DNA from: Isurus oxyrinchus
Taxonomy: Eukaryota
Reading direction: 5' to 3'
NCBI GenBank assembly: GCA_026770705.1
Contig: JANJGN010000026.1
Span: 27,342,001-27,406,000 of the forward strand
DNA length: 64,000 nt
Part shown: positions 1 through 64,000 of the stretch, one piece after another
How the letters are laid out: the number at the start of each line of letters is the position of its first letter
How positions within the stretch are numbered: position 1 is the first letter of the stretch
Made by a program: the position numbers and the translations under genes
Notes under the pieces: model-generated
What the model was told of the DNA's origin: nothing
The model's database searches: none
Seen by the model: only the letters and a program-made list of their open reading frames with translations

Positions 1-1295
1 CATTGCAGTGATTATTGATACAGGGTCTAGAGCAATGTAAGCTGATACACTGTCTTTTGTAGTGATTACTGGCACATAGCCTAGATTAATGGAAACTGAG
101 ACCGATTCCAGTGCTGTATTTAGTGATACAGGATTTAGACTAATATAAACTGAGACAGGCTCGAGTGTAGAGATAACTAATACAGGGCCTAGATAAATAT
201 TAAATGAGATAGGGACTAGAGCAGTGATTACTAATGCAAGGTCTAGATTGATAAATACTGAGGTAGAGCATAGTGCAGTGATTACTGATACACCATCTAG
301 ATTAATAGAAGCTGAAAGAGGACCAAGTGCAGTGATTAATAATACAGGTTCTCGAGATATTAACAAGGTCTAGTGTAGTGATTACTGATACAGGCTCCAG
401 ATTAATATATACTGAGACAGGGCCTGGTGCAGTGATTACTGATACAGCCCTGGATCAATGTAAACTGAGTTGGTGTCCATTAGCGATTACATGGTCTTGG
501 TTGATAAAAACGGAGGCAGGGCATAGTGCAGTGATTACTGATACAGGTCTTGATTAATATTACCCAGCCAGGCTCTAGTGCAGTGATTACTGGCACGGGA
601 TCTAGATTAATATAAACTGATACAGGGCCAAGTGCAGCGATTACTGATACATGGTCTGGATTAATAGAAACTGAGACAGGGTCTAGTGCAGTGATGACTG
701 ATACAGGGCCTAAATTGATATAAACTGAGGTAGTACATCATGCAGTGATTACTGATACAGCTCTAAGTTAATATAAACTGGACAGGCTGTCATGCAGTGG
801 TTACTGATACAGGGGCTTCATTAATATAAACAGAGACAGGCTCTACTGCAGTGATTACTGATACAGGGTCTCAATTGATATAAACTGTGATAGGGTCTAG
901 CATAGTGATTACTGATACAAGGCCAAGATTAATATAAGCTGAGACAGGATCTCGTGAGTTATTACTGACAAAGGGACTATATTAATTTTTAATAAGAAAG
1001 GGTCGAGTGCACTGATTACTAATGCAGCATCTAGATTTTTATAAGCTGAGACAGGATCCAGTGCAATGATTACTGACATAGGGTTTAGATTGATATAACC
1101 TGAGGCAGGGCATAGTGCAGTGATTACTAATACAGGGTCTAGATTAATAGAAACTGAGGCAAGGCCAAGTGCTTTGATTACTGATATAGGCTCTAGGTTA
1201 GGATAAGTTGAGACAGGGTGTGGTGCAGTGATTACTGATGTATGATTTGGACTAGTAAAAAGTGAGACAGGGCCAAGTGCAAGAATTACTTCATC
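1..1295. repeat. Degenerate satellite, ~54-bp unit (dimer of ~27-bp subunits), running off the window start
   Basis: Recurring GCAGTGATTACTGATACAGGGTCTAGATTAATATAAACTGAGACAGGGTCTAGT; unit starts at 634, 688, 742 give a 54-bp period. Confidence 0.9.
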
Positions 1296-2509
1296 AGTGA
1301 CACCCATGTCCCAAGAATGAATTAAAGTGCTTCAAAATACTACAGATTCTGGAAATCTAAAGCAAAACAAAAAAAAACACTCAGCAGGTCAGTGGGCATC
1401 AGTTCAGACAGAAACAGATCAAATTTTCAGGTCGATGGCAGGTGCAAAATCTCCCTTGGTACCATTCTTGAGAGCAGGACTGTTCGCCCCACTAACATAG
1501 ACCAATATACATTCTTCAACTAAAATCACATGTTATCCTGTCATTTTTCACAGCTCTATTCGTTGGAGCTTGCTGTGCACAAATCACCGGATGCTTATCC
1601 AACATTACAGCAGTGTCTAAACTTCAACAAAACTACATCAACGAGTGTTAAGGGTTTTAGGACGTCCTTGGGGTCGTGAGAATCATTCTGTAAATGCAAA
1701 TTATTTCTAAATGTTAACACTTTAAAATGCTAGTTGCTATATGTTGAAAACTCAGAATAATATGATTGTCGGTCACTCTGGTTGCCGTTTTAATTTGTCC
1801 AGTTTAAATGGGTTAAATCTTCATTCAAATTGACATTCAGTGGAATCCCAGCCTGTTCAAAGATTGTGATAGTAGAACTTTTGGAATTAAATTCTTAATT
1901 TAAATGCTTTTATTTATTTGAAATAAATAACATGTGCTCTTATGGATGTTGAAGAAGTTTCCATTCATTTTGTACCAATTATCAATATTCTTAAAATAAA
2001 CCCTTGTTTTGAGTTGAAACCAATCAATAAGTGTTTGTGTTTATCTGGTTTTGCTGCCATGAATACTTCATGCGTTTATGTAAATAAACACAGAAATAGA
2101 AGATCCAGATTAGATTTTTGAGAGAAAAAAACACAGCAAATATTTCCCCACCAACACAGCCCAGAAATAGAGGCAAACATGCAAATACATCAACCTATTT
2201 CAGTAACAATTGTTTTTTGGGCAATTTTTAAATCAATTATGTGAGAATGATGTAACGGTGATATCTATATTCAGAAATAAGAAAGATTCTCACTTAACAT
2301 GAAATATTATGACACGGCAAATGTGTTTATAGTAATGTCCTGTAACCTATCTCTCTCTGTCTCTTTCTCCTCTCTGGTTCTTTGTCTTGTCTCTCCACCA
2401 TGGGTCACTGTCTTTACTCCACAACATGAAGTCAATGTCTCGCCAATGTATTCTCTCAGCCCGATTCATACACTTCAAACTAAATGGATCTGATGAAATG
2501 GTTTGGACT

Positions 2510-2960
2510 CCGTAGAGGGAACTTTACTCCAAACTGTGTCTTGAGCATTCAATGACCTGGGAGTGCTTGATGGGAAACTGGGGAGGAAATTTTACTCTGT
2601 ATCTAATCTGTGCTGTACGCAGTAGCGAGGATTTAATATGGCAGTGCTGAAAGATCTTTCCCTGTATCTAACCCGTGCTGTCCCTGTCTTTGGAGTGTTT
2701 GATCAAACAGTGTAGGGGGAGTTTCGCTCAGTCTAACGCTTGCTATGCCTGCCTTGGGAGTTTTTCATGTGGCAACATAGAGGGACCTTTACATTATTAA
2801 TGTAGCCTCATGTTGCACCTGCCTTGGGAGTGTTTGATGGAGCTGAAGGCCCTGTCTCTGCATTACACTAGACCGTGTCTAACCATATCTAATCCGTGCT
2901 GTATCTTCCCTGGGAATATTTAATGGGGACAGTTTCGAGGGAGTTTCACTCTATCTAACT
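2510..2960. repeat. Degenerate minisatellite, ~65-70-bp unit
   Basis: About 6 diverged copies of GGGAGTGTTTGATGGGACAGTGTAGAGGGAGCTTTACTCTGTATCTAACCCGTGCTGT. Confidence 0.75.
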
Positions 2961-2979
2961 ATCCTGGACAACCTTCCAT

Positions 2980-4440
2980 CTACGAAAGGTCACAGACACA
3001 CAATGGAAACAAACCCATTGCAGATGTGCTGATGGCTGAGGAGGCCAATTGTTGGGAGGCACGTTCTGCCAGAAATGCTGCACATGAATCTGCAAAATGC
3101 CATTGTGGCTTTTTTTTTATTCTGCTGTTGGCCTGGATTGCCAAGCTGCTGTAGCTGCTGGTCATCGTGATGATTCACGCCAACCCACAGGAGGTGTCAC
3201 CATTTTCCTCAGTCATCAGCTAGTTACACTCAGTTGTGATAATCGATATTTAGGGCTTTTACTTCAAGTATCCTTGAAGCGGAGCTTTGGGTGTCCCACT
3301 GGTTGTCTGGCTCTGGTTACATCACCAGACACAAAGTCTTTGTGTATGTGACCATCGTCAATCCTGCCAACATTCACAAGCCATAAAAACACTTCAGTTT
3401 GATGATTCTACAGTCTTGGGAACTCTGCCTTTGAGCATACCACTGCATTCGTGACTTTATCCTGCCAGTATGTACATATAATGCGCATCAGGCAGTGAAG
3501 ATGGAAATTGTGGATCTTCTTCCCTTCATAGCCGTAAGTTGCCCATGTTTCATAGCGATACAGCAAGGTGCTGAGAACACAGGCCTTATAAACCATCAGC
3601 TTGGTCCTAAGGGCCAGTTTGATGTTATTCCAGGGGCGTTTCATGAGTCAAACAAAGGTGGCAACTGCTTTCCCCATGCGGGTATCAAGTTCTTCATCAA
3701 GGAACAGGCTGCCTGTCAACGTGGAACCCAGGTAGCGGAATTTACTTCCATCCGGGTGTTATTTAGTGTGATTAATGGCGGAAATACAACACCTTGTCCC
3801 ATGACCATGGTTTTCTTCATGCTTATAGTCAGGGAGAACAAGTTACAGGCATTGGAAAGACAGTTCATGAGTCTTTGTGGATGAGTTTCCGTTTTGATGA
3901 CAGAGTTATCAGCATAGAGGTGTTCTCTGATCAGGATGCAATGTGTTTATATCTTCATTTTCAGTCTTGTGGATTGTAGAGCTTGCAGACTGACTGAGTG
4001 TGCGAGTAGACTCCTTCCCTATTTACAGGGATGGCAAAGATCAGCAGCATGGGGAAGAAGATGCGAAAAAGAGTGAGGCAAGGACACAGGCCTGCTTCAC
4101 TCCATTCTTCACTCCATGGAATCATCAATCTGTACAGTGCATTACACGTTGTTATGGATGGAGTGCATCAGGCTGAGAAGCTTTGATGGGTACACAATTT
4201 TTCCCAAAATCTTGCAGAGTCCTGTTCTGCTGACAGCGTCGAGCGTAAGGAGCAGATCATTTCCAGAGTATACCTTCCGACAGAAACACCACACCGTGCT
4301 TCAGCCTGCAAGTAGATGAAGCCTTTAAAGTATGACCCAATCAAAGGCCTTCCCCGTGACTCTATGAGTCAGATGTCTGTGTAATTGTTGCAGTCACACC
4401 TGCCGGCTTTGCTTTCAGGTAGTGTAATAATTTTGAATTA
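2980..4440 (-). mobile_element. RTE-clade LINE, decayed 3' portion of the RT ORF
   Basis: Minus-strand ORF pieces RTKLMVYKACVLSTLLYRYETW and terminal RTCLPTIGLLSHQHIC are typical of RTE/BovB-like ORF ends; stops and frameshifts present. Confidence 0.8.
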
Positions 4441-4519
4441 TGCACCTCGTGCGAAACGAATCTTATCTTTCAGCAGAGAAGGAGAAAATCGTAAAGGCTG
4501 AGAAAAATAAAAGAATATA

Positions 4520-4812
4520 TACACCAATTATTATCAATTCAAGAAGGTAAATAATTATATTCATCAATTATCACCAATTCACAGAGATAAATAATTATAT
4601 TCGCCAATTATCATCAATTTACAAAGATAAATAATTATACTCACCAATTATCATCAATTTAGAAGATAAATAATTATATTCAACAATTATCATCTACTCA
4701 CAAAGATAAATAGTTATATTCACCAATTATCATGAATCCACAGAGATAAATACTTAAAATCACCAATTATCATCCATTCACAAAGATAAAAAATTGCATT
4801 TACCAATTATAT
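4520..4812. repeat. AT-rich 40-bp tandem repeat, ~7 copies
   Basis: CACCAATTATCATCAATTCACAAAGATAAATAATTATATT repeated. Confidence 0.9.
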
Positions 4813-5659
4813 TCAGCATTTTCTTTCATATAAAATGTTATTGCGGTTCATTTAATATCATTAACATTGATTGAGATCACATCGACCATTCTGTCAGCAA
4901 GGAATCACATCTGTCCCAGAATTCGGTGGGAAATGTAATTAAATCAGACCGAGGGTAATGAGCAGCTACCCAGCAGCCTCTGCGCTTTACTGACAAGTAA
5001 TCACCTCATCATCACACAGAAATTCCTCATATATAACTGGAGTGTGTGAGGATTTATAAAGTGATGGTATAAATAAAACTACCTGGACCTGACGTTAAGT
5101 TAATATATATTTAAATCCAGATTTGTTATTTCTCTCGTTTGGAAGGTAATAAAACATTTGCGGTTCTCCAGTGAGTTTCACACTATGTTTCCACAGTAAT
5201 AATGTTTAGTCTGTTACCTTCACTAATTTTGCTGAGCATATGTTGAATGCTTTGTTGAAAGGACCACATGGTCCAAATATTACAACGTCCACCCTAAACC
5301 GAATTATGTACCCACTTTCTGTCTTAAAGATGATGATTCACCATCACCAGGACCGCAGGGACATCTCCAGCCCCCTCTTGGTGACGTTCAGCTCGTTAGT
5401 TCCGGATAGCCTGGTGACGGAATTCATCTGGAAAATCTGGTAGGACTGAAGATCTGTTCCCCAGCCTGACACAAATGAAATACAGGAACTGCTTCAAGGT
5501 ATGAAGTAGTCAAGCGCAAAGATGAGAATGGAGAACAAAATCGATACATCAATCAATCCATTCACTGATTATGTAATCAAAATATTCAGGCATTCAACTA
5601 TCATTCATTTCTGCATCACTGCAGTGATCCCTCCTTTCCTTGGCAGACGATGTTGTGTT

Positions 5660-6040
5660 AACACCACTGGATTAGTAATCTAGAGGCCCAAGCTATTCTC
5701 CTGGGGGCTCGAATTCAAATCCCACAATGGCAGCGCGTGGAATTTAAATTCAATTAGAAGTCTGGGATTGAAAGCAGTTCCCAGTGATGGGAACCGTGAA
5801 ACTATCACCGATTGTGGAAAATACTCATCTGATTGACTCATGCCCTTTAGGAAAGGAAATCTGTCACTGTACCTTGTCTGGCCAACAAGAGACGCCAGAT
5901 TCACAGCAATATGGTGGACTCTAACTGCACTCTGAAATGGCCTAGCCAGGCACTCAGTTCAAGGCAATTAGGGACAGGCCGCAAATGATGGCCTTTCCAG
6001 TGACTCTCGCATCCTGTGAAAGAGTAAGGGGAAAAAAACA
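5660..6040 (+). mobile_element. tRNA-derived SINE with L2-like 3' tail
   Basis: B-box-like GAATTCAAATCCC head, GGCAATTAGGG...CATCC tail and A-rich end; related copies at ~21030-21220, 25960-26400, 48360-48720, 49370-49640 and 60980-61105. Confidence 0.65.
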
Positions 6041-7759
6041 AATCACACAAACACACATGTTTGTCTATTACAAAATGTGTCCCATCTCTGCGACCTCTCT
6101 GATAGTCTGTCTGTAATTCTTTCTATCCATCCATCACAATATTATGGAGAGATCCTCCAATGAGCTATTGATGCTAACAGAGTATCAGGGAAGCTGGAAA
6201 AGTTTTCTTTCCTGGGAGATTTAAACAGTTCACAAAGGTTCACAATTTTAAAAAATTAAACTGACTCCAGTGTTGTTGCTGGGTAGATTTGTTTATAAAT
6301 AGGCCTTGTTGACAATGTTAAGGGTTTGAAGTTGGCTTGCAGCCAAGCGGTCAGTACTGAAGAAACAGATCTTTGATTAACTGCACAAACCCCCAGATGC
6401 TTCCTGTAAACAACATTGGACATTCGAGCCTCCATGACTGCAGCCGGCTGGCTTGTTGCCAAATGCTGTGTGGGGCAGATTAGCCTGGATATGAATGAAC
6501 AAAATGGGATTGAGCCATTCAAATAATATTGCTTTCAGTTGCACATAAAAGAAACATTTGAAATGGTATTTCATCCAAGGAAATGTTTTAATGAATGCCG
6601 TGTTCACTATGAGATTAAACACGATCAAAAAATATTAAATTGACCATATACTATTTAATTTATATTATTTCCAAGCAAAAGTCCTTCCAGTTATTAAAGC
6701 CGGTTTATTTGGAACTTCATGAAGTGCGAGAGAGCGAAATTGATTGTCCCAAGTCCTCAGTTTAATGAGATAAGAGGAATGGCAAAAATTAAAAAGAAAT
6801 CATTTTTTTTTAACTTGCTGAATTGCCTTAAACCCGCACAAATTCCTTGAATATTCTCCGAGTTGTGCGCCTCATTTAACCTGAGGGGTCTATTATTCCT
6901 GATTAACACCGTGTACTGTACAGTTTAATTTGTGCTGATTTCGATTATTTAACAGTCTCTCTCATAGCTGCCAATGAGTGGAGAAATTAACAGTTCATGA
7001 CCCGCTTCAGTGGAAGATAAACCATTTATTCTTGTTGATATTGTGTAATATGCCGCAAAGTCCTGATATTCTGTGTTCCCAATACCAGTGAATGGTGGAC
7101 AGCCGGTGACCAATCAAATTAGCTGCAATGATTTGGATGCTGAAGCACAACTTTGCTGATCTCCATGTCCATTGATTCATCAACTTCTCGGTCAAAAGTT
7201 GATGTAAATTTACGTTTCTCTGTAAATTCACTGTTTAATTATCAGGCAGGCGGGCTTCTTTTACAGCTAATTTTCACAGGGCTGTCTTGGGGTCGGGGCA
7301 GTTCGAGAAATGAAAGGAGGGACATTGTATAATGTGAGGAATTTATTCTTATCTCTGTACAGCGATAGCCACCCACTCTGCAATTAGAATCACATTGTTC
7401 ATCTCCCGCATTTAATTACATAAATCAATAATAATTCCTATGACTGATGGTAATTTATTGCTGTAATGCGATAGAGACCCGGAATTGCTGCAAAACAGAC
7501 TGACAGTCCCTTTATTCCCTGATAATGTGATGAAATCCTTTTAGATTCAACCCCTTGTGAAGTAGTGTAGAAATTAATGAACTTAATTTACAATTGAAAT
7601 AGTTATTTTTATGAGCTGATCTTCAACTGGAATTTCACCATTAGAACCAATGGGTACATTACAATGAATCCATTCAGCCAAATATCCCGTTACGGATAAA
7701 AAGCCCACTTTTAGCAATAACCTATTGTAAATATCTGAGTCCATTCTGTTGGGGATGTG

Positions 7760-7850
7760 GAAGGTGGGGCGTGGATCCATTCGCCGCCTCCACCAGGGAA
7801 TCAACAGGCGACGTCTGGAAACCCGCCCCCTTCTGCCTGGTATTTAAATG
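7760..7850 (+). promoter_or_regulatory. IgH V promoter (octamer-less): GC boxes, CRE-like core, TATA
   Basis: GGTGGGGCGTGG ~7762, GACGTC 7810-7815, CCCGCCCC ~7822, TATTTAAAT 7841-7849, ~90 nt upstream of the leader ATG; no ATGCAAAT nearby. Confidence 0.7.
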
Positions 7851-7936
7851 CTGCTCATTGGGACCGGAATCCAACAGTCCGGTAGCTGGTTTGTTCACTG
7901 AGTTCTGGACAGAACAGTTTTCCCCAAATGACCAGA

Positions 7937-7985
7937 ATGATGAGGTCGGCAATTTGTCTCAGTTTGTTGCTGACTTTCTTATCCC
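7937..7985 (+). CDS. IGHV: IgM heavy-chain leader exon (MMRSAICLSLLLTFLS, phase-1 split)
   Basis: Hydrophobic signal peptide ending C|GTGGGT; splices to 8114 giving R-V-Q-S; an additional in-frame ATG lies at 7928. Confidence 0.9.
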
Positions 7986-8113
7986 GTGGGTAGTTTTTAT
8001 TGTCCAAATCTCTCACTGTTACTGTCTCAGTGTTAACCTCTCTCTGGAATGTTACATAGTCAGGAATCATTTCACCAGCATTAACCCTCGAGGTTTTTGA
8101 TATATTTTTACAG

Positions 8114-8419
8114 GTGTCCAGTCGGAGGTTGAGTTGACCCAGCCAGAGGCAGAAACTGGGCGTCCTGGAGGCTCCCTGAGACTGATCTGTAAAACCAACG
8201 GCTTCGATCTTGGCAGCTACCACTTGTTCTGGGTCCGACAGATTCCCGGACAGGGGCTGGAGTGGTTGCTTTATTACTATAGTTCATCGGACAACGGCTA
8301 TGCCCCAGCAATTAAGAACCGATTTACTGCGTCCAAAGACACTTCAAGAAACATCTTCTCCTTGGACATGACGAACCTGAAGACCGAAGACACCGCTATC
8401 TATTACTGCGTAAGAGCGT
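8114..8419 (+). CDS. IGHV: Unrearranged VH segment
   Basis: TTTTTACAG acceptor; [22 protein letters not shown]...[12 protein letters not shown]...RFTASKDTS...[10 protein letters not shown] with canonical Cys/Trp/Cys; open frame. Confidence 0.97.
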
Positions 8420-8458
8420 CACAGCGAGAGGAACCAGGGCTGGACCCGAACAAGAACA
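8420..8458 (+). other. VH recombination signal sequence (23-bp spacer)
   Basis: CACAGCG (8420-8426) + 23 nt + ACAAGAACA (8450-8458). Confidence 0.95.
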
Positions 8459-8815
8459 GATCGAGAGAAACTCAAGAACTTCCATCATAACCTGACGGCC
8501 AGTACCTGTTTTAACTGTAATGATCAGAACCAGACAACAAGCCGCTTCTGACAAAAGTAAAACAGCAAATTTAACAGTAAAACCTAACAAACCTACCGAT
8601 ATAATGGGCTGAGCTTTTGCTGTGTTTATATTTACTGTTAACAGTTTCCGCAATTACAGACCTGGATATAATGCTCATTTTAATATGCCTGATACTTGGG
8701 GGGGATCGCTGTTCATTGAGTTTTGTAAGTTGCTGCATGAATTCTAAACTAGATCAGAAGTAAACGTCTATTTGAAGTGCATATTGAGTGGCAGCACTGA
8801 ACAGAGAGTGGATGC

Positions 8816-8843
8816 GGTTTTTGTGCGGGTGTATTTCACTGTG
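8816..8843 (-). other. D 5' RSS (12-bp spacer)
   Basis: GGTTTTTGT (8816-8824) + 12 nt + CACTGTG (8837-8843), both matching consensus. Confidence 0.97.
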
Positions 8844-8871
8844 ATACTATAGCAGCGGGTACACTGGGTGG
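8844..8871 (+). CDS. IGHD: DH segment, 28 nt (probable germline D1-D2 fusion)
   Basis: ATACTATAGCAGCGGGTACACTGGGTGG between two 12-RSSs; frame 2 YYSSGYTGW, frame 3 TIAAGTLG, frame 1 has a stop. Confidence 0.92.
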
Positions 8872-8899
8872 CACGGCAGTTACTGTGAATGCAAAAACT
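8872..8899 (+). other. D 3' RSS (12-bp spacer)
   Basis: CACGGCA (8872-8878) + 12 nt + GCAAAAACT (8891-8899). Confidence 0.9.
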
Positions 8900-9226
8900 C
8901 CTCAGCACTAATTGAGTCTGCCTGGGTCAGTGCTCGCTTATACAATCCTGTTATATTTACAGTGAAGTATTATTTTTGTCCAGTACTGCCCAAAAACATG
9001 GGTTAAGATGGAAAAGCTGTGATAATTATTCAGTCATCAGTTGGTGATTTCAATAACATCTTCATGTGTTACTCTGTGAATGATAAAACATGAGGGTCAT
9101 TGATGAATAGTTAAATATATCTACAAACGCAAATATAATTTCGTGAAGATTCATCGTGACCTTACTTTGACTCTGACTGATGAATATTTAAATAATGTTG
9201 GATTTTTGTCTTTCTCGTGCAAAGAC

Positions 9227-9265
9227 AGTTATTGTATGGCACAGCCCAGGGAAGGTAACACTGTG
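9227..9265 (-). other. JH RSS (23-bp spacer)
   Basis: AGTTATTGT (9227-9235) + 23 nt + CACTGTG (9259-9265). Confidence 0.92.
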
Positions 9266-9313
9266 ACGCTGAGGGCTACTGGGGACAAGGGACCATGGTG
9301 ACGGTGACTGCAG
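9266..9313 (+). CDS. IGHJ: JH segment (AEGYWGQGTMVTVTA)
   Basis: WGQG motif; CAG|GTAAGA donor in phase with Cmu1. Confidence 0.96.
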
Positions 9314-12300
9314 GTAAGAACCATGCATTGATTTGGTAATTGTTTTACTTGAGTATTTGCTTTACACTTTTGCCTATTTTAATAATTTATTCGTTCACTG
9401 AAACGTGGGTTTGGTGGATTCTGTATAAAGATTTTTTTAACGATGTTTCATGTGATTCTGCTGAAATTGAGTTATTTAATTGCGCTGTGTTTTGACAAAA
9501 AGTACTGCTGAGATTTGTTGTTTATCTGCTGAGAATACTGTGCGGCCGGGTTACTTGAAATATCTAACGTTTGTTAAAACAGTTTGACGTTTCTGCAATG
9601 TTTAATCTCGGTGACATCTAATCGCTGCGGGTTTTACCATCTGTTGCACAAGGGTTTAAATATGTCTGAAATCAAGCCCAATATGAACAAAATATGCTTG
9701 AGTTTCAATGTTAATTTATTGAACATGTTCCGCCTACTCACTATCCATATTTCTGTTTAGTTTAATTATTCATTCATTTAGTGACGAGTGGGTTGTCTGG
9801 ATTCGATATTGAGATTTTATTGCAATGTTACATTGGATTTTGTTGGAAGTGTTTGTAGAATTGAGTTGCTTCTCCATGAAACGGGTTTCAGCCCCTCAGT
9901 GATGTGATTTTGGTGTTTTTCTTCTGAGGAGATTGTGTGTCTGGGTGACTTTAAACAAGTAGAATTTATGAAACGGTTTGACGGTTCTGCATTATTTCTG
10001 CATTGTTTAAACTCGGTGATATTGAGAGGTTACACGTTTTGTAATTGAATGGAAACAGGCTACGCGTTTGTACCTGCTTGAAGAACGATTGTAGGCAGAA
10101 AACAGACCGGTTTCAGGAATGGGGGGAAAGTGTTTAAAGGTGCGTTAGAACATTTTGTGTTTCTTTTACGTGATAATTGCAGATTAAACTAAACTATGGA
10201 TTACGGCGTTTATTCAGAAAATAATTCGTTCCTGCAATTAGAAACAACATAATTAACAAGTTTTCAAATTTTGGAGTAAAATTAATATAATTCAAACAAT
10301 TATGAGGTGGTAACATTTCTCCATATTGACTGAACAGATTTCATATAAACCTAATTGATCATTAATCGCCTTTCACAATTCTGCTGTACACTGCGCACAA
10401 TTAACATGAACGAGAACGTTATTAGGCTGGAAACATTTTGTGATTATGCATGAAAAATTTCAATAAGAATATACTGATTCTACAGAATTGTTCAGTTTAA
10501 CAAGATATTTTGATTGTTTTTATATCCCTAATAACCTTTGCATTGACTTAAAGAGGAGTTCGGCAATATGTCTATCCGGTTATTACATTCTTCCTGTGCA
10601 CCCGTAACCATATTATTCCTTCAATGTCATTGGGATTTGGATAGCGAGATAATTATCACTGATCTAATCTTAAACTGTTTTCTGAGGGGTGGAATTCGCT
10701 GGCAGTAGAGAAATTGTCCTTACATTTTTTTTAACTGTAGGAAGGTGCAGACTGAAAATGAATTGAAATCGACAAGTAAGAGCTTGAAATTCGAACAGAT
10801 TAATTTAATTGCAAACTTTAATATTCGTTTTGATCTTAATAACAACATTCTGTCTCCCATAGCTGTGCTGTACACAGGATAGAATTGGAGGAGAAGAACA
10901 GATTATATCTGAGGTTCATGCTTAATTCTCATTAAATATTAAATTGAAGAACAAAATCTGGAATCAATTTGCTGATTATATTCCAGTGGCGCAGATGATC
11001 TCAATGAATTGTTCTCATCAAGTTTCGTATTGATCAATTTGGATCTTCTTTTAATGGTCAATATGTTTAATAATTAAATTATAGGGATTGTGATCTAGGA
11101 AGCTCTTTTATTGATAATAAGTAACTGCCAGGAACATTTTTTAACATATAGATTTGAGTTAAGACAAGTTTGCTTTAGCAAACAGATGATGTTACAGCTC
11201 ATTGACAGTTAATGCGATATGACCCCGGCCAGATTTGAAAAAAAATTAAAATATTCCACTCATAAATTCGACGTATGAATTACTCGATGAGAATAGATGG
11301 AATTTATGATTTCTCAATGCGTTCAGAAACACGCATAGTTTATAATTTTGTACGTGAAAATAGAGCAGTAGAGGTAATAGTAAATAGTGATTAGATTTAA
11401 GTAAAATTGATATACTTGCCTGAATGTTACCATCTAGTAATTTGAAGTTTATTGTTTAACATTGTTTCAGTGTTAGGTTGATTTAAATAAACCCCAATTA
11501 TTTCATCACGCCCCAAGGAGAAATAAGTTTTCAATTATTGAAAACCATTTTTTTAATATTATAGTGTAGAAATCAGCTAACAAGAAAATGACAAGATAAT
11601 TAACTTACAATATAATATTTGTGATAATTAATTCAACATAAATGAACTCCAACAATCAAGTATATAATGAATGCGAAATCTCAATGAGTGGAGAGAATTT
11701 TTAATTGTATCCAAAATGAATTGAGAAAAGAATACTTTTCTTACTCAGCTGTGCTCAGCTCGATCAGGTGTTTCGCTTCAATGATTTTATTGGTTCTATT
11801 TATGTCTAAAATCAAATCAAATCAGCGGTTAATAGGTTTTCAATGTGAGTGTTTCCTGATTTGTTTAATTCTTACCCGGTCACTGAGTCTCTGTTATGGA
11901 CACCAAATTACACTGAATCTGTAATATTTGATGTGCTCATTTCATACACTGTTTGGAGGTTTCAGACAGACAGGGAGAATTAGATGGCCTTCAAATGGAG
12001 TTTTGAAATGAAAATCAGATTCATTTCAAAGAAGTTATAGAATAATTGTAGTAAATTAAACATTGATTAATTAGAATCAAACAGCTTGAATGAAAGGGAC
12101 AGATTGAACAGATCTATCTGCTGGAACTCACTTGTTGCACCATTTGTGTCTGTTCTGTTCCTGTGCACGTGGTCACTGTGCTGGGACCAGGAATCTTCCT
12201 GACAGGTTGTAAACCTTCTGGTTCAATCTCCCGTATTTCAGGAAGTACAATTTGATTTATTTCTTCAAAAAAACTTGTATCTGTGAGAAATATGAAAGTT

Positions 12301-13129
12301 TGACTGACCAGGCGCCTCAGAAATGAGATACCCAACCCATTGTGATAGTCAGAAAGGACAATTCAGAAACGACAGACAGACTGTCGAAGGAGATTTCATC
12401 GATTTTAAATCAGTGATGTATCTGTCTTGGGAGTGTTCGGTTAGGCAATGCTGTAGCTGACCCGGAGTGCTTGACAGTTCAGTAGAGAATTGGCTTCCTG
12501 TTGAATCCCACCCTTGCACCTGGTGACAGGAGTGTTCTGGGAGAGGAGTGGGGGCTTTAATCCATATCTTAACCTGTCCTGTTCCTGACCTGAGACTCCT
12601 TTCCCCGCAGAGCTCAAACAAACTGAATCAGCATCGAACTAACTGGCTGTGCATCCTCGAGCCAGATCAGTGAAAATAAATTTTTCCATTGCTCCGTTGA
12701 AATGACACATGCTAATTGTTTTTAACAATATTCCTGGAGAGAACATGTATAAATGTCAATTAATTAATTATGTTTAAGCATTTTGAGTATCAGAAAATCA
12801 TTGAATGTGAGTGACCTGAACTTGAGCACAATTTCAGAACAAACAGAATCAGGGAGTGACAGTGAGACTCCAGACAGCAGCGCCTGTTCTGATTTAATCA
12901 GAGACTGCGAGATATTTAAATGACTTAAATGGACAATGACCTGACAATGCTCCAAATAACCAGCCGCGGGGGATTTCGGGAAAAGAAGCCGCTATCGCTC
13001 CATCAAAAATGGAGTTATTGGATTGCCACCTGCAGGGGGAGGAATGAATGACAGAAATGAGAGCATGAGGAGGACATTTGGCCCTTCGACACTGCCCTCC
13101 ATTCAGTAAAATCATGGCTGATCTACCTC

Positions 13130-14172
13130 GACACACTCAGTCTCTTTACCACACACCCTCACTCGTTCACTCTGTCTGTCACATACGCTTTCTCTCACAC
13201 ACATGCACACTCTCCCACATGCACTATTTCTGAAAGACATACACTCTCTCTTTCTCTCTCTTTCACACACAAACTCTCCTTAACATGCACACACTCTGTC
13301 TCTCACACATTGCCTCTCTCTTTCACTCACACTCATACAGACACTCACATTCTCTCATACACACACATTCGCACCTACACACAGTCACACATACGTGCAC
13401 ACTACCTCTTTCACACACACACACATGCACTCACCCTTTCTCACACATGCACTCTCACACACACAATCTCTCTCTCACACACACATACACACGCACATCC
13501 ACTCTCTCTCTCACATACATGCACCCTCTCTCCCACACAAATACACACTCTTAAACATGCACACACTCTCCATTCTCTCACACACATACTGACACATCAC
13601 ACACTCTCTCTCACACACGCACATCCTCATTCTCTCTCTCATGCACACACAGAAACACTAACACATTCCCTCTCAAACATACACACTCTGTNNNNNNNNN
13701 NNNNNNNNNNNNNNNNNNNNNNNNNNNNNNNNNNNNNNNNNNNNNNNNNNNNNNNNNNNNNNNNNNNNNNNNNNNNNNNNNNNNNNNNNNNNNNNNNNNN
13801 NNNNNNNNNNNNNNNNNNNNNNNNTGACACACACCGTGGCTCTCTCTCACACACACTCTTTCTCTCACACTCTTTCTGTCCCACACACACACGTTCTCTC
13901 TCTCACACACTCTATCTCACACTCTTATACAACCTATCACTCACACCCGTACAAACACTCTCCCTCTCTCTCTCTCTGTCTCTCTCTCTCGCACACACAC
14001 ACACACACATACAGTCACTTTCTCTCACACCCAGTCGCTCTCTCACACACACACAAACATTCTCTATCTCAAACATTCTCACACGTATACTCCCTATGAC
14101 ACACACATACATACACACACTCTCTCTCTCTCACACACACACATACAGTCGCTCTCTCTCTCACACACACAG
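13130..14172. repeat. (CA)n/(CT)n low-complexity tract with assembly gap 13692-13824; a second gap follows at 14173-14346
   Basis: Direct inspection; runs of N. Confidence 0.95.
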
Positions 14173-14346
14173 NNNNNNNNNNNNNNNNNNNNNNNNNNNN
14201 NNNNNNNNNNNNNNNNNNNNNNNNNNNNNNNNNNNNNNNNNNNNNNNNNNNNNNNNNNNNNNNNNNNNNNNNNNNNNNNNNNNNNNNNNNNNNNNNNNNN
14301 NNNNNNNNNNNNNNNNNNNNNNNNNNNNNNNNNNNNNNNNNNNNNN

Positions 14347-16110
14347 AACAGGACTAGACAGGGTAGCTGCAGGAAGGATGTTCCCAATGGTGGGAGAGTT
14401 CAGAACCAGGGCTCACATTCTGAGGATATGGGGTAGGCCATTTAGGATTGAGATGAGGAGAACTTTCTTCACCCAGAGAGTGGTGAGCCTGTGGAATTCG
14501 TTACCACAGAAAGTAGTTGAGACCAAAACATTATATGTTTTCAAGAAGGAGTCGGATATAGCTCTTGGGGCGAAATGGATTAAAGGGTCTGGAGAGAAAG
14601 CGGGATCAGGCTATTGAGTTGGATGATCAGCCATGATCATAATGAATGGTGGAGCAGCCTCGAAGGGTTTAATGGCTTACTCCCGCTAATTAAGAAGGGT
14701 TTGTAGAGATAAGCCAGGGAATTACAGGGCAGTAAGTCACACGTCAGTGGTAGGGAAACGATTGGAGAAAATTCTGAAGGAGAGAATACATCTCCACTAG
14801 AAGAGGCAAGGTTTGATCAGGGATAGTCAGCATGACTTTGTCAGAGGAGATGTCATGCCTAACAAATTTGATCGAATTTTTTGAGGAGGTGACCAGGTGT
14901 CTAGATGAGGGTAGTGCAGTTGATGTTGTTTATATGGATTTCAGCAAAGCCTTTGACAAGGTCCCACATGGGAGACTTATAAAGAAGGGAAAGGCACATG
15001 GGATACAGGGTAATTTGATATGGTGGATTCAAAATTGGCTTACCTGTAGTAGGCAGAGGGTGATGACAGAATGATAATTTAGTGACTGGAAACCAGTGTC
15101 CAGTGGCATACCACTGTGCTGGGTCCCCTATTATTTGTCATTTATATAAATGACATAGATGACTATGTGGGGGATAGAATTAGTTAGTATTAGTAAGTTT
15201 GCAAATGACACAAGATTGGCCGGGTGGTTAACAGTGAGGTTGAGTGTCCTGGGCTGCAGGATGATATAGACGGGATAGTCAAATAGGCAGATAAGTGGCA
15301 GATGGAATTTAACCCTGAAAGGTGTGAGGTGATACACTTTGGAAGGAATAATCTGACAAGGAAGTATTCAATGAACAGCATGGCACTAGGAAGTTCTGAG
15401 GAACACAGGGACCTTGGCGTGTGTGTCCATAGATCTCTGAAGACAGAAGGGCATGTTAGTGGGGTGGTGAAAGAGGCATATAGGACACTTGCCTTTATCA
15501 ATCGAGGTATAGGTTACAAAAGTAGGGAGGTCATGTTGGAGTTGTATAAAACCTTAGTGAGGCCACAGCTGGAGTACTGTGTGCATTTCTGGTCGCCACA
15601 TCATAGGAAAGATGTGATTGCACTGGAGAGGATGCAGTGGAGATTCACCAGGATGTTGCCTGGGATGAAACATTTAAGTTATGAAGAGAGGTTGGATACA
15701 CTTGAGTTGTTTTGAGCAGAGAAGATTCAGGGGCGACCTGATCGAGGTGTACAAAATTATGAGGGGCATGGACAGGGTGGATAGGGAGCAACAGTTCCTC
15801 TTAGTTGAAGGGTCAGTCACACAAGAGGGCATAGGTTCAAGATGAGGGGCAGGAGGTTTCGGGGGGATGTGAGGAAAACCTTTTTTACCCAGAGGGTGGT
15901 GACAGTCTGGAATGCACTGCCTTGGAGGATGGTGGAGGCGGGTTGCCTCACATCCTTTAAAAAGTACCAGATGAGCACTTGGTACGTCATAACATTCAAG
16001 GTTATGGGCCAAGTGCTGGTAAATGAGATTAGGTAAGTAGGTCAGGTGTTTCTCACGTGCCGGTGCATACTCAATGGGCCAAAGGGCCTCTTCTGCACTG
16101 TGCGTTTCTG
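14347..16110 (+). mobile_element. Two adjacent CR1 LINE fragments (a 3' end, then RT domain through 3' end)
   Basis: SCLTNLIEFFEEV, VDVVYMDFSKAFDKVPH, LVRPQLEYCVHFWSP, FFTQRVV motifs; multiple stops. Confidence 0.92.
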
Positions 16111-16618
16111 TGTGATTCTGTGCTCCGAGTTTCCATGTTTCTATGTAAATACACACTCACTTGCATGCACACTCTCTCACACGCACGCACATATACACAT
16201 TCTCACACACAGAAGTGGGCTGAAAATATTAATTGCAGAATAAAATCCACTAAGCTGCGTGCATGTTCATTGTTCCATTTCTGAGGACCTGTTGTGTATA
16301 ATGAAATTACATAGGTGACATCACTACATATGTGGAGAATTTCCATGTGTTGAACGAAATACAAAGAAACAAGAGAAAGGGAGGGATGTGGCGGAGACCA
16401 CGGCCGCCTGGATCCCCAATACTGGTGCACACTTGGTGCAAGATGCATGCACGGCTCATCCTGGTTTTGCTGTAACCTTCCCCTCCAGCCCCCTCAGTCT
16501 GCCTATTCATGCACTGACATGGGTTTCTCAAAGAAAGGCATTGGCATTAAAGCAGCTGGCCAGCGATCTACACTGCTGCCTGACTTTACACAGCCTGTGT
16601 TACTGAAAGCTGATCAAT

Positions 16619-16777
16619 ATGGAGAATCAGGACAGGATCAATGGAGAGGAAAAGGAGGAGGCAGAGCCGAATGGAGGAGTCCCCAGCTCGGCTGTGGACA
16701 ACAGGCAACGGAAAGCTGAGCCGGAGCAGAAAATCATCTGGAGAAACATCGCCTTGATGAGCATCCTGCACCTGGGC
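16619..16777 (+). pseudogene. Fragment of a stearoyl-CoA desaturase (SCD5-like) first coding exon
   Basis: MENQDRINGEEKEEAEP...EQKIIWRNIALMSILHLG matches the SCD IVWRN-x-x-LMS-x-LHLG motif preceding TM1, then breaks into CACT/CACC repeats. Confidence 0.7.
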
Positions 16778-16779
16778 AC

Positions 16780-17300
16780 CCTCACTACCACTCTCACTCG
16801 CCCTCACCCTCACTCACTCACCCACCCTCACTTATCCTCACTCACTTACCCACCTTCATTCCCCGTCATTTACTCACCATCAGTTGCTCATTCACCCTAA
16901 CTCACGGACCCTTACACCCTTACACACAGCCTCCTACACACTCATTCACCCACCCTCACCCACCCATCCTTACTCATGCACCCTCACTTATCCTCACTCA
17001 AATTCACTCACCCGCCCATCCTCACTCACCTACATTCACTCACACTCAATAACTCAAACACCGATCCTCACACACCCACTCACCCTCACTCACATACCCA
17101 CACTCACATAACCACCCACTCATATACCCTCATTCAATCACCCACCCTCACTCACTCATCTACCCTCACTCACCCACATTCAGACACCCATCCACGCTCA
17201 CTCACCACCCACTCTCACTTATTCCTTCATTCACCCACGCAACCTCACACACTCAACCACCCACCCTCACTCTGTCAATCATGCACACGCTCACTCACAT
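16780..17300. repeat. C-rich (CACT/CACC)n low-complexity tract
   Basis: Direct inspection. Confidence 0.9.
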
Positions 17301-17399
17301 GATCAGTTTTCCGAAATCGGTGTGTGGGAGGGCGAGAACTCCGGGGACTGGAGTCCTGGAAGCGAGGACTGAGGCCTAGCACTGTTGGAAAGTGGAGCA

Positions 17400-18130
17400 T
17401 GGCCAAGGGAGGTCGAGCGTCGGTGGGAAGGCAGAAAGGCTGGGTTAAAGGGCAGAGAGGTGGGAGGAAAGAGCATAGAGCTGGGGAAAGGGCAGGGAGG
17501 TGGAGGAAAGGGCCGAAAGCCGGGTGGGGGGGTGGGGTGGAAGGGCAAAGAGTAGGGGGAAAGGTCAAAGAGCCGGACGACAGCGCAGAGACCAGTGGAG
17601 TAAGGGCAGAGAGCTGGGGGACAAAAGGCACAGAGCTGGGGGAGAAAGGGCAGAGAGGCGGGATGGGGGGCAAGGGCAGAGAGGCGGGAGGGGGGAAAGA
17701 GCAGAGAGGCGGGATAGGGAAGAGAGGCGGGGGGGCAGGGCAGAGTGGCGGGGAGGGAAAGGGCAGAGTGGCAGGGGTGGGAAGGACAGAGAGGCAGGGG
17801 TAAAGGGCAAGGAAGTGGGAGAGGGAAAGGGCAGAGAGGCAGAGGATGAAAGGGCAGGGAGGGGGCACAGGACAGAGGGGCGGGGGTGGGACGGGCAGAG
17901 AGGCGGGACGAAGGGCAGAGGGCCGTTGGGAAAAGGGCAGAGAGGTGGTGGGGGCAGAGAGGTGGGGCGAAAAGATGAAGAGGCGGGGGGAAGGTCAGAA
18001 AGGTTGAGAGGAGAGGGGGAAAGGCAGAGAGGCAGCTGGATGGAAGGGCAGAAAGCTGGTGGGGGGTGAAGGGCAAAGAGGCGAGTGAAAGTGCAGAGAG
18101 TGGGGCTTTTGTGGGGAGAGCTGGCCGAAA
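17400..18130 (+). repeat. G-rich polypurine repeat (GGGCAGAG units, GAGCTGGGG)
   Basis: At least 10 GGGCAGAG copies, six AGCT sites, many G3-G7 runs, strong G over C skew on +. Confidence 0.9.
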
Positions 18131-19117
18131 GCAATTGCGAGCCCAGGCCCCAGGTGCCCTGGACCCCACTCTCACTATCTGTCCCTCTCTCTCTTTCTCT
18201 CCCTCATTGTTTCTCCTCCTCCTGAAACCCTTTCCATTCCCAGGGAAAGACACTCAGTGCCTGGGATAAAAGGGAGACAATGTTTCTGTGCACTTCCCCC
18301 CGGCTCCCTGCGCCTTTCTCCATCCGATGTTCGCTGACCCTCCAATTACAGCCTGTTTGTCTCCCATTTTTACTGCTGATAGGCCCGCTGGTCAGCCTAT
18401 CAGCAGCTAACAGGATAGGAGGGGCTGTGATTGGAGGGGCAGCTAGGATAGAAGCGGAGAATAGGCAGGAATGTGGAGTTAATGCCACAATCAGATCAGC
18501 CATGATCGTATTGAATGATGGAGGAGGCTCGAGAGGCCGAATGACCTATTCCTGCTCCTAATCCGCATGTTCATATGTACATACAATTGGAAAATGTCAT
18601 AATTACTGTAACTGGTATTCAATTTAGAGATCTATGGTCATTATATAGTTACCGTTACAAAGGTACTTTCGAGGCGTTATTGCTGTTCTTTGTTTTGGGG
18701 GAACGTGGAGAGGGGAGGGGGCATCCGTCAATTTGAACAGAGCCAATTTCTAAACTGCAATGATAAAAATGACCGGACAACTTCTCTACCACCAAGTGCT
18801 GTTGATTGAGAAATAACTGGTGGCCGAAATAATGGGTAAAATCCTCTGCTCTTCCATTTTAATCCAATGAAAGGTACGTCATTCAGATGGCATCACAATG
18901 TTCTCTTTTAGTAATGGGATAGAGGCGGAAAAAGAGGTGTGGGCTTCTAAAGAGAGGGTCACCAAATGATGGAAATAATAAATGAACAAATGTGGATGTG
19001 GGTTTTAGTTGGAATATATTAGGATATGTTTATACTTATAGTCAAATTTTGAGTTGTTTGGTTACTTAATGATCACAAATCAGAGTCTAACTTATTCAAT
19101 CGGCCATTCTTTCCCAG

Positions 19118-19417
19118 TGACACCGTCTTCACCCACTCTCTACAGCCTGGTCTCCTCCTGTCAGCAACAGAACACCGACGGCTCCGTCACCTACGGCTGT
19201 TTGGCGATGGACTATTCCCCAGAAATAACCAGCTTGACTTGGAAGAAAGATGGGCAGCCGATCACCACTGGATTTAAGACTTACCCGTCAGTGAGGAACC
19301 AGAAGGGAACCTATACCCTGAGCAGCCAGTTAACCATCACCGAGTTAGTGTGGGAATGCAGCAAAATCAAGTGCGAGGTTCGACACAGCGGCTCAGACAA
19401 GAGCGTTGAAATGCAAT
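19118..19417 (+). CDS. IGHM: IgM Cmu1 exon
   Basis: CCCAG acceptor; [14 protein letters not shown]...[19 protein letters not shown]...CEVRH; T|GTAAGT donor. Confidence 0.96.
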
Positions 19418-19630
19418 GTAAGTGTTGGGGAACGTGTGAGAAACATAAAGGCTGTGATTAACCTGTATAGGGCCTTGGTTATAACGCATTTATCGTACTC
19501 TGCATAGTTCTGATCACTGGAAAATCCAGGTTAGTGTCTATTAACGGAAAAAGCCTGTTAAAATATACGAACTCAGTGTGTCTGTTATCATTTTGTTCTG
19601 CAAGAAATGTCTAACCTGTGTTTCATGAAG

Positions 19631-19945
19631 GTACTGGACCTGTCATCCCTCCAACTGTTCTCCTCACCGTGAGTTCCCGGGAAGAAATCACAACCAACAA
19701 ATTTGCAACAGCCGTCTGTTCAATCATCAATTTCCGACCAAATTCAATGACCATGAAGTGGCTGAAGAATGGACAACCCATGGATTCAGGAATTGTCACC
19801 TCTCCCGCCTTTGAAGTGAACGGGAACTTCTCGGCGACCAGTCGGCTGAAAGTCTCCGCTGGGGAATGGTTCACCGACGCGGTCTATACCTGTCAGGTCA
19901 CTCACCAAGGGGTCACCCAAAGTCGAAACGCCACCAAGTGTGAGG
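19631..19945 (+). CDS. IGHM: IgM Cmu2 exon
   Basis: GAAG acceptor; PPTVLLT...[14 protein letters not shown]...YTCQVTH; G|GTAAGA donor. Confidence 0.95.
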
Positions 19946-20343
19946 GTAAGAAATAAAAACGGAGAAAACTATAGGGCATTCTGCACTCCGATGTTAATGA
20001 AATCTGTAATTTATTAAAGTTGGTAACAACTTCGGGATAGAGTGTTGGAAAGTGCATCCACCCTATTATAAAACGGCTCTCAGTACTGCATTCCAGGGCC
20101 TAGGAATGGTTTATGTATATTGGGAATGGGGCAACGCAGATTCATTAGAATGTTACCGGGGCTGAAGGACTTAAATTATGGGAACAATTTACACAGACCA
20201 AGCTGGTTTTGCATTGTGTAAGAAGATTAAAGACGATAGTTAGAGGTTGATGTGTCGAAGGTGATATATTCTCCTTTGGAGAGAGAAGACTGAATACTGC
20301 TGTCCTGATTCTGAATGTGAAACTTTTCATTTCTGTTTCACAG

Positions 20344-20652
20344 AACATTCCCAATGCAGCGATCCCACAATTACTCCACTGCCACCGCCAATAGAACAGG
20401 TTTTACTAGAGGCGACGGTGACATTAACCTGCATCGTTTCTAATGCCCCTTATGGAATCCTCGTGTCCTGGACCCAAGAAAAGAAGCCTTTGAAATCAGA
20501 GATTGCTGTCCAACCAGGAGAGGATCACAACAGCGTGGTCAGCAACGTAAACATCTCGACACAAGCCTGGCTGAGTGGGGCTGAGTTCTACTGCATGGTG
20601 AGCCATCAGGATCTGCCGACTCCTTTAAGAAGTTCCATCCACAAGGAACCAG
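20344..20652 (+). CDS. IGHM: IgM Cmu3 exon
   Basis: CACAG acceptor; [24 protein letters not shown]...[17 protein letters not shown]; G|GTGAG donor. Confidence 0.95.
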
Positions 20653-21342
20653 GTGAGCGGTGAGATTGAAGCAATAAGTGAGTCATTGTGTCTATATCCA
20701 GTGTGTGGGTCAATATTTAGTATTCAGTATGTTAAGGTCCACTCTGATTGGTAATTCCACTAAATACACACTCTGGGCCTGTAGACTTCAAGGGGGAAAT
20801 TGATAAGTAGATGAATGAACAATGAATTGAAGGCTGTGCTGTTGGGTTTAGATGAAGTAATGTGGGAGGAGCCAGGTGTGGAGCTTAAACACCAACACAG
20901 ACCAGTTGGGCCGAATGGCCTGTTTCTGTGCTGTAAACTTTGAGAAACTTTCTAGTCCAACCCCACAGATTCTTAGGGAAAAGGACTGTGTCCACCTCTG
21001 CTCCCAGCTGGAAAACCAGACAGATCCAAAGTGTTTTATTTATTAATTCATGGGATGTGACAGCGTTTATTGCCCATCCCTAGTTGCCCTTCAGAAGGTG
21101 GCGGCGAGCTGCCTTCTTGAACCGCTGTAATCCACGTGGTGCAGGTACCCACAGTGCTGTTAGGGATGGAGTTCCAGGATTGTGACTCAACAACAGTGAA
21201 GGAACGGTGATATATTTCCAAGGGGTAGATAATGAAAACACTTAATATTCATCACAAAACACATTTCTCTCACATCTGATCAGAAGTTTCATTGTCTCTG
21301 AAATTATCCAGTTTATTGACATTTATTGTACATTTTCTGCAG

Positions 21343-21734
21343 TTAAAGACCCGCGGGAACCATCTGTGTCTGTCCTCCTGCCCTCAGCAGAAGATGTCTC
21401 TGCTCAGAGATTCGTCTCCCTCAGCTGCTTAGTGAGAGGTTTCTCCCCGCGAGAGATCTTCGTCAAGTGGACCCTCAATGACAAGCCGGTGAATCCCGGG
21501 AACTACAAGAACACCGAGGTGTTGGCTGAGAATGACAATCGCTCCTTCTTCATGTACAGCCTGTTATCCATTGCAGCGGAGGAGTGGGCCAGCGGCACTT
21601 CTTACTCCTGTGTGGTGGGACATGAAGCAATCCCCTTGAAGATCATCAACAGAACGGTTGATAAATCCAGCGGTAAACCAAGTTTTGTGAACATTTCCCT
21701 TGCACTGATGGACACCATTAATTCATGTCAATGA
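21343..21734 (+). CDS. IGHM: IgM Cmu4 exon plus secretory tailpiece
   Basis: TGCAG acceptor; [17 protein letters not shown]...YSCVVGHEA; tail [20 protein letters not shown] with N-glycan site and penultimate Cys; internal membrane-form donor G|GTAAA after 21672. Confidence 0.97.
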
Positions 21735-21761
21735 GAATCTCTTGGTTACATTTCAAATTTC

Positions 21762-21776
21762 AATAAAAAAAATAAA
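21762..21776 (+). terminator. Secretory-form polyadenylation signals
   Basis: AATAAA at 21762 and 21771, just after the stop codon. Confidence 0.85.
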
Positions 21777-22189
21777 GCCTTTTCCTCCAATTGTGATTTA
21801 AAAACACGAGCGTTTAATTAATCTTGTTTTCCACTTTTGCTAATATTAGACCTGTTCAGTTAAAATCAGATATTTACAGCACTCAGGCCCAGGTCTTGTA
21901 CACCCAGTGCTCCCAACTCAGATACACCCTGGGTTAGAGACAGAGTTAAGCTCATTCATTACAGGATTCTGCAAAATAATTTCACCAGCTCTCCTCCCAC
22001 TGAGGAGAAATCTGACAATTTCCCATTTCCAGTAACCATACACAGCACATTTAGATGTCAGTGTTCCTGCTTCTCTTCTTGTCCATCCCTTTAAAATAGA
22101 TGTCAGTTTTAAGCTGCTGCATCACACCCACTGATAACTGAAGTGAGGGTCACACAGAAACATATCCCAACAATCCCCCATCAGAGAGC

Positions 22190-22710
22190 AGGGAAAGGGA
22201 AATTGTTAACCCATTGTACCCTCACTTCCCCAACAGAAGGAGGGGGAGGGGGGGGGAATTGTTAACACACTGTACCCTCACTTCCTCAACAGAGAGAGTA
22301 GGGAGGGAAATTGTTAACCCACTGTACCCCACTTCCCCAACAGTAGGATGGGGAGGGTAATTAGTTAACTCGCTGTACCCCCACTTCCCCAACAGAGGGA
22401 GGGGAGGGTAATTAGTTAACCCGCTGTACCCTCACTTCCCCAACAGAGGGAGGGGGAGGGTAATTAATTAACCTGCTGTGCCCCCACTTCCCCAACAGAG
22501 GGAGGGGAGGGTAATTAGTTAACCCGCTGTACCCCCACTTCCCTAACAGAGGGAGGGGGAGGGTAATTAGTTAACCCGCTGTACGCCCACTTCCCCAACA
22601 GCAAGAGCTGAAAGGGAAATTAACCCATTGTACCCCCACTTGCCCAACATGAAGACGAGGAACATCATTAGTTAAGCCAGTGTACCTTACAGAAAGGGAA
22701 ATTGCTTAGC
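22190..22710. repeat. ~51-bp minisatellite, ~9 copies
   Basis: CCACTTCCCCAACAGAGGGAGGGGAGGGTAATTAGTTAACCCGCTGTACC repeated. Confidence 0.9.
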
Positions 22711-23169
22711 CAACTAGACAAAATGAAAATATTACCTCACAGGTCTCCCATTCCCTGAGCCGAGAGTTTGGAACAGAACCGGGTTCCACTGTAAGGACTC
22801 AGTTCCCAACAGTACAAGTCGGCTTCTAGCTTACTGTCCGCAGGCCAGTCATACTAAAAATGTAAAGTATGTATTTATGCAACATAATTTTTAAAGTTTT
22901 GACACTCTTGATCCTATCAACCTCATGCTAACATTGATTTTTTATGATCCAAATCTAAACTGGTGATTGAATCCTCCCTGACTTTTTCATGGTTCCTCCC
23001 AGAATTTTAGGAGGCACATCGTTGAATTTTTGCATTCGTTCACCAGATGTCACCTTACATCTCACAGAAAATATATTTATACAGAGAAAGTTGTGAATAT
23101 TCTCCATAATTCATACCTTCATGAACAGACTGGTTATTGATATCCGGTGAAACATGGAGCAAGAGTGAA

Positions 23170-24210
23170 AATACACACAACTGACAGAACCATATACAAC
23201 TGACAAAACACACAAACACACAACCATACACACACATACAAACAAACACACAACCAGACACATACACACAAATGCACAGACACACAAACACACACACACA
23301 ACACACAAATGCACAGACACACAAACACATAAATACACAAACACACACACAACACACAAATGCACAGACACACAACACACACACAGGCACACATACATAC
23401 ATAAACACATATACAAATACGCACACACATATACATACATACAAATGCACAAACACATACGTACATATGCACACAGATATGAATTCACAAACACATGTGC
23501 ACATACACAGACACAAATGCAAACAAATAAAACCAGGCAAGCAGGCTCACATAAGTACACGAAATATAAATGCAACGGTTAACATGTGTATTAGCACACA
23601 TTAATGATGACAGAAATATAGACATAAAGACACACACTATCATACACATTAGCACACTTGCATGGACACAGATAGACACATAGTAATGGACTACACACAA
23701 ACACATAGATAAACAGACAGTAATACATTCACAGGCGCACATGTTGACACAAATATTAACATACTCATACACACGAAAACACGAATGTTAGCACATATGG
23801 GGACATAAACACACATCAACACATAGTTGTAAATATCCATCAACATACTGCACACATTAGCACACAGACACAGAGAGACAGTCATGAAGACACAAACATT
23901 CAGATGCTGACACGCACGTGGAGCCAAAAGGATGCAATAACACACATATTAGCAGACAGGAACGCATAAACACACATTAACACAGGAATTCACAAATAAA
24001 CAAATACATCAGTACATACACACAATAACACACTCTTACAAACACATTGACAGGAAAACAAAGTATACATGGAGGCGCGGGCATACAAATGCAGAAGTCA
24101 TTGGCGCTTGAACATACACATTAACACTCATAGACGCATATGGACACACAAACAAACCGTGATGCAAAGTACGAGATACTCATGCAGACATACACAAAAG
24201 CTAAAGCACA
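23170..24210. repeat. Degenerate (CA)n tract
   Basis: Direct inspection. Confidence 0.9.
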
Positions 24211-24743
24211 AATAAAAACTCCAAGCCGTTGAAGAAAGTATAATTCAAACATTCTTTTATAACGGACATATCCTCCGGCAATTCTCCCCATTATAAAATG
24301 GCCCGACAAGCACGCTGAAGCAATGTTCTTACTGAGAAACTGATTTAACTTAATGACGCACCAAACAAATAAACAAACAAGATGGAAACTCACATCCAAG
24401 CTTTTAAAAAGCAACGTTCAAATAAGTAGCTCAGTGAATCTTCCTCGATATCCATCATAATATCCGCCAATAACAGATCGTATGAAATTGTTCGAAAATG
24501 AACGGATACTGGAGAAAAGTTGCCATATTTTCTGACATGGACAGTGCGAGGAATGTAAAGGAAGAACAGCTATGAAGATAGTAGCAGAGATTTTTTTGAG
24601 TGTCACGAATTTGACAGTAGATATACATTGAACATTAAATAAGAGAATACATTAATACCTTAAGAAAGAGAAAGAAGAACATAAAAAAGATATGATGAAT
24701 TAATAAGCAATCTAATTATATTTCGGGCGCTATATCCCCGTAG

Positions 24744-24871
24744 ATTCCACAGACCGCATCTGGACTGAAGACTCTGAGGATGATAACGGCAATATCTGGA
24801 CAACCGCTTCCACATTCATCATCCTATTCTTCCTGAGCATGTGCTACAGCACTGCCGTCACTCTGGTGAAG
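24744..24871 (+). CDS. IGHM: IgM TM1 exon (DSTDRIWTEDSEDDNGNIWTTASTFIILFFLSMCYSTAVTLVK)
   Basis: CCGTAG acceptor in phase with the Cmu4 internal donor; acidic connecting peptide and CART-type TM motif; AAG|GTGAGA donor. Confidence 0.95.
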
Positions 24872-25009
24872 GTGAGAAGATTCAATCCTCTCACACCTCA
24901 AACTGACAGGAACAGTTTGCAAAATCTCTCAATGCTTCATTGATTAAAACTTTAACATAAATGTCCCAGATCTTAAACATCTGCTTCATTAGGTCATCCT
25001 CTTTTACAG

Positions 25010-25018
25010 ACCAAGTGA
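25010..25018 (+). CDS. IGHM: IgM TM2 exon (TK*)
   Basis: CTTTTACAG|ACCAAGTGA; AATAAA at 25112. Confidence 0.85.
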   Translation, partial: TK

Positions 25019-26624
25019 TCGGTTGAAACTTGGACACCGTAGATTTTCCTTCGCTCTTTATTGAGATCTCTGTATTCCGAATTTAAAATATATCCTTTTG
25101 GTGGCTCTAAAAATAAAACACCTTCAGTTTATGTTTCCGAATTTGTAACTGAGACAATCATGGACGGTATTTCTGGTTTCCTGTTTGAAATGTTTGAGAT
25201 AACTATGGCTGTGTTGTAATTGTAGCTTATAATTTCCCTGTAGTTTGAATTCCCTGTGTAAATAAGTAACTTTTTTCATTCCTCATTCATAATTATGTTG
25301 AGCTCCTGTTTTCTCTTTCTGGTGTCTGTTACTGTTGTACATACAGTTGGCAGCTCAGATGGAATGTTTTCTGTTCTGAATGTGACGCTCATATTCATTC
25401 ATTTCAGTTAACTTTAAAATAACCTGTTCTGTAAAATGTTCTCTGAAATTGTTAATAAATCATTAATGTGAAATGAAATATGGTGTTGACGAAATCCTTT
25501 CTCCAAGGCCCATCGATACCACTCCACTTTTCCTATTACACGGTCTCTCCCACCCGCCACCCCCCCCCACCCCCCCCCACACCGCACCCCCCCCCCCCCC
25601 CCCCCCCCCCCCCCAACCCGCCCCTTCCCAGACAGGTATTTTTCAGCAATACTGTCTGGGATGTTTGAATTGAAGGCCTGTCAGTGAAAGAGTCACTTCA
25701 CCACCCAGCGGCTGATTGGTATTAATACAACTTTCCCTCTGCCTTATTATAGCAAACTCCAGAACGAGGGGAGCTTCGGTGATTTCAGTCATATTCTGGT
25801 ATGTCACAGTCATATGTCAGCTTATTGTAAACAGCAGGTCTCTGCATCATCAGAGGCCGATGCAGGACAGTACATGGAGAAAGAGAGCTTCCTTTACATT
25901 GTCCCATCAAACACTCCCAGGGTCTGTGCAGCATGGGTTAGATAGAGAATAAAAATTTTTTTCCCTTTATCCTTTCATGAGATGTGTATGTCGCTGGCAA
26001 GGCCGCCCCGAACAGCCCGGCTTCTGAGGCCATTTCAGAGGGCAGTGAAGTCACATTGCTATGTACCTGGAATCACATGTCGGCCAAGCCGGGTGAGGAT
26101 GGCAGATTCCCTTCATTAAAGGACAGTAGTGAAGCAGTTGGGTTTTTATGACAATCGGTGATAGTTGTCATGGTCACCATTACTGAGTCCAGTTTTCAAT
26201 TCCAGATTTTGTGAATTGAATTCACATTCCAGCAGCTGCCATGTTGAGATTTGAACACAAGCCCCCAGAGCATTCGCCTGGACTCTCTCTACTTTGTCCA
26301 ATTAAACACTCACAAGGCAGAGACGACACATTCCACTTTCTCAAGGCAATTAGGGATGGGCAAGAACTGCTGGCCCAGACAGCCACACCCACATCGTATA
26401 AATTAATAACAAGAAATACATATATACTGTACACGGAACAATTGGTACAAACCCAGGGATGATTCCTAGAGACTGGGGCCGATCTGACACAGACACATTT
26501 TCAAGCAGTAAACCTGTAAGATATTACCACAGTTTGGGGTTTAATAGGAACACCAGGGAGCACAATCGTGGAAATTCCCAGGCCCTGAGGCCTGCCTGAT
26601 GCAACAAACAACTGAACTCACAAA

Positions 26625-26975
26625 ACATCACCCCAGGGATCCTCTCCCCCTGCTCCACTCCCTCTGACACCATCCTCCTGAACTCACTGAACATCACCAC
26701 AGGGATCCTCTCTCCCTGCTCCATTCCCTTCTGATACCATCCTCCTGAACCCACTGACCATCACCACAGGGATCCTCTCTCCCTGTTCCATTCCCTTCTG
26801 ATACCATCCTCCTGAACCCACTGACCATTACCACAGGGATCCTCTCTCCCTGCTCCATTCCCTTCTGATACCATCCTCCTGAACTCACTGATCATCACCC
26901 CAAGAATCTTCTCTACCTGCTCCATTCCCTCTGATACCATCCTCCTGAACTCACTGAACACTACCCCAGGGATTT
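26625..26975. repeat. 67-bp tandem repeat, ~5 copies
   Basis: CATCACCACAGGGATCCTCTCTCCCTGCTCCATTCCCTTCTGATACCATCCTCCTGAACCCACTGAC; starts at 26692, 26759, 26826. Confidence 0.9.
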
Positions 26976-27827
26976 CGCTCTATCTCCTCAGAGACCCCTT
27001 CATACCCAACCTCCCCCAACCACCCCCCTCCACCACTCCCCCCCCCCCCCCCCCCCCTAACACCCACCGGCACGGGAATGTCAACAGAGATTTCTAGTCA
27101 GACCATAATATCTTCCAACATTTTCCTTCTGATACAGAGCCGTTTTTCCTTTAAAATCCTGGAGTTCAGGCGCTTGTTGCTGAACATTGTAAGATTAAGG
27201 GAGGGAAAAATTGCTGACGCACCTGAAGGGCTCGGAATGATATTTAAGAAAGGGTGGAGTTAGTGTTAAACCTGTTTCTCTGTCCCAGTCTCTCTCCCAG
27301 TCTCTACCACTCGACTGTTCAAGACATCTCTCCCCTCAATGCTGCATTTATATTTAACCACCACCGCTGTGCTTCCCAGTTTCTCGGTCATTTTCCCAGT
27401 CTTGGAGAGCCTCAGTGGGCGCATGGCCCCTTTAGGATGCCAAGGACTCACCCTCTCATGGTCACAGTCCTGAGTCAGGATCACAGGCGGCACAAACTTC
27501 ACTGCTCAGCGGAGATTGGAGATAGCCCATGATCTCCCGCTCCTGAATCAATGCGGGTAATAACCAATCACGGTCCAAAGCATTGTGGCGTCATCCACTG
27601 CAGGGCCAATCGGCGTCAGCCATGTTTGTGTGACGTCGCGCCTTGCTCATGTTTGCGTTTAACTGAAAAGCAAAATGACGTCAGTTCTTTTCAGAACAAT
27701 CAGTCAACCTGATCGCTCATTGGACCATGAAATGCAATGATTCTGCGAGTCCACTACTTAATCTTCTGTTCCATAGCAGCGTCAGTTAATGACGCTGATT
27801 ATAAATGTAGCATCATGTGCGATGCAG

Positions 27828-28753
27828 TGTTGTGACAGAGTAACGTTTCCTTTAATCCTCAGTTGAGCTGTCCTAGCAGATGATGTAGGCCAGGCGGACC
27901 AAATCCACAAAGGAAACGTGGCCACGCTATCACAACGGTTTTACAATTTGTATTCATTACGAGAAGATTTGTGCACTGATTTCAGAAGTAATGAGTCCAC
28001 TAACACCTTTAGAGATTTTAAAGCTAAGTTAAAACATTTATTGACAAAAGGAATGATTTCACGCACATGCATAAGATTACAGTTACTTAATATAATAACA
28101 AATCCCAAAATCCCTAACTAACCTCACTCACAACTATACACCCTCTTTAGGGAAGCAGTCCAAAATAGCTTTAAAATTTAAATAGCAAGCAAGCAAATTT
28201 ACCACAGCACCTACTCGACAGTGGAATTCCAAAGGCTATCCTCCACCTTTGGTTACTGGACACAGCAGGCGTCTGCTAAAGCGGCTGGAGGCTTCCCCAA
28301 GGTTGTTTTGCACAGTCCTATTAGATCTTACATGGTCCCCCAACAGAGCCTTCCATTCCTCTTCATATCTGTTTCTCTCTCTTTAATCTGTAAATTCCAT
28401 TGTTCTTTGTGTCTTTGGAAATTTACTTTTCCCATGATACAAAATTTTTTCATGTTGCTAACATGGTCAGTACCTTTGGGAAAATAAACACACTACTTGG
28501 CCTTTCTTACCTTCCTTCACTTATCTAAAAATGCGAATTTCCTTCAGAATATACGTGCGAAGACATCATCCATGTTTGCTCAATAGCATTTAAAATACCT
28601 TTTGCCCCTAATTTATTTTGATAATTTGAAGCTTGCAGTCTATCTGGCCCTAATTCAATTAAATCACACAGACAGAACCATACACTCACCACCATAAACC
28701 TACTTTACAATAACCACAATAACATAATGAAAAGATCTGTTGGCTTCACGACA
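27828..28753. mobile_element. Possible solo LTR
   Basis: TGTTGTGA...TCACGACA imperfect inverted TG..CA termini; no clean target-site duplication. Confidence 0.35.
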
Positions 28754-28901
28754 CAGCTCTGACCTGTGACACTGCTGAACTGTCTGCTCTGTAAAGTTTG
28801 GTCAAATGTGGAGCCCTTGACCAACTCCAGGTGGAATTCTGTCTGTGAAATATCGAGCCTAAATGACAATATTCGCGAATATCTCTGGATTGCCATTATG
28901 G

Positions 28902-31740
28902 CCATAAGACCATAAGACATAGGAGCAGAAATGAGGCCATTCGGCCCATCCAGTCTGCTCTGGCTTTCAATCATGGCTGATAAGTTTCTCAACTCCATTC
29001 TCCAGCCTTCTCCCCATAACCTTTGATCTCCTTACCAATCAAGAACCTATCTATCTCGGTCTTAAATACACTCAATGACCTGGCCTCCACAGCCTTCTGT
29101 GGCAGTGAATTCAATAGATTCACCACTCTCTGGCTAAAGAAGTTTCCCCTCATCTCTGTTCTAAAATGTCTTCCCTTTACTCTGAGGCTGTGCCCTCGGG
29201 TCCTTTGCTCTCCTACTAATGGAAACATCTTCCCCACGTCCACTCTATCTAGGCCTTTCAGTATTCTGTAAGTTTCAATCAGTTCCCCCCTCATCCTTCT
29301 AAACTCCATCGAGTACAGACCCAGAGTCCTCAAACGTTCCTCATATGTTAAGCCTTTCATTCCTGGGATCGTTCTCGTGAATCTCCTCTGGGCCCTTTCC
29401 AGGGTCAGCATATCCTTCCTGAGATACGGGGCCAAAACTTGCTCACAATATTCTAAATGTGGTCTGACCAGAGCCTTATAAAGCCTCAGCAGCACATCCC
29501 TGCTTTTATATTCTAGTCCTCTCGAAATAAATGCCAACATTGTATTTGCCTTCCTAACTACCGACTCAACCTGCAAGTTAACTTTAAGAGAATCCTGGAG
29601 GAGGACGCCCTAGTCCCTTTGCACTCCAGATTTCTGAATTCTCTCCCCATTTAGAAACTAGTCTATGCCTCTATTCCTCCTACCAAAGTGCATGACCTCA
29701 GACTTCCCCACATTGTATTCCATCTGCCACTTCTTTGCCCATTCTCCTAACCTGTTCCAATCCTTCTGCAGCCTCCCCACCTCCTCAATACTACCTGTCC
29801 CTCCACCTATCTTTGTATCATCTGCAAACTTAGCCAGGATGCCCTCAGTTCCTTCATCTAGATCATTAATGTATAAAGTGAAAAGTTGTGGTCCCAACAC
29901 TGACCCTTGTGCTACTCCACTAGTCACCGGCCACCATCCTGAGAAGGACCCCCTTATCCCCACTCTCTGCTCCTGCCAGATAGCCAATCTTCTATCCATG
30001 CTAGTACCTTGCCTCTGACACTGTGGGCTCTTATCTTACTGAGCAGCCTCCTGTGCGGCACCTTGTCAAAGGCCTTCTGAAAGTCCAAGTAGATAACATC
30101 CATTTGCTCTCCTTTGTCTAACCTACTCGTTACCTCCTCAAAGAATTCTAACAGATTTGTCAGGCATGACCTGCCCTGGATGAAACCATGCTGACTTTGC
30201 CCTTTTTTATCATGCACTTCCAAGTATTCTGAAATCTCATCCTTAATAATGGACTCTAAAATCTTACCGATGACCAAGGTCAGGCTAATCCGCCTGTAAT
30301 TTCCCGTCTTTTACCTCACTCCCTTCTTAAATAAGAGGGTTACATTAGCGATTTTCCAGTTCTCTGGAACCCTCCCTGACTCCAGTGATCCCTGAAAGAT
30401 CACAACTAACGCCTCCACTATCTCTTCAGCTATCTCCTTCAGAACTCTGGGGTGTAATCCATCTGGCCCAGGTGATTTACCCACCTTCAGACCTTTTAGT
30501 TTTCCTAGTACCTTCTTCTTGGTAATGGCCACCATACTCACTCTGCCCCCCGACTCTCTTGAACTTTGGGTATGTTACTCGTGTCTTCCACTGTGAAGAT
30601 TGACGCAAAGTACCTATTCAGTTCCTCCGCCATTTCTTTGGTCCCCACTACTCCTTCTCCAGCGTCATTTTCCAGTGGCCCAATGTCCACTTTTGCCCCT
30701 CTCTTACCCTTTATATTTCTAACAAAAACTCTTACAATCTTCTTTTATATTACTGGCTAGTTTACCCTCATATTTAATCTTCTCCCTTCTTATTTCTTTA
30801 TTAGTTGTCCTCTGTTGGTCTTTGTAGGATTCCCAATCCCCTGGCTTCCCACTGCTCTTTGCCGCATTGTATGCTTCTCTTTAGCTTTTATGCTGTCCCT
30901 GACTTTCCTTGTCAGCCATGGTTACCTCGTCCTCCCTTTAGTATGCTTCTTCTTGCTATGGATGAATTTTTGCTGTGTCTCCCAAATTACCCCAGAAACT
31001 CCTGCTGTTCCACTGTCTTTCCTGCTAGGCTCATCTCCCAGTCAATTCTGGCCACCTCCTCCCTCATGCCTCTGTAGTTGCCTTTATTCAACTGTAATAC
31101 CGTTACGTCTGATTCCAGCTTTTCCCTCTCAAATTGCAGGGTAAATTCTATCATTTTATGGTCACTTCCTCCTAAGGGTTCCTTCACCTTAAGCTCCCTT
31201 ATCAAACTTGCCTCATTACACATCATTTACTCTAGAATTGCCTGTTCCCTAGTGGGCTCCACCACAAGCTGCTCCAAAAAGCCATCTCGTAGACATTCCA
31301 CAAATTCCTTTTCTTGGGATCCACTACCAACCTGATTTTCCCAGTCTACCTGCATATTGAAATCCCCCATGATCACTGTAACCTTGCCTTTCTTACACGC
31401 CTCTTCTATCTCCTGGTGTATCTTGTGCCCCACATCCTGACTACTGTCCGGAGGCCTGTACATAACTCCCATTATGTTTTTTTTTACCTTTGCGTTCCTC
31501 AACTCTACCCACGCAGATTCTACATCATCTGACCCTACGTCATTTCTTGCTATCGATTTAATTTCATTTCTTACTAACAAAGCAACCCCACCCCCTCTGA
31601 CAACCTGCCTATCTTTTCAATAGGATGTATACCCTCGGATATTTAGCTCGCACTCCTGATCCCCTTCCAGCCATGTCTCCGTGATGCCCACCACATCATA
31701 CCTGCCAATTTCAAACTGCACCACAAGCTCATTTACCTAT
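28902..31740 (-). mobile_element. CR1 LINE, ~2.8 kb, endonuclease through 3' tail, relatively young
   Basis: GDFN, KSPGPDGLHPRVLKE, YLDFQKAFDKVPH, GSVLGP, KFADDTK, LVRPHLEYC motifs; (CCATAAGA)n terminal microsatellite. Confidence 0.95.
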
Positions 31741-32442
31741 GATTAATATGTTTTTATTGTGTGGATTGCATTATTATTGTAACTGTTTCCCTTGTTGTAC
31801 CGTTTCTTTATATTGATTCTGAAATTATTTTAATACCAGTTATCTTGATCCCAGTTGTGTAACTTCCTCAAATTAAATGGAACTTCACAATGGTGCAATG
31901 GTGTGCTCCCGTTCTCTTAATATATTCAGAGAATGAATTTCTATTCACAGCTTTGAATCCTATATTTCTCGTGAACTGCATGTATGTGCGCAGTTGCACA
32001 ATTTTTATTCTTATTGTGTTTGAAATTAATATTTAAACGCCTGTTTGTTTGAGAACATACTGGACAACAGATGGCTGACAAAGTTTGGGGAATATTTTCG
32101 TCAGATCAAAGCACACAATCCAGAACTGTGACGGCAATGGAAGTAGGAAGGGAGGAGGGTGAGGAAGAGACTTTTGTCATTGCAGGATGATGTCAAACCA
32201 CCAAGTTTTCAGTTAATATCGGAACATACTCACCACTTATGCCACAAAGACGAGGTACAGCAATGGAATCAAGGGCTATAGGGATCGGCTGAGAAATTGG
32301 TGTTGAGGCCCAGGATCCTCCATGATCTTATGAAGTAGCTGAGCAAGCTCGAGGGGCCTTTTTGGCAGACTCCTGTTCTGATTTCTTATGTTCTCATTCA
32401 GTGCCGATACCAGTCACGACGATGAGTGGGTGCAATTGCCAT

Positions 32443-32524
32443 GGTAGTGTAGCCAAGTGGTCTAAGCCACTGGGCTTAAATTCCCATCTCTAACAGGATG
32501 TGGTTTCGAATCCCTCTACTACCA
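32443..32524 (+). pseudogene. tRNA-Leu pseudogene
   Basis: GGTAGTGTAGCCAAGTGGTCTAAG...TTCGAATCCCTCTACTACCA, 82 nt, colinear with vertebrate tRNA-Leu but stems disrupted. Confidence 0.75.
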
Positions 32525-34443
32525 GAGGATTATGTTGGGGTACTTTGTGCAAATCACTTCTGGCAGATTGGGGGCTGCTAAAATTTATAGCAGGAAAGTG
32601 AGCCTTGTTTCCGCTTGGTCGGAATCCAGAGGAGAGAAAATGTGAATATAAATTACAGGGCTGCTGGGAAAAGGCCGGCATTGTGAGTACAAGTTGAGTT
32701 GCTCTTCCATAAGAGCCAACAGGAACTTGATGGGCCTAATGATCTCCCCCTCTTCCGTAATCATTCTGTGATTTTATATGACCCCTATTTCTGCAGGCGA
32801 AAGCGGAGTAATTAAGGTGATGGATTTTCCCCACCCAGGGTCCCATCCTGCCGACTACACTTCTCCTCATTTCTGATTTGAACCATGTGTCCACAGATGC
32901 CGGACTAATTATCTGTTCAATGGAATAAAAAACACAGCCAAACACTTCGGTTTTTTCCTCTTGCCGTTCATCCACAAGCATTTACGGAATTTGCTGTCTG
33001 ATTTGTGAAAACAAAACTTATCCAATTTGTGATATTTTTGTTTTCTGAGTGTTTGCCTATCCTTGGGTCTCTGTCAGTCTCGGTCTTATATGTATGTGTG
33101 TGTTCCTGTGTGTGTGTGTCAACGCGCTTCAGTTCTCCACTTTTACCAATCAAAACTTTATTTATATTAGTTGGATAGCTTCATATTAAGTTCGGACAAA
33201 CAAAAAAGAGCAGCTTTAAAACATGCAAGAGGGGAATTCCGGCTCTATTTGTTTTTGAATGGAGACTGCTCAGCGCCTAAGTACCCGTATGTTACAAAGT
33301 GAGGGATGGTTGACATTTACATTGAGCAACATTAAAACAGACAGAAACCAAGTCCTTGTGGTCGAAGAGTTAAGGCAATGGACACACGGAGAGAATGAAT
33401 TTGTAAATACAAGTAATCCAAACTGAAATCCCTCAGACCTTAGGAACTGTTTCTCCTGCGGTCATACCTCAAAACGAACAGAAAAATTAAAGTTCAATCC
33501 CAAATGTTATAATGACCTGGAAAGGCTGAACAGTCTGAAGCTCTTTACCCTAGAAAAGGGAAGCCTGAGCGTTGATCTTATAGAAATGGAATGTTTTGTC
33601 CCTGTTTTGTCAAGGATTCTACCTGCTGAATTTGATCAAACAAATAATGAAAAGTTTAGAAACATAGAATGAAATGTTTACATTGAGGTGTCGTTCTTAA
33701 GATTACATTTTGTCATTTGCTGGATCAGCATTTTTATCGAACTGTCTCTCTGTGTCATTAAATTACAACACTGACTACACTTCAAAAGCACTCCATCGGC
33801 TGTACAGCACTTTCTGTTGCCCTGAGTTCGTGAAAGGCTCTGTTTAAATGTAAGTCTTTTATTCTCTTCTTATTTTCCATCTTTCAATCTAAGCTATCAA
33901 TGGTGAAGTGTATCTGTTCCTTTCAGTGTCGAGCCAACTCTCTGTCTCTATCTGTCTCTCTTTGTCTCCATATATCTGCTTTCGCCCTCACAGTCTCTCT
34001 GTCTCAGTCTCCTTTACCTCTTTGCAAAGTGTGAAATTCTGAGACAGTTTGAGAGTGTTCATGGTGAGAGTCTGTTTTCCCCGTGGCTGGAGCGCCGAGA
34101 ACTGGGCTCACATTCTGCGGATAATGTGTCAGCCATTCAGGGCTGAGATGAGGAGACATTTCTTCATTCAAAGGGTTGTGAATCTTTGGAGTACTGTAGC
34201 CCAGACATCTGCAGATCATCAGTCGGTGAGTACATTGAAGGTTAAGATGGATAGATTTTTCAATGCTGAAGAAATGAAGGGGCAGCGCGATGGGATAGAA
34301 AATTGGTGTTGAGGCTCGGGCTCTACCCACGATCTAAGCAAGTGGCAGAGCAGGTTCGAGGCGCCTGAAGGCCGCTTTCTGCTCTTTTCCTTACTGTCTA
34401 TATTTCAATGGAAATACCAGGTGAGGTAAAACGCGTCCATTAT

Positions 34444-34525
34444 TTTATCGTGGCCGAGCTGTCTAAAATGCTGTGTTTTCAACTACCCTTTCGTTGGGGG
34501 CGTGGCCTCGAATCCCACAGTTTCA
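34444..34525 (+). pseudogene. tRNA-Leu pseudogene, highly decayed
   Basis: CGTGGCCGAGCTGTCTAA...GGCGTGGCCTCGAATCCCAC. Confidence 0.6.
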
Positions 34526-34780
34526 ATGGACTAGTATCCGTGCCGTGTCACTAAATCTATAGACGGGTAAGCTTCAGTTGAAGTGAAGTGTGCGGTGTTT
34601 TATTTTGATGGAAAGAACATGGAGAGACAATACAAATATGAATTTCTGTGGGGGAAAAGGAGCCTGTGTGTAACCAGCTGATTGGCTCGTCCAGAGAGCT
34701 GGCGCGAACATGCCCGGGCGAATATCTTCCTGCTCTGCTGTAGTCACCTATCATTTTATATGAACAGTGCCAGCATGCGC

Positions 34781-34862
34781 GTAGTCGTGGCCGAGTGGTT
34801 AAGGCGATAGATTCCAAGTCCATTGGTACTTTCCCACGTAGGTTCGAATCCTGCCGACTACG
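34781..34862 (+). tRNA. tRNA with Ser-type body and CCA at the anticodon position (likely pseudogene)
   Basis: GTAGTCGTGGCCGAGTGGTTAAGGCG...GGTTCGAATCCTGCCGACTACG, 82 nt, intact A/B boxes and acceptor stem; loop TTCCAAG. Confidence 0.8.
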
Positions 34863-35576
34863 TTGCCTCATTATTCCCGATTTCAACCAGAATAAATTAC
34901 TGGTGTTGGAGAAAATAAACTCTCCTGCGTTTTCCTATTTCCGTTCATCTGCCACATCTCAAAGAATGTGGACAACTCAGAAGGTTTTGGGGTTCTGGGA
35001 AACTAAAGAGAAAGAGAGCAGCAAAGACATGGAGGGATTTGAAAACAAGCAGGAGAATTTTAAACGAAAGATAGCACTTGGTCAGGAGCCAATGTAGGTG
35101 AGAAAGTACAGGGGTGATAGGGAAATGGGACTTGCTGCGAGTTCAGACACGGGCAGCAGAGTTTGGAATGACTTCAAGTTTACAGAGGGTAGAATGTCCA
35201 CTCACATTCCAGAACTCACATGCTGGTGGATCAGCGCTGCCGTGTTTCCAAGATCAATACTGATCCTTTATCAACTGCCATTCTCTGAACTATACACAGT
35301 GCTGCAGTAACAGCAGCCCCATTCTCACCCACATCGTGTCTTGTACCAACATCGTTGTAACCAGCGCTTTGCAACTGATCACAGCCTTTGTCTTTTATTC
35401 TCTTACCTTCCAGTCCGACATTGACATTTGTTCTTGACTTGTTGCACATGTGACATTTTCATTTCTGATGCGGAGCTTCAGTTCCAACTCCACTGATTCG
35501 GGCAGAGCTATAACGCATTTTCTGTTTTCAATCAGGAGCTTAATAAAGTCGTTTTAACAAGATGATTAAGCGGCTA

Positions 35577-35648
35577 GCTTCTGACCGGGATGCAAACACA
35601 GGCCACAACGGTGAGATCGCCGAATCCTAACCACTGGACTACCAAGGA
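35577..35648 (-). pseudogene. tRNA-Glu(CTC) pseudogene
   Basis: Reverse complement TCCTTGGTAGTCCAGTGGTTAGGATTCGGCGATCTCACCG...CCCGGTCAG; B-box decayed. Confidence 0.75.
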
Positions 35649-36749
35649 AGCTGTTTGCTGCGCTTGCATCTCGGGATATCCACGCGGCTTTTGCCATTTT
35701 CTTCATTCTGGACCATTTTCACGAGGGCGAAGTTTCTCCGACAAAATGTCATGTCGAGATAGAACACTGATTATTTCTTCAGCCATTGAAAACCAACGTT
35801 GCTATTAGCCGGAACATGAAATCGACAGTTTGGTGAAATAGTACCAAAGCTGTGAAATGCAAAATTCAATTTCCAAAACCCACCAACCTAATCACTGCGG
35901 CTCCTGTGAAACTGACAATGCAACTGATAGACATCAGTGTCACATTTTTTAACTTATATTCTCCATCTCAGACATTTCCAGTTCAAAACGATACAAAAGG
36001 AATCTTTCCAATCTGCTTTTTCTCTCTGAACCTTTTTAACATGAAGCTATAAAACTGAAGTGAATATAGTTGTAAAGCGTAAAGTGAATGCGATGGTAAA
36101 AATTCGTTCACCTGCTTGTGGAACTGAGCCGCATTGATACATTCCGGATCCTAACCAGTCGCTGTGCAACATACATCTGTACACTTTGTTTCCTGTTGCC
36201 TCTCTTCTCCGACCAAAATGAATCACTTCACACTTCCTTAAATTTCAGATGCTACTTGTCCGTCCAAATGCATTTGTTTAAGAGCCCGAAAGGGGAACCG
36301 ACACAAACTGGAAATGGACGCGTGAGAATGAAAGAAGAGAAGTGACTGGTTTTGTACATTCCGCGGGAAAGAGACGCCATGATCAAAATAAATCAAAATA
36401 CTGCGGATGCTGCAAATCTGAAACAAAAACAGAAAATGCTGGAAAAACTCAGCCGATCTGGCAGCAGCTGTGGAGAAAGAAACAGAATTAACGTTTCGAG
36501 TCCGTATGAAGAAGAGTCATTGGGACTGATTGGAATGCTCTTTGCAAAAAGCTGCCATGGACACGATGGGCCGAATTGTCTCCTCATGTGCTGTACCATT
36601 TTATGGCGACATTACTAAATCAGTCTGTCTCCAACATTCCTAATGATAGCAGCTGAATTCCATTTCTTCAAAACAAAACCCAAAGTGCTGCTGCGAGGCC
36701 GCACAGGTTACCGTTTCAGCCAAGCCCATTGAGGATTCGGCAGTGCAGT

Positions 36750-36795
36750 GACCCTAATACGCAAATAATCTCCCGGTTCGAAACCCGGGAAATCC
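36750..36795 (+). pseudogene. tRNA (Val-like) 3' remnant
   Basis: CTAATACGCAAA...CCCGGTTCGAAACCCGG B-box/T-arm. Confidence 0.4.
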
Positions 36796-39700
36796 TCGTG
36801 TTTAAGTGCACTTGCGTTTACGGCCACGTGACAATTGGTCTTCTCGAAATACTAAAGAACATCCCACAAATATAACAAAAATGACAGTTTATTGCTCCTG
36901 GTGCAGTAAAGGTTGTAAAACACTTTCCACTGTCACTCGACAGACATTTTAACAGTTCGTTCAGATGGTAAAATAAATTAATCTGTTTATTGCTGCAGGT
37001 TAACATACTTATTCGTCGTCTCGAAGATGAATAACAGTAATGTGTGCTCCTAAAGACAGACGAAAGCGATACTGTAATTGAAACAGAGGAAATAGCAGAC
37101 ACGCTACATCATCACTTTGTATCGGTCTTCAGCAGAGGAAGAGGAAAAACTGCCAGAGTGCGATAAAATGTCCGAGGAAACGGAGGCTCAGTGCAGGTAT
37201 GGTGAAATCCCTTCTTTCTTATTCAGCAGGGAAAGAAGAGACATGAACGGGATTTAGGCGCCAGAATGTAAAAGATGCCATGAGCCAATCTGAACGAAGA
37301 GCAGGGGAGTTCTCCCCGCTTCCTGGTCAATGCTTATCCCTCAATTAACGTCACAAAGACACATTATCCGCTCATTATGACGTTGCTGTTTGTGGGAGTT
37401 TGCTGAGCGGTGACTGGCTGCCATATTTCCGACATTACAACAATGACGACACTTCACAATGTCCTTCATTGACTGGAGAGCGATTTGAGGAGTCCGCCCG
37501 TCGGGAAAGGTGCTATATAAATACAAGCCGTCTTTATTTAATTATCATAAACCCTAGTCCTCTGGCGACTGACCATCGAGAATGGAAACAGTTTCTCCCT
37601 ACATGCTCTATCAAACCGCCCGCCGCCGATCCCTTCCTCAGCCCATTAATTTTAAACAACATCATGAAAACTCAGTTTAACCTGCTTTGCTTTAAAGAAA
37701 ACGATCCCGGCCTCTATACTCTCTCCACAAAACGGAATGTGTTTACCCCTGAACATGTTGCAAGGCGGAGCATTGTGACGAGATTTTGGAAAATGTTGTT
37801 AGTTGGCAGGTGGAAAAATGGAGGAGGAACCAAAACAGGAAACTCAGTCTCCAGTTCTTTGAATATTTACAAACTCTTTGGGAAATGGAATCAGGGGAGA
37901 ATCAAGGGTGAATTGTCCAACTGACCGACCAGGGCTATCCGGAATGTTAAGCCATGCTGTCATGCAGCAGCACTCTGGGTCTCTGTTTCAGTGAAATGGA
38001 ATTCAGCTGGTATTATCAGGAATGCCGCAGAGAGACTCATATAACAATGTAATCATAAAATGGCAAAGCACCATGTATCCATTCAATGGTATAAAGGGCC
38101 CTTCCATAATCCTTTATCTGTCAGCTTTTTAAAAGAGCAAACGAATTAATCTCAGTTTCCTTCCCTCTTTTAGTAAACCTGTTATTATTCTGAATAACAA
38201 TTAATTGCACAATTCCCTTTTGAAAAAGGAGTTTCTGCAGATTCCATGTCTAGTTTACCTTAATTGAAACTGTTCCCCTCACCCAATGCCATGACGATTT
38301 AGACTTCTGTTCCTCACATAGCTATGCATATGAACATTATTTACTTCTCCTGTTGATTTCATATCGAATTGACAAAAGTGCTTATTTTTCTGATCAAACA
38401 CCTCACTGTTTCTGAGTTGATTTTTACAATCTAATTACATTTGCTCCACAAACCGCTAATCAAGGGTGTTATATCAGAGAGGGAAATCATTATTACAGTG
38501 AAACAGAGCCCTGCTACGATCATATGCTGATATAGTTTGTTTCGTTCATTTGGTTTAAAATACATTTGTTCTGGGAATGTAATGTTACAGAATACATATT
38601 TGTTTAGGAAAAAGGGCAGTGTTGATCTACCAGAATGCTTGGAGGATTTCAATGGTTAGACTGAGGGGTCATGACTCTTGTTACAGGAAGTCAACTGTTG
38701 GTGTCTCAGTTGTTTTGAATTTCAAAATGCAGAAGACTCGGTCCAGAAAATGTCTCAGGCAGCAATGTTTTCTGCTCAGTCATTAGAAACAGCCTTCTCC
38801 TCAGAAGACGAAATTCAACAAACTTTACTCTATTTTTTCCATTGCTCAATATTCAATATTAATATGTTTTATTTGATATTGATGCCCTCATTTGACTTGA
38901 GACTCTCTGAAATATACAGCAACATCGAATTACAAACGTGACTGGCAAACAAAACAATTCCAGTAACCAGGTAATGCATTTGATATGGGTCTGATTTTAA
39001 ATTTAGCACAACAGTCAGCATTTCATCAAAATCAAAGAATTTTACAGGGAACAGGTTTGAGAATGATGCGTTAATTATATTTGATCCCTCTTTGTCTCTC
39101 TTTATGAGCAATGAGACATCTTTGACATGGTGAGTAACCAGTTTATTCTGCATCGAAAGGCCCATTAAATTATGTTGTTGATTGAAGGAACTGCTAATAT
39201 GTGAGAGCAGTGAAACTATGAACATCTATTTCCACTCAAGTGTGCCATGAAATTTCAGCACGTCTGATTTTGCTGCATCCATTTTACAATGTCAGTGAGA
39301 GCAGATACAATATGCCTGTAACATATGAGATTGAGGTCACCTTCGCCGGTACAAATCATCTTCACTTCTAAATGAGTAAATTTTAATAATGCTTCTCCTT
39401 GGTTTAGAATAGGGTACTTTTCATGTATTAGGCGAATGTGATAACCACCACACAACAGAAACAAGTGACTAGCTTGGTTACAATGAGTCTATCTGAAATG
39501 TTAAATTGCGTTGTAACACTGCAGCGAGACTGATATAACAACGTAACCATAAAATGGCACAGCACCATACAATGGCATAAGAGGCTCTTCCATCATCCGA
39601 TCTCTGTCCCCTTTTTAAATGAGCAAAGTAATTAATCACAATTTTCTTCTCTCGTTTATTTCTTTATCTCTCCCTTTCATTAAATTGTTCAACTCCCTTA

Positions 39701-41366
39701 TAAATAAGAAGTTTCTGTAGAATCCATGCCTAATTTGCCTTAATTCACAAGGTTTCCCTGACCCAATGACATGAAGGTTTGGACTTGGGTTCCTAATATA
39801 CTTTACCAAATAAACATAGCACAATTATGCAATTGATTTCATATCGAATTTACAAAAGTGTAATTTTTTCTGATCAAACATCAATTTATATCCGAGTTGA
39901 TTTATACAATCTTGTTAATTTTTTCTCCATAGCCCTTCAATCGAGGGTGCGATATTACAGAGGAAAATGTTTGTTAATGAGTTTAACAGGGCCCTGCCAA
40001 GATCACGTGCTTCAATTGTTCATTTACTTCATTTGGTTTGAAATAATTTTGTGCTTGGGACGGTTCTTACACATGTAAATATTTATTTATCAAACAGGGC
40101 AGTGCTGACCCACCAGCATGCTTGGAGTTTGCAATTTTAATTGTCCTTGATCCCTCTTTGGCTGTCTTTATGAGCACATATTACTATGAGGCATCTTTGA
40201 CATGTGAGTAACTGTGTTAATGAGTATCGAAAGACCCATCAACTTCTCTAGTTGACTGAATGAACTGCTGATATGTAAGCACTGCGAAATTATGAACATC
40301 TATTTCTGCACAGTGTGTCATGAAATTTCAGCACTTCTGATTTTGCTGCACTCATTTTAAGACCTCGGTGAAAGCTAAGTTTATTATTAATATTTTGATT
40401 TGATATTGATGCCCTGAAGTATAAAATATCTTATTGCAAACATGACTGATAGATAAAAGAATGCCAGTCATTAGGTAATGCAAATGATACGGTACTCATT
40501 TAAGATTGAGCACAGGGAACAGATTTGAAATTGATGCGTTTAAAGTTTTACTCATTCGGGTATCTTATAAATGCTAAAATCAACATCACAAAACAGATTA
40601 TCTGCTCAAATTTGACTTTGTTATTTGTGGGAGTTTGCTGAGCGGTGATTGGCTGTTGTGTTTCTTACATCACAACATTAACAGCATTTCTAAAAGTCCT
40701 TCATTGGCTGGAAAGCGTTTTGAGGCGCCTGCTGGTCGGGAAAGGCGCTATATAAATGCAAATCTGGTTTTCTTTAATTATTTTAAATCCCAGTCCTCTG
40801 ATTACTGACCCTCGTCAGTGGAAGCAGGTTTTCCCTCTCTGCTCAAACAAACCGCCCACCCCCCACCCATTCCAAATTTTCAACAGCTCCATAAAATCTC
40901 CGTTTAATCTTCTTCGCTCTAAGGAGAAAAGTCCCAATCTCTATAATCTCTCCACAAAACTGAATTTCCTTATCCCTGGGTATTATGCAAGGTGGAGGGC
41001 TGCAACAAGGTTTTGGAAAATGTTATTAGAGGGCAGGTGGGAAAATGGAGAAGGAACCAAAGTAGAAAACCCAGTCTCCTGCCTTGTGAATCTTTAGAAA
41101 CTCTTTGGGAACCGGAATCAGAGGAGAATGAAGGGTGACCAGAGACAGTCAAGACACCTTTCCATTCTTTAAGACACTGAAGCATTGACTCTGATATTAT
41201 CAGTAAAATTAACTGATCTGAGGCATTGAAAGGATTCTCATTACTGCACATCAAGATTTGGAAGAGTAAAACTGATAGAGAACAATTGTCACTTCAGCAG
41301 TGGCAAGCTGAAGTTTTAACTCACTGACATCCTAGTTAAGGGCATTTGCATTGTAACTTTGCATTA

Positions 41367-41440
41367 GTCTGTCCAGCGTGATTGGTCAGCACGTTTGGCT
41401 GCTAACTGAAAGTTTGGTGGTTCTAAATCATACTGGGTGT
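41367..41440 (+). pseudogene. tRNA-Asn pseudogene
   Basis: GTCTGTCCAGCGTGATTGGTCAGCACGTTTGGCTGCTAACTGAAAGTTTGGTGGTTC is colinear with tRNA-Asn. Confidence 0.65.
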
Positions 41441-43149
41441 TTTCTCCCCACCAGTATTCATTGACACACAGTTCTAGATTGTCAATGGGTACTTAGACTG
41501 CAAGAAAATATCTCCCAATGTTTCCAACTCTGCTGTTATCAAGTAAATTCCTGCACATAATTTGCTTCAATGTCCATTTATTCTAATTTATTATAATTAT
41601 TTATTATAATTAGGCCTACCGTGTACCCATATCTAACCCATTCGAAATTTGTGAACTTATTGGATTCAAAGATACCTGGCAATGATTCACTCGTCCACAG
41701 CTCCATTGTGAGTGAGACAGGAAAAGCAGAAAAGCAGCAATATTCCAGCCCCACACTCTCCTATCACACATTGCCAACAGAAAGTGGGAACTGCAGATTC
41801 AGTTAGCGGGTTCCTGCCCAACCCGGGGAAGCAAGATACGACATCCCAGCCAAACTTCCCAATACATCAAGCACAGGCTCAGGAAAATGCAGGGAGATTA
41901 TATCCCAGTCACTCAACCTCCAAGCCACATTTAGAGAATACCCAAATGAGTGAGTCACAAATAAAAGTAACACTAACTTTCCAAATCTTTTCACTAGATC
42001 TGCTAATTTCATCTCATCTTATTTTCTGCTTATGGGAAAATGGCAGAAATGGAGGATGTTGAATAACAGCTCGAAATCACTGTCTTCTCTTCCACTACAA
42101 TATTGGTCCTTCCAACATTTGGGGGAAATGGTGAGTTTGTTACTCAGATTAGCTCAATCTTCAAATTAAAAGATGGATCTAAAAGCACTGGAGAGGGGCA
42201 AAAAAAGATTTCGTGGAATGATGCCTGAAGCAGAAAGTCATATCTATCAGCAAAGTTTGAACAGATTTCAAAAGTTATCTTTAGAAAATAGAGTGAGGGA
42301 TAACTTAATCGAAGCCTTTAAGATCATGAAAGGGTTTGATAGTGTAGATAATTGGAAGATGTTTCCACTTGCAGATAGGCAAGAATAAATATAAGCTAGT
42401 CATCAATAAATCTAATGTGCAATTCTTTAACGGGAGATAAAAGCAAAAAGATGTTGGAAATACTCAGCATATCTGACAACATCTATGGATTGAGAAGCAG
42501 ATTTAATGTTTCAGGCCTGTGCACTGACGAGGTGCAGTTCAGATGTTAAGTTACAGACCTGAAACTTAAACCGTTTCTCTCTCCATAGACACTACCAGAC
42601 CTGCTGAGAAATCCAACAAGTTCTGTTCATAGTTCAGATTTACAGCATCTACTTTTCCCTATCTGGAGATGATTGAGAATGTGGAACCCATTGTCAGAAC
42701 GTTCTGAAATCTTAGTCTGGGCTGGAAACTCATGGGTAAAATCAAACCGTGAGAAGATCATGACCAGATGAATGTGGTACACAATTCACTTGTACATCTC
42801 ATTTTATCATACAGAAGCACAGTCACGCCTGAGGGAGATCATTCAGATACTTCATGTGTGTGAAGGGATTTACTCAGGTTGCCAACCTGATAATAGTCCA
42901 GCTTTAAAACTTTGAGGATTTGATCCACAATTGTCACAATCTTGCTGACAAGACGAAGTTTAGATGTCCCGTGCATGGGAAGAAAAACTCACTTTTTTAC
43001 CCCGCCTGTTGAGACTCACAACTCACTGGAGGAGATTGTTCTGCTGCCAGTTACAACCAGGACAGAACAATGGTGGAACGCCCGTTTACTTAGGCTGCCA
43101 TAAGATACCGTTAATGAATTGTATTCTTAGCCCAATTACACCTTGCAAT

Positions 43150-43500
43150 GGCAGGGCGCCTACCCAGCAGTCTGCGCAAAGAAGAAAGTGCCCTACTCGC
43201 ACGACAGGAGCGATTGGCTCAGGCGCAGAACTCGGATGTAGACAGAGCATGCGCTCTGTGGCTCCCAACGGGAGCATGCGCACTGCGAGTTGCGTCGGGA
43301 GCTGGCCGAAGAAGTTGAAAAATGGTGAGGGTTGGCGAGTAACTGCATCCAGTACATGGGAAGGAATGGAGGAACCGCTCAAGACTTTATAAAGACCCAA
43401 ATACGAAGCTACCGGACCCTGGTTGCACCGAGCGGCGGCAACAGCTGCGGGGCCGAGTTAACGGCCGCCATCTTGTAGATGTGCGCATGCGCAGTCATCC
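43150..43500. promoter_or_regulatory. CpG-island promoter with NRF1 and YY1 motifs
   Basis: GCATGCGC/GCGCATGCGCA several times and GCCGCCATCTTG ~43464; followed by zinc-finger-family 5' sequence (43510-43880). Confidence 0.65.
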
Positions 43501-43957
43501 CTGTCCCTGTCAGCAGGAGGAGAGAATATTGTGCATTTCTATCCTGGTCTGACAGGGATGAATTTTGGAAACTCCTTTCACAGGGAGTTAGAAGGGGAGA
43601 ATTTATACACAGCAAACTCAAATCAGGAGAAATGTTTGTTTCTTCTCAATTTCTATCCTGAACTCATTCTGTTGCCTTTTGGTAAATTTACTTCTCATGG
43701 GGTTTGAATCGAAGGATTGACAAGCGGGAAACTCAAACCAAACATCACATCAAGACCTGACAGAGTCACTCGATTCATTGGAAACTGAATATCATCAGCA
43801 TCTGAATGTGGAAGGAAAAATGTTTGGCTGTTCCCTCTGTGAGAAAAAGTTCCAGGTACCAGTGTGACCTCGAAAAGCAACTAGATTCACAAATCCTGGT
43901 TAGAGCACACCTGGAGGACTGTGTTCAGTTCTGGGCAACAAACCTGAGGGATAATAT

Positions 43958-44442
43958 TGTTGAAAACAAAGAAAACTGCGGATGCTGGAAATCTAAAACA
44001 AAAACAGAATTACCTGGAAAAACTCAGTAGGTCTGGCAGCATCGGCGGAGAAGAAAAGAGTTGACGTTTCGAGTCCTCATGACCCTTCGACAGAACTTGA
44101 TTTCGAGTCCAGGAAAGAGTTGAAATATAAGCTGGTTTAAGGTGTGTGGGGGGGGGGGGGGGGGGGGGGGGGAAGGAGAGAGAGAGAGAGACAGAGGTGC
44201 TTGTGTAGACAAACAAGCAGTGATATCACTGCTTGTTTGTCTACACAAGCACCTCTGTCTCTCTCTCTCTCTCCTTCCCCCCCCCCCCCCCCACACACCT
44301 TAAACCAGCTTATATTTCAACTCTTTCCTGGACTCGAAATCAAGTTCTGTCGAAGGGTCATGAGGACTCGAAACGTCAACTCTTTTCTTCTCCGCCGATG
44401 CTGCCAGACCTACTGAGTTTTTCCAGGTAATTCTGTTTTTGT
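43958..44442. mobile_element. Penelope-like fold-back insertion forming a near-perfect palindrome; 14-bp TSD
   Basis: Arms 43998-44224 and 44225-44442 centred on GATATC; CTGAGGGATAATAT at 43944-43957 and 44443-44456. Confidence 0.85.
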
Positions 44443-45503
44443 CTGAGGGATAATATGATGGGCTTGGAGGGAGCGCAGATTTACCTGAATGATACCTGAA
44501 CCCCCAGGGTTAAATTATAAAGTTATATTACACAAAAGAGTCAGAGTCACGATGGCACAGAGGAGACCATTCAACCCATTGAGTCCATGCCTCAAGAGCA
44601 TTCCAGGCCATCCCATGCCCCTGCTCTATCCCCGTATCCTTGCAAGTTTATTTCTCTCAAGTGTCTATCCAATTTTATTTTGAAATCTTTCATCGTGTAC
44701 ATTTCCACACCCCTCATTGACAGTAAGCTCCAGGTATTTACCACTCACTATGTAAAAATGTTCACCCTCTCTCCCTCATACCCCCCTCTATCTCATACTC
44801 AATGTAAAATTAAATGTCTTCCTAGACGTTGAACTGTCAGCTAATGGGAACGCATGTTCTTTGTCTGCCTTATCTAAACCTGTCAGAATGTTATGCACCT
44901 GAATCAAATCTCTCCCCAAACTCCTTTGCTGAACCCATTCTGGTAAATATTCTCTGCACCTTCTCGAGAACGTTAACATCCTTCCTGAAGTGTGGTGATC
45001 AAAACTGAATACATTACTTGGGTTATGGCCTAACCAGAGTTTCAAAAATATTCAGTGTAACTTCCCTGCTTTTGTACTCAATACCACTATTTATGAAGCT
45101 CAAGATCAAATTTGATTTGCTATTTGATATAATATTCCCTAAAACTCTCTTAATATGTCCTGTAACCACGAAGCCCCAGGTCCTTCTGACCCTGCAATGG
45201 CTTTACAAATGTGCAATGAAGTAGATATAAACTCTTGCCATCCCTTCTGTAAATACACATCAAGCCATTGTGAGGGTTGTAACCCCTGGATTTTAAAAGA
45301 TTAAGAGGTCATTTGATCAAAGATTTTGGGATATTAATTGGAACTGACAGGGTAGATAGAGAGGAACTATTTCCACAGGTGGGGAATCTAGGACGAGTGG
45401 GCTGAGTCTAAACATAGAGACTGATTCAAGCACCTTTTTGGGGTCAGAGTTCCAGATCCTGACAACTCTCTGTTGGTGCAGAAGCTGCTGAACCGGATAT
45501 TGA

Positions 45504-45858
45504 CAACGAAAACAGAATTACCTGGAAAAACTCAGCAGCTCTGGCAGCATCGGCGGAGAAGAAAAGAGTTGACGTTTCGAGTCCTCATGACCCTTCGACA
45601 GAACTTGAGTTTGAGTCCAAGAAAAAGTTTTAAAATCTTTTATTCTCTCCCCACCCCCATTAGAGCTATACCTTCAGTGCCCTACCATCCATTCTTAATT
45701 AGCACATTCGTTTAGATAATATCACAAACTTTAACTTTGACACCTATGTGTTCTATTGTACCATCGTCGTTGACATCTTTTGATGATCTGCTTCTATCAC
45801 TGCTTGTTTGTCCATACAACCACACCCCCAACCCCCCACCCCCCAACCACCCCCCCCA

Positions 45859-45901
<43 letters not shown>

Positions 45902-46100
45902 CGCCCCCCCACACACACACCTTAAACCAGCTTATATTTCAACTTTTTCTTGGACTCGAACTCAAGTCCTGTCGAAGGGTCATGAGGACTCGAAACGTCA
46001 ACTCTTTTCTTCTCCGCCGATGCTGCCAGACCTGCTGAGTTTTTCCAGGTAATTCTGTTTTTGTTTTGGATTTCCAGCATCCGCAGTTTTTTTGTTTTAT
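45504..46100 (+). mobile_element. Penelope-like insertion with inverted 5' copy; 13-bp TSD
   Basis: AACCGGATATTGA at 45491-45503 and 46101-46113; inverted copy of the 3' end at ~45504-45628. Confidence 0.85.
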
Positions 46101-46169
46101 AACCGGATATTGAGTCTGGAAGGTTGGAAAGTGCTGAATGGAAGGATGTGCTGCTGTTCCTCGAGCTCC

Positions 46170-47940
46170 CATTGAGCAGGGACAGGAGAAATTATCAAAG
46201 GGAATGAAGAAATGGCAGAGGCATTGGACAAATATTTTATGTCTGCCTTCACAGTAGAAGACACAAGTTTTATACCAGAAATAGGTGGTAACATAGGGCT
46301 AAAAGTCGTGAGGAAATTAATATCAGCAGAGAAAAAGGATTGGCAAAACGTAAGGGAGTAAAATCCGACAGATCTCCAGGACATGATGGCCTACACCCTT
46401 GGAATTCTAAAAGAGAGAGCTGCAGAGATAATGGATCTGTTGGCTATGATTTTCCAAAATTCATTTTGGGAACAGTCCCATTAGATTGGAAGTTGGTAAA
46501 GATTACATTGTTTTTAAAGGTAAGAGGGAGAGAGAAAACAGTGAACTACAGGCCTGTTGGCCTAACGTCAGTTGTTCATAAAATGCTGGAATCCATTATT
46601 AAGAAAGTCTTCACAATACACTTAGAAAAGCATCACATCATGAGAACAAGTCAACATGGTTTTACTAAAGGGTAATCCTGTTTGACAAATTTGTTTGAGT
46701 TTTTTGAGGATTTAACTAGTAGGACAGATCAAGGGGAACCAGTTGATGTAGTATACCTGGTCTTCCAAAAGGCATTCGATAAGGTGCCACACAAAAGGTT
46801 TAAAGTCAAAATAGGGGTTTATGGGTTTGGGGGTAATATATTAACATGGATAGAGGATTGGTTAATGGACAGAAAACAGAGAGTGGGCATAAAAAGGGCT
46901 TTTTCAAGTTGGCAGGCAATGAATAGTGGAGTGCCGCAAGGGTCAATGCTGTGGCCTCATATATTTACAATCTACATTGATGACTTAGATGAAGAGACAG
47001 TGATTAATATATCAAAGTTTGCTGATGATGCCAATATGGGTGGAAAGGTAAGCTGTTGGGGGGACACAAAGAGGCTGCAAAGAGATATAGACAGGTTAAG
47101 TGATTGGGCAATAAGATGGCAAATGGAACATAATATAGGAAAGGGTGAAGTTCTTCACTTTGGTGGTAAGAATAGAAAAGCAGAATATTTTTGAAAAGGT
47201 ATGAAACTTCCAAGTGTTGATATTCGAAGGGACTTGGGTCTGCTTGTACAAGAGATGCAGAAAGTTAGTATGCAGCTGGAGCAAGCAATCAGGAAGGCAA
47301 ATGGCAATTTGGCCTTTATTGCAATGGGATTGGAGTACAAGAATAAAGAAGTCTAGCTGCAATTGCACGAGGTTTGAGATGTGAGACCACACCTGAAATG
47401 CTATGTGCAGTTTTGTTCTCTACATTTATGAAAGGATATACTTACATTGGAGGTGGTACAGTAAAGGTTCACTAAATTGGTCCCTGGGATGAGGAGGTAG
47501 CCATATGATGAGAGGCTGAGCAAATTGGGCTCATATTCTCTGGAGTTTAGAAGAATGAAAGATGATCTTATTGAAACCTGCAAAATTCTGAAGGGGTTGA
47601 CAGGTAGACATTGAGAGATTGTTTCCCCTGGCTGGGGAATCTCATGGGGCATGGTCTCTGGATAAGGGGCTGATCATTCAGGACTAAGATGAGGAGAAAT
47701 TTCTTCACTCAAAGTGCTACGAGTCTTTGAAATTCTCTACCCCAGAGTGTTGTGGATGCTCCATCACTCAACACATTTTAAGCAGTGATAGACAGATTTT
47801 TGGTCTCTCAGTGAATCAAGAGATAAGGGGAGCAGGCAGCAAAATGGAGTTGAAGCCCGAGATCAGCCATGATTGTATTGAATGGCAGAGCAGGCTCGAT
47901 GGGCCATGTGGTCTACTCCTATTGCCAATTCTTGTGTTCA
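46170..47940 (+). mobile_element. CR1 LINE (decayed)
   Basis: NYRPVGLTSVV, FQKAFDKVPH, GVPQGS, KFADD motifs. Confidence 0.9.
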
Positions 47941-48739
47941 TTGGAAGAGTTCAGGATGCCAAGGTCAGAGTGGGAGTGGGACAGAGAATTAAAATGACAA
48001 GTGACCTGAAGCTCAGGGTCAAACCTCTAGACAGAATGGAGGTTGTTCCACAAAGTGATCACCCAATTTGTGCTTGATCTTCCCAATGTAGAGCAGACCA
48101 CATGGTGAGCAGTGAATACAGTAACTAAATTACAAGTATTGCAAGTAAATCACTATTTGTTTCATCCCTCAAAATCTTCAAGAAAGACTAAAGGTCACAA
48201 AGTAAAGCAAAAGTGATTGCTGGAATATTAAATCTCTCCTAGTTATAGGAATTATTAAATTCAGTGCAATTTAAGTGGAACTGGCATCGTCAGGATGTAC
48301 ATGGTCCAGTCCTGGATGTGATTAACAGCAAAATCGAACTCCTGCCGTCACTCAGGGAGAGATGGTGGTAATGGCACTGAACTAGTCATCCAGAAGTTCA
48401 AGCTAATACTCTAGGAACACTACAACAGTTGAGAAAATGTAATATCAGTTAATTAATGAATCTGGAACTGAAATCTAATCTCAGTAATGGTGATCAAGAA
48501 ACTTCCACCGATTGTCATAAAAACAAATCTAGTTCACTCATGTTTCTTGAGGAAATGAAACCTGTCAGCCGACATGTGATTCCTGACCCAAGGCAATGTG
48601 GTTGACTCTTAACTTCCCTCTGAATTGGCCACACAAGACACTCACTTGTAGCAATTAGGGATGGGCAACAAATGCTGGGCTTGCCAGTGACGTCAACATC
48701 CCAAGAAAGAATACATTTTTTAAATAGTTTTGAATTCGC

Positions 48740-49880
48740 TGGTATCTCAGGTGGGATGAACGATTAAATCCATCCCCACACGCAGAGCAGGTGAATGCCC
48801 TCTCCCTGTTGTGAACTTGCTGGTGGCTCAGAAATATGGATGACCGATTAAATTCCTTTCCGCAAAGTGAACAGCCTCTCCTCAGTGTGAACTTGCTGTT
48901 TAGAGAGTTGGGATGGATTGCGATTCACTTTCCACACACAGAATAGGTAAATAGCATCTCCTCAGTGTGAACTTGCTGTTGTTTAGAGAGTTTGGATGGA
49001 TTAGCAATTAACTTTCTAGACACTGAGCAGATAAATAGCATATCCTTGATGTGAACTTGCTGTTGTTTAGAAAATTGGGATGGAGTAGCGATTCGCTTTC
49101 CACACGAGCAGGTCTCTTATCAGTGTGAACACATCAATGTAATAGAAAGTATAATAAATCATTGAATCCCTTCCCGCATTCAGTGCTGCTGAACAGCCTC
49201 CCTGAATCAAGAACCAGATGTTGTGAATAGAGTCTAGATGATAGAGCGAATCCCTTCGCACACTCAGAGCAGGTGAGCAGCCTCGCCACTGTGTGACTGT
49301 GTGGAAGAGTTTCCAGCTCAGACGGGTAATTTTATTCCTTTGCACAATCCACACATTTAATGGAACCAAGACCTGTACCACCTAGAAGGGCAAGGACAGC
49401 AGATGCACCTGCAAATTTTATGTCATCCTTAATTGCATCTCTTTTGCCAATGCTTCACTGTCACTGGGTAAAACACCTGGAACTCTCTCCCTAACAGCAC
49501 TGTGGATGTACCTACACCACATGGACTGTAGCAGTTCAAGGAGGCAGCTCACCACCACCTTCTCAAGGGCAACTAGGGATGGTCAGTAAAACTGCTGGCC
49601 TCGCCAGCGATGCCCACATCCCACTAAAGAAAAAAAAAATTTCTCCCTGATATGACTGCATTTGTGTTTCAACAGGTCTGATGATAATCTGAAGCCTCGT
49701 CCACACAAACACCATGTGTACTGTTTCTCTCCGCTGCTAATGTGTCTTTCTCATTCCACGTTCAAAACCTGATGATATTCAGCTCTTGGAGAATCAGGTG
49801 ACTCTGTCAGACCTTGACTTGATTTTTGTTTCAGCTTCCCATTTGCAAATCGTCCCCTTCTTCTAAGCTGTAAAATGAAT
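48740..49880 (-). pseudogene. C2H2 zinc-finger pseudogene, interrupted by a SINE/L2 tail
   Basis: Repeated GTGTGAACTTGCTG (reverse of QQVHT linkers) and family 5' sequence; many lesions. Confidence 0.75.
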
Positions 49881-50249
49881 TTAGAACGGGAATAAAGGAG
49901 TGTGAGAGAACCCACAAAAACACAGGCAGATTATGAAATTGAGCGGAATGAATCTTGTAGATTGTGGGGCCGGAGCAAAGGGTGGGCAGGGCTTCCAAAT
50001 CCCCATAACCAAGAGAGAAAATGATTGATTAATTTTATTCTCACTCTGGAGGACTGAATGCAGCCAGAGTAGAGGGAGGGAGAAAACTGGGGGTGCAGGA
50101 AAGAAATGGTGGAGATGGCGAGATGGGTTTGGATTTCAGCCCAGGGAGGAGGGAGTGTGTGGGACGGAGGTTTACAGCTTTGAGAGAACAAGAGAGGGAA
50201 AAAATGTTCCATAGAAACTACAATTGTCTGTTCTGAATTTCTACCTGTA

Positions 50250-51250
50250 CTTAGTGATCACTTTTCTAAACTCCTTTTACGGAGTGTTAGAAGGGGAAGA
50301 TTTGCAGGTGGGAAACCCAAACCAAGCATTGCATCAAGATCTGATAGTGTCACCTGATTCATCAGAACCTGAATATCACCAGACTTTGAATGTGGAAGAA
50401 GAGATGTTTCTCTGTTCTGACTGTGGTAAAGATTACAAAAGTAGTGTGACTGGAAAAGCACAGACACACACACACTCATAAGTGATTGAGAGTGTTCCAA
50501 TGAACTGGCTGTGGAAAGAGCTTTAACTAGTTAGACAGCCTGAAAAAAAATCACACCATTTACGGTGGAAAAATGATACACATGATCTGTTTGTGAACGA
50601 GGCTTCAATTTATCATACAACTTGGAGAGACACATGGGCACCCACACCATGGATAAACCTGGAAATGTGGGGACTGTGGTAAAGAATTCGGATCCCCACC
50701 TGAGTTGGAAATTCATCGATGCAGTCACGCTGGGGAGAAACCGTTCACCTGCTCCAAGTGTGGGTAGGGATTCACTTGGTCATCCAGCCAGCTGATACAT
50801 CAGCGAGTTCACACTGGGGAGAGGGCATACACCTGCTCTGAGTGGGGAAAAGGATTCACTTGTTTAACTAACCCCATTTCTCACCAACTTGTTCGTATTG
50901 ATGAGATTTTTTAAATGTTCTGACTGTGATAAGAGCTTCAAAAGCACAACGGATCTACAGAAACACGAACACATTCACTCTAGTCAGAGCCCATTCTCCT
51001 GTTCTGTTTGTGGAAAGGGATTCACTCGCTCATTCAGCCGACTGAGACACCAGCAAATTCACATTGTGGAGAATCCAGTCTCCTGCTCCATCTGTGTAAA
51101 GGGATTCACTCAGTCATCTGCCCTGCTGAGACACCAGCGAGTTCACACTGGAGACAGGCCTTACATCTGCTCTGTGTGTGGTAAAGGATTCCCTCAGTCA
51201 TCCCAACTACTGAGACACGAATTCACACTGGGGAGAGACTGTTCACCTGT
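50250..51250 (+). pseudogene. C2H2 zinc-finger pseudogene
   Basis: CSDC..HEHIH and CSVCGKGF fingers; in-frame TAG ~50765 and frameshifts upstream of ORF 50889-51281. Confidence 0.85.
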
Positions 51251-51374
51251 TAATAATTCCTGTAGCTGGACTGTAGTTTAATATTTTGATATGTGTTAAA
51301 TATAACAGGTTTTTTTCAAACACTGTGTCAGGTATTTGATTTCCCCAAGCTAAGAGGAGACTAATTGATGTACT

Positions 51375-53050
51375 TGTTGTGATATCACTTAAAGGGGATA
51401 TGTATATGAGCAAGTAACCAGGATGTAAAGCAGCATGTGAACTGCAGTGAATATTGTGTGTAGGATTCGCAGCTGTGCTGTCTCTCTGTGTAACTAGAGA
51501 TTCTAGCGTAGATTTTCTGCTGAGCTATCCTGTATTATATCTGTAAATAAACCAAACCTATGTATGGTTTACCAGTCCTATGTGTCAGATTGCTGAGTTT
51601 GACTGAAGAAGACACAGAAACACAACATGGCGGCAGCGATGGGTTTGAGAACTGCAGAACGAGCCACAGACAAGGTTTGGTGCAATACAGAGGCCATATG
51701 TGTATTGAAACCCTGGAAGACAGAGTCCGTCTACAAAAAGTGCTTTGCAGAACATTGAGTATCTGATTTGTGTGATTGCCAGACTGATGGTGAATGAGAG
51801 CAACAAGTCAGTTCAGAGTTGTGATGTGCAGTTGAGTTTGAATCTGGCAGTAGAAGCTGCAGGACCATTGAGACGGCCTCGGGTGCTATTCCTGCACAAA
51901 AGACAAAAGCACGTGAAGAACTGCAGCCAAAAAAAAGCAAGAAAATAAACACAACTGCATTGTGAACCTCTCCACAGAGTGATGAGGTTGCAAATCTCTT
52001 ACACATCGGGGGGGTCCAAAAAAGATTGGGAACATCAAGAAGTTGACCACCAAATTCCCCAACATGAGCTGGAAGGCCACATAGATCCTATCCATATTTA
52101 GGCTTTTCAAACTAAGGATGACACTATATCCATCATAGAACTGGGTAAACAAGGGGTGAAAATAAAGATAGCCATTGAACAGGAGGAGTTGCACAAAGTC
52201 AACAGTTGGGGCCTGCCTGAGGTGGATCAGTAGGACCCAGTTGAGCTGTGGAATATGTTGCAGGAGCAATTTCAGATAAGGTGAACTTCAGAATACACTG
52301 ATTGGACCTGATGGCTCACAGACAACAACCAAAGAATCAATCAATCAGTTCATGAGCAGGCACCATGATAAGGGCAAGGACTATGATTTTTCGGAAGCTG
52401 AGCTGCCTGAACGGATATTGGAGTTAGTTATAGCTTTAAAGTTGATGAGGCTTTCCAAAAACACCTTTTGAAGAAAAAGAAAGGTCATGATATTGACACA
52501 CTCCTGAAGGATGGCAAAAAATATGAAGCCATTATAGCTGGGCAACAACACCTGCAAGAATTAGGTGCACTGCCAGTATTGGTGCAGTAGCCAGGATGCA
52601 TAGAGCAAGCACATCCTATGGGAAGCATGGTCTGCTGTGAAACTCTCCTGCATTCCAATAAGTTTGTAAGTTATGTGGTGCAAAAGGACATTGGACTCGT
52701 CTGTGCAAGAAATCTGGTTCTGGATGTGTGACCAGAGGCAAGGTGCAGCCAAAGAAAAAGAATGTGCAGCACACTGGCAGCAGCAACAGTGCATCAGAGA
52801 CCCACATAAGCACAACGACAAAAATGAGATTCACGGCAAGACAGACCAGAGTGGAAAGATGTTCAACTGGAAAGTAAACAGGCTTTCCACATTGTCCATG
52901 TGACACAATGAGGATGAAGTCAAACAGTTAGAAGCTTCCATTACTATCAACATCATATTGTCCAAAGAAAATCGGCAAACAGATGCTTACAGCTAAAGTT
53001 GACAAGGGAGCAAGGTTGAATATCCTACCAGTCAGAATCCTGAAGAATAT
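51375..53050 (+). mobile_element. Gypsy-type LTR retrotransposon remnant: 5' LTR (51375-51627), PBS, decayed gag-protease
   Basis: TGTTGTG...CACAACA termini, internal AATAAA, PBS TGGCGGCAGCGATGGG, gag-like FRIH..DLM..RQ and protease-like AKVDKGA. Confidence 0.75.
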
Positions 53051-53054
53051 CACA

Positions 53055-56000
53055 GTCACAGAATTTTAATGGCACAGAAGGAGGGCATTTGTCTCTCCAA
53101 CTGAGCATTCTGACCTCGTGCCATTGCCCTACCTTTTCCCCATACCCCTGCACGTTGTTTCTATCCAAATAATCATCGAATGCCCTCTTGAATGGTTCAA
53201 TTGAACCTGGCTCCACCACACTTCCAGGCAGTGCATTCCAGACCCAAAGCACTCATTGTGTGTAAAAGTTTTTTCTCACGTCACATCTGCTTCTTTTGCA
53301 AATCACTTTAAATCTGTGCCCTCTTGTCTCTGGTCCATTTATGAGTGGGAACAGCTTCTCCCTTTCTACTCTGTCCACCCCATCATGATTTTGAACATCT
53401 CTATCAAATCTCCTCTTAGCCTTCTTCTCTCCAAGAAGAACAGACCCATCCTCTTCTATCTTCATAACTGAAGTTTCTCATTCCTAGAACTATTCTTGTA
53501 AACCTCTTCTGCACTCTCTCCAATGTGATCACATCCTTCCTATAAGATGGTGCCCAGACCTTTACACAATATTCCAGCTGAGATCTAATGAGTGTTTTAT
53601 ATAAATTCAGCATGACCTCCCTGCTCTTGTACTCTATGCCAGTATTAATAAAGCCCAGGATACTATATGCTTTATTAACTGATCTCTCCACCTGCCCTGT
53701 CATCTTCAATGATCAATGCACATAGACACCCAGGCCTTTCTGCTCCTACACTCATTCAAATTTCACCCCTCATTTTATATTGTTCATGTTCTTCCTACCA
53801 AATTGCATCACCCCACACAGACATTGAACTTCATTCCCCACCTATCTGTCCACTCCACCAACTTGTCTATGTCCTTTTGAAGTTCGACATTGTCCACCTC
53901 GCAGTTTCCAACACTCCCAAGCTTCGGATCATCTGCAAACTTTGAAATTTTCCCCTGCACACCAAGATCTAGATCATTAATATGTATCAAGAAAAGCAAG
54001 GGTCCGAATACTGACCCTGGGGAACTCCACCACAAACCTTCTCCAGCCAAAAAATCCATTGACCATTATTCTCTGCTTCCTAATTTTCAGCTAATTTTGC
54101 ATCCACGTTGCTACTGTCCCTTTTATTCCATGAGCAATAACTTTTCTCACAAGTCTGTTGTGTGGCACTGTATCAAATGCCTTTTGAAAGTCTATGTGCA
54201 CCACATCAAAGCACCTCATCGACCTTTTCTGTTACCTCTTCAAAGAACTCCAGCAAGTTATTTAAACAATATTTCCCATTTAGAAATCTATACTGGCTCT
54301 TCCTTCTCGACTCATCTTTTTCCATGTGATTACTAATTCTATCCCGAATAATTGTTTCTAGAATCTTGCCCATCACTTAAGTTAAACTGACTGGTCTGTA
54401 ATTGCTGGGCTTATCCTTACAACCTTTTTTTTAACAAGAGCATAATGTTTGCAATTCTCCAGTCGTCTGGCACCTTCCCTAAATCTAGTGAAGACTGAAA
54501 AATTATGGCCAGTGTCCTGCAATTTCTACTCTCACTTCCTTCAATATCCTTGGATGCATCTCATCTGGCCCTGGTGCTTTGTCAACCTTAAGCACCGACA
54601 GTCTAATCAACACTTCCTTCTTATCAATTTTGAAACCTTCTAGCGACATCTGCCACCATGGCCTGGGTAAAGATGGATGCAAAGTATTCATTTAAAACCT
54701 CAGCCATGGTCACTTCGACCATGTGTAAATTCCCTTTCTGGTCCCTAATCGGCCCTACTCCTCCTTTTACCACCCTTTTACTATTTATATGCCTGTAGAA
54801 TACTTTGGGAATCCCCTTCATCTTGGCTGCCAATCTTTTCTCATAATCCCTCTTCACTTCTCCATATGCTTTTTTCACTTCCCCTCTCAACCTCCTGTAT
54901 TCCTCTTGGTTCTCAATTGTATTTTCTACCTGACACCTGTCATTCGCACGTGTTTTCTTCTTTATTTTAATTCCTGCCTCCTTTTTCATCCAGGGAGCGC
55001 TGGACTTGTTTGCCCTACCTTTCCCTTTCGATGGAATATACCTTGACTGTGCCCAATCCAATTCTTTTTTGAAGGTAGCCCATTGTTCAGCCACAGTTTT
55101 TCCTGCCAATCTTTCATTCCAGTCTATCTGGCCCAGCTCCATTCTTGCCCTATTAAAGTCAGCTCTTGTCTAATTAATTATTACTCTGGATTGCTTATCA
55201 TCCTTTTCTATCATCATCCTAAAATGTACAAAACAATGATCACAGTCTCTTAAATCTTCCCCCACTGACACATTTCCAAGAACCAGGTCCAACAGTGCAA
55301 CTTTTCATGTTGGACATACTGCTGTAGAAAATGTTTTTGAATACAATCTAGGAACTTCTGCCCCTCTCCACCCTTTACACTACCACTGTCCCAGTCTACC
55401 TTAGGATAATAAAGTCACCCAGTATAACTACTCTATAATGCTTGCATCTCTCTGCAGTTTCGTTGCAGATTTGTTCTTCTACGTCCTTCTCACTGGTTGG
55501 TGGTCTATAGACTACACCAAGCAATGTACTTGCATCTTTTTGCTCCTTAGCTCTCGCCAAATTGTTTTTTTCCTTAAACCCTCTGGGACATCCTCTTTCT
55601 CCAGTACTGCAATGCTCTCCTTAACCAACACCTTGTACCCGGGAATATTTAACAACCAGTTCTGCCCCTCCTTGAGCCAGGTCTCTTTTATCGCCACAAC
55701 GTCATATTTCAACATGGCAATCTGCACCTGTAACTCACAACCCTATTTATTTACTTTGTGCATTCGCATACATGCATAGTACCCCAGATTTAGATTTTGT
55801 TCCCTTCTCCCTCACCCTGACTTCACCTATCAACTTACTCTTCTCTGTACTTGTGCTTTCTGTCCCTCCCAATATTTTGTTCACCCTGGTATCTCTAATA
55901 TTTTCTCTTGGATCCCACACCCCTGCTGAGTTAGTTTAAAGCTCTCCCAACAGCACTAGCAAAGCACCCCGCAAGGAACTCAGTCCTAGCTCTGTTCAGG

Positions 56001-56210
56001 TGCAACCTGTCTGGCTTGTACAGGTGTTATGTCCTCCAGATGCAGCCCCGGTGTCCAAGGAATCTTAAGCCCTCCCTCCTGCACCATCTTTCCAGCCACA
56101 CACTCATCTGCCTTATCCTCCTATTTCTGTACTGACTGGCATGAGGCACTGGAAGTAATTCAGAGATTACTGCATTTGAGGACCTGCTTGCTAATTTTCT
56201 ACCTAGCTCC
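53055..56210 (-). mobile_element. CR1 LINE (decayed, ~3.1 kb)
   Basis: YDVVAIKETWL, KAPGPDEMHPRILKE, KFADDPK, LYKTLIRSQLEYC motifs. Confidence 0.9.
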
Positions 56211-57099
56211 TTCTTTATCTGGAAATCAAATGCCCGTAGTATAATTGTCCCAGCAGTTAACAGGCTCCTGTGAACTCCACCATCTGCTATTTCATTGCAG
56301 ACTTCTGAATTTTTTTAAAAAATTGTTTTATTTTAAATGAATTAACACCAGCCTTAAATCTGTAGATTTGGGACTGTCACAGGAACACTTTAAATCTTCA
56401 CAGAACCACAGTCATTTTCAGGCTTAAACCTAATCCTGCTGTTTCACTTTCACTCAGGAACAGATCACAATTTTACACCAATCTCTGATTTGGCAGCACG
56501 TTTTTAGCTTTCATTGTTCTTCTTCCTGACTTGAAACACAGTTGTGAAGGAGCCTTCTGTTCTGTGCCGAGGAGCTCTGAACCATGACAGTCTAACATAC
56601 CCAGAATTCTCCGCACCGGTGAATACAGTCTACTTCCATCAGAAGGGCCGCAACGTGCAGGTGTGGAAAGACCCCAGCCTAGAGCTGCACCGCGCATGCT
56701 CCACATCTCCCACATCTGCGCATTGCGGCTCTTCTGATGGAGCTAGGCTGTATTCACCAGTTTCCAGGAGCTCCAAGTATGGTTTTCACACATTTCTGTG
56801 CCAAGGACGAGGTGTTTAAAGATTATTCATTTCCCACTTGCATATCGATTTTTGTTAAAGATAGATTTACTTCCTCAATATTACGTACGTTTCAGACACT
56901 GTAATGGGCAATTTCCACTCTTATTTCTAGGGGCATAAAGGGGGGCTGTGCACTTGGGTTTCTGTAAAATTTGGTTCCTAATTTTATGATTGCCCGACCC
57001 CCTCCCCAATCTCCACATCATAGCAAAGAACCACCATGCACTAATTGGGACTTGCGATGGCGGAGACTTTACCCAGCATTCCACGTAGCGGTGAAAGTC

Positions 57100-57545
57100 C
57101 CCTATCCACACCATTGGGGCGAGCTGGGCAAGCGCGGTCCCGCCCAATGTTTGAAGCATGCGCAGTGCGAGTAATGGCGCTGAGAGGACGTTATTTTTCT
57201 CGCATCTGCAGCCGGTAATGATTTGGAAACGTGGAAGGAGCGATGAACCGGCGGGTGGATGAAGAGGCTTTCTAAACACCTGGTAGAGGCCTCAAACCCT
57301 GAAACCCCTCTAGCTCCCGCGTCTGCAGCTCCGGGTCATTTTCCCGTGAACAGGCCCAATTTAATGGACGCCCTTGGCTCGTCGGGCAGCAGAGCGCACG
57401 CGCGACAAAAACAGTAACTGCTGGAAAAATTCAGCAGGTCCGACAGCAGCTGCGGAGAGAGAATCGGTTAACGTTTCGAGTCCGTATGACTTCTTCAGAG
57501 CGCATGCGCAGCTTGGTGACGTAACAGCGTCTGGGCGGGGCATCA
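57100..57545 (+). promoter_or_regulatory. CpG island/promoter and likely non-coding first exon of the intact ZNF gene
   Basis: CpG-rich; GCATGCGCA (NRF1-like) at ~57157 and ~57502; ~1 kb upstream of the ZNF ORF. Confidence 0.6.
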
Positions 57546-57900
57546 GGGTCTCTGCTCCCAACCGGGTCCTAGTGCCCAGAAGGAGTATTGTGGGGCAGCA
57601 GGTTTTTGATCAGCTTCACCCACTTCCAGACTGCAGGTTATGTTTGCGGCCGAGAGGAGTCCATGAGAAATGTGTATATTCAGTGGGAGAGGTTGCAGCC
57701 CCTGTATAGCTGCTTGAAGGGGCTGTTTCTCCTCTTTTGGGCACACTTTAGCCCCATGGTCCTTACCTTTGCTCTGTGTGGTGGGGGCTGGGTAGGTCAG
57801 AGGATCTTGTGCTGGACCTGCTCTGGGTCCTGGTTAAAGCAGCAATTTGTAGACCCAGGATGGTTGGGGCCCATGGGCAAGGGAGTCACTCTGGCTGACG
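57545..57900 (+). mobile_element. Tx1/L1-like ORF2 C-terminal fragment
   Basis: CGREESMRNVYIQWERLQPLYSCLKGLFLLFWAHFSP resembles the Tx1 CCHC region. Confidence 0.45.
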
Positions 57901-58499
57901 GCTCTCTTCTGTGGTCTTGACCATGCCCGGGTGGCTCTGGAGAGGGATCATGTGGTATCCACCAGTACTTTAGATACCTTCCATAACCGGTGTGCACCTC
58001 AGGGTACAAAGTGTCTTAGAGACACTGGTAAAAACATTCTGGTTTAGTTGGGAAGATTCCCTTTGCTTTTGTTGGGATTTTGTTGCTGACTTTGGCGTCT
58101 TTTAGTTTGATTGAACCACATGTTTGGACCACAAGAGAAGCTAGAATTATATACTCTGAATTTCTAGCCTGGATTGCTTGTGATACTGACACCGTCAACT
58201 CCTTTTGCAGATATTACGAGGAGAGGATTTGACTGAGTCTATCGATTCAACAGGATCTGAATATAATTGATATTTCAATGTGGAAAGAGAAATATTTGTC
58301 TGTGAGACACGTTCCAACCCGAGTGTGTGTTTCAGTGAACTGACTGTGGAAAGAGCTTTAACCAGTTACGCAGCCTGAAGAAAACATCGCACTATTCAGT
58401 GGGGAGAAACCATAAATGTGTTCTGTGAGGACAAGGCTTCTGTGAGGACAAGGCTTCAACTCATCAGCTAACCTGGAGAGACCCAAGGACACTGGTACC

Positions 58500-59426
58500 A
58501 TGGAGAAACCATGGAAATGTGGGGACTGTGGAAAAGTATTTGCGTGCCCGTCTGTGTTGGAAATTCATCAACGCACTCACACTGGGGAGAGGCCATTCAC
58601 TTGCTCCATGTGTGGGAAGGGATTCACTCGATTAACCTACCTCACTTCACACCAACTTGTTCACTTAGACATGAGACCTTTTAAATGTTCCAACTGTGAG
58701 AAGAGGTTTAAAAGCAAAAATAATCTGCTGGCACACCAGCGAGTTCACACTGGGGAGAAACCATTCACCTGCTTGGAGTGCGGGAAGGGATTCACTCGCT
58801 CATCCCACCTGCTGATGCACCAGTGCATTCACACTGGGGAAAAACCATTCAGCTGCTCTGAGTGTGGGAAGGGATTCACTCAGTTAAGCACCCTCACTTC
58901 CCACCAGCATGTTCACTCTGACAAAATACTTTTCATATGTTCTGAATGCGAGAAGTGCTTTAAAAGCAAAAAGATTCTGCTGAGACACCAGCGTATTCAC
59001 ACTGGGGAGAAACTGTTCATCTGCTCCGAGTGTGGGAAGGGATTCAACCGGTCATCCAGCCTGCTGACACACCAGCGAGTTCACACTGGGGTGAAACCGT
59101 TCACATGCTCCGAGTGTGGGAAGGGATTCACTCAGCTCACCCACCTCACTTCACATGAACGTGTTCACTCTGACACACGATCTTTCAAATGTTCCGACTG
59201 TGAGAAGAGCTTTAAAGGCAAAATTGATCTGCTAAGACACCAGCACACTCACACTGGAGAGAGGCCGTTCCCCTGCTCTGTGTGTGGTAAGGGATTCACT
59301 CACCCATCCCACCGGTTGACACACCAGCGCATTCACAGTGGGGAGAGACCATTCATCTGCTCCGTGTGTGGTAAGAGATTCACTCGTTTATCCACCCTGC
59401 AGACACACGAGCGAGTTCACAAGTGA
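58500..59426 (+). CDS. C2H2 zinc-finger protein, 11 fingers, 308 aa, no KRAB/SCAN visible
   Basis: Uninterrupted [15 protein letters not shown]... with TGE(K/R)P linkers; TTTTGCAG acceptor at ~58210; AATAAA ~59573. Confidence 0.92.
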   Translation: MEKPWKCGDCGKVFACPSVLEIHQRTHTGERPFTCSMCGKGFTRLTYLTSHQLVHLDMRPFKCSNCEKRFKSKNNLLAHQRVHTGEKPFTCLECGKGFTRSSHLLMHQCIHTGEKPFSCSECGKGFTQLSTLTSHQHVHSDKILFICSECEKCFKSKKILLRHQRIHTGEKLFICSECGKGFNRSSSLLTHQRVHTGVKPFTCSECGKGFTQLTHLTSHERVHSDTRSFKCSDCEKSFKGKIDLLRHQHTHTGERPFPCSVCGKGFTHPSHRLTHQRIHSGERPFICSVCGKRFTRLSTLQTHERVHK

Positions 59427-59689
59427 CTCGAAGGGGTTGGATTCTGCTGTTATCGCTGCCGTTAATCACAACCAGGACTGAACCATGCTCATTCTGATAG
59501 TTGGAGTTTATTTCAGTTGATGTTAATAATTCCTGTAACTGGGCTGGAGTTTAATATTCTGGATATAGGTTAAATAAATCAGCTATATGTCAAACACATC
59601 GTGCTTGAGTCCTTGATTTCTCTAAGATCAGAGGAGACTGGTTGATTTCCTGTTACCGACTGTTCCATTTTTGGGCCTTTTCTCCTTTG

Positions 59690-60150
59690 TTAATGGAGAC
59701 TTGTATTTATATAGTGCCTTTCACAATTTCAGGATGTCCCAAAGTGCTTTGCAGCTAATGAAGTTCTTTTGAAGTGTAATCACTGCTGTAATGTTGAAAA
59801 TACAGTTGCCAAATTGTGCAGAGCAAGATCCCACGAATAGAAATGTGATTGTGACTAGATAATCCATTCAGTGGTGTTTGTTGAGTGATAAATATGAAGC
59901 ACTACACCAGGGAGAACTCCCCTGCTCTTTGGAATAACATCCTGGGAACTTTTACACCCAACTGAGAGGGCAGATGGGGCCATGGGTGAAGGACTCATCT
60001 GGAAGATGGGACCTCTCACAGTGCAGTGCTCCCTCAGTACTGCATCAAAATGTCAACCTGCAATTTCTGCTCATGTTTCTTGATGTGAATTTGAACCCAC
60101 ACCCTCCTGACTCAGAGATAAGAATGCAGCCACTGAACCACAACTAACAC
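59690..60150 (-). mobile_element. SINE (Deu/tRNA-derived type)
   Basis: Reverse-strand tRNA-like head (TTTGAACCCAC..CCTGACTCAGAG) and conserved central body; related copy at ~37200-37520. Confidence 0.6.
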
Positions 60151-60399
60151 CTCATCATTATGCTAGATTATTTCAGTTCTCATACCTTCAGTTACTCTCA
60201 TGGACAAGTGTAAGATTTTAGTCTGGGAGTCACAGATTACCCAAAAATGGGATCGAAGTCATAGGTGATTTTAAAGCATTTAATTAAGAAACAAAAGTTT
60301 AGATATGATACATCAGTTAAAAACACAGAAAAGACATACAACCCATAATGGGTGAGAATGGTTTACTGGTCCCTGATTGGACAAATGGATGGGGAGAAG

Positions 60400-60710
60400 C
60401 AGGGGGATGCTGATCTCCGTGGCTGGAGGTGACAGTCTCCTCGGAATGGTTTACTAGTTCCAGATCAGGAGGATGCTGATCTCCGTGGCTGGAGGTGGCA
60501 GTCTCCTCGGAATAGTTTACTGGTCCCGGATCAGGGGGATGCTGATCTCCATGGCTGGAGGTAGCAGTCTCCTCAGAATGGTTTACTGGTCCCGGATCAG
60601 GGGGATGCTGATCTCCATGGCTGGAGGTGGCAGTCTCCTCAGAATGGTTTACTGGTCCCGGATCAGACAGACAGGTGAAACTGATCTCCATGGCTGGACA
60701 TGGCAGTTTC
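60400..60710. repeat. 66-bp tandem repeat, ~4.5 copies, inside a possible LTR-like element (~60195-61121)
   Basis: GAATGGTTTACTGGTCCCGGATCAGGGGGATGCTGATCTCCATGGCTGGAGGTGGCAGTCTCCTCA repeated. Confidence 0.9.
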
Positions 60711-62399
60711 ATCTTTTCTCAGTCTCTTTGAGCCGAAGTGCTTGGCCAAATCCAGCATAGATCACATTGAGAAGCTGTTTCTTGTCTGAAGTGATTTCTT
60801 GGAAGGCCATTCGTGTACCTTATTTCTGGGGGTCTTTTGTCAATAACTTATTCACTTGTCCATTAGCATGGGACAGATATTCAAGGTAATCGCTCTTGTT
60901 TCCATCAGAAATCCATGAATCATTTCATGGCTCATCACTTCCTAGGACATTCTGTTTAACCTTTACTCAGACAGTTGGTTTACACATGGACTGCGGTGGT
61001 TCAAGAAAGTCGCTCACTGCCACCTTCTCAAGGGCATTTAGGGATGGGCAATAAATGCTGGCTTAGCCAGAGATGCCCACATCCCGTGAACGAATAATAA
61101 AAAATAACATGGTTCATGAGAACCCCCAATCTGAGTTTTCACAACTGACCCAGCCATTTCTAAGCTACTAGTTTATTTTCCTAATTTTTTGATTACATAC
61201 TGTCGATAACATACTAAAGCCACTAGAATTAGAAGAATCAGCAACACAAAACCCTTGAGCTGCCACCAAGAATACATGTAAAAACTTTCCAAGTAAAACA
61301 TGATAATTATTGACTTTGGTTCATCCTCCCCACCTGTATCTCGCACAATTCTAAATTATTGGCATGTTGTAAATACATATGGTTCAAACAAAAGTTCATG
61401 CATGGACTTTAAAGATTCTTCAGCTCTCTGTTCACTTGCATCCACCTTGTAGATATTTTCTAAATCCAGATTCTATATGCCCCTTCACTTTAATTTTCTC
61501 CCTCTGATAGAGACCAGTGTGATTAATTTTATCTGGACTGTTTTAAAGTCAGTCTCTCTATGGAGTTTGTGTCAATATCTTGATGATTTAAATGTTGTCT
61601 CATTCTCCTGACCACATTATCCACTTCAATTAGATGCTGTTGTCGAGTATTGAGCATATCTGGGACCTGTTCTTCAGTGCAGGGTCAACTTGTATTTCCC
61701 TGTGTTAGTTAATCCAATACATAACAAATCACATCTGCACACTCACACCAGTATCTTATATTGATATAAATCACTCTAGACTTTTAGGTAAACTTACCAA
61801 AGATCAGGGGTGTGAGGGTGCAGTGGTGTCTCTCCTAAGATCTTTGCTTATCTCCCTCTGCATGTTGTGATGCCTCAGCTAATGGCCAGATGCAGTTTTC
61901 TGAAATAGCTCAGAGGCAAGAATACAAGCATCTCCAAGAGATTTACTAGTTTCATGTACACTTCCATTGGAATGTACACGGATGCCAGATTTGTTCCTTG
62001 ATAATTTACTTTCATAATGAAGGTACCACTGTGAAGAATGTGTAAGTTATGATAATCATCAACAAGGATTATTCAGCACTTTCTAATTGAAAATGTTAAT
62101 CAGTGGAGCCCTTCAAACACTGAATTGTAGATTTTTCACCAAAGATCAACTTAGGATTGAAGTAAAAGCTCATAATGCTATTGTAAGTGAGTTCCTGTCG
62201 AGAGTTCTTGAATTAAGAGGAAAGATCTCAGAAAGTACCTTAAAAAAGGGCATTGCAGCCCCGAAAATCAACGACAATTTCAAAATATTAAACTCCAGTC
62301 AGATATAGGGATTGTTAATACCAGCAGAAACAAACCTAATAATGTCAGACTATCAATGCTGGATGTGATTAACAGCAGCAATAAGAGCAGAATCCAACC

Positions 62400-63200
62400 C
62401 CTGCAGTTATTTATGAACTTGCTGGTGCCTCCACTCTTTAGCTGCCTCAGCAAACCCTTTTCCACACACTGAGCAAGTGAACAGTATCGCCCTAGTATGA
62501 ATTATCTGGTGTATTACCAAGTTGGAGGACTTGGTGAATCCCTTCCCACACAGAGCAGATGAACGACCTCTCCCCGGTGTGACCTCGCTGGTGTTCAATG
62601 AGGTTGGATGAAGACCTGAAATTCTTTCCACAGGAAGTGCAGCTGAATGGCCTCTCCCGAGTGTGAACTCCTTGGTGATACTGGAGGCTGGATAACCGAG
62701 CAAATTCCTCCCCACACACGGTGCAGGTGTACGGTGTGCAGTAAGGTTGGCTGAAGATCTGAACCTCTTTCCACAGTAAGTACAGCTGAATGGCTTCTCA
62801 GTGTGAATAAGCTGGTGTGTCAGCAGATGGGATGAATTTGTGAATCCCTTCACACACACGAAGCAGGTGAATGGCCTGCCTCGTGTGAACTCGGTGTAAT
62901 GTGAGGCTGGCTAATTGAGTAAATCCCTTCCCGCACACAGAGCAGGTGTACGGCTTCTCCCCGGTGTGAATGCGTTGATGGTTTTTCAGCAGGGATGGGT
63001 AATAAAATCCTTTACCACAGTCTTCACATTTCCATGGTTTCTCCATGGTGCTGGCCCCAATGTGACTGCGTCGATGGATTTCATGATGGAATGGATAATT
63101 GAATCTTTTCCCACAATCCTCACATTTCCACGGTTTCTCCATAAAGCCGGAGCCCTCCGGATAATCAGTTGAAGCCTTGTGCACACACAGAACACGTGTA
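62400..63200 (-). pseudogene. C2H2 zinc-finger pseudogene (frameshifted)
   Basis: Fingers spread over ORFs 62798-63184, 62407-62859 and 62492-62719 in different frames. Confidence 0.85.
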
Positions 63201-63749
63201 CACTTTCTCCCAGCTGTGAATGGTGTGATGTTTTTTCAGGCTGTCTAATTGGTTAAAGCTCTTTCAGTTAGTTCACTGGAACACTCAATTGGGTGTGTGT
63301 GTGTCTTGATGCTTTTTCAGTTACACTGATGTTTGAAATCTTTTCCCACAGACAGAATGGAGAAACATTTCTCTTTCTAATTTCAGAGGCCGATGATATT
63401 CAGATCCTGGTGAATGGAGTGACTGTCAGATCTTGACGTGATGTTTGGTTTGAGTTTCCGGTCTGCAAATCCTCCTTCTACCATCCTGTAAATAGAGTTC
63501 CAAAAAAGTCATCACTGTAAGTTTAGGGTAGAAATTTGGAACAGACAATTTTAGTTTCCATGAAACATTTTTTCCTCTCCTGGTTTCCCAAAGCTGTAAA
63601 TCCCTGTCCCACACACTCTCCCTCTTCCCTGGGCTGAAATCTGAATGAAGTGTTGGATAATTCTTTTTGTAATCTTTTAACAAATTTGTACAATGAGAGC
63701 TAGCAACATGTTTGATAATTCACTTCATTCATGACATTAACCTGAATCA

Positions 63750-63904
63750 GAATTACCTGGAAAAGTAAAAGAAGTTCTACTGAAGGGTCATGAGGACTTG
63801 AAACGTCAACTCTTTTCTTCTCCGCCGATGCTGCCAGACCTGCTGAGTTTTTCCGGGTAATTCTGTTTTTGTTTTGGATTTCCAGCATCCAGTTTTTTGT
63901 TTTT
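63750..63904 (+). mobile_element. Short Penelope-like insertion with 15-nt inverted head; 14-bp TSD
   Basis: ATTAACCTGAATCA at 63736-63749 and 63905-63918; GAATTACCTGGAAAA inverted copy at its 5' end. Confidence 0.85.
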
Positions 63905-64000
63905 ATTAACCTGAATCACCCTGACGACCAGGCAGAATAACAGACATTTAGGTTGTGTCCAGAACTGACTGTGTGGAGATTTTCTCAGAGGGGCCTCAGT

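What the first reader, a model, noticed from the sequence alone, without database searches (positions are those of the whole stretch)
8816..8899. Shark IgM cluster with a single 12/12 D that looks like a germline-joined D1-D2 (V-DD-J)
Seen: only one D lies between V and J. It is 28 nt, has 12-RSSs on both sides, and sits ~425 bp from V and ~395 bp from J. Established: canonical elasmobranch IgM clusters are V23-12D1(22/23)-12D2-12-23J with short Ds a few hundred bp apart, and germline-joined clusters (VD-, VDD-, VDJ) exist. Inference: the D splits into a D1-like half (ATACTATAGCAGCGGGT) and a D2-like half ((AC)ACTGGGTGG), keeping D1's 5' RSS and D2's 3' RSS. This is what a RAG coding joint in the germline would leave. 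GGGT|AC could even be a P-nucleotide addition. The cluster still obeys the 12/23 rule, so it would rearrange in two steps like a tetrapod IgH, with a hard-wired YYSSGYTGW CDR3 core.
Basis: partly seen in the sequence, partly recalled or inferred. Interest (0 to 1): 0.78.

Follow-up and report, generated by a model that had tools for sequence, protein, structure and literature searches.

The report
Shark IgM cluster with pre-fused D
This is an intact-looking shark IgM antibody gene cluster that carries one long D piece instead of the usual two, most likely because the two were joined in inherited DNA; it is one more layout of a pre-joining already known in sharks.

Summary
Observation confirmed. 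The window holds one IgM minilocus: leader 7928-7985, V 8114-8419 with 23-RSS, a single 28-nt D (8844-8871), J 9266-9313 with 23-RSS, four Cmu exons and TM1. The D has a perfect 5' 12-RSS. Its 3' 12-RSS is weak (CACGGCA, 4 of 7), and an overlapping 22-spacer reading uses the same nonamer. No second D lies between V and J.

The germline D1-D2 joint is the best reading, about 0.75, but only half of it was tested.
- For: paralog contigs from DNA runs begin to align exactly at 8863. Just before that point they carry their own heptamer plus four D letters, so the 3' half and flank behave as D2 and the D2-J spacer.
- Not settled: I saw no D1 sequence from a two-D cluster. The runs were too shallow to show this copy's junction in other animals.

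The scan has already noted the same V-DD-J layout on other DNA of this genome, at three other IgM clusters (unchecked notes).

Germline joining in shark Ig genes, a germline D1-D2 fusion in IgNAR type III, and somatic V-DD-J intermediates are all in print. I file it as a new member of a known kind, of modest interest.

The parts
7928..7985 (+). Leader exon (ATG to GT donor)
   Evidence: Read. It splices in phase to the V exon, giving ...FLSR/VQSEV, as in the horned-shark V hit P0005.
8114..8419 (+). VH exon, open, with both conserved Cys and WVRQ
   Evidence: Pfam V-set, E 1.1e-16. Best protein hits are shark VH at 67-81% identity.
8420..8458 (+). V 23-RSS (CACAGCG / 23 / ACAAGAACA)
   Evidence: RSS scan
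8459..8815 (+). V-D spacer; has multi-copy paralogs
   Evidence: Paralog contigs at about 85-90% identity tile 8389-8606, 8579-8784, 8643-8772 and 8699-8855 (table 8).
8816..8843 (+). D 5' 12-RSS, perfect nonamer and heptamer
   Evidence: the only match in the window, 0 mismatches
8844..8871 (+). Single 28-nt D. Proposed D1-derived part is 8844 to about 8859-8862; D2-derived part runs from about 8860-8863 to 8871.
   Evidence: Paralog alignment starts at 8863, preceded by its own heptamer (tables 7 and 8).
8872..8899 (+). D 3' 12-RSS (CACGGCA / 12 / GCAAAAACT), weak heptamer
   Evidence: score 4+7
8862..8899 (+). Overlapping heptamer-like CACTGGG / 22 / same nonamer; a cryptic or chance signal that begins inside the D
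   Evidence: score 5+7
8900..9226 (+). D-J spacer; has multi-copy paralogs
   Evidence: Contigs cover 8863-9051, 8952-9307, 8992-9263 and 9003-9304 (table 8).
9227..9265 (+). J 23-RSS (nonamer AGTTATTGT / 23 / heptamer CACTGTG as read on +)
9266..9313 (+). JH, open in the ...YWGQGTMVTVTA frame, followed by a GT donor
19118..19417 (+). Cmu1 exon
   Evidence: Pfam C1-set, 1.2e-15; splice sites read
19631..19945 (+). Cmu2 exon
   Evidence: Pfam C1-set, 4.3e-17
20344..20652 (+). Cmu3 exon
   Evidence: Pfam C1-set, 8.7e-10
21343..21734 (+). Cmu4 exon with secretory tail and stop codon
   Evidence: Pfam C1-set, 4.2e-21. Hits to shark and chimaera Ig heavy chain fragments.
24744..24871 (+). TM1 exon (acidic stretch plus hydrophobic span)

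Best explanation
This is an inherited IgM heavy-chain minilocus of a shark. Earlier notes of the scan say catshark.

Its D1 and D2 were joined in the germ line by an ordinary RAG coding joint. That event removed D1's 3' 22/23-RSS, the D1-D2 spacer and D2's 5' 12-RSS. It left one 28-nt D that keeps D1's 5' 12-RSS and D2's 3' 12-RSS.

The cluster looks functional: V, J, four Cmu exons and TM1 are open with normal splice sites.

In lymphocytes it should need two joins instead of three (D to J, and V to D), each obeying the 12/23 rule. One junction is lost, which leaves a partly fixed CDR3 core.

Shown here:
- the anatomy of the cluster;
- that there is only one D;
- that the 3' part from 8863 onward is homologous to D2 and its downstream spacer in paralogs.

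Inferred:
- that the 5' part is D1;
- that RAG made the joint;
- that it happened in the germ line;
- that the cluster is used.
For: 1. Signal grammar is V23 / 12-D-12 / 23J, with one D only.

2. V-to-J coding distance is 846 nt, made of two spacers (424 and 394 nt). This fits a two-D cluster that has lost one spacer. Nurse-shark one-rearrangement products are likewise shorter than germline by about one spacer (PMC2435157, passages).

3. Breakpoint on the D2 side:
   - In X12 a paralog contig aligns from 8863 on. Its loose letters just before end in CACTGTG plus ATAT.
   - X2 record 20 (203 letters) aligns 8863-9051 with 14 loose letters before it.
   - So in other clusters the letters from 8863 on lie 4 nt after a 5' heptamer, as a separate D2.

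4. Paralog contigs tile from the V 3' end through the V-D spacer to 8855, and from 8863 through the D-J spacer into J. None of the 32 listed pieces bridges 8856-8862 (table 8).

5. A germline VDJ-joined paralog is present in 4 of 4 DNA runs. Between V and J it carries first a GCAGC-containing stretch and then ATACTGGGGTGG. That is the same order of motifs as in this D (table 5c).

6. At most 2-4 letters at the junction are unassigned, and GT|AC is palindromic. So there is little or no N addition. Germline-joined shark genes are reported to show trimming and P nucleotides (PMC2193153, passages).

7. Earlier notes, unchecked by me:
   - sister clusters have a 395-base D2-J stretch, against 394 here;
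   - three more V-DD-J IgM clusters lie on the same chromosome.
Against: - No D1 sequence from a two-D cluster was seen, so the identity of 8844 to about 8860 with D1 is untested.
- The 30 loose letters before the paralog D2 match the window's own 5' RSS region at 22 of 30 positions when lined up by the heptamer (my count by eye). D1 and D2 5' flanks are therefore alike, and a short flank cannot tell them apart.
- Contigs with a D-J-joined form share the window's 5' flank 8750-8843. If they come from V-D1-D2J clusters, that flank would be D2-type. I could not tell which cluster type they come from.
- The laid runs are shallow. At 8780 every laid contig in X2 (21 of 21) differs from the window, and nearly all the depth in the other three runs does too. 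No listed piece spans the junction, so presence in other animals or tissues is not shown.
- The 3' heptamer is poor (4 of 7).
- No expression data. No protein with 82% identity or more to this V was found among 11 hits.
Confidence: 0.75

Rival explanations
1. Somatic one-rearrangement intermediate (V-DD-J) from a lymphocyte clone, captured by the assembly.
For: V-DD-J is a documented somatic intermediate in nurse-shark thymocytes and B cells (PMC2435157, passages). My read laying could not show the junction in independent DNA.
Against: - An assembly consensus follows the majority of nuclei, and a lymphocyte clone would be a small minority (established knowledge; the tissue of this assembly is unknown to me).
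- The junction has little or no N addition.
- The same layout is noted at three other clusters of this assembly (unchecked).
Confidence: 0.05
2. One D produced without RAG: either a deletion or unequal crossing-over between D1 and D2 regions, or a D2 that gained about 15 nt.
For: D1-type and D2-type 5' signals are similar (22 of 30 by eye), which could support homologous exchange.
Against: - Homologous exchange between the two 5' signals would leave one D, not two coding parts end to end with both inner signals removed exactly.
- The D length (28 nt) and motif order match a D1+D2 product (table 5c).
Confidence: 0.08
3. The element is a D1 only (18 nt, 8844-8861) with a 22-spacer 3' signal (CACTGGG at 8862), and D2 has been lost. 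The cluster could then not join D to J under the 12/23 rule.
For: The 22-spacer reading scores higher than the 12-spacer one (5+7 against 4+7). Earlier notes describe D1 of this genome as 12/22.
Against: The letters from 8863 on are D2 coding sequence in paralogs, 4 nt after their own heptamer. The downstream flank is the paralogs' D-to-J spacer.
Confidence: 0.03
4. Assembly collapse that dropped the D1-D2 spacer.
For: IgM clusters are highly multi-copy here: paralog contigs have word depths of tens to hundreds in shallow runs.
Against: A collapse would not end exactly at two heptamer borders and leave a clean 12/12 D. No N or repeat lies near it; the nearest N run is at 13692.
Confidence: 0.04

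Closest known systems
Germline-joined IgM clusters of horned shark, skates and others (VD-J, VD-DJ, VDD-J, VDJ)
   Same: Cluster-type IgH locus in which a RAG-type coding joint is fixed in inherited DNA. Joined forms are derived from open clusters (PMC5192425; PMC2193153; PMC4279169; passages only).
   Different: In the passages I saw, V is part of every listed joint. Here V and J are both still open and only D1-D2 are joined. The cluster therefore still rearranges twice.
Nurse-shark IgNAR type III cluster (germline D1-D2 fusion)
   Same: Two D segments are fused in the germ line, while V and J (and there D3) stay unrearranged. The result is fewer joins and restricted CDR3 diversity (PMC4622739, passage).
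   Different: - Different isotype: IgNAR with three Ds, against IgM with two.
- Early-life expression is shown for type III and is unknown here.
Somatic V-DD-J intermediates in nurse-shark lymphocytes
   Same: Identical layout and the same presumed chemistry (PMC2435157, passages).
   Different: Those are found in thymocyte and B-cell DNA only. This one stands in a genome assembly, and the same layout is noted at other clusters.
Bony-vertebrate IgH grammar, V23 / 12-D-12 / 23J
   Same: Same signal grammar and same two-step logic (described for mouse in PMC2435157, introduction).
   Different: Here it is one V, one D and one J in a minilocus, not a translocon. No common descent is shown.

Membership tests
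Elasmobranch IgM minilocus | V-set exon with 23-RSS, J with 23-RSS, four C1-set exons with secretory tail, TM exon, all on one strand within about 17 kb | tested here: met
Germline-joined shark Ig cluster (D1-D2 joint) | One D only between V and J, flanked by 12-RSS on both sides; the inner RSS pair and one spacer are absent | tested here: met
   The 3' heptamer is weak, and an alternative 22-spacer reading exists.
Germline-joined shark Ig cluster (D1-D2 joint) | The 3' half and 3' flank are homologous to D2 and the D2-J spacer of unjoined clusters | tested here: met
   loose end at 8863 (X12), record 20 (X2), and contigs tiling 8863-9307
Germline-joined shark Ig cluster (D1-D2 joint) | The 5' half and 5' flank are homologous to D1 and the V-D1 spacer of unjoined clusters | tested here: inconclusive
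   contigs tile from V to 8855, but no D1 with its 3' signal was seen. D-J-joined contigs share the 5' flank and their cluster type is unknown.
Germline-joined shark Ig cluster (D1-D2 joint) | The junction shows coding-joint processing (trimming, P letters, no target-site duplication) | tested here: inconclusive
   GT|AC is palindromic, and 8860-8862 can also be read as D2 with one change. Settling this needs D1's germline end.
Germline-joined shark Ig cluster (D1-D2 joint) | Present in non-lymphoid DNA and in several individuals | tested here: inconclusive
   the best runs hold 0.21 of the words, and no listed contig spans the junction.
IgNAR type III | IgNAR isotype (NAR V, three Ds, five C domains) | tested here: not met
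   The V is a VH-type V-set exon and is followed by four C1-set exons with a secretory tail. It is an analogue, not a member.
Somatic rearrangement intermediate | Found only in lymphocyte DNA, usually with N additions | not testable with these tools
The junction has 0-4 unassigned letters.

The most novel reading that the evidence does not exclude
V-DD-J clusters are a fixed, expressed sub-family of catshark IgM genes. At least four are noted on this chromosome.

They rearrange with the same two-step 23 / 12-12 / 23 grammar as bony-vertebrate IgH. That would make them a living example of how a one-D, 12/12 grammar can arise from a two-D cluster by a single germline D-D joint.

In this copy the joint also created a heptamer-like CACTGGG, 22 nt before the nonamer. 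This could give RAG a second, competing cut site inside the D.
Probability: 0.15. Interest if true: 0.55.

Novelty: new member of a known kind. Interest (0 to 1): 0.3.

Why it matters
It adds a layout (V open, D1-D2 joined, J open) to the catalogue of germline-joined shark IgM clusters, alongside the D1-D2 fusion already known for IgNAR type III.

Suppose several such clusters in one genome prove to be expressed. They would then show how much junctional diversity a shark gives up at some loci. They would also offer a natural model of a minilocus with tetrapod-like recombination grammar.

On present evidence it points to no new mechanism.

Tried and rejected
- **Scan of metagenome contigs for a J stretch.** 0 hits. 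I did not use the second scan, because a degenerate J pattern would also match human JH.
- **Earlier notes.** The look-up by sequence was blank (which means nothing per the operators). One word look-up was blank.
- **Papers likely to print D1/D2 sequences.** Four papers were not held: Kokubu 1988, Lee 2008, Hsu 2006 and Rumfelt 2004. PMC2191167 is held only as a short text without the terms.
- **Catshark-specific IgM D literature.** None found in the library.
- **Prior print of the layout.** In the passages I read, I found no mention of a germline V-DD-J IgM cluster. The searches were made. This covers the held library only.
- **Supplements.** They are closed and I did not ask for them. Table S1 of PMC12227049 (Ig loci of catshark) and the supporting figures of PMC2435157 (D sequences, junctions) may bear on novelty and on D1/D2 identity.
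- **Similarity between the V-D and D-J spacers.** None was found.
- **Exact promoter octamer in 7000-8000.** None was found.
- **Rejected readings.** D1-only with a 22-RSS, assembly collapse and a somatic clone; see the rival explanations.

Full report
**What is there**

The window holds one complete immunoglobulin heavy-chain minilocus on the + strand.
- A leader exon (7928-7985) splices to a VH exon (8114-8419). The VH exon is open and is a Pfam V-set domain (E 1.1e-16).
- A word search with the V exon gave 11 proteins, all V domains:
  - Scyliorhinus torazame, 80 and 81% identity (2 proteins);
  - Chiloscyllium punctatum, 71-78% (3);
  - Heterodontus, 73%;
  - Rhincodon, 67%;
  - two unnamed proteins, 61-62%;
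  - two snake proteins, 50-57%.
- So this is a shark VH. Earlier notes of the scan call the genome a catshark. I did not verify the species.
- J is at 9266-9313, with a GT donor.
- About 9.8 kb downstream lie four open C1-set exons with normal splice sites. The last one carries a secretory tail.
- A TM1 exon is at 24744-24871.
- No other V-D-J copy is in the window.

**The signals**

A strict scan of both strands found 5 RSS-like sites in 64 kb. The criteria were CAC, heptamer at least 5 of 7, nonamer at least 6 of 9, and sum at least 13. Three of the five are:
- the V 23-RSS (8420-8458);
- the D 5' 12-RSS (8816-8843, perfect at 7+9);
- the J 23-RSS (9227-9265).

The perfect 12-RSS is the only match in the window even with 3 mismatches allowed. 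The expected number at that loose threshold is 0.94, so the zero mismatches carry the weight.

The D coding stretch is 28 nt (8844-8871). It lies 424 nt after V and 394 nt before J.

Its 3' signal is CACGGCA / 12 / GCAAAAACT (4+7). 43 sites in the window score as well for a 12-spacer, so it counts only by position.

An overlapping reading uses the same nonamer: CACTGGG at 8862 with a 22-nt spacer. It scores 5+7.

**Test of the two-halves idea: what the runs allow**

The one available window on paralogs was the read tools.

The look-up of sequencing runs gave 24 runs. The best held only 0.21 of the sampled words.

I laid 4 of these 24 on 7900-9400 at 80% likeness. All four are kept as Logan contigs. 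X2, X12 and X15 are organism A, from three samples and three studies. X4 is organism C.
- Contigs laid: X2 144, X12 137, X15 201, X4 122.
- Most are 80-95% alike, so they are paralogs.
- The runs are shallow. At 8780 every one of 21 contigs in X2 carries another letter than the window, and nearly all the depth in the other three runs does too.
- Of 624 pieces only 32 are listed, and none of those bridges 8856-8862.
- So this laying says nothing about whether this copy's junction exists in other animals.

**Test of the two-halves idea: what the paralogs show**

1. In X12 one contig aligns from 8863 on, with 40 loose letters before. The 30 shown end in CACTGTG followed by ATAT.
2. In X2, record 20 (203 letters) aligns 8863-9051 with 14 loose letters before.
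3. So in other clusters the letters that start at 8863 lie four letters behind a 5' heptamer.
4. Listed paralog contigs tile 8389-8606, 8579-8784, 8643-8772 and 8699-8855 on the V side. On the J side they tile 8863-9051, 8952-9307, 8992-9263 and 9003-9304.
5. A joint 8408 to 9277 with the same 34 letters between stands in 4 of 4 runs. It is a germline VDJ-joined paralog. Its middle carries first a GCAGC-containing stretch and then ATACTGGGGTGG, the same order of motifs as in this D.
6. Joints 8843 to 9276, with 24-25 other letters between, stand in 4 of 4 runs. These are D-J-joined paralogs.

**Results that cut the other way**

- I never saw a D1 with its 3' signal. The 5' half is assigned to D1 only by position.
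- Lined up by the heptamer, the 30 loose letters before the paralog D2 agree with the window's own 5' signal region at 22 of 30 positions (counted by eye). D1-type and D2-type 5' flanks are therefore alike over this short span.
- The D-J-joined contigs share the window's 5' flank 8750-8843. If they come from V-D1-D2J clusters, which are noted in this genome, that flank would be D2-type. If they come from V-DDJ clusters, it would be D1-type. I cannot tell which.
- A joint 8850 to 9021 (X2, X15) is unexplained.

**Junction**

The window has GTAC at 8859-8862, where the paralog D2 has ATAT. Two readings fit.
- D1 ends in ...GGGT, AC is a two-letter P addition (GT|AC is a palindrome), and D2 lost four letters.
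- D1 ends in ...GGG, D2 lost one letter, and 8862 later changed.

Either way, no more than a few letters are unassigned. That fits joints made without much N addition. Germline-joined shark genes are reported to show trimming and P letters (PMC2193153, passages).

**Mechanism**

The best reading is a RAG coding joint between D1's 3' 22/23-RSS and D2's 5' 12-RSS in a germ-line cell, fixed and inherited. The remaining grammar, V23 / 12-D-12 / 23J, allows D-to-J and V-to-D joins under the 12/23 rule. CDR3 then has two junctions instead of three and a partly fixed core. D frame 2 gives YYSSGYTGW, frame 3 is open and frame 1 has a stop. The weak 3' heptamer may lower D-to-J efficiency; that point is inference.

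**Known context**

- Reviews list partly or fully joined shark IgH clusters as VD-J, VD-DJ and VDJ (PMC5192425; PMC4279169), and as VDD-J and VD1-D2J (PMC2193153). I saw passages only.
- In those passages V is part of every listed joint.
- V-DD-J is described as a somatic one-rearrangement intermediate in nurse shark (PMC2435157, passages).
- A germline D1-D2 fusion with V and J open is in print for the nurse-shark IgNAR type III cluster (PMC4622739, passage).
- IgH clusters of catshark lie near TCR alpha/delta (PMC12227049, passages). This fits the NAR-TCR notes just upstream of this window.

**Earlier notes of this scan**

The same V(23)-(12)DD(12)-(23)J layout was noted at three other IgM clusters of this chromosome:
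- s1-871175, 0.76 Mb beyond the window's end, 25-nt D, intact;
- s1-871681, 1.9 Mb beyond, dead;
- s1-300790, 10.6 Mb beyond, complete.

Sister clusters are said to have a 395-base D2-J stretch, against 394 nt here. I could not check these notes. If they hold, they argue against a somatic artefact and lower the novelty.

**Verdict**

- It is a new member of a known kind, of modest interest.

Noticed in passing
window 8408-9277 (paralogs seen in runs X2, X12, X15, X4): A germline VDJ-joined IgM paralog stands in 4 of 4 DNA runs, including organism C. It has the same 34 letters between V and J, and they are in frame.
   Followed up: partly
window 8843-9276 (paralogs seen in runs): D-J-joined paralogs occur in 4 of 4 runs: a 12-RSS, then 24-25 letters unlike this D, then J. 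At least three junction versions are present (table 5c).
   Followed up: no
window 8850-9021: A contig joint skips 170 nt in X2 and X15. In X2, 255 unlike letters follow after 9049. It may be a D1 followed by a D1-D2 spacer that shares a 29-nt patch with the D-J spacer. Unexplained.
   Followed up: no
window 13061-14614: A long low-complexity tract lies in the J-C intron. It reads as His/Thr/Ser/Leu repeats in several frames. It holds the two N runs, 13692-13824 and 14173-14346.
   Followed up: no
window 14817-15712: Reverse-transcriptase-like open stretches (a retroelement fragment) lie inside the J-C intron. Similar RT-bearing copies are at 28992-31616 (-), 46292-47191 (+) and 53419-55169 (-).
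   Followed up: no
window 16700-18270: A GC-rich (0.547) low-complexity tract lies about 1 kb upstream of Cmu1 and is open in several frames on both strands. Another reader noted it as switch-like.
   Followed up: no
window 44027-44413: Two overlapping open stretches on opposite strands give nearly the same 91-aa peptide. This implies an inverted repeat centred near 44220.
   Followed up: no
window 48658-51278, 58446-59423, 62410-63235: C2H2 zinc-finger arrays lie on both strands downstream of the IgM cluster. One is a 326-aa open stretch.
   Followed up: no
protein P0020: A 112-aa protein filed under Salmonella enterica, on a 478-base contig, is 100% identical to 26% of this Cmu4 exon. It is probably shark DNA contaminating a bacterial assembly.
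   Followed up: no
proteins P0006, P0007: Two gene models read past the V end. The bamboo-shark model (P0006) continues into YYSNW... The whale-shark model (P0007) continues through ...DWGGSLHYWGQ... into J. They look like germline VD- or VDJ-joined genes with D1-like and D2-like motifs.
   Followed up: no
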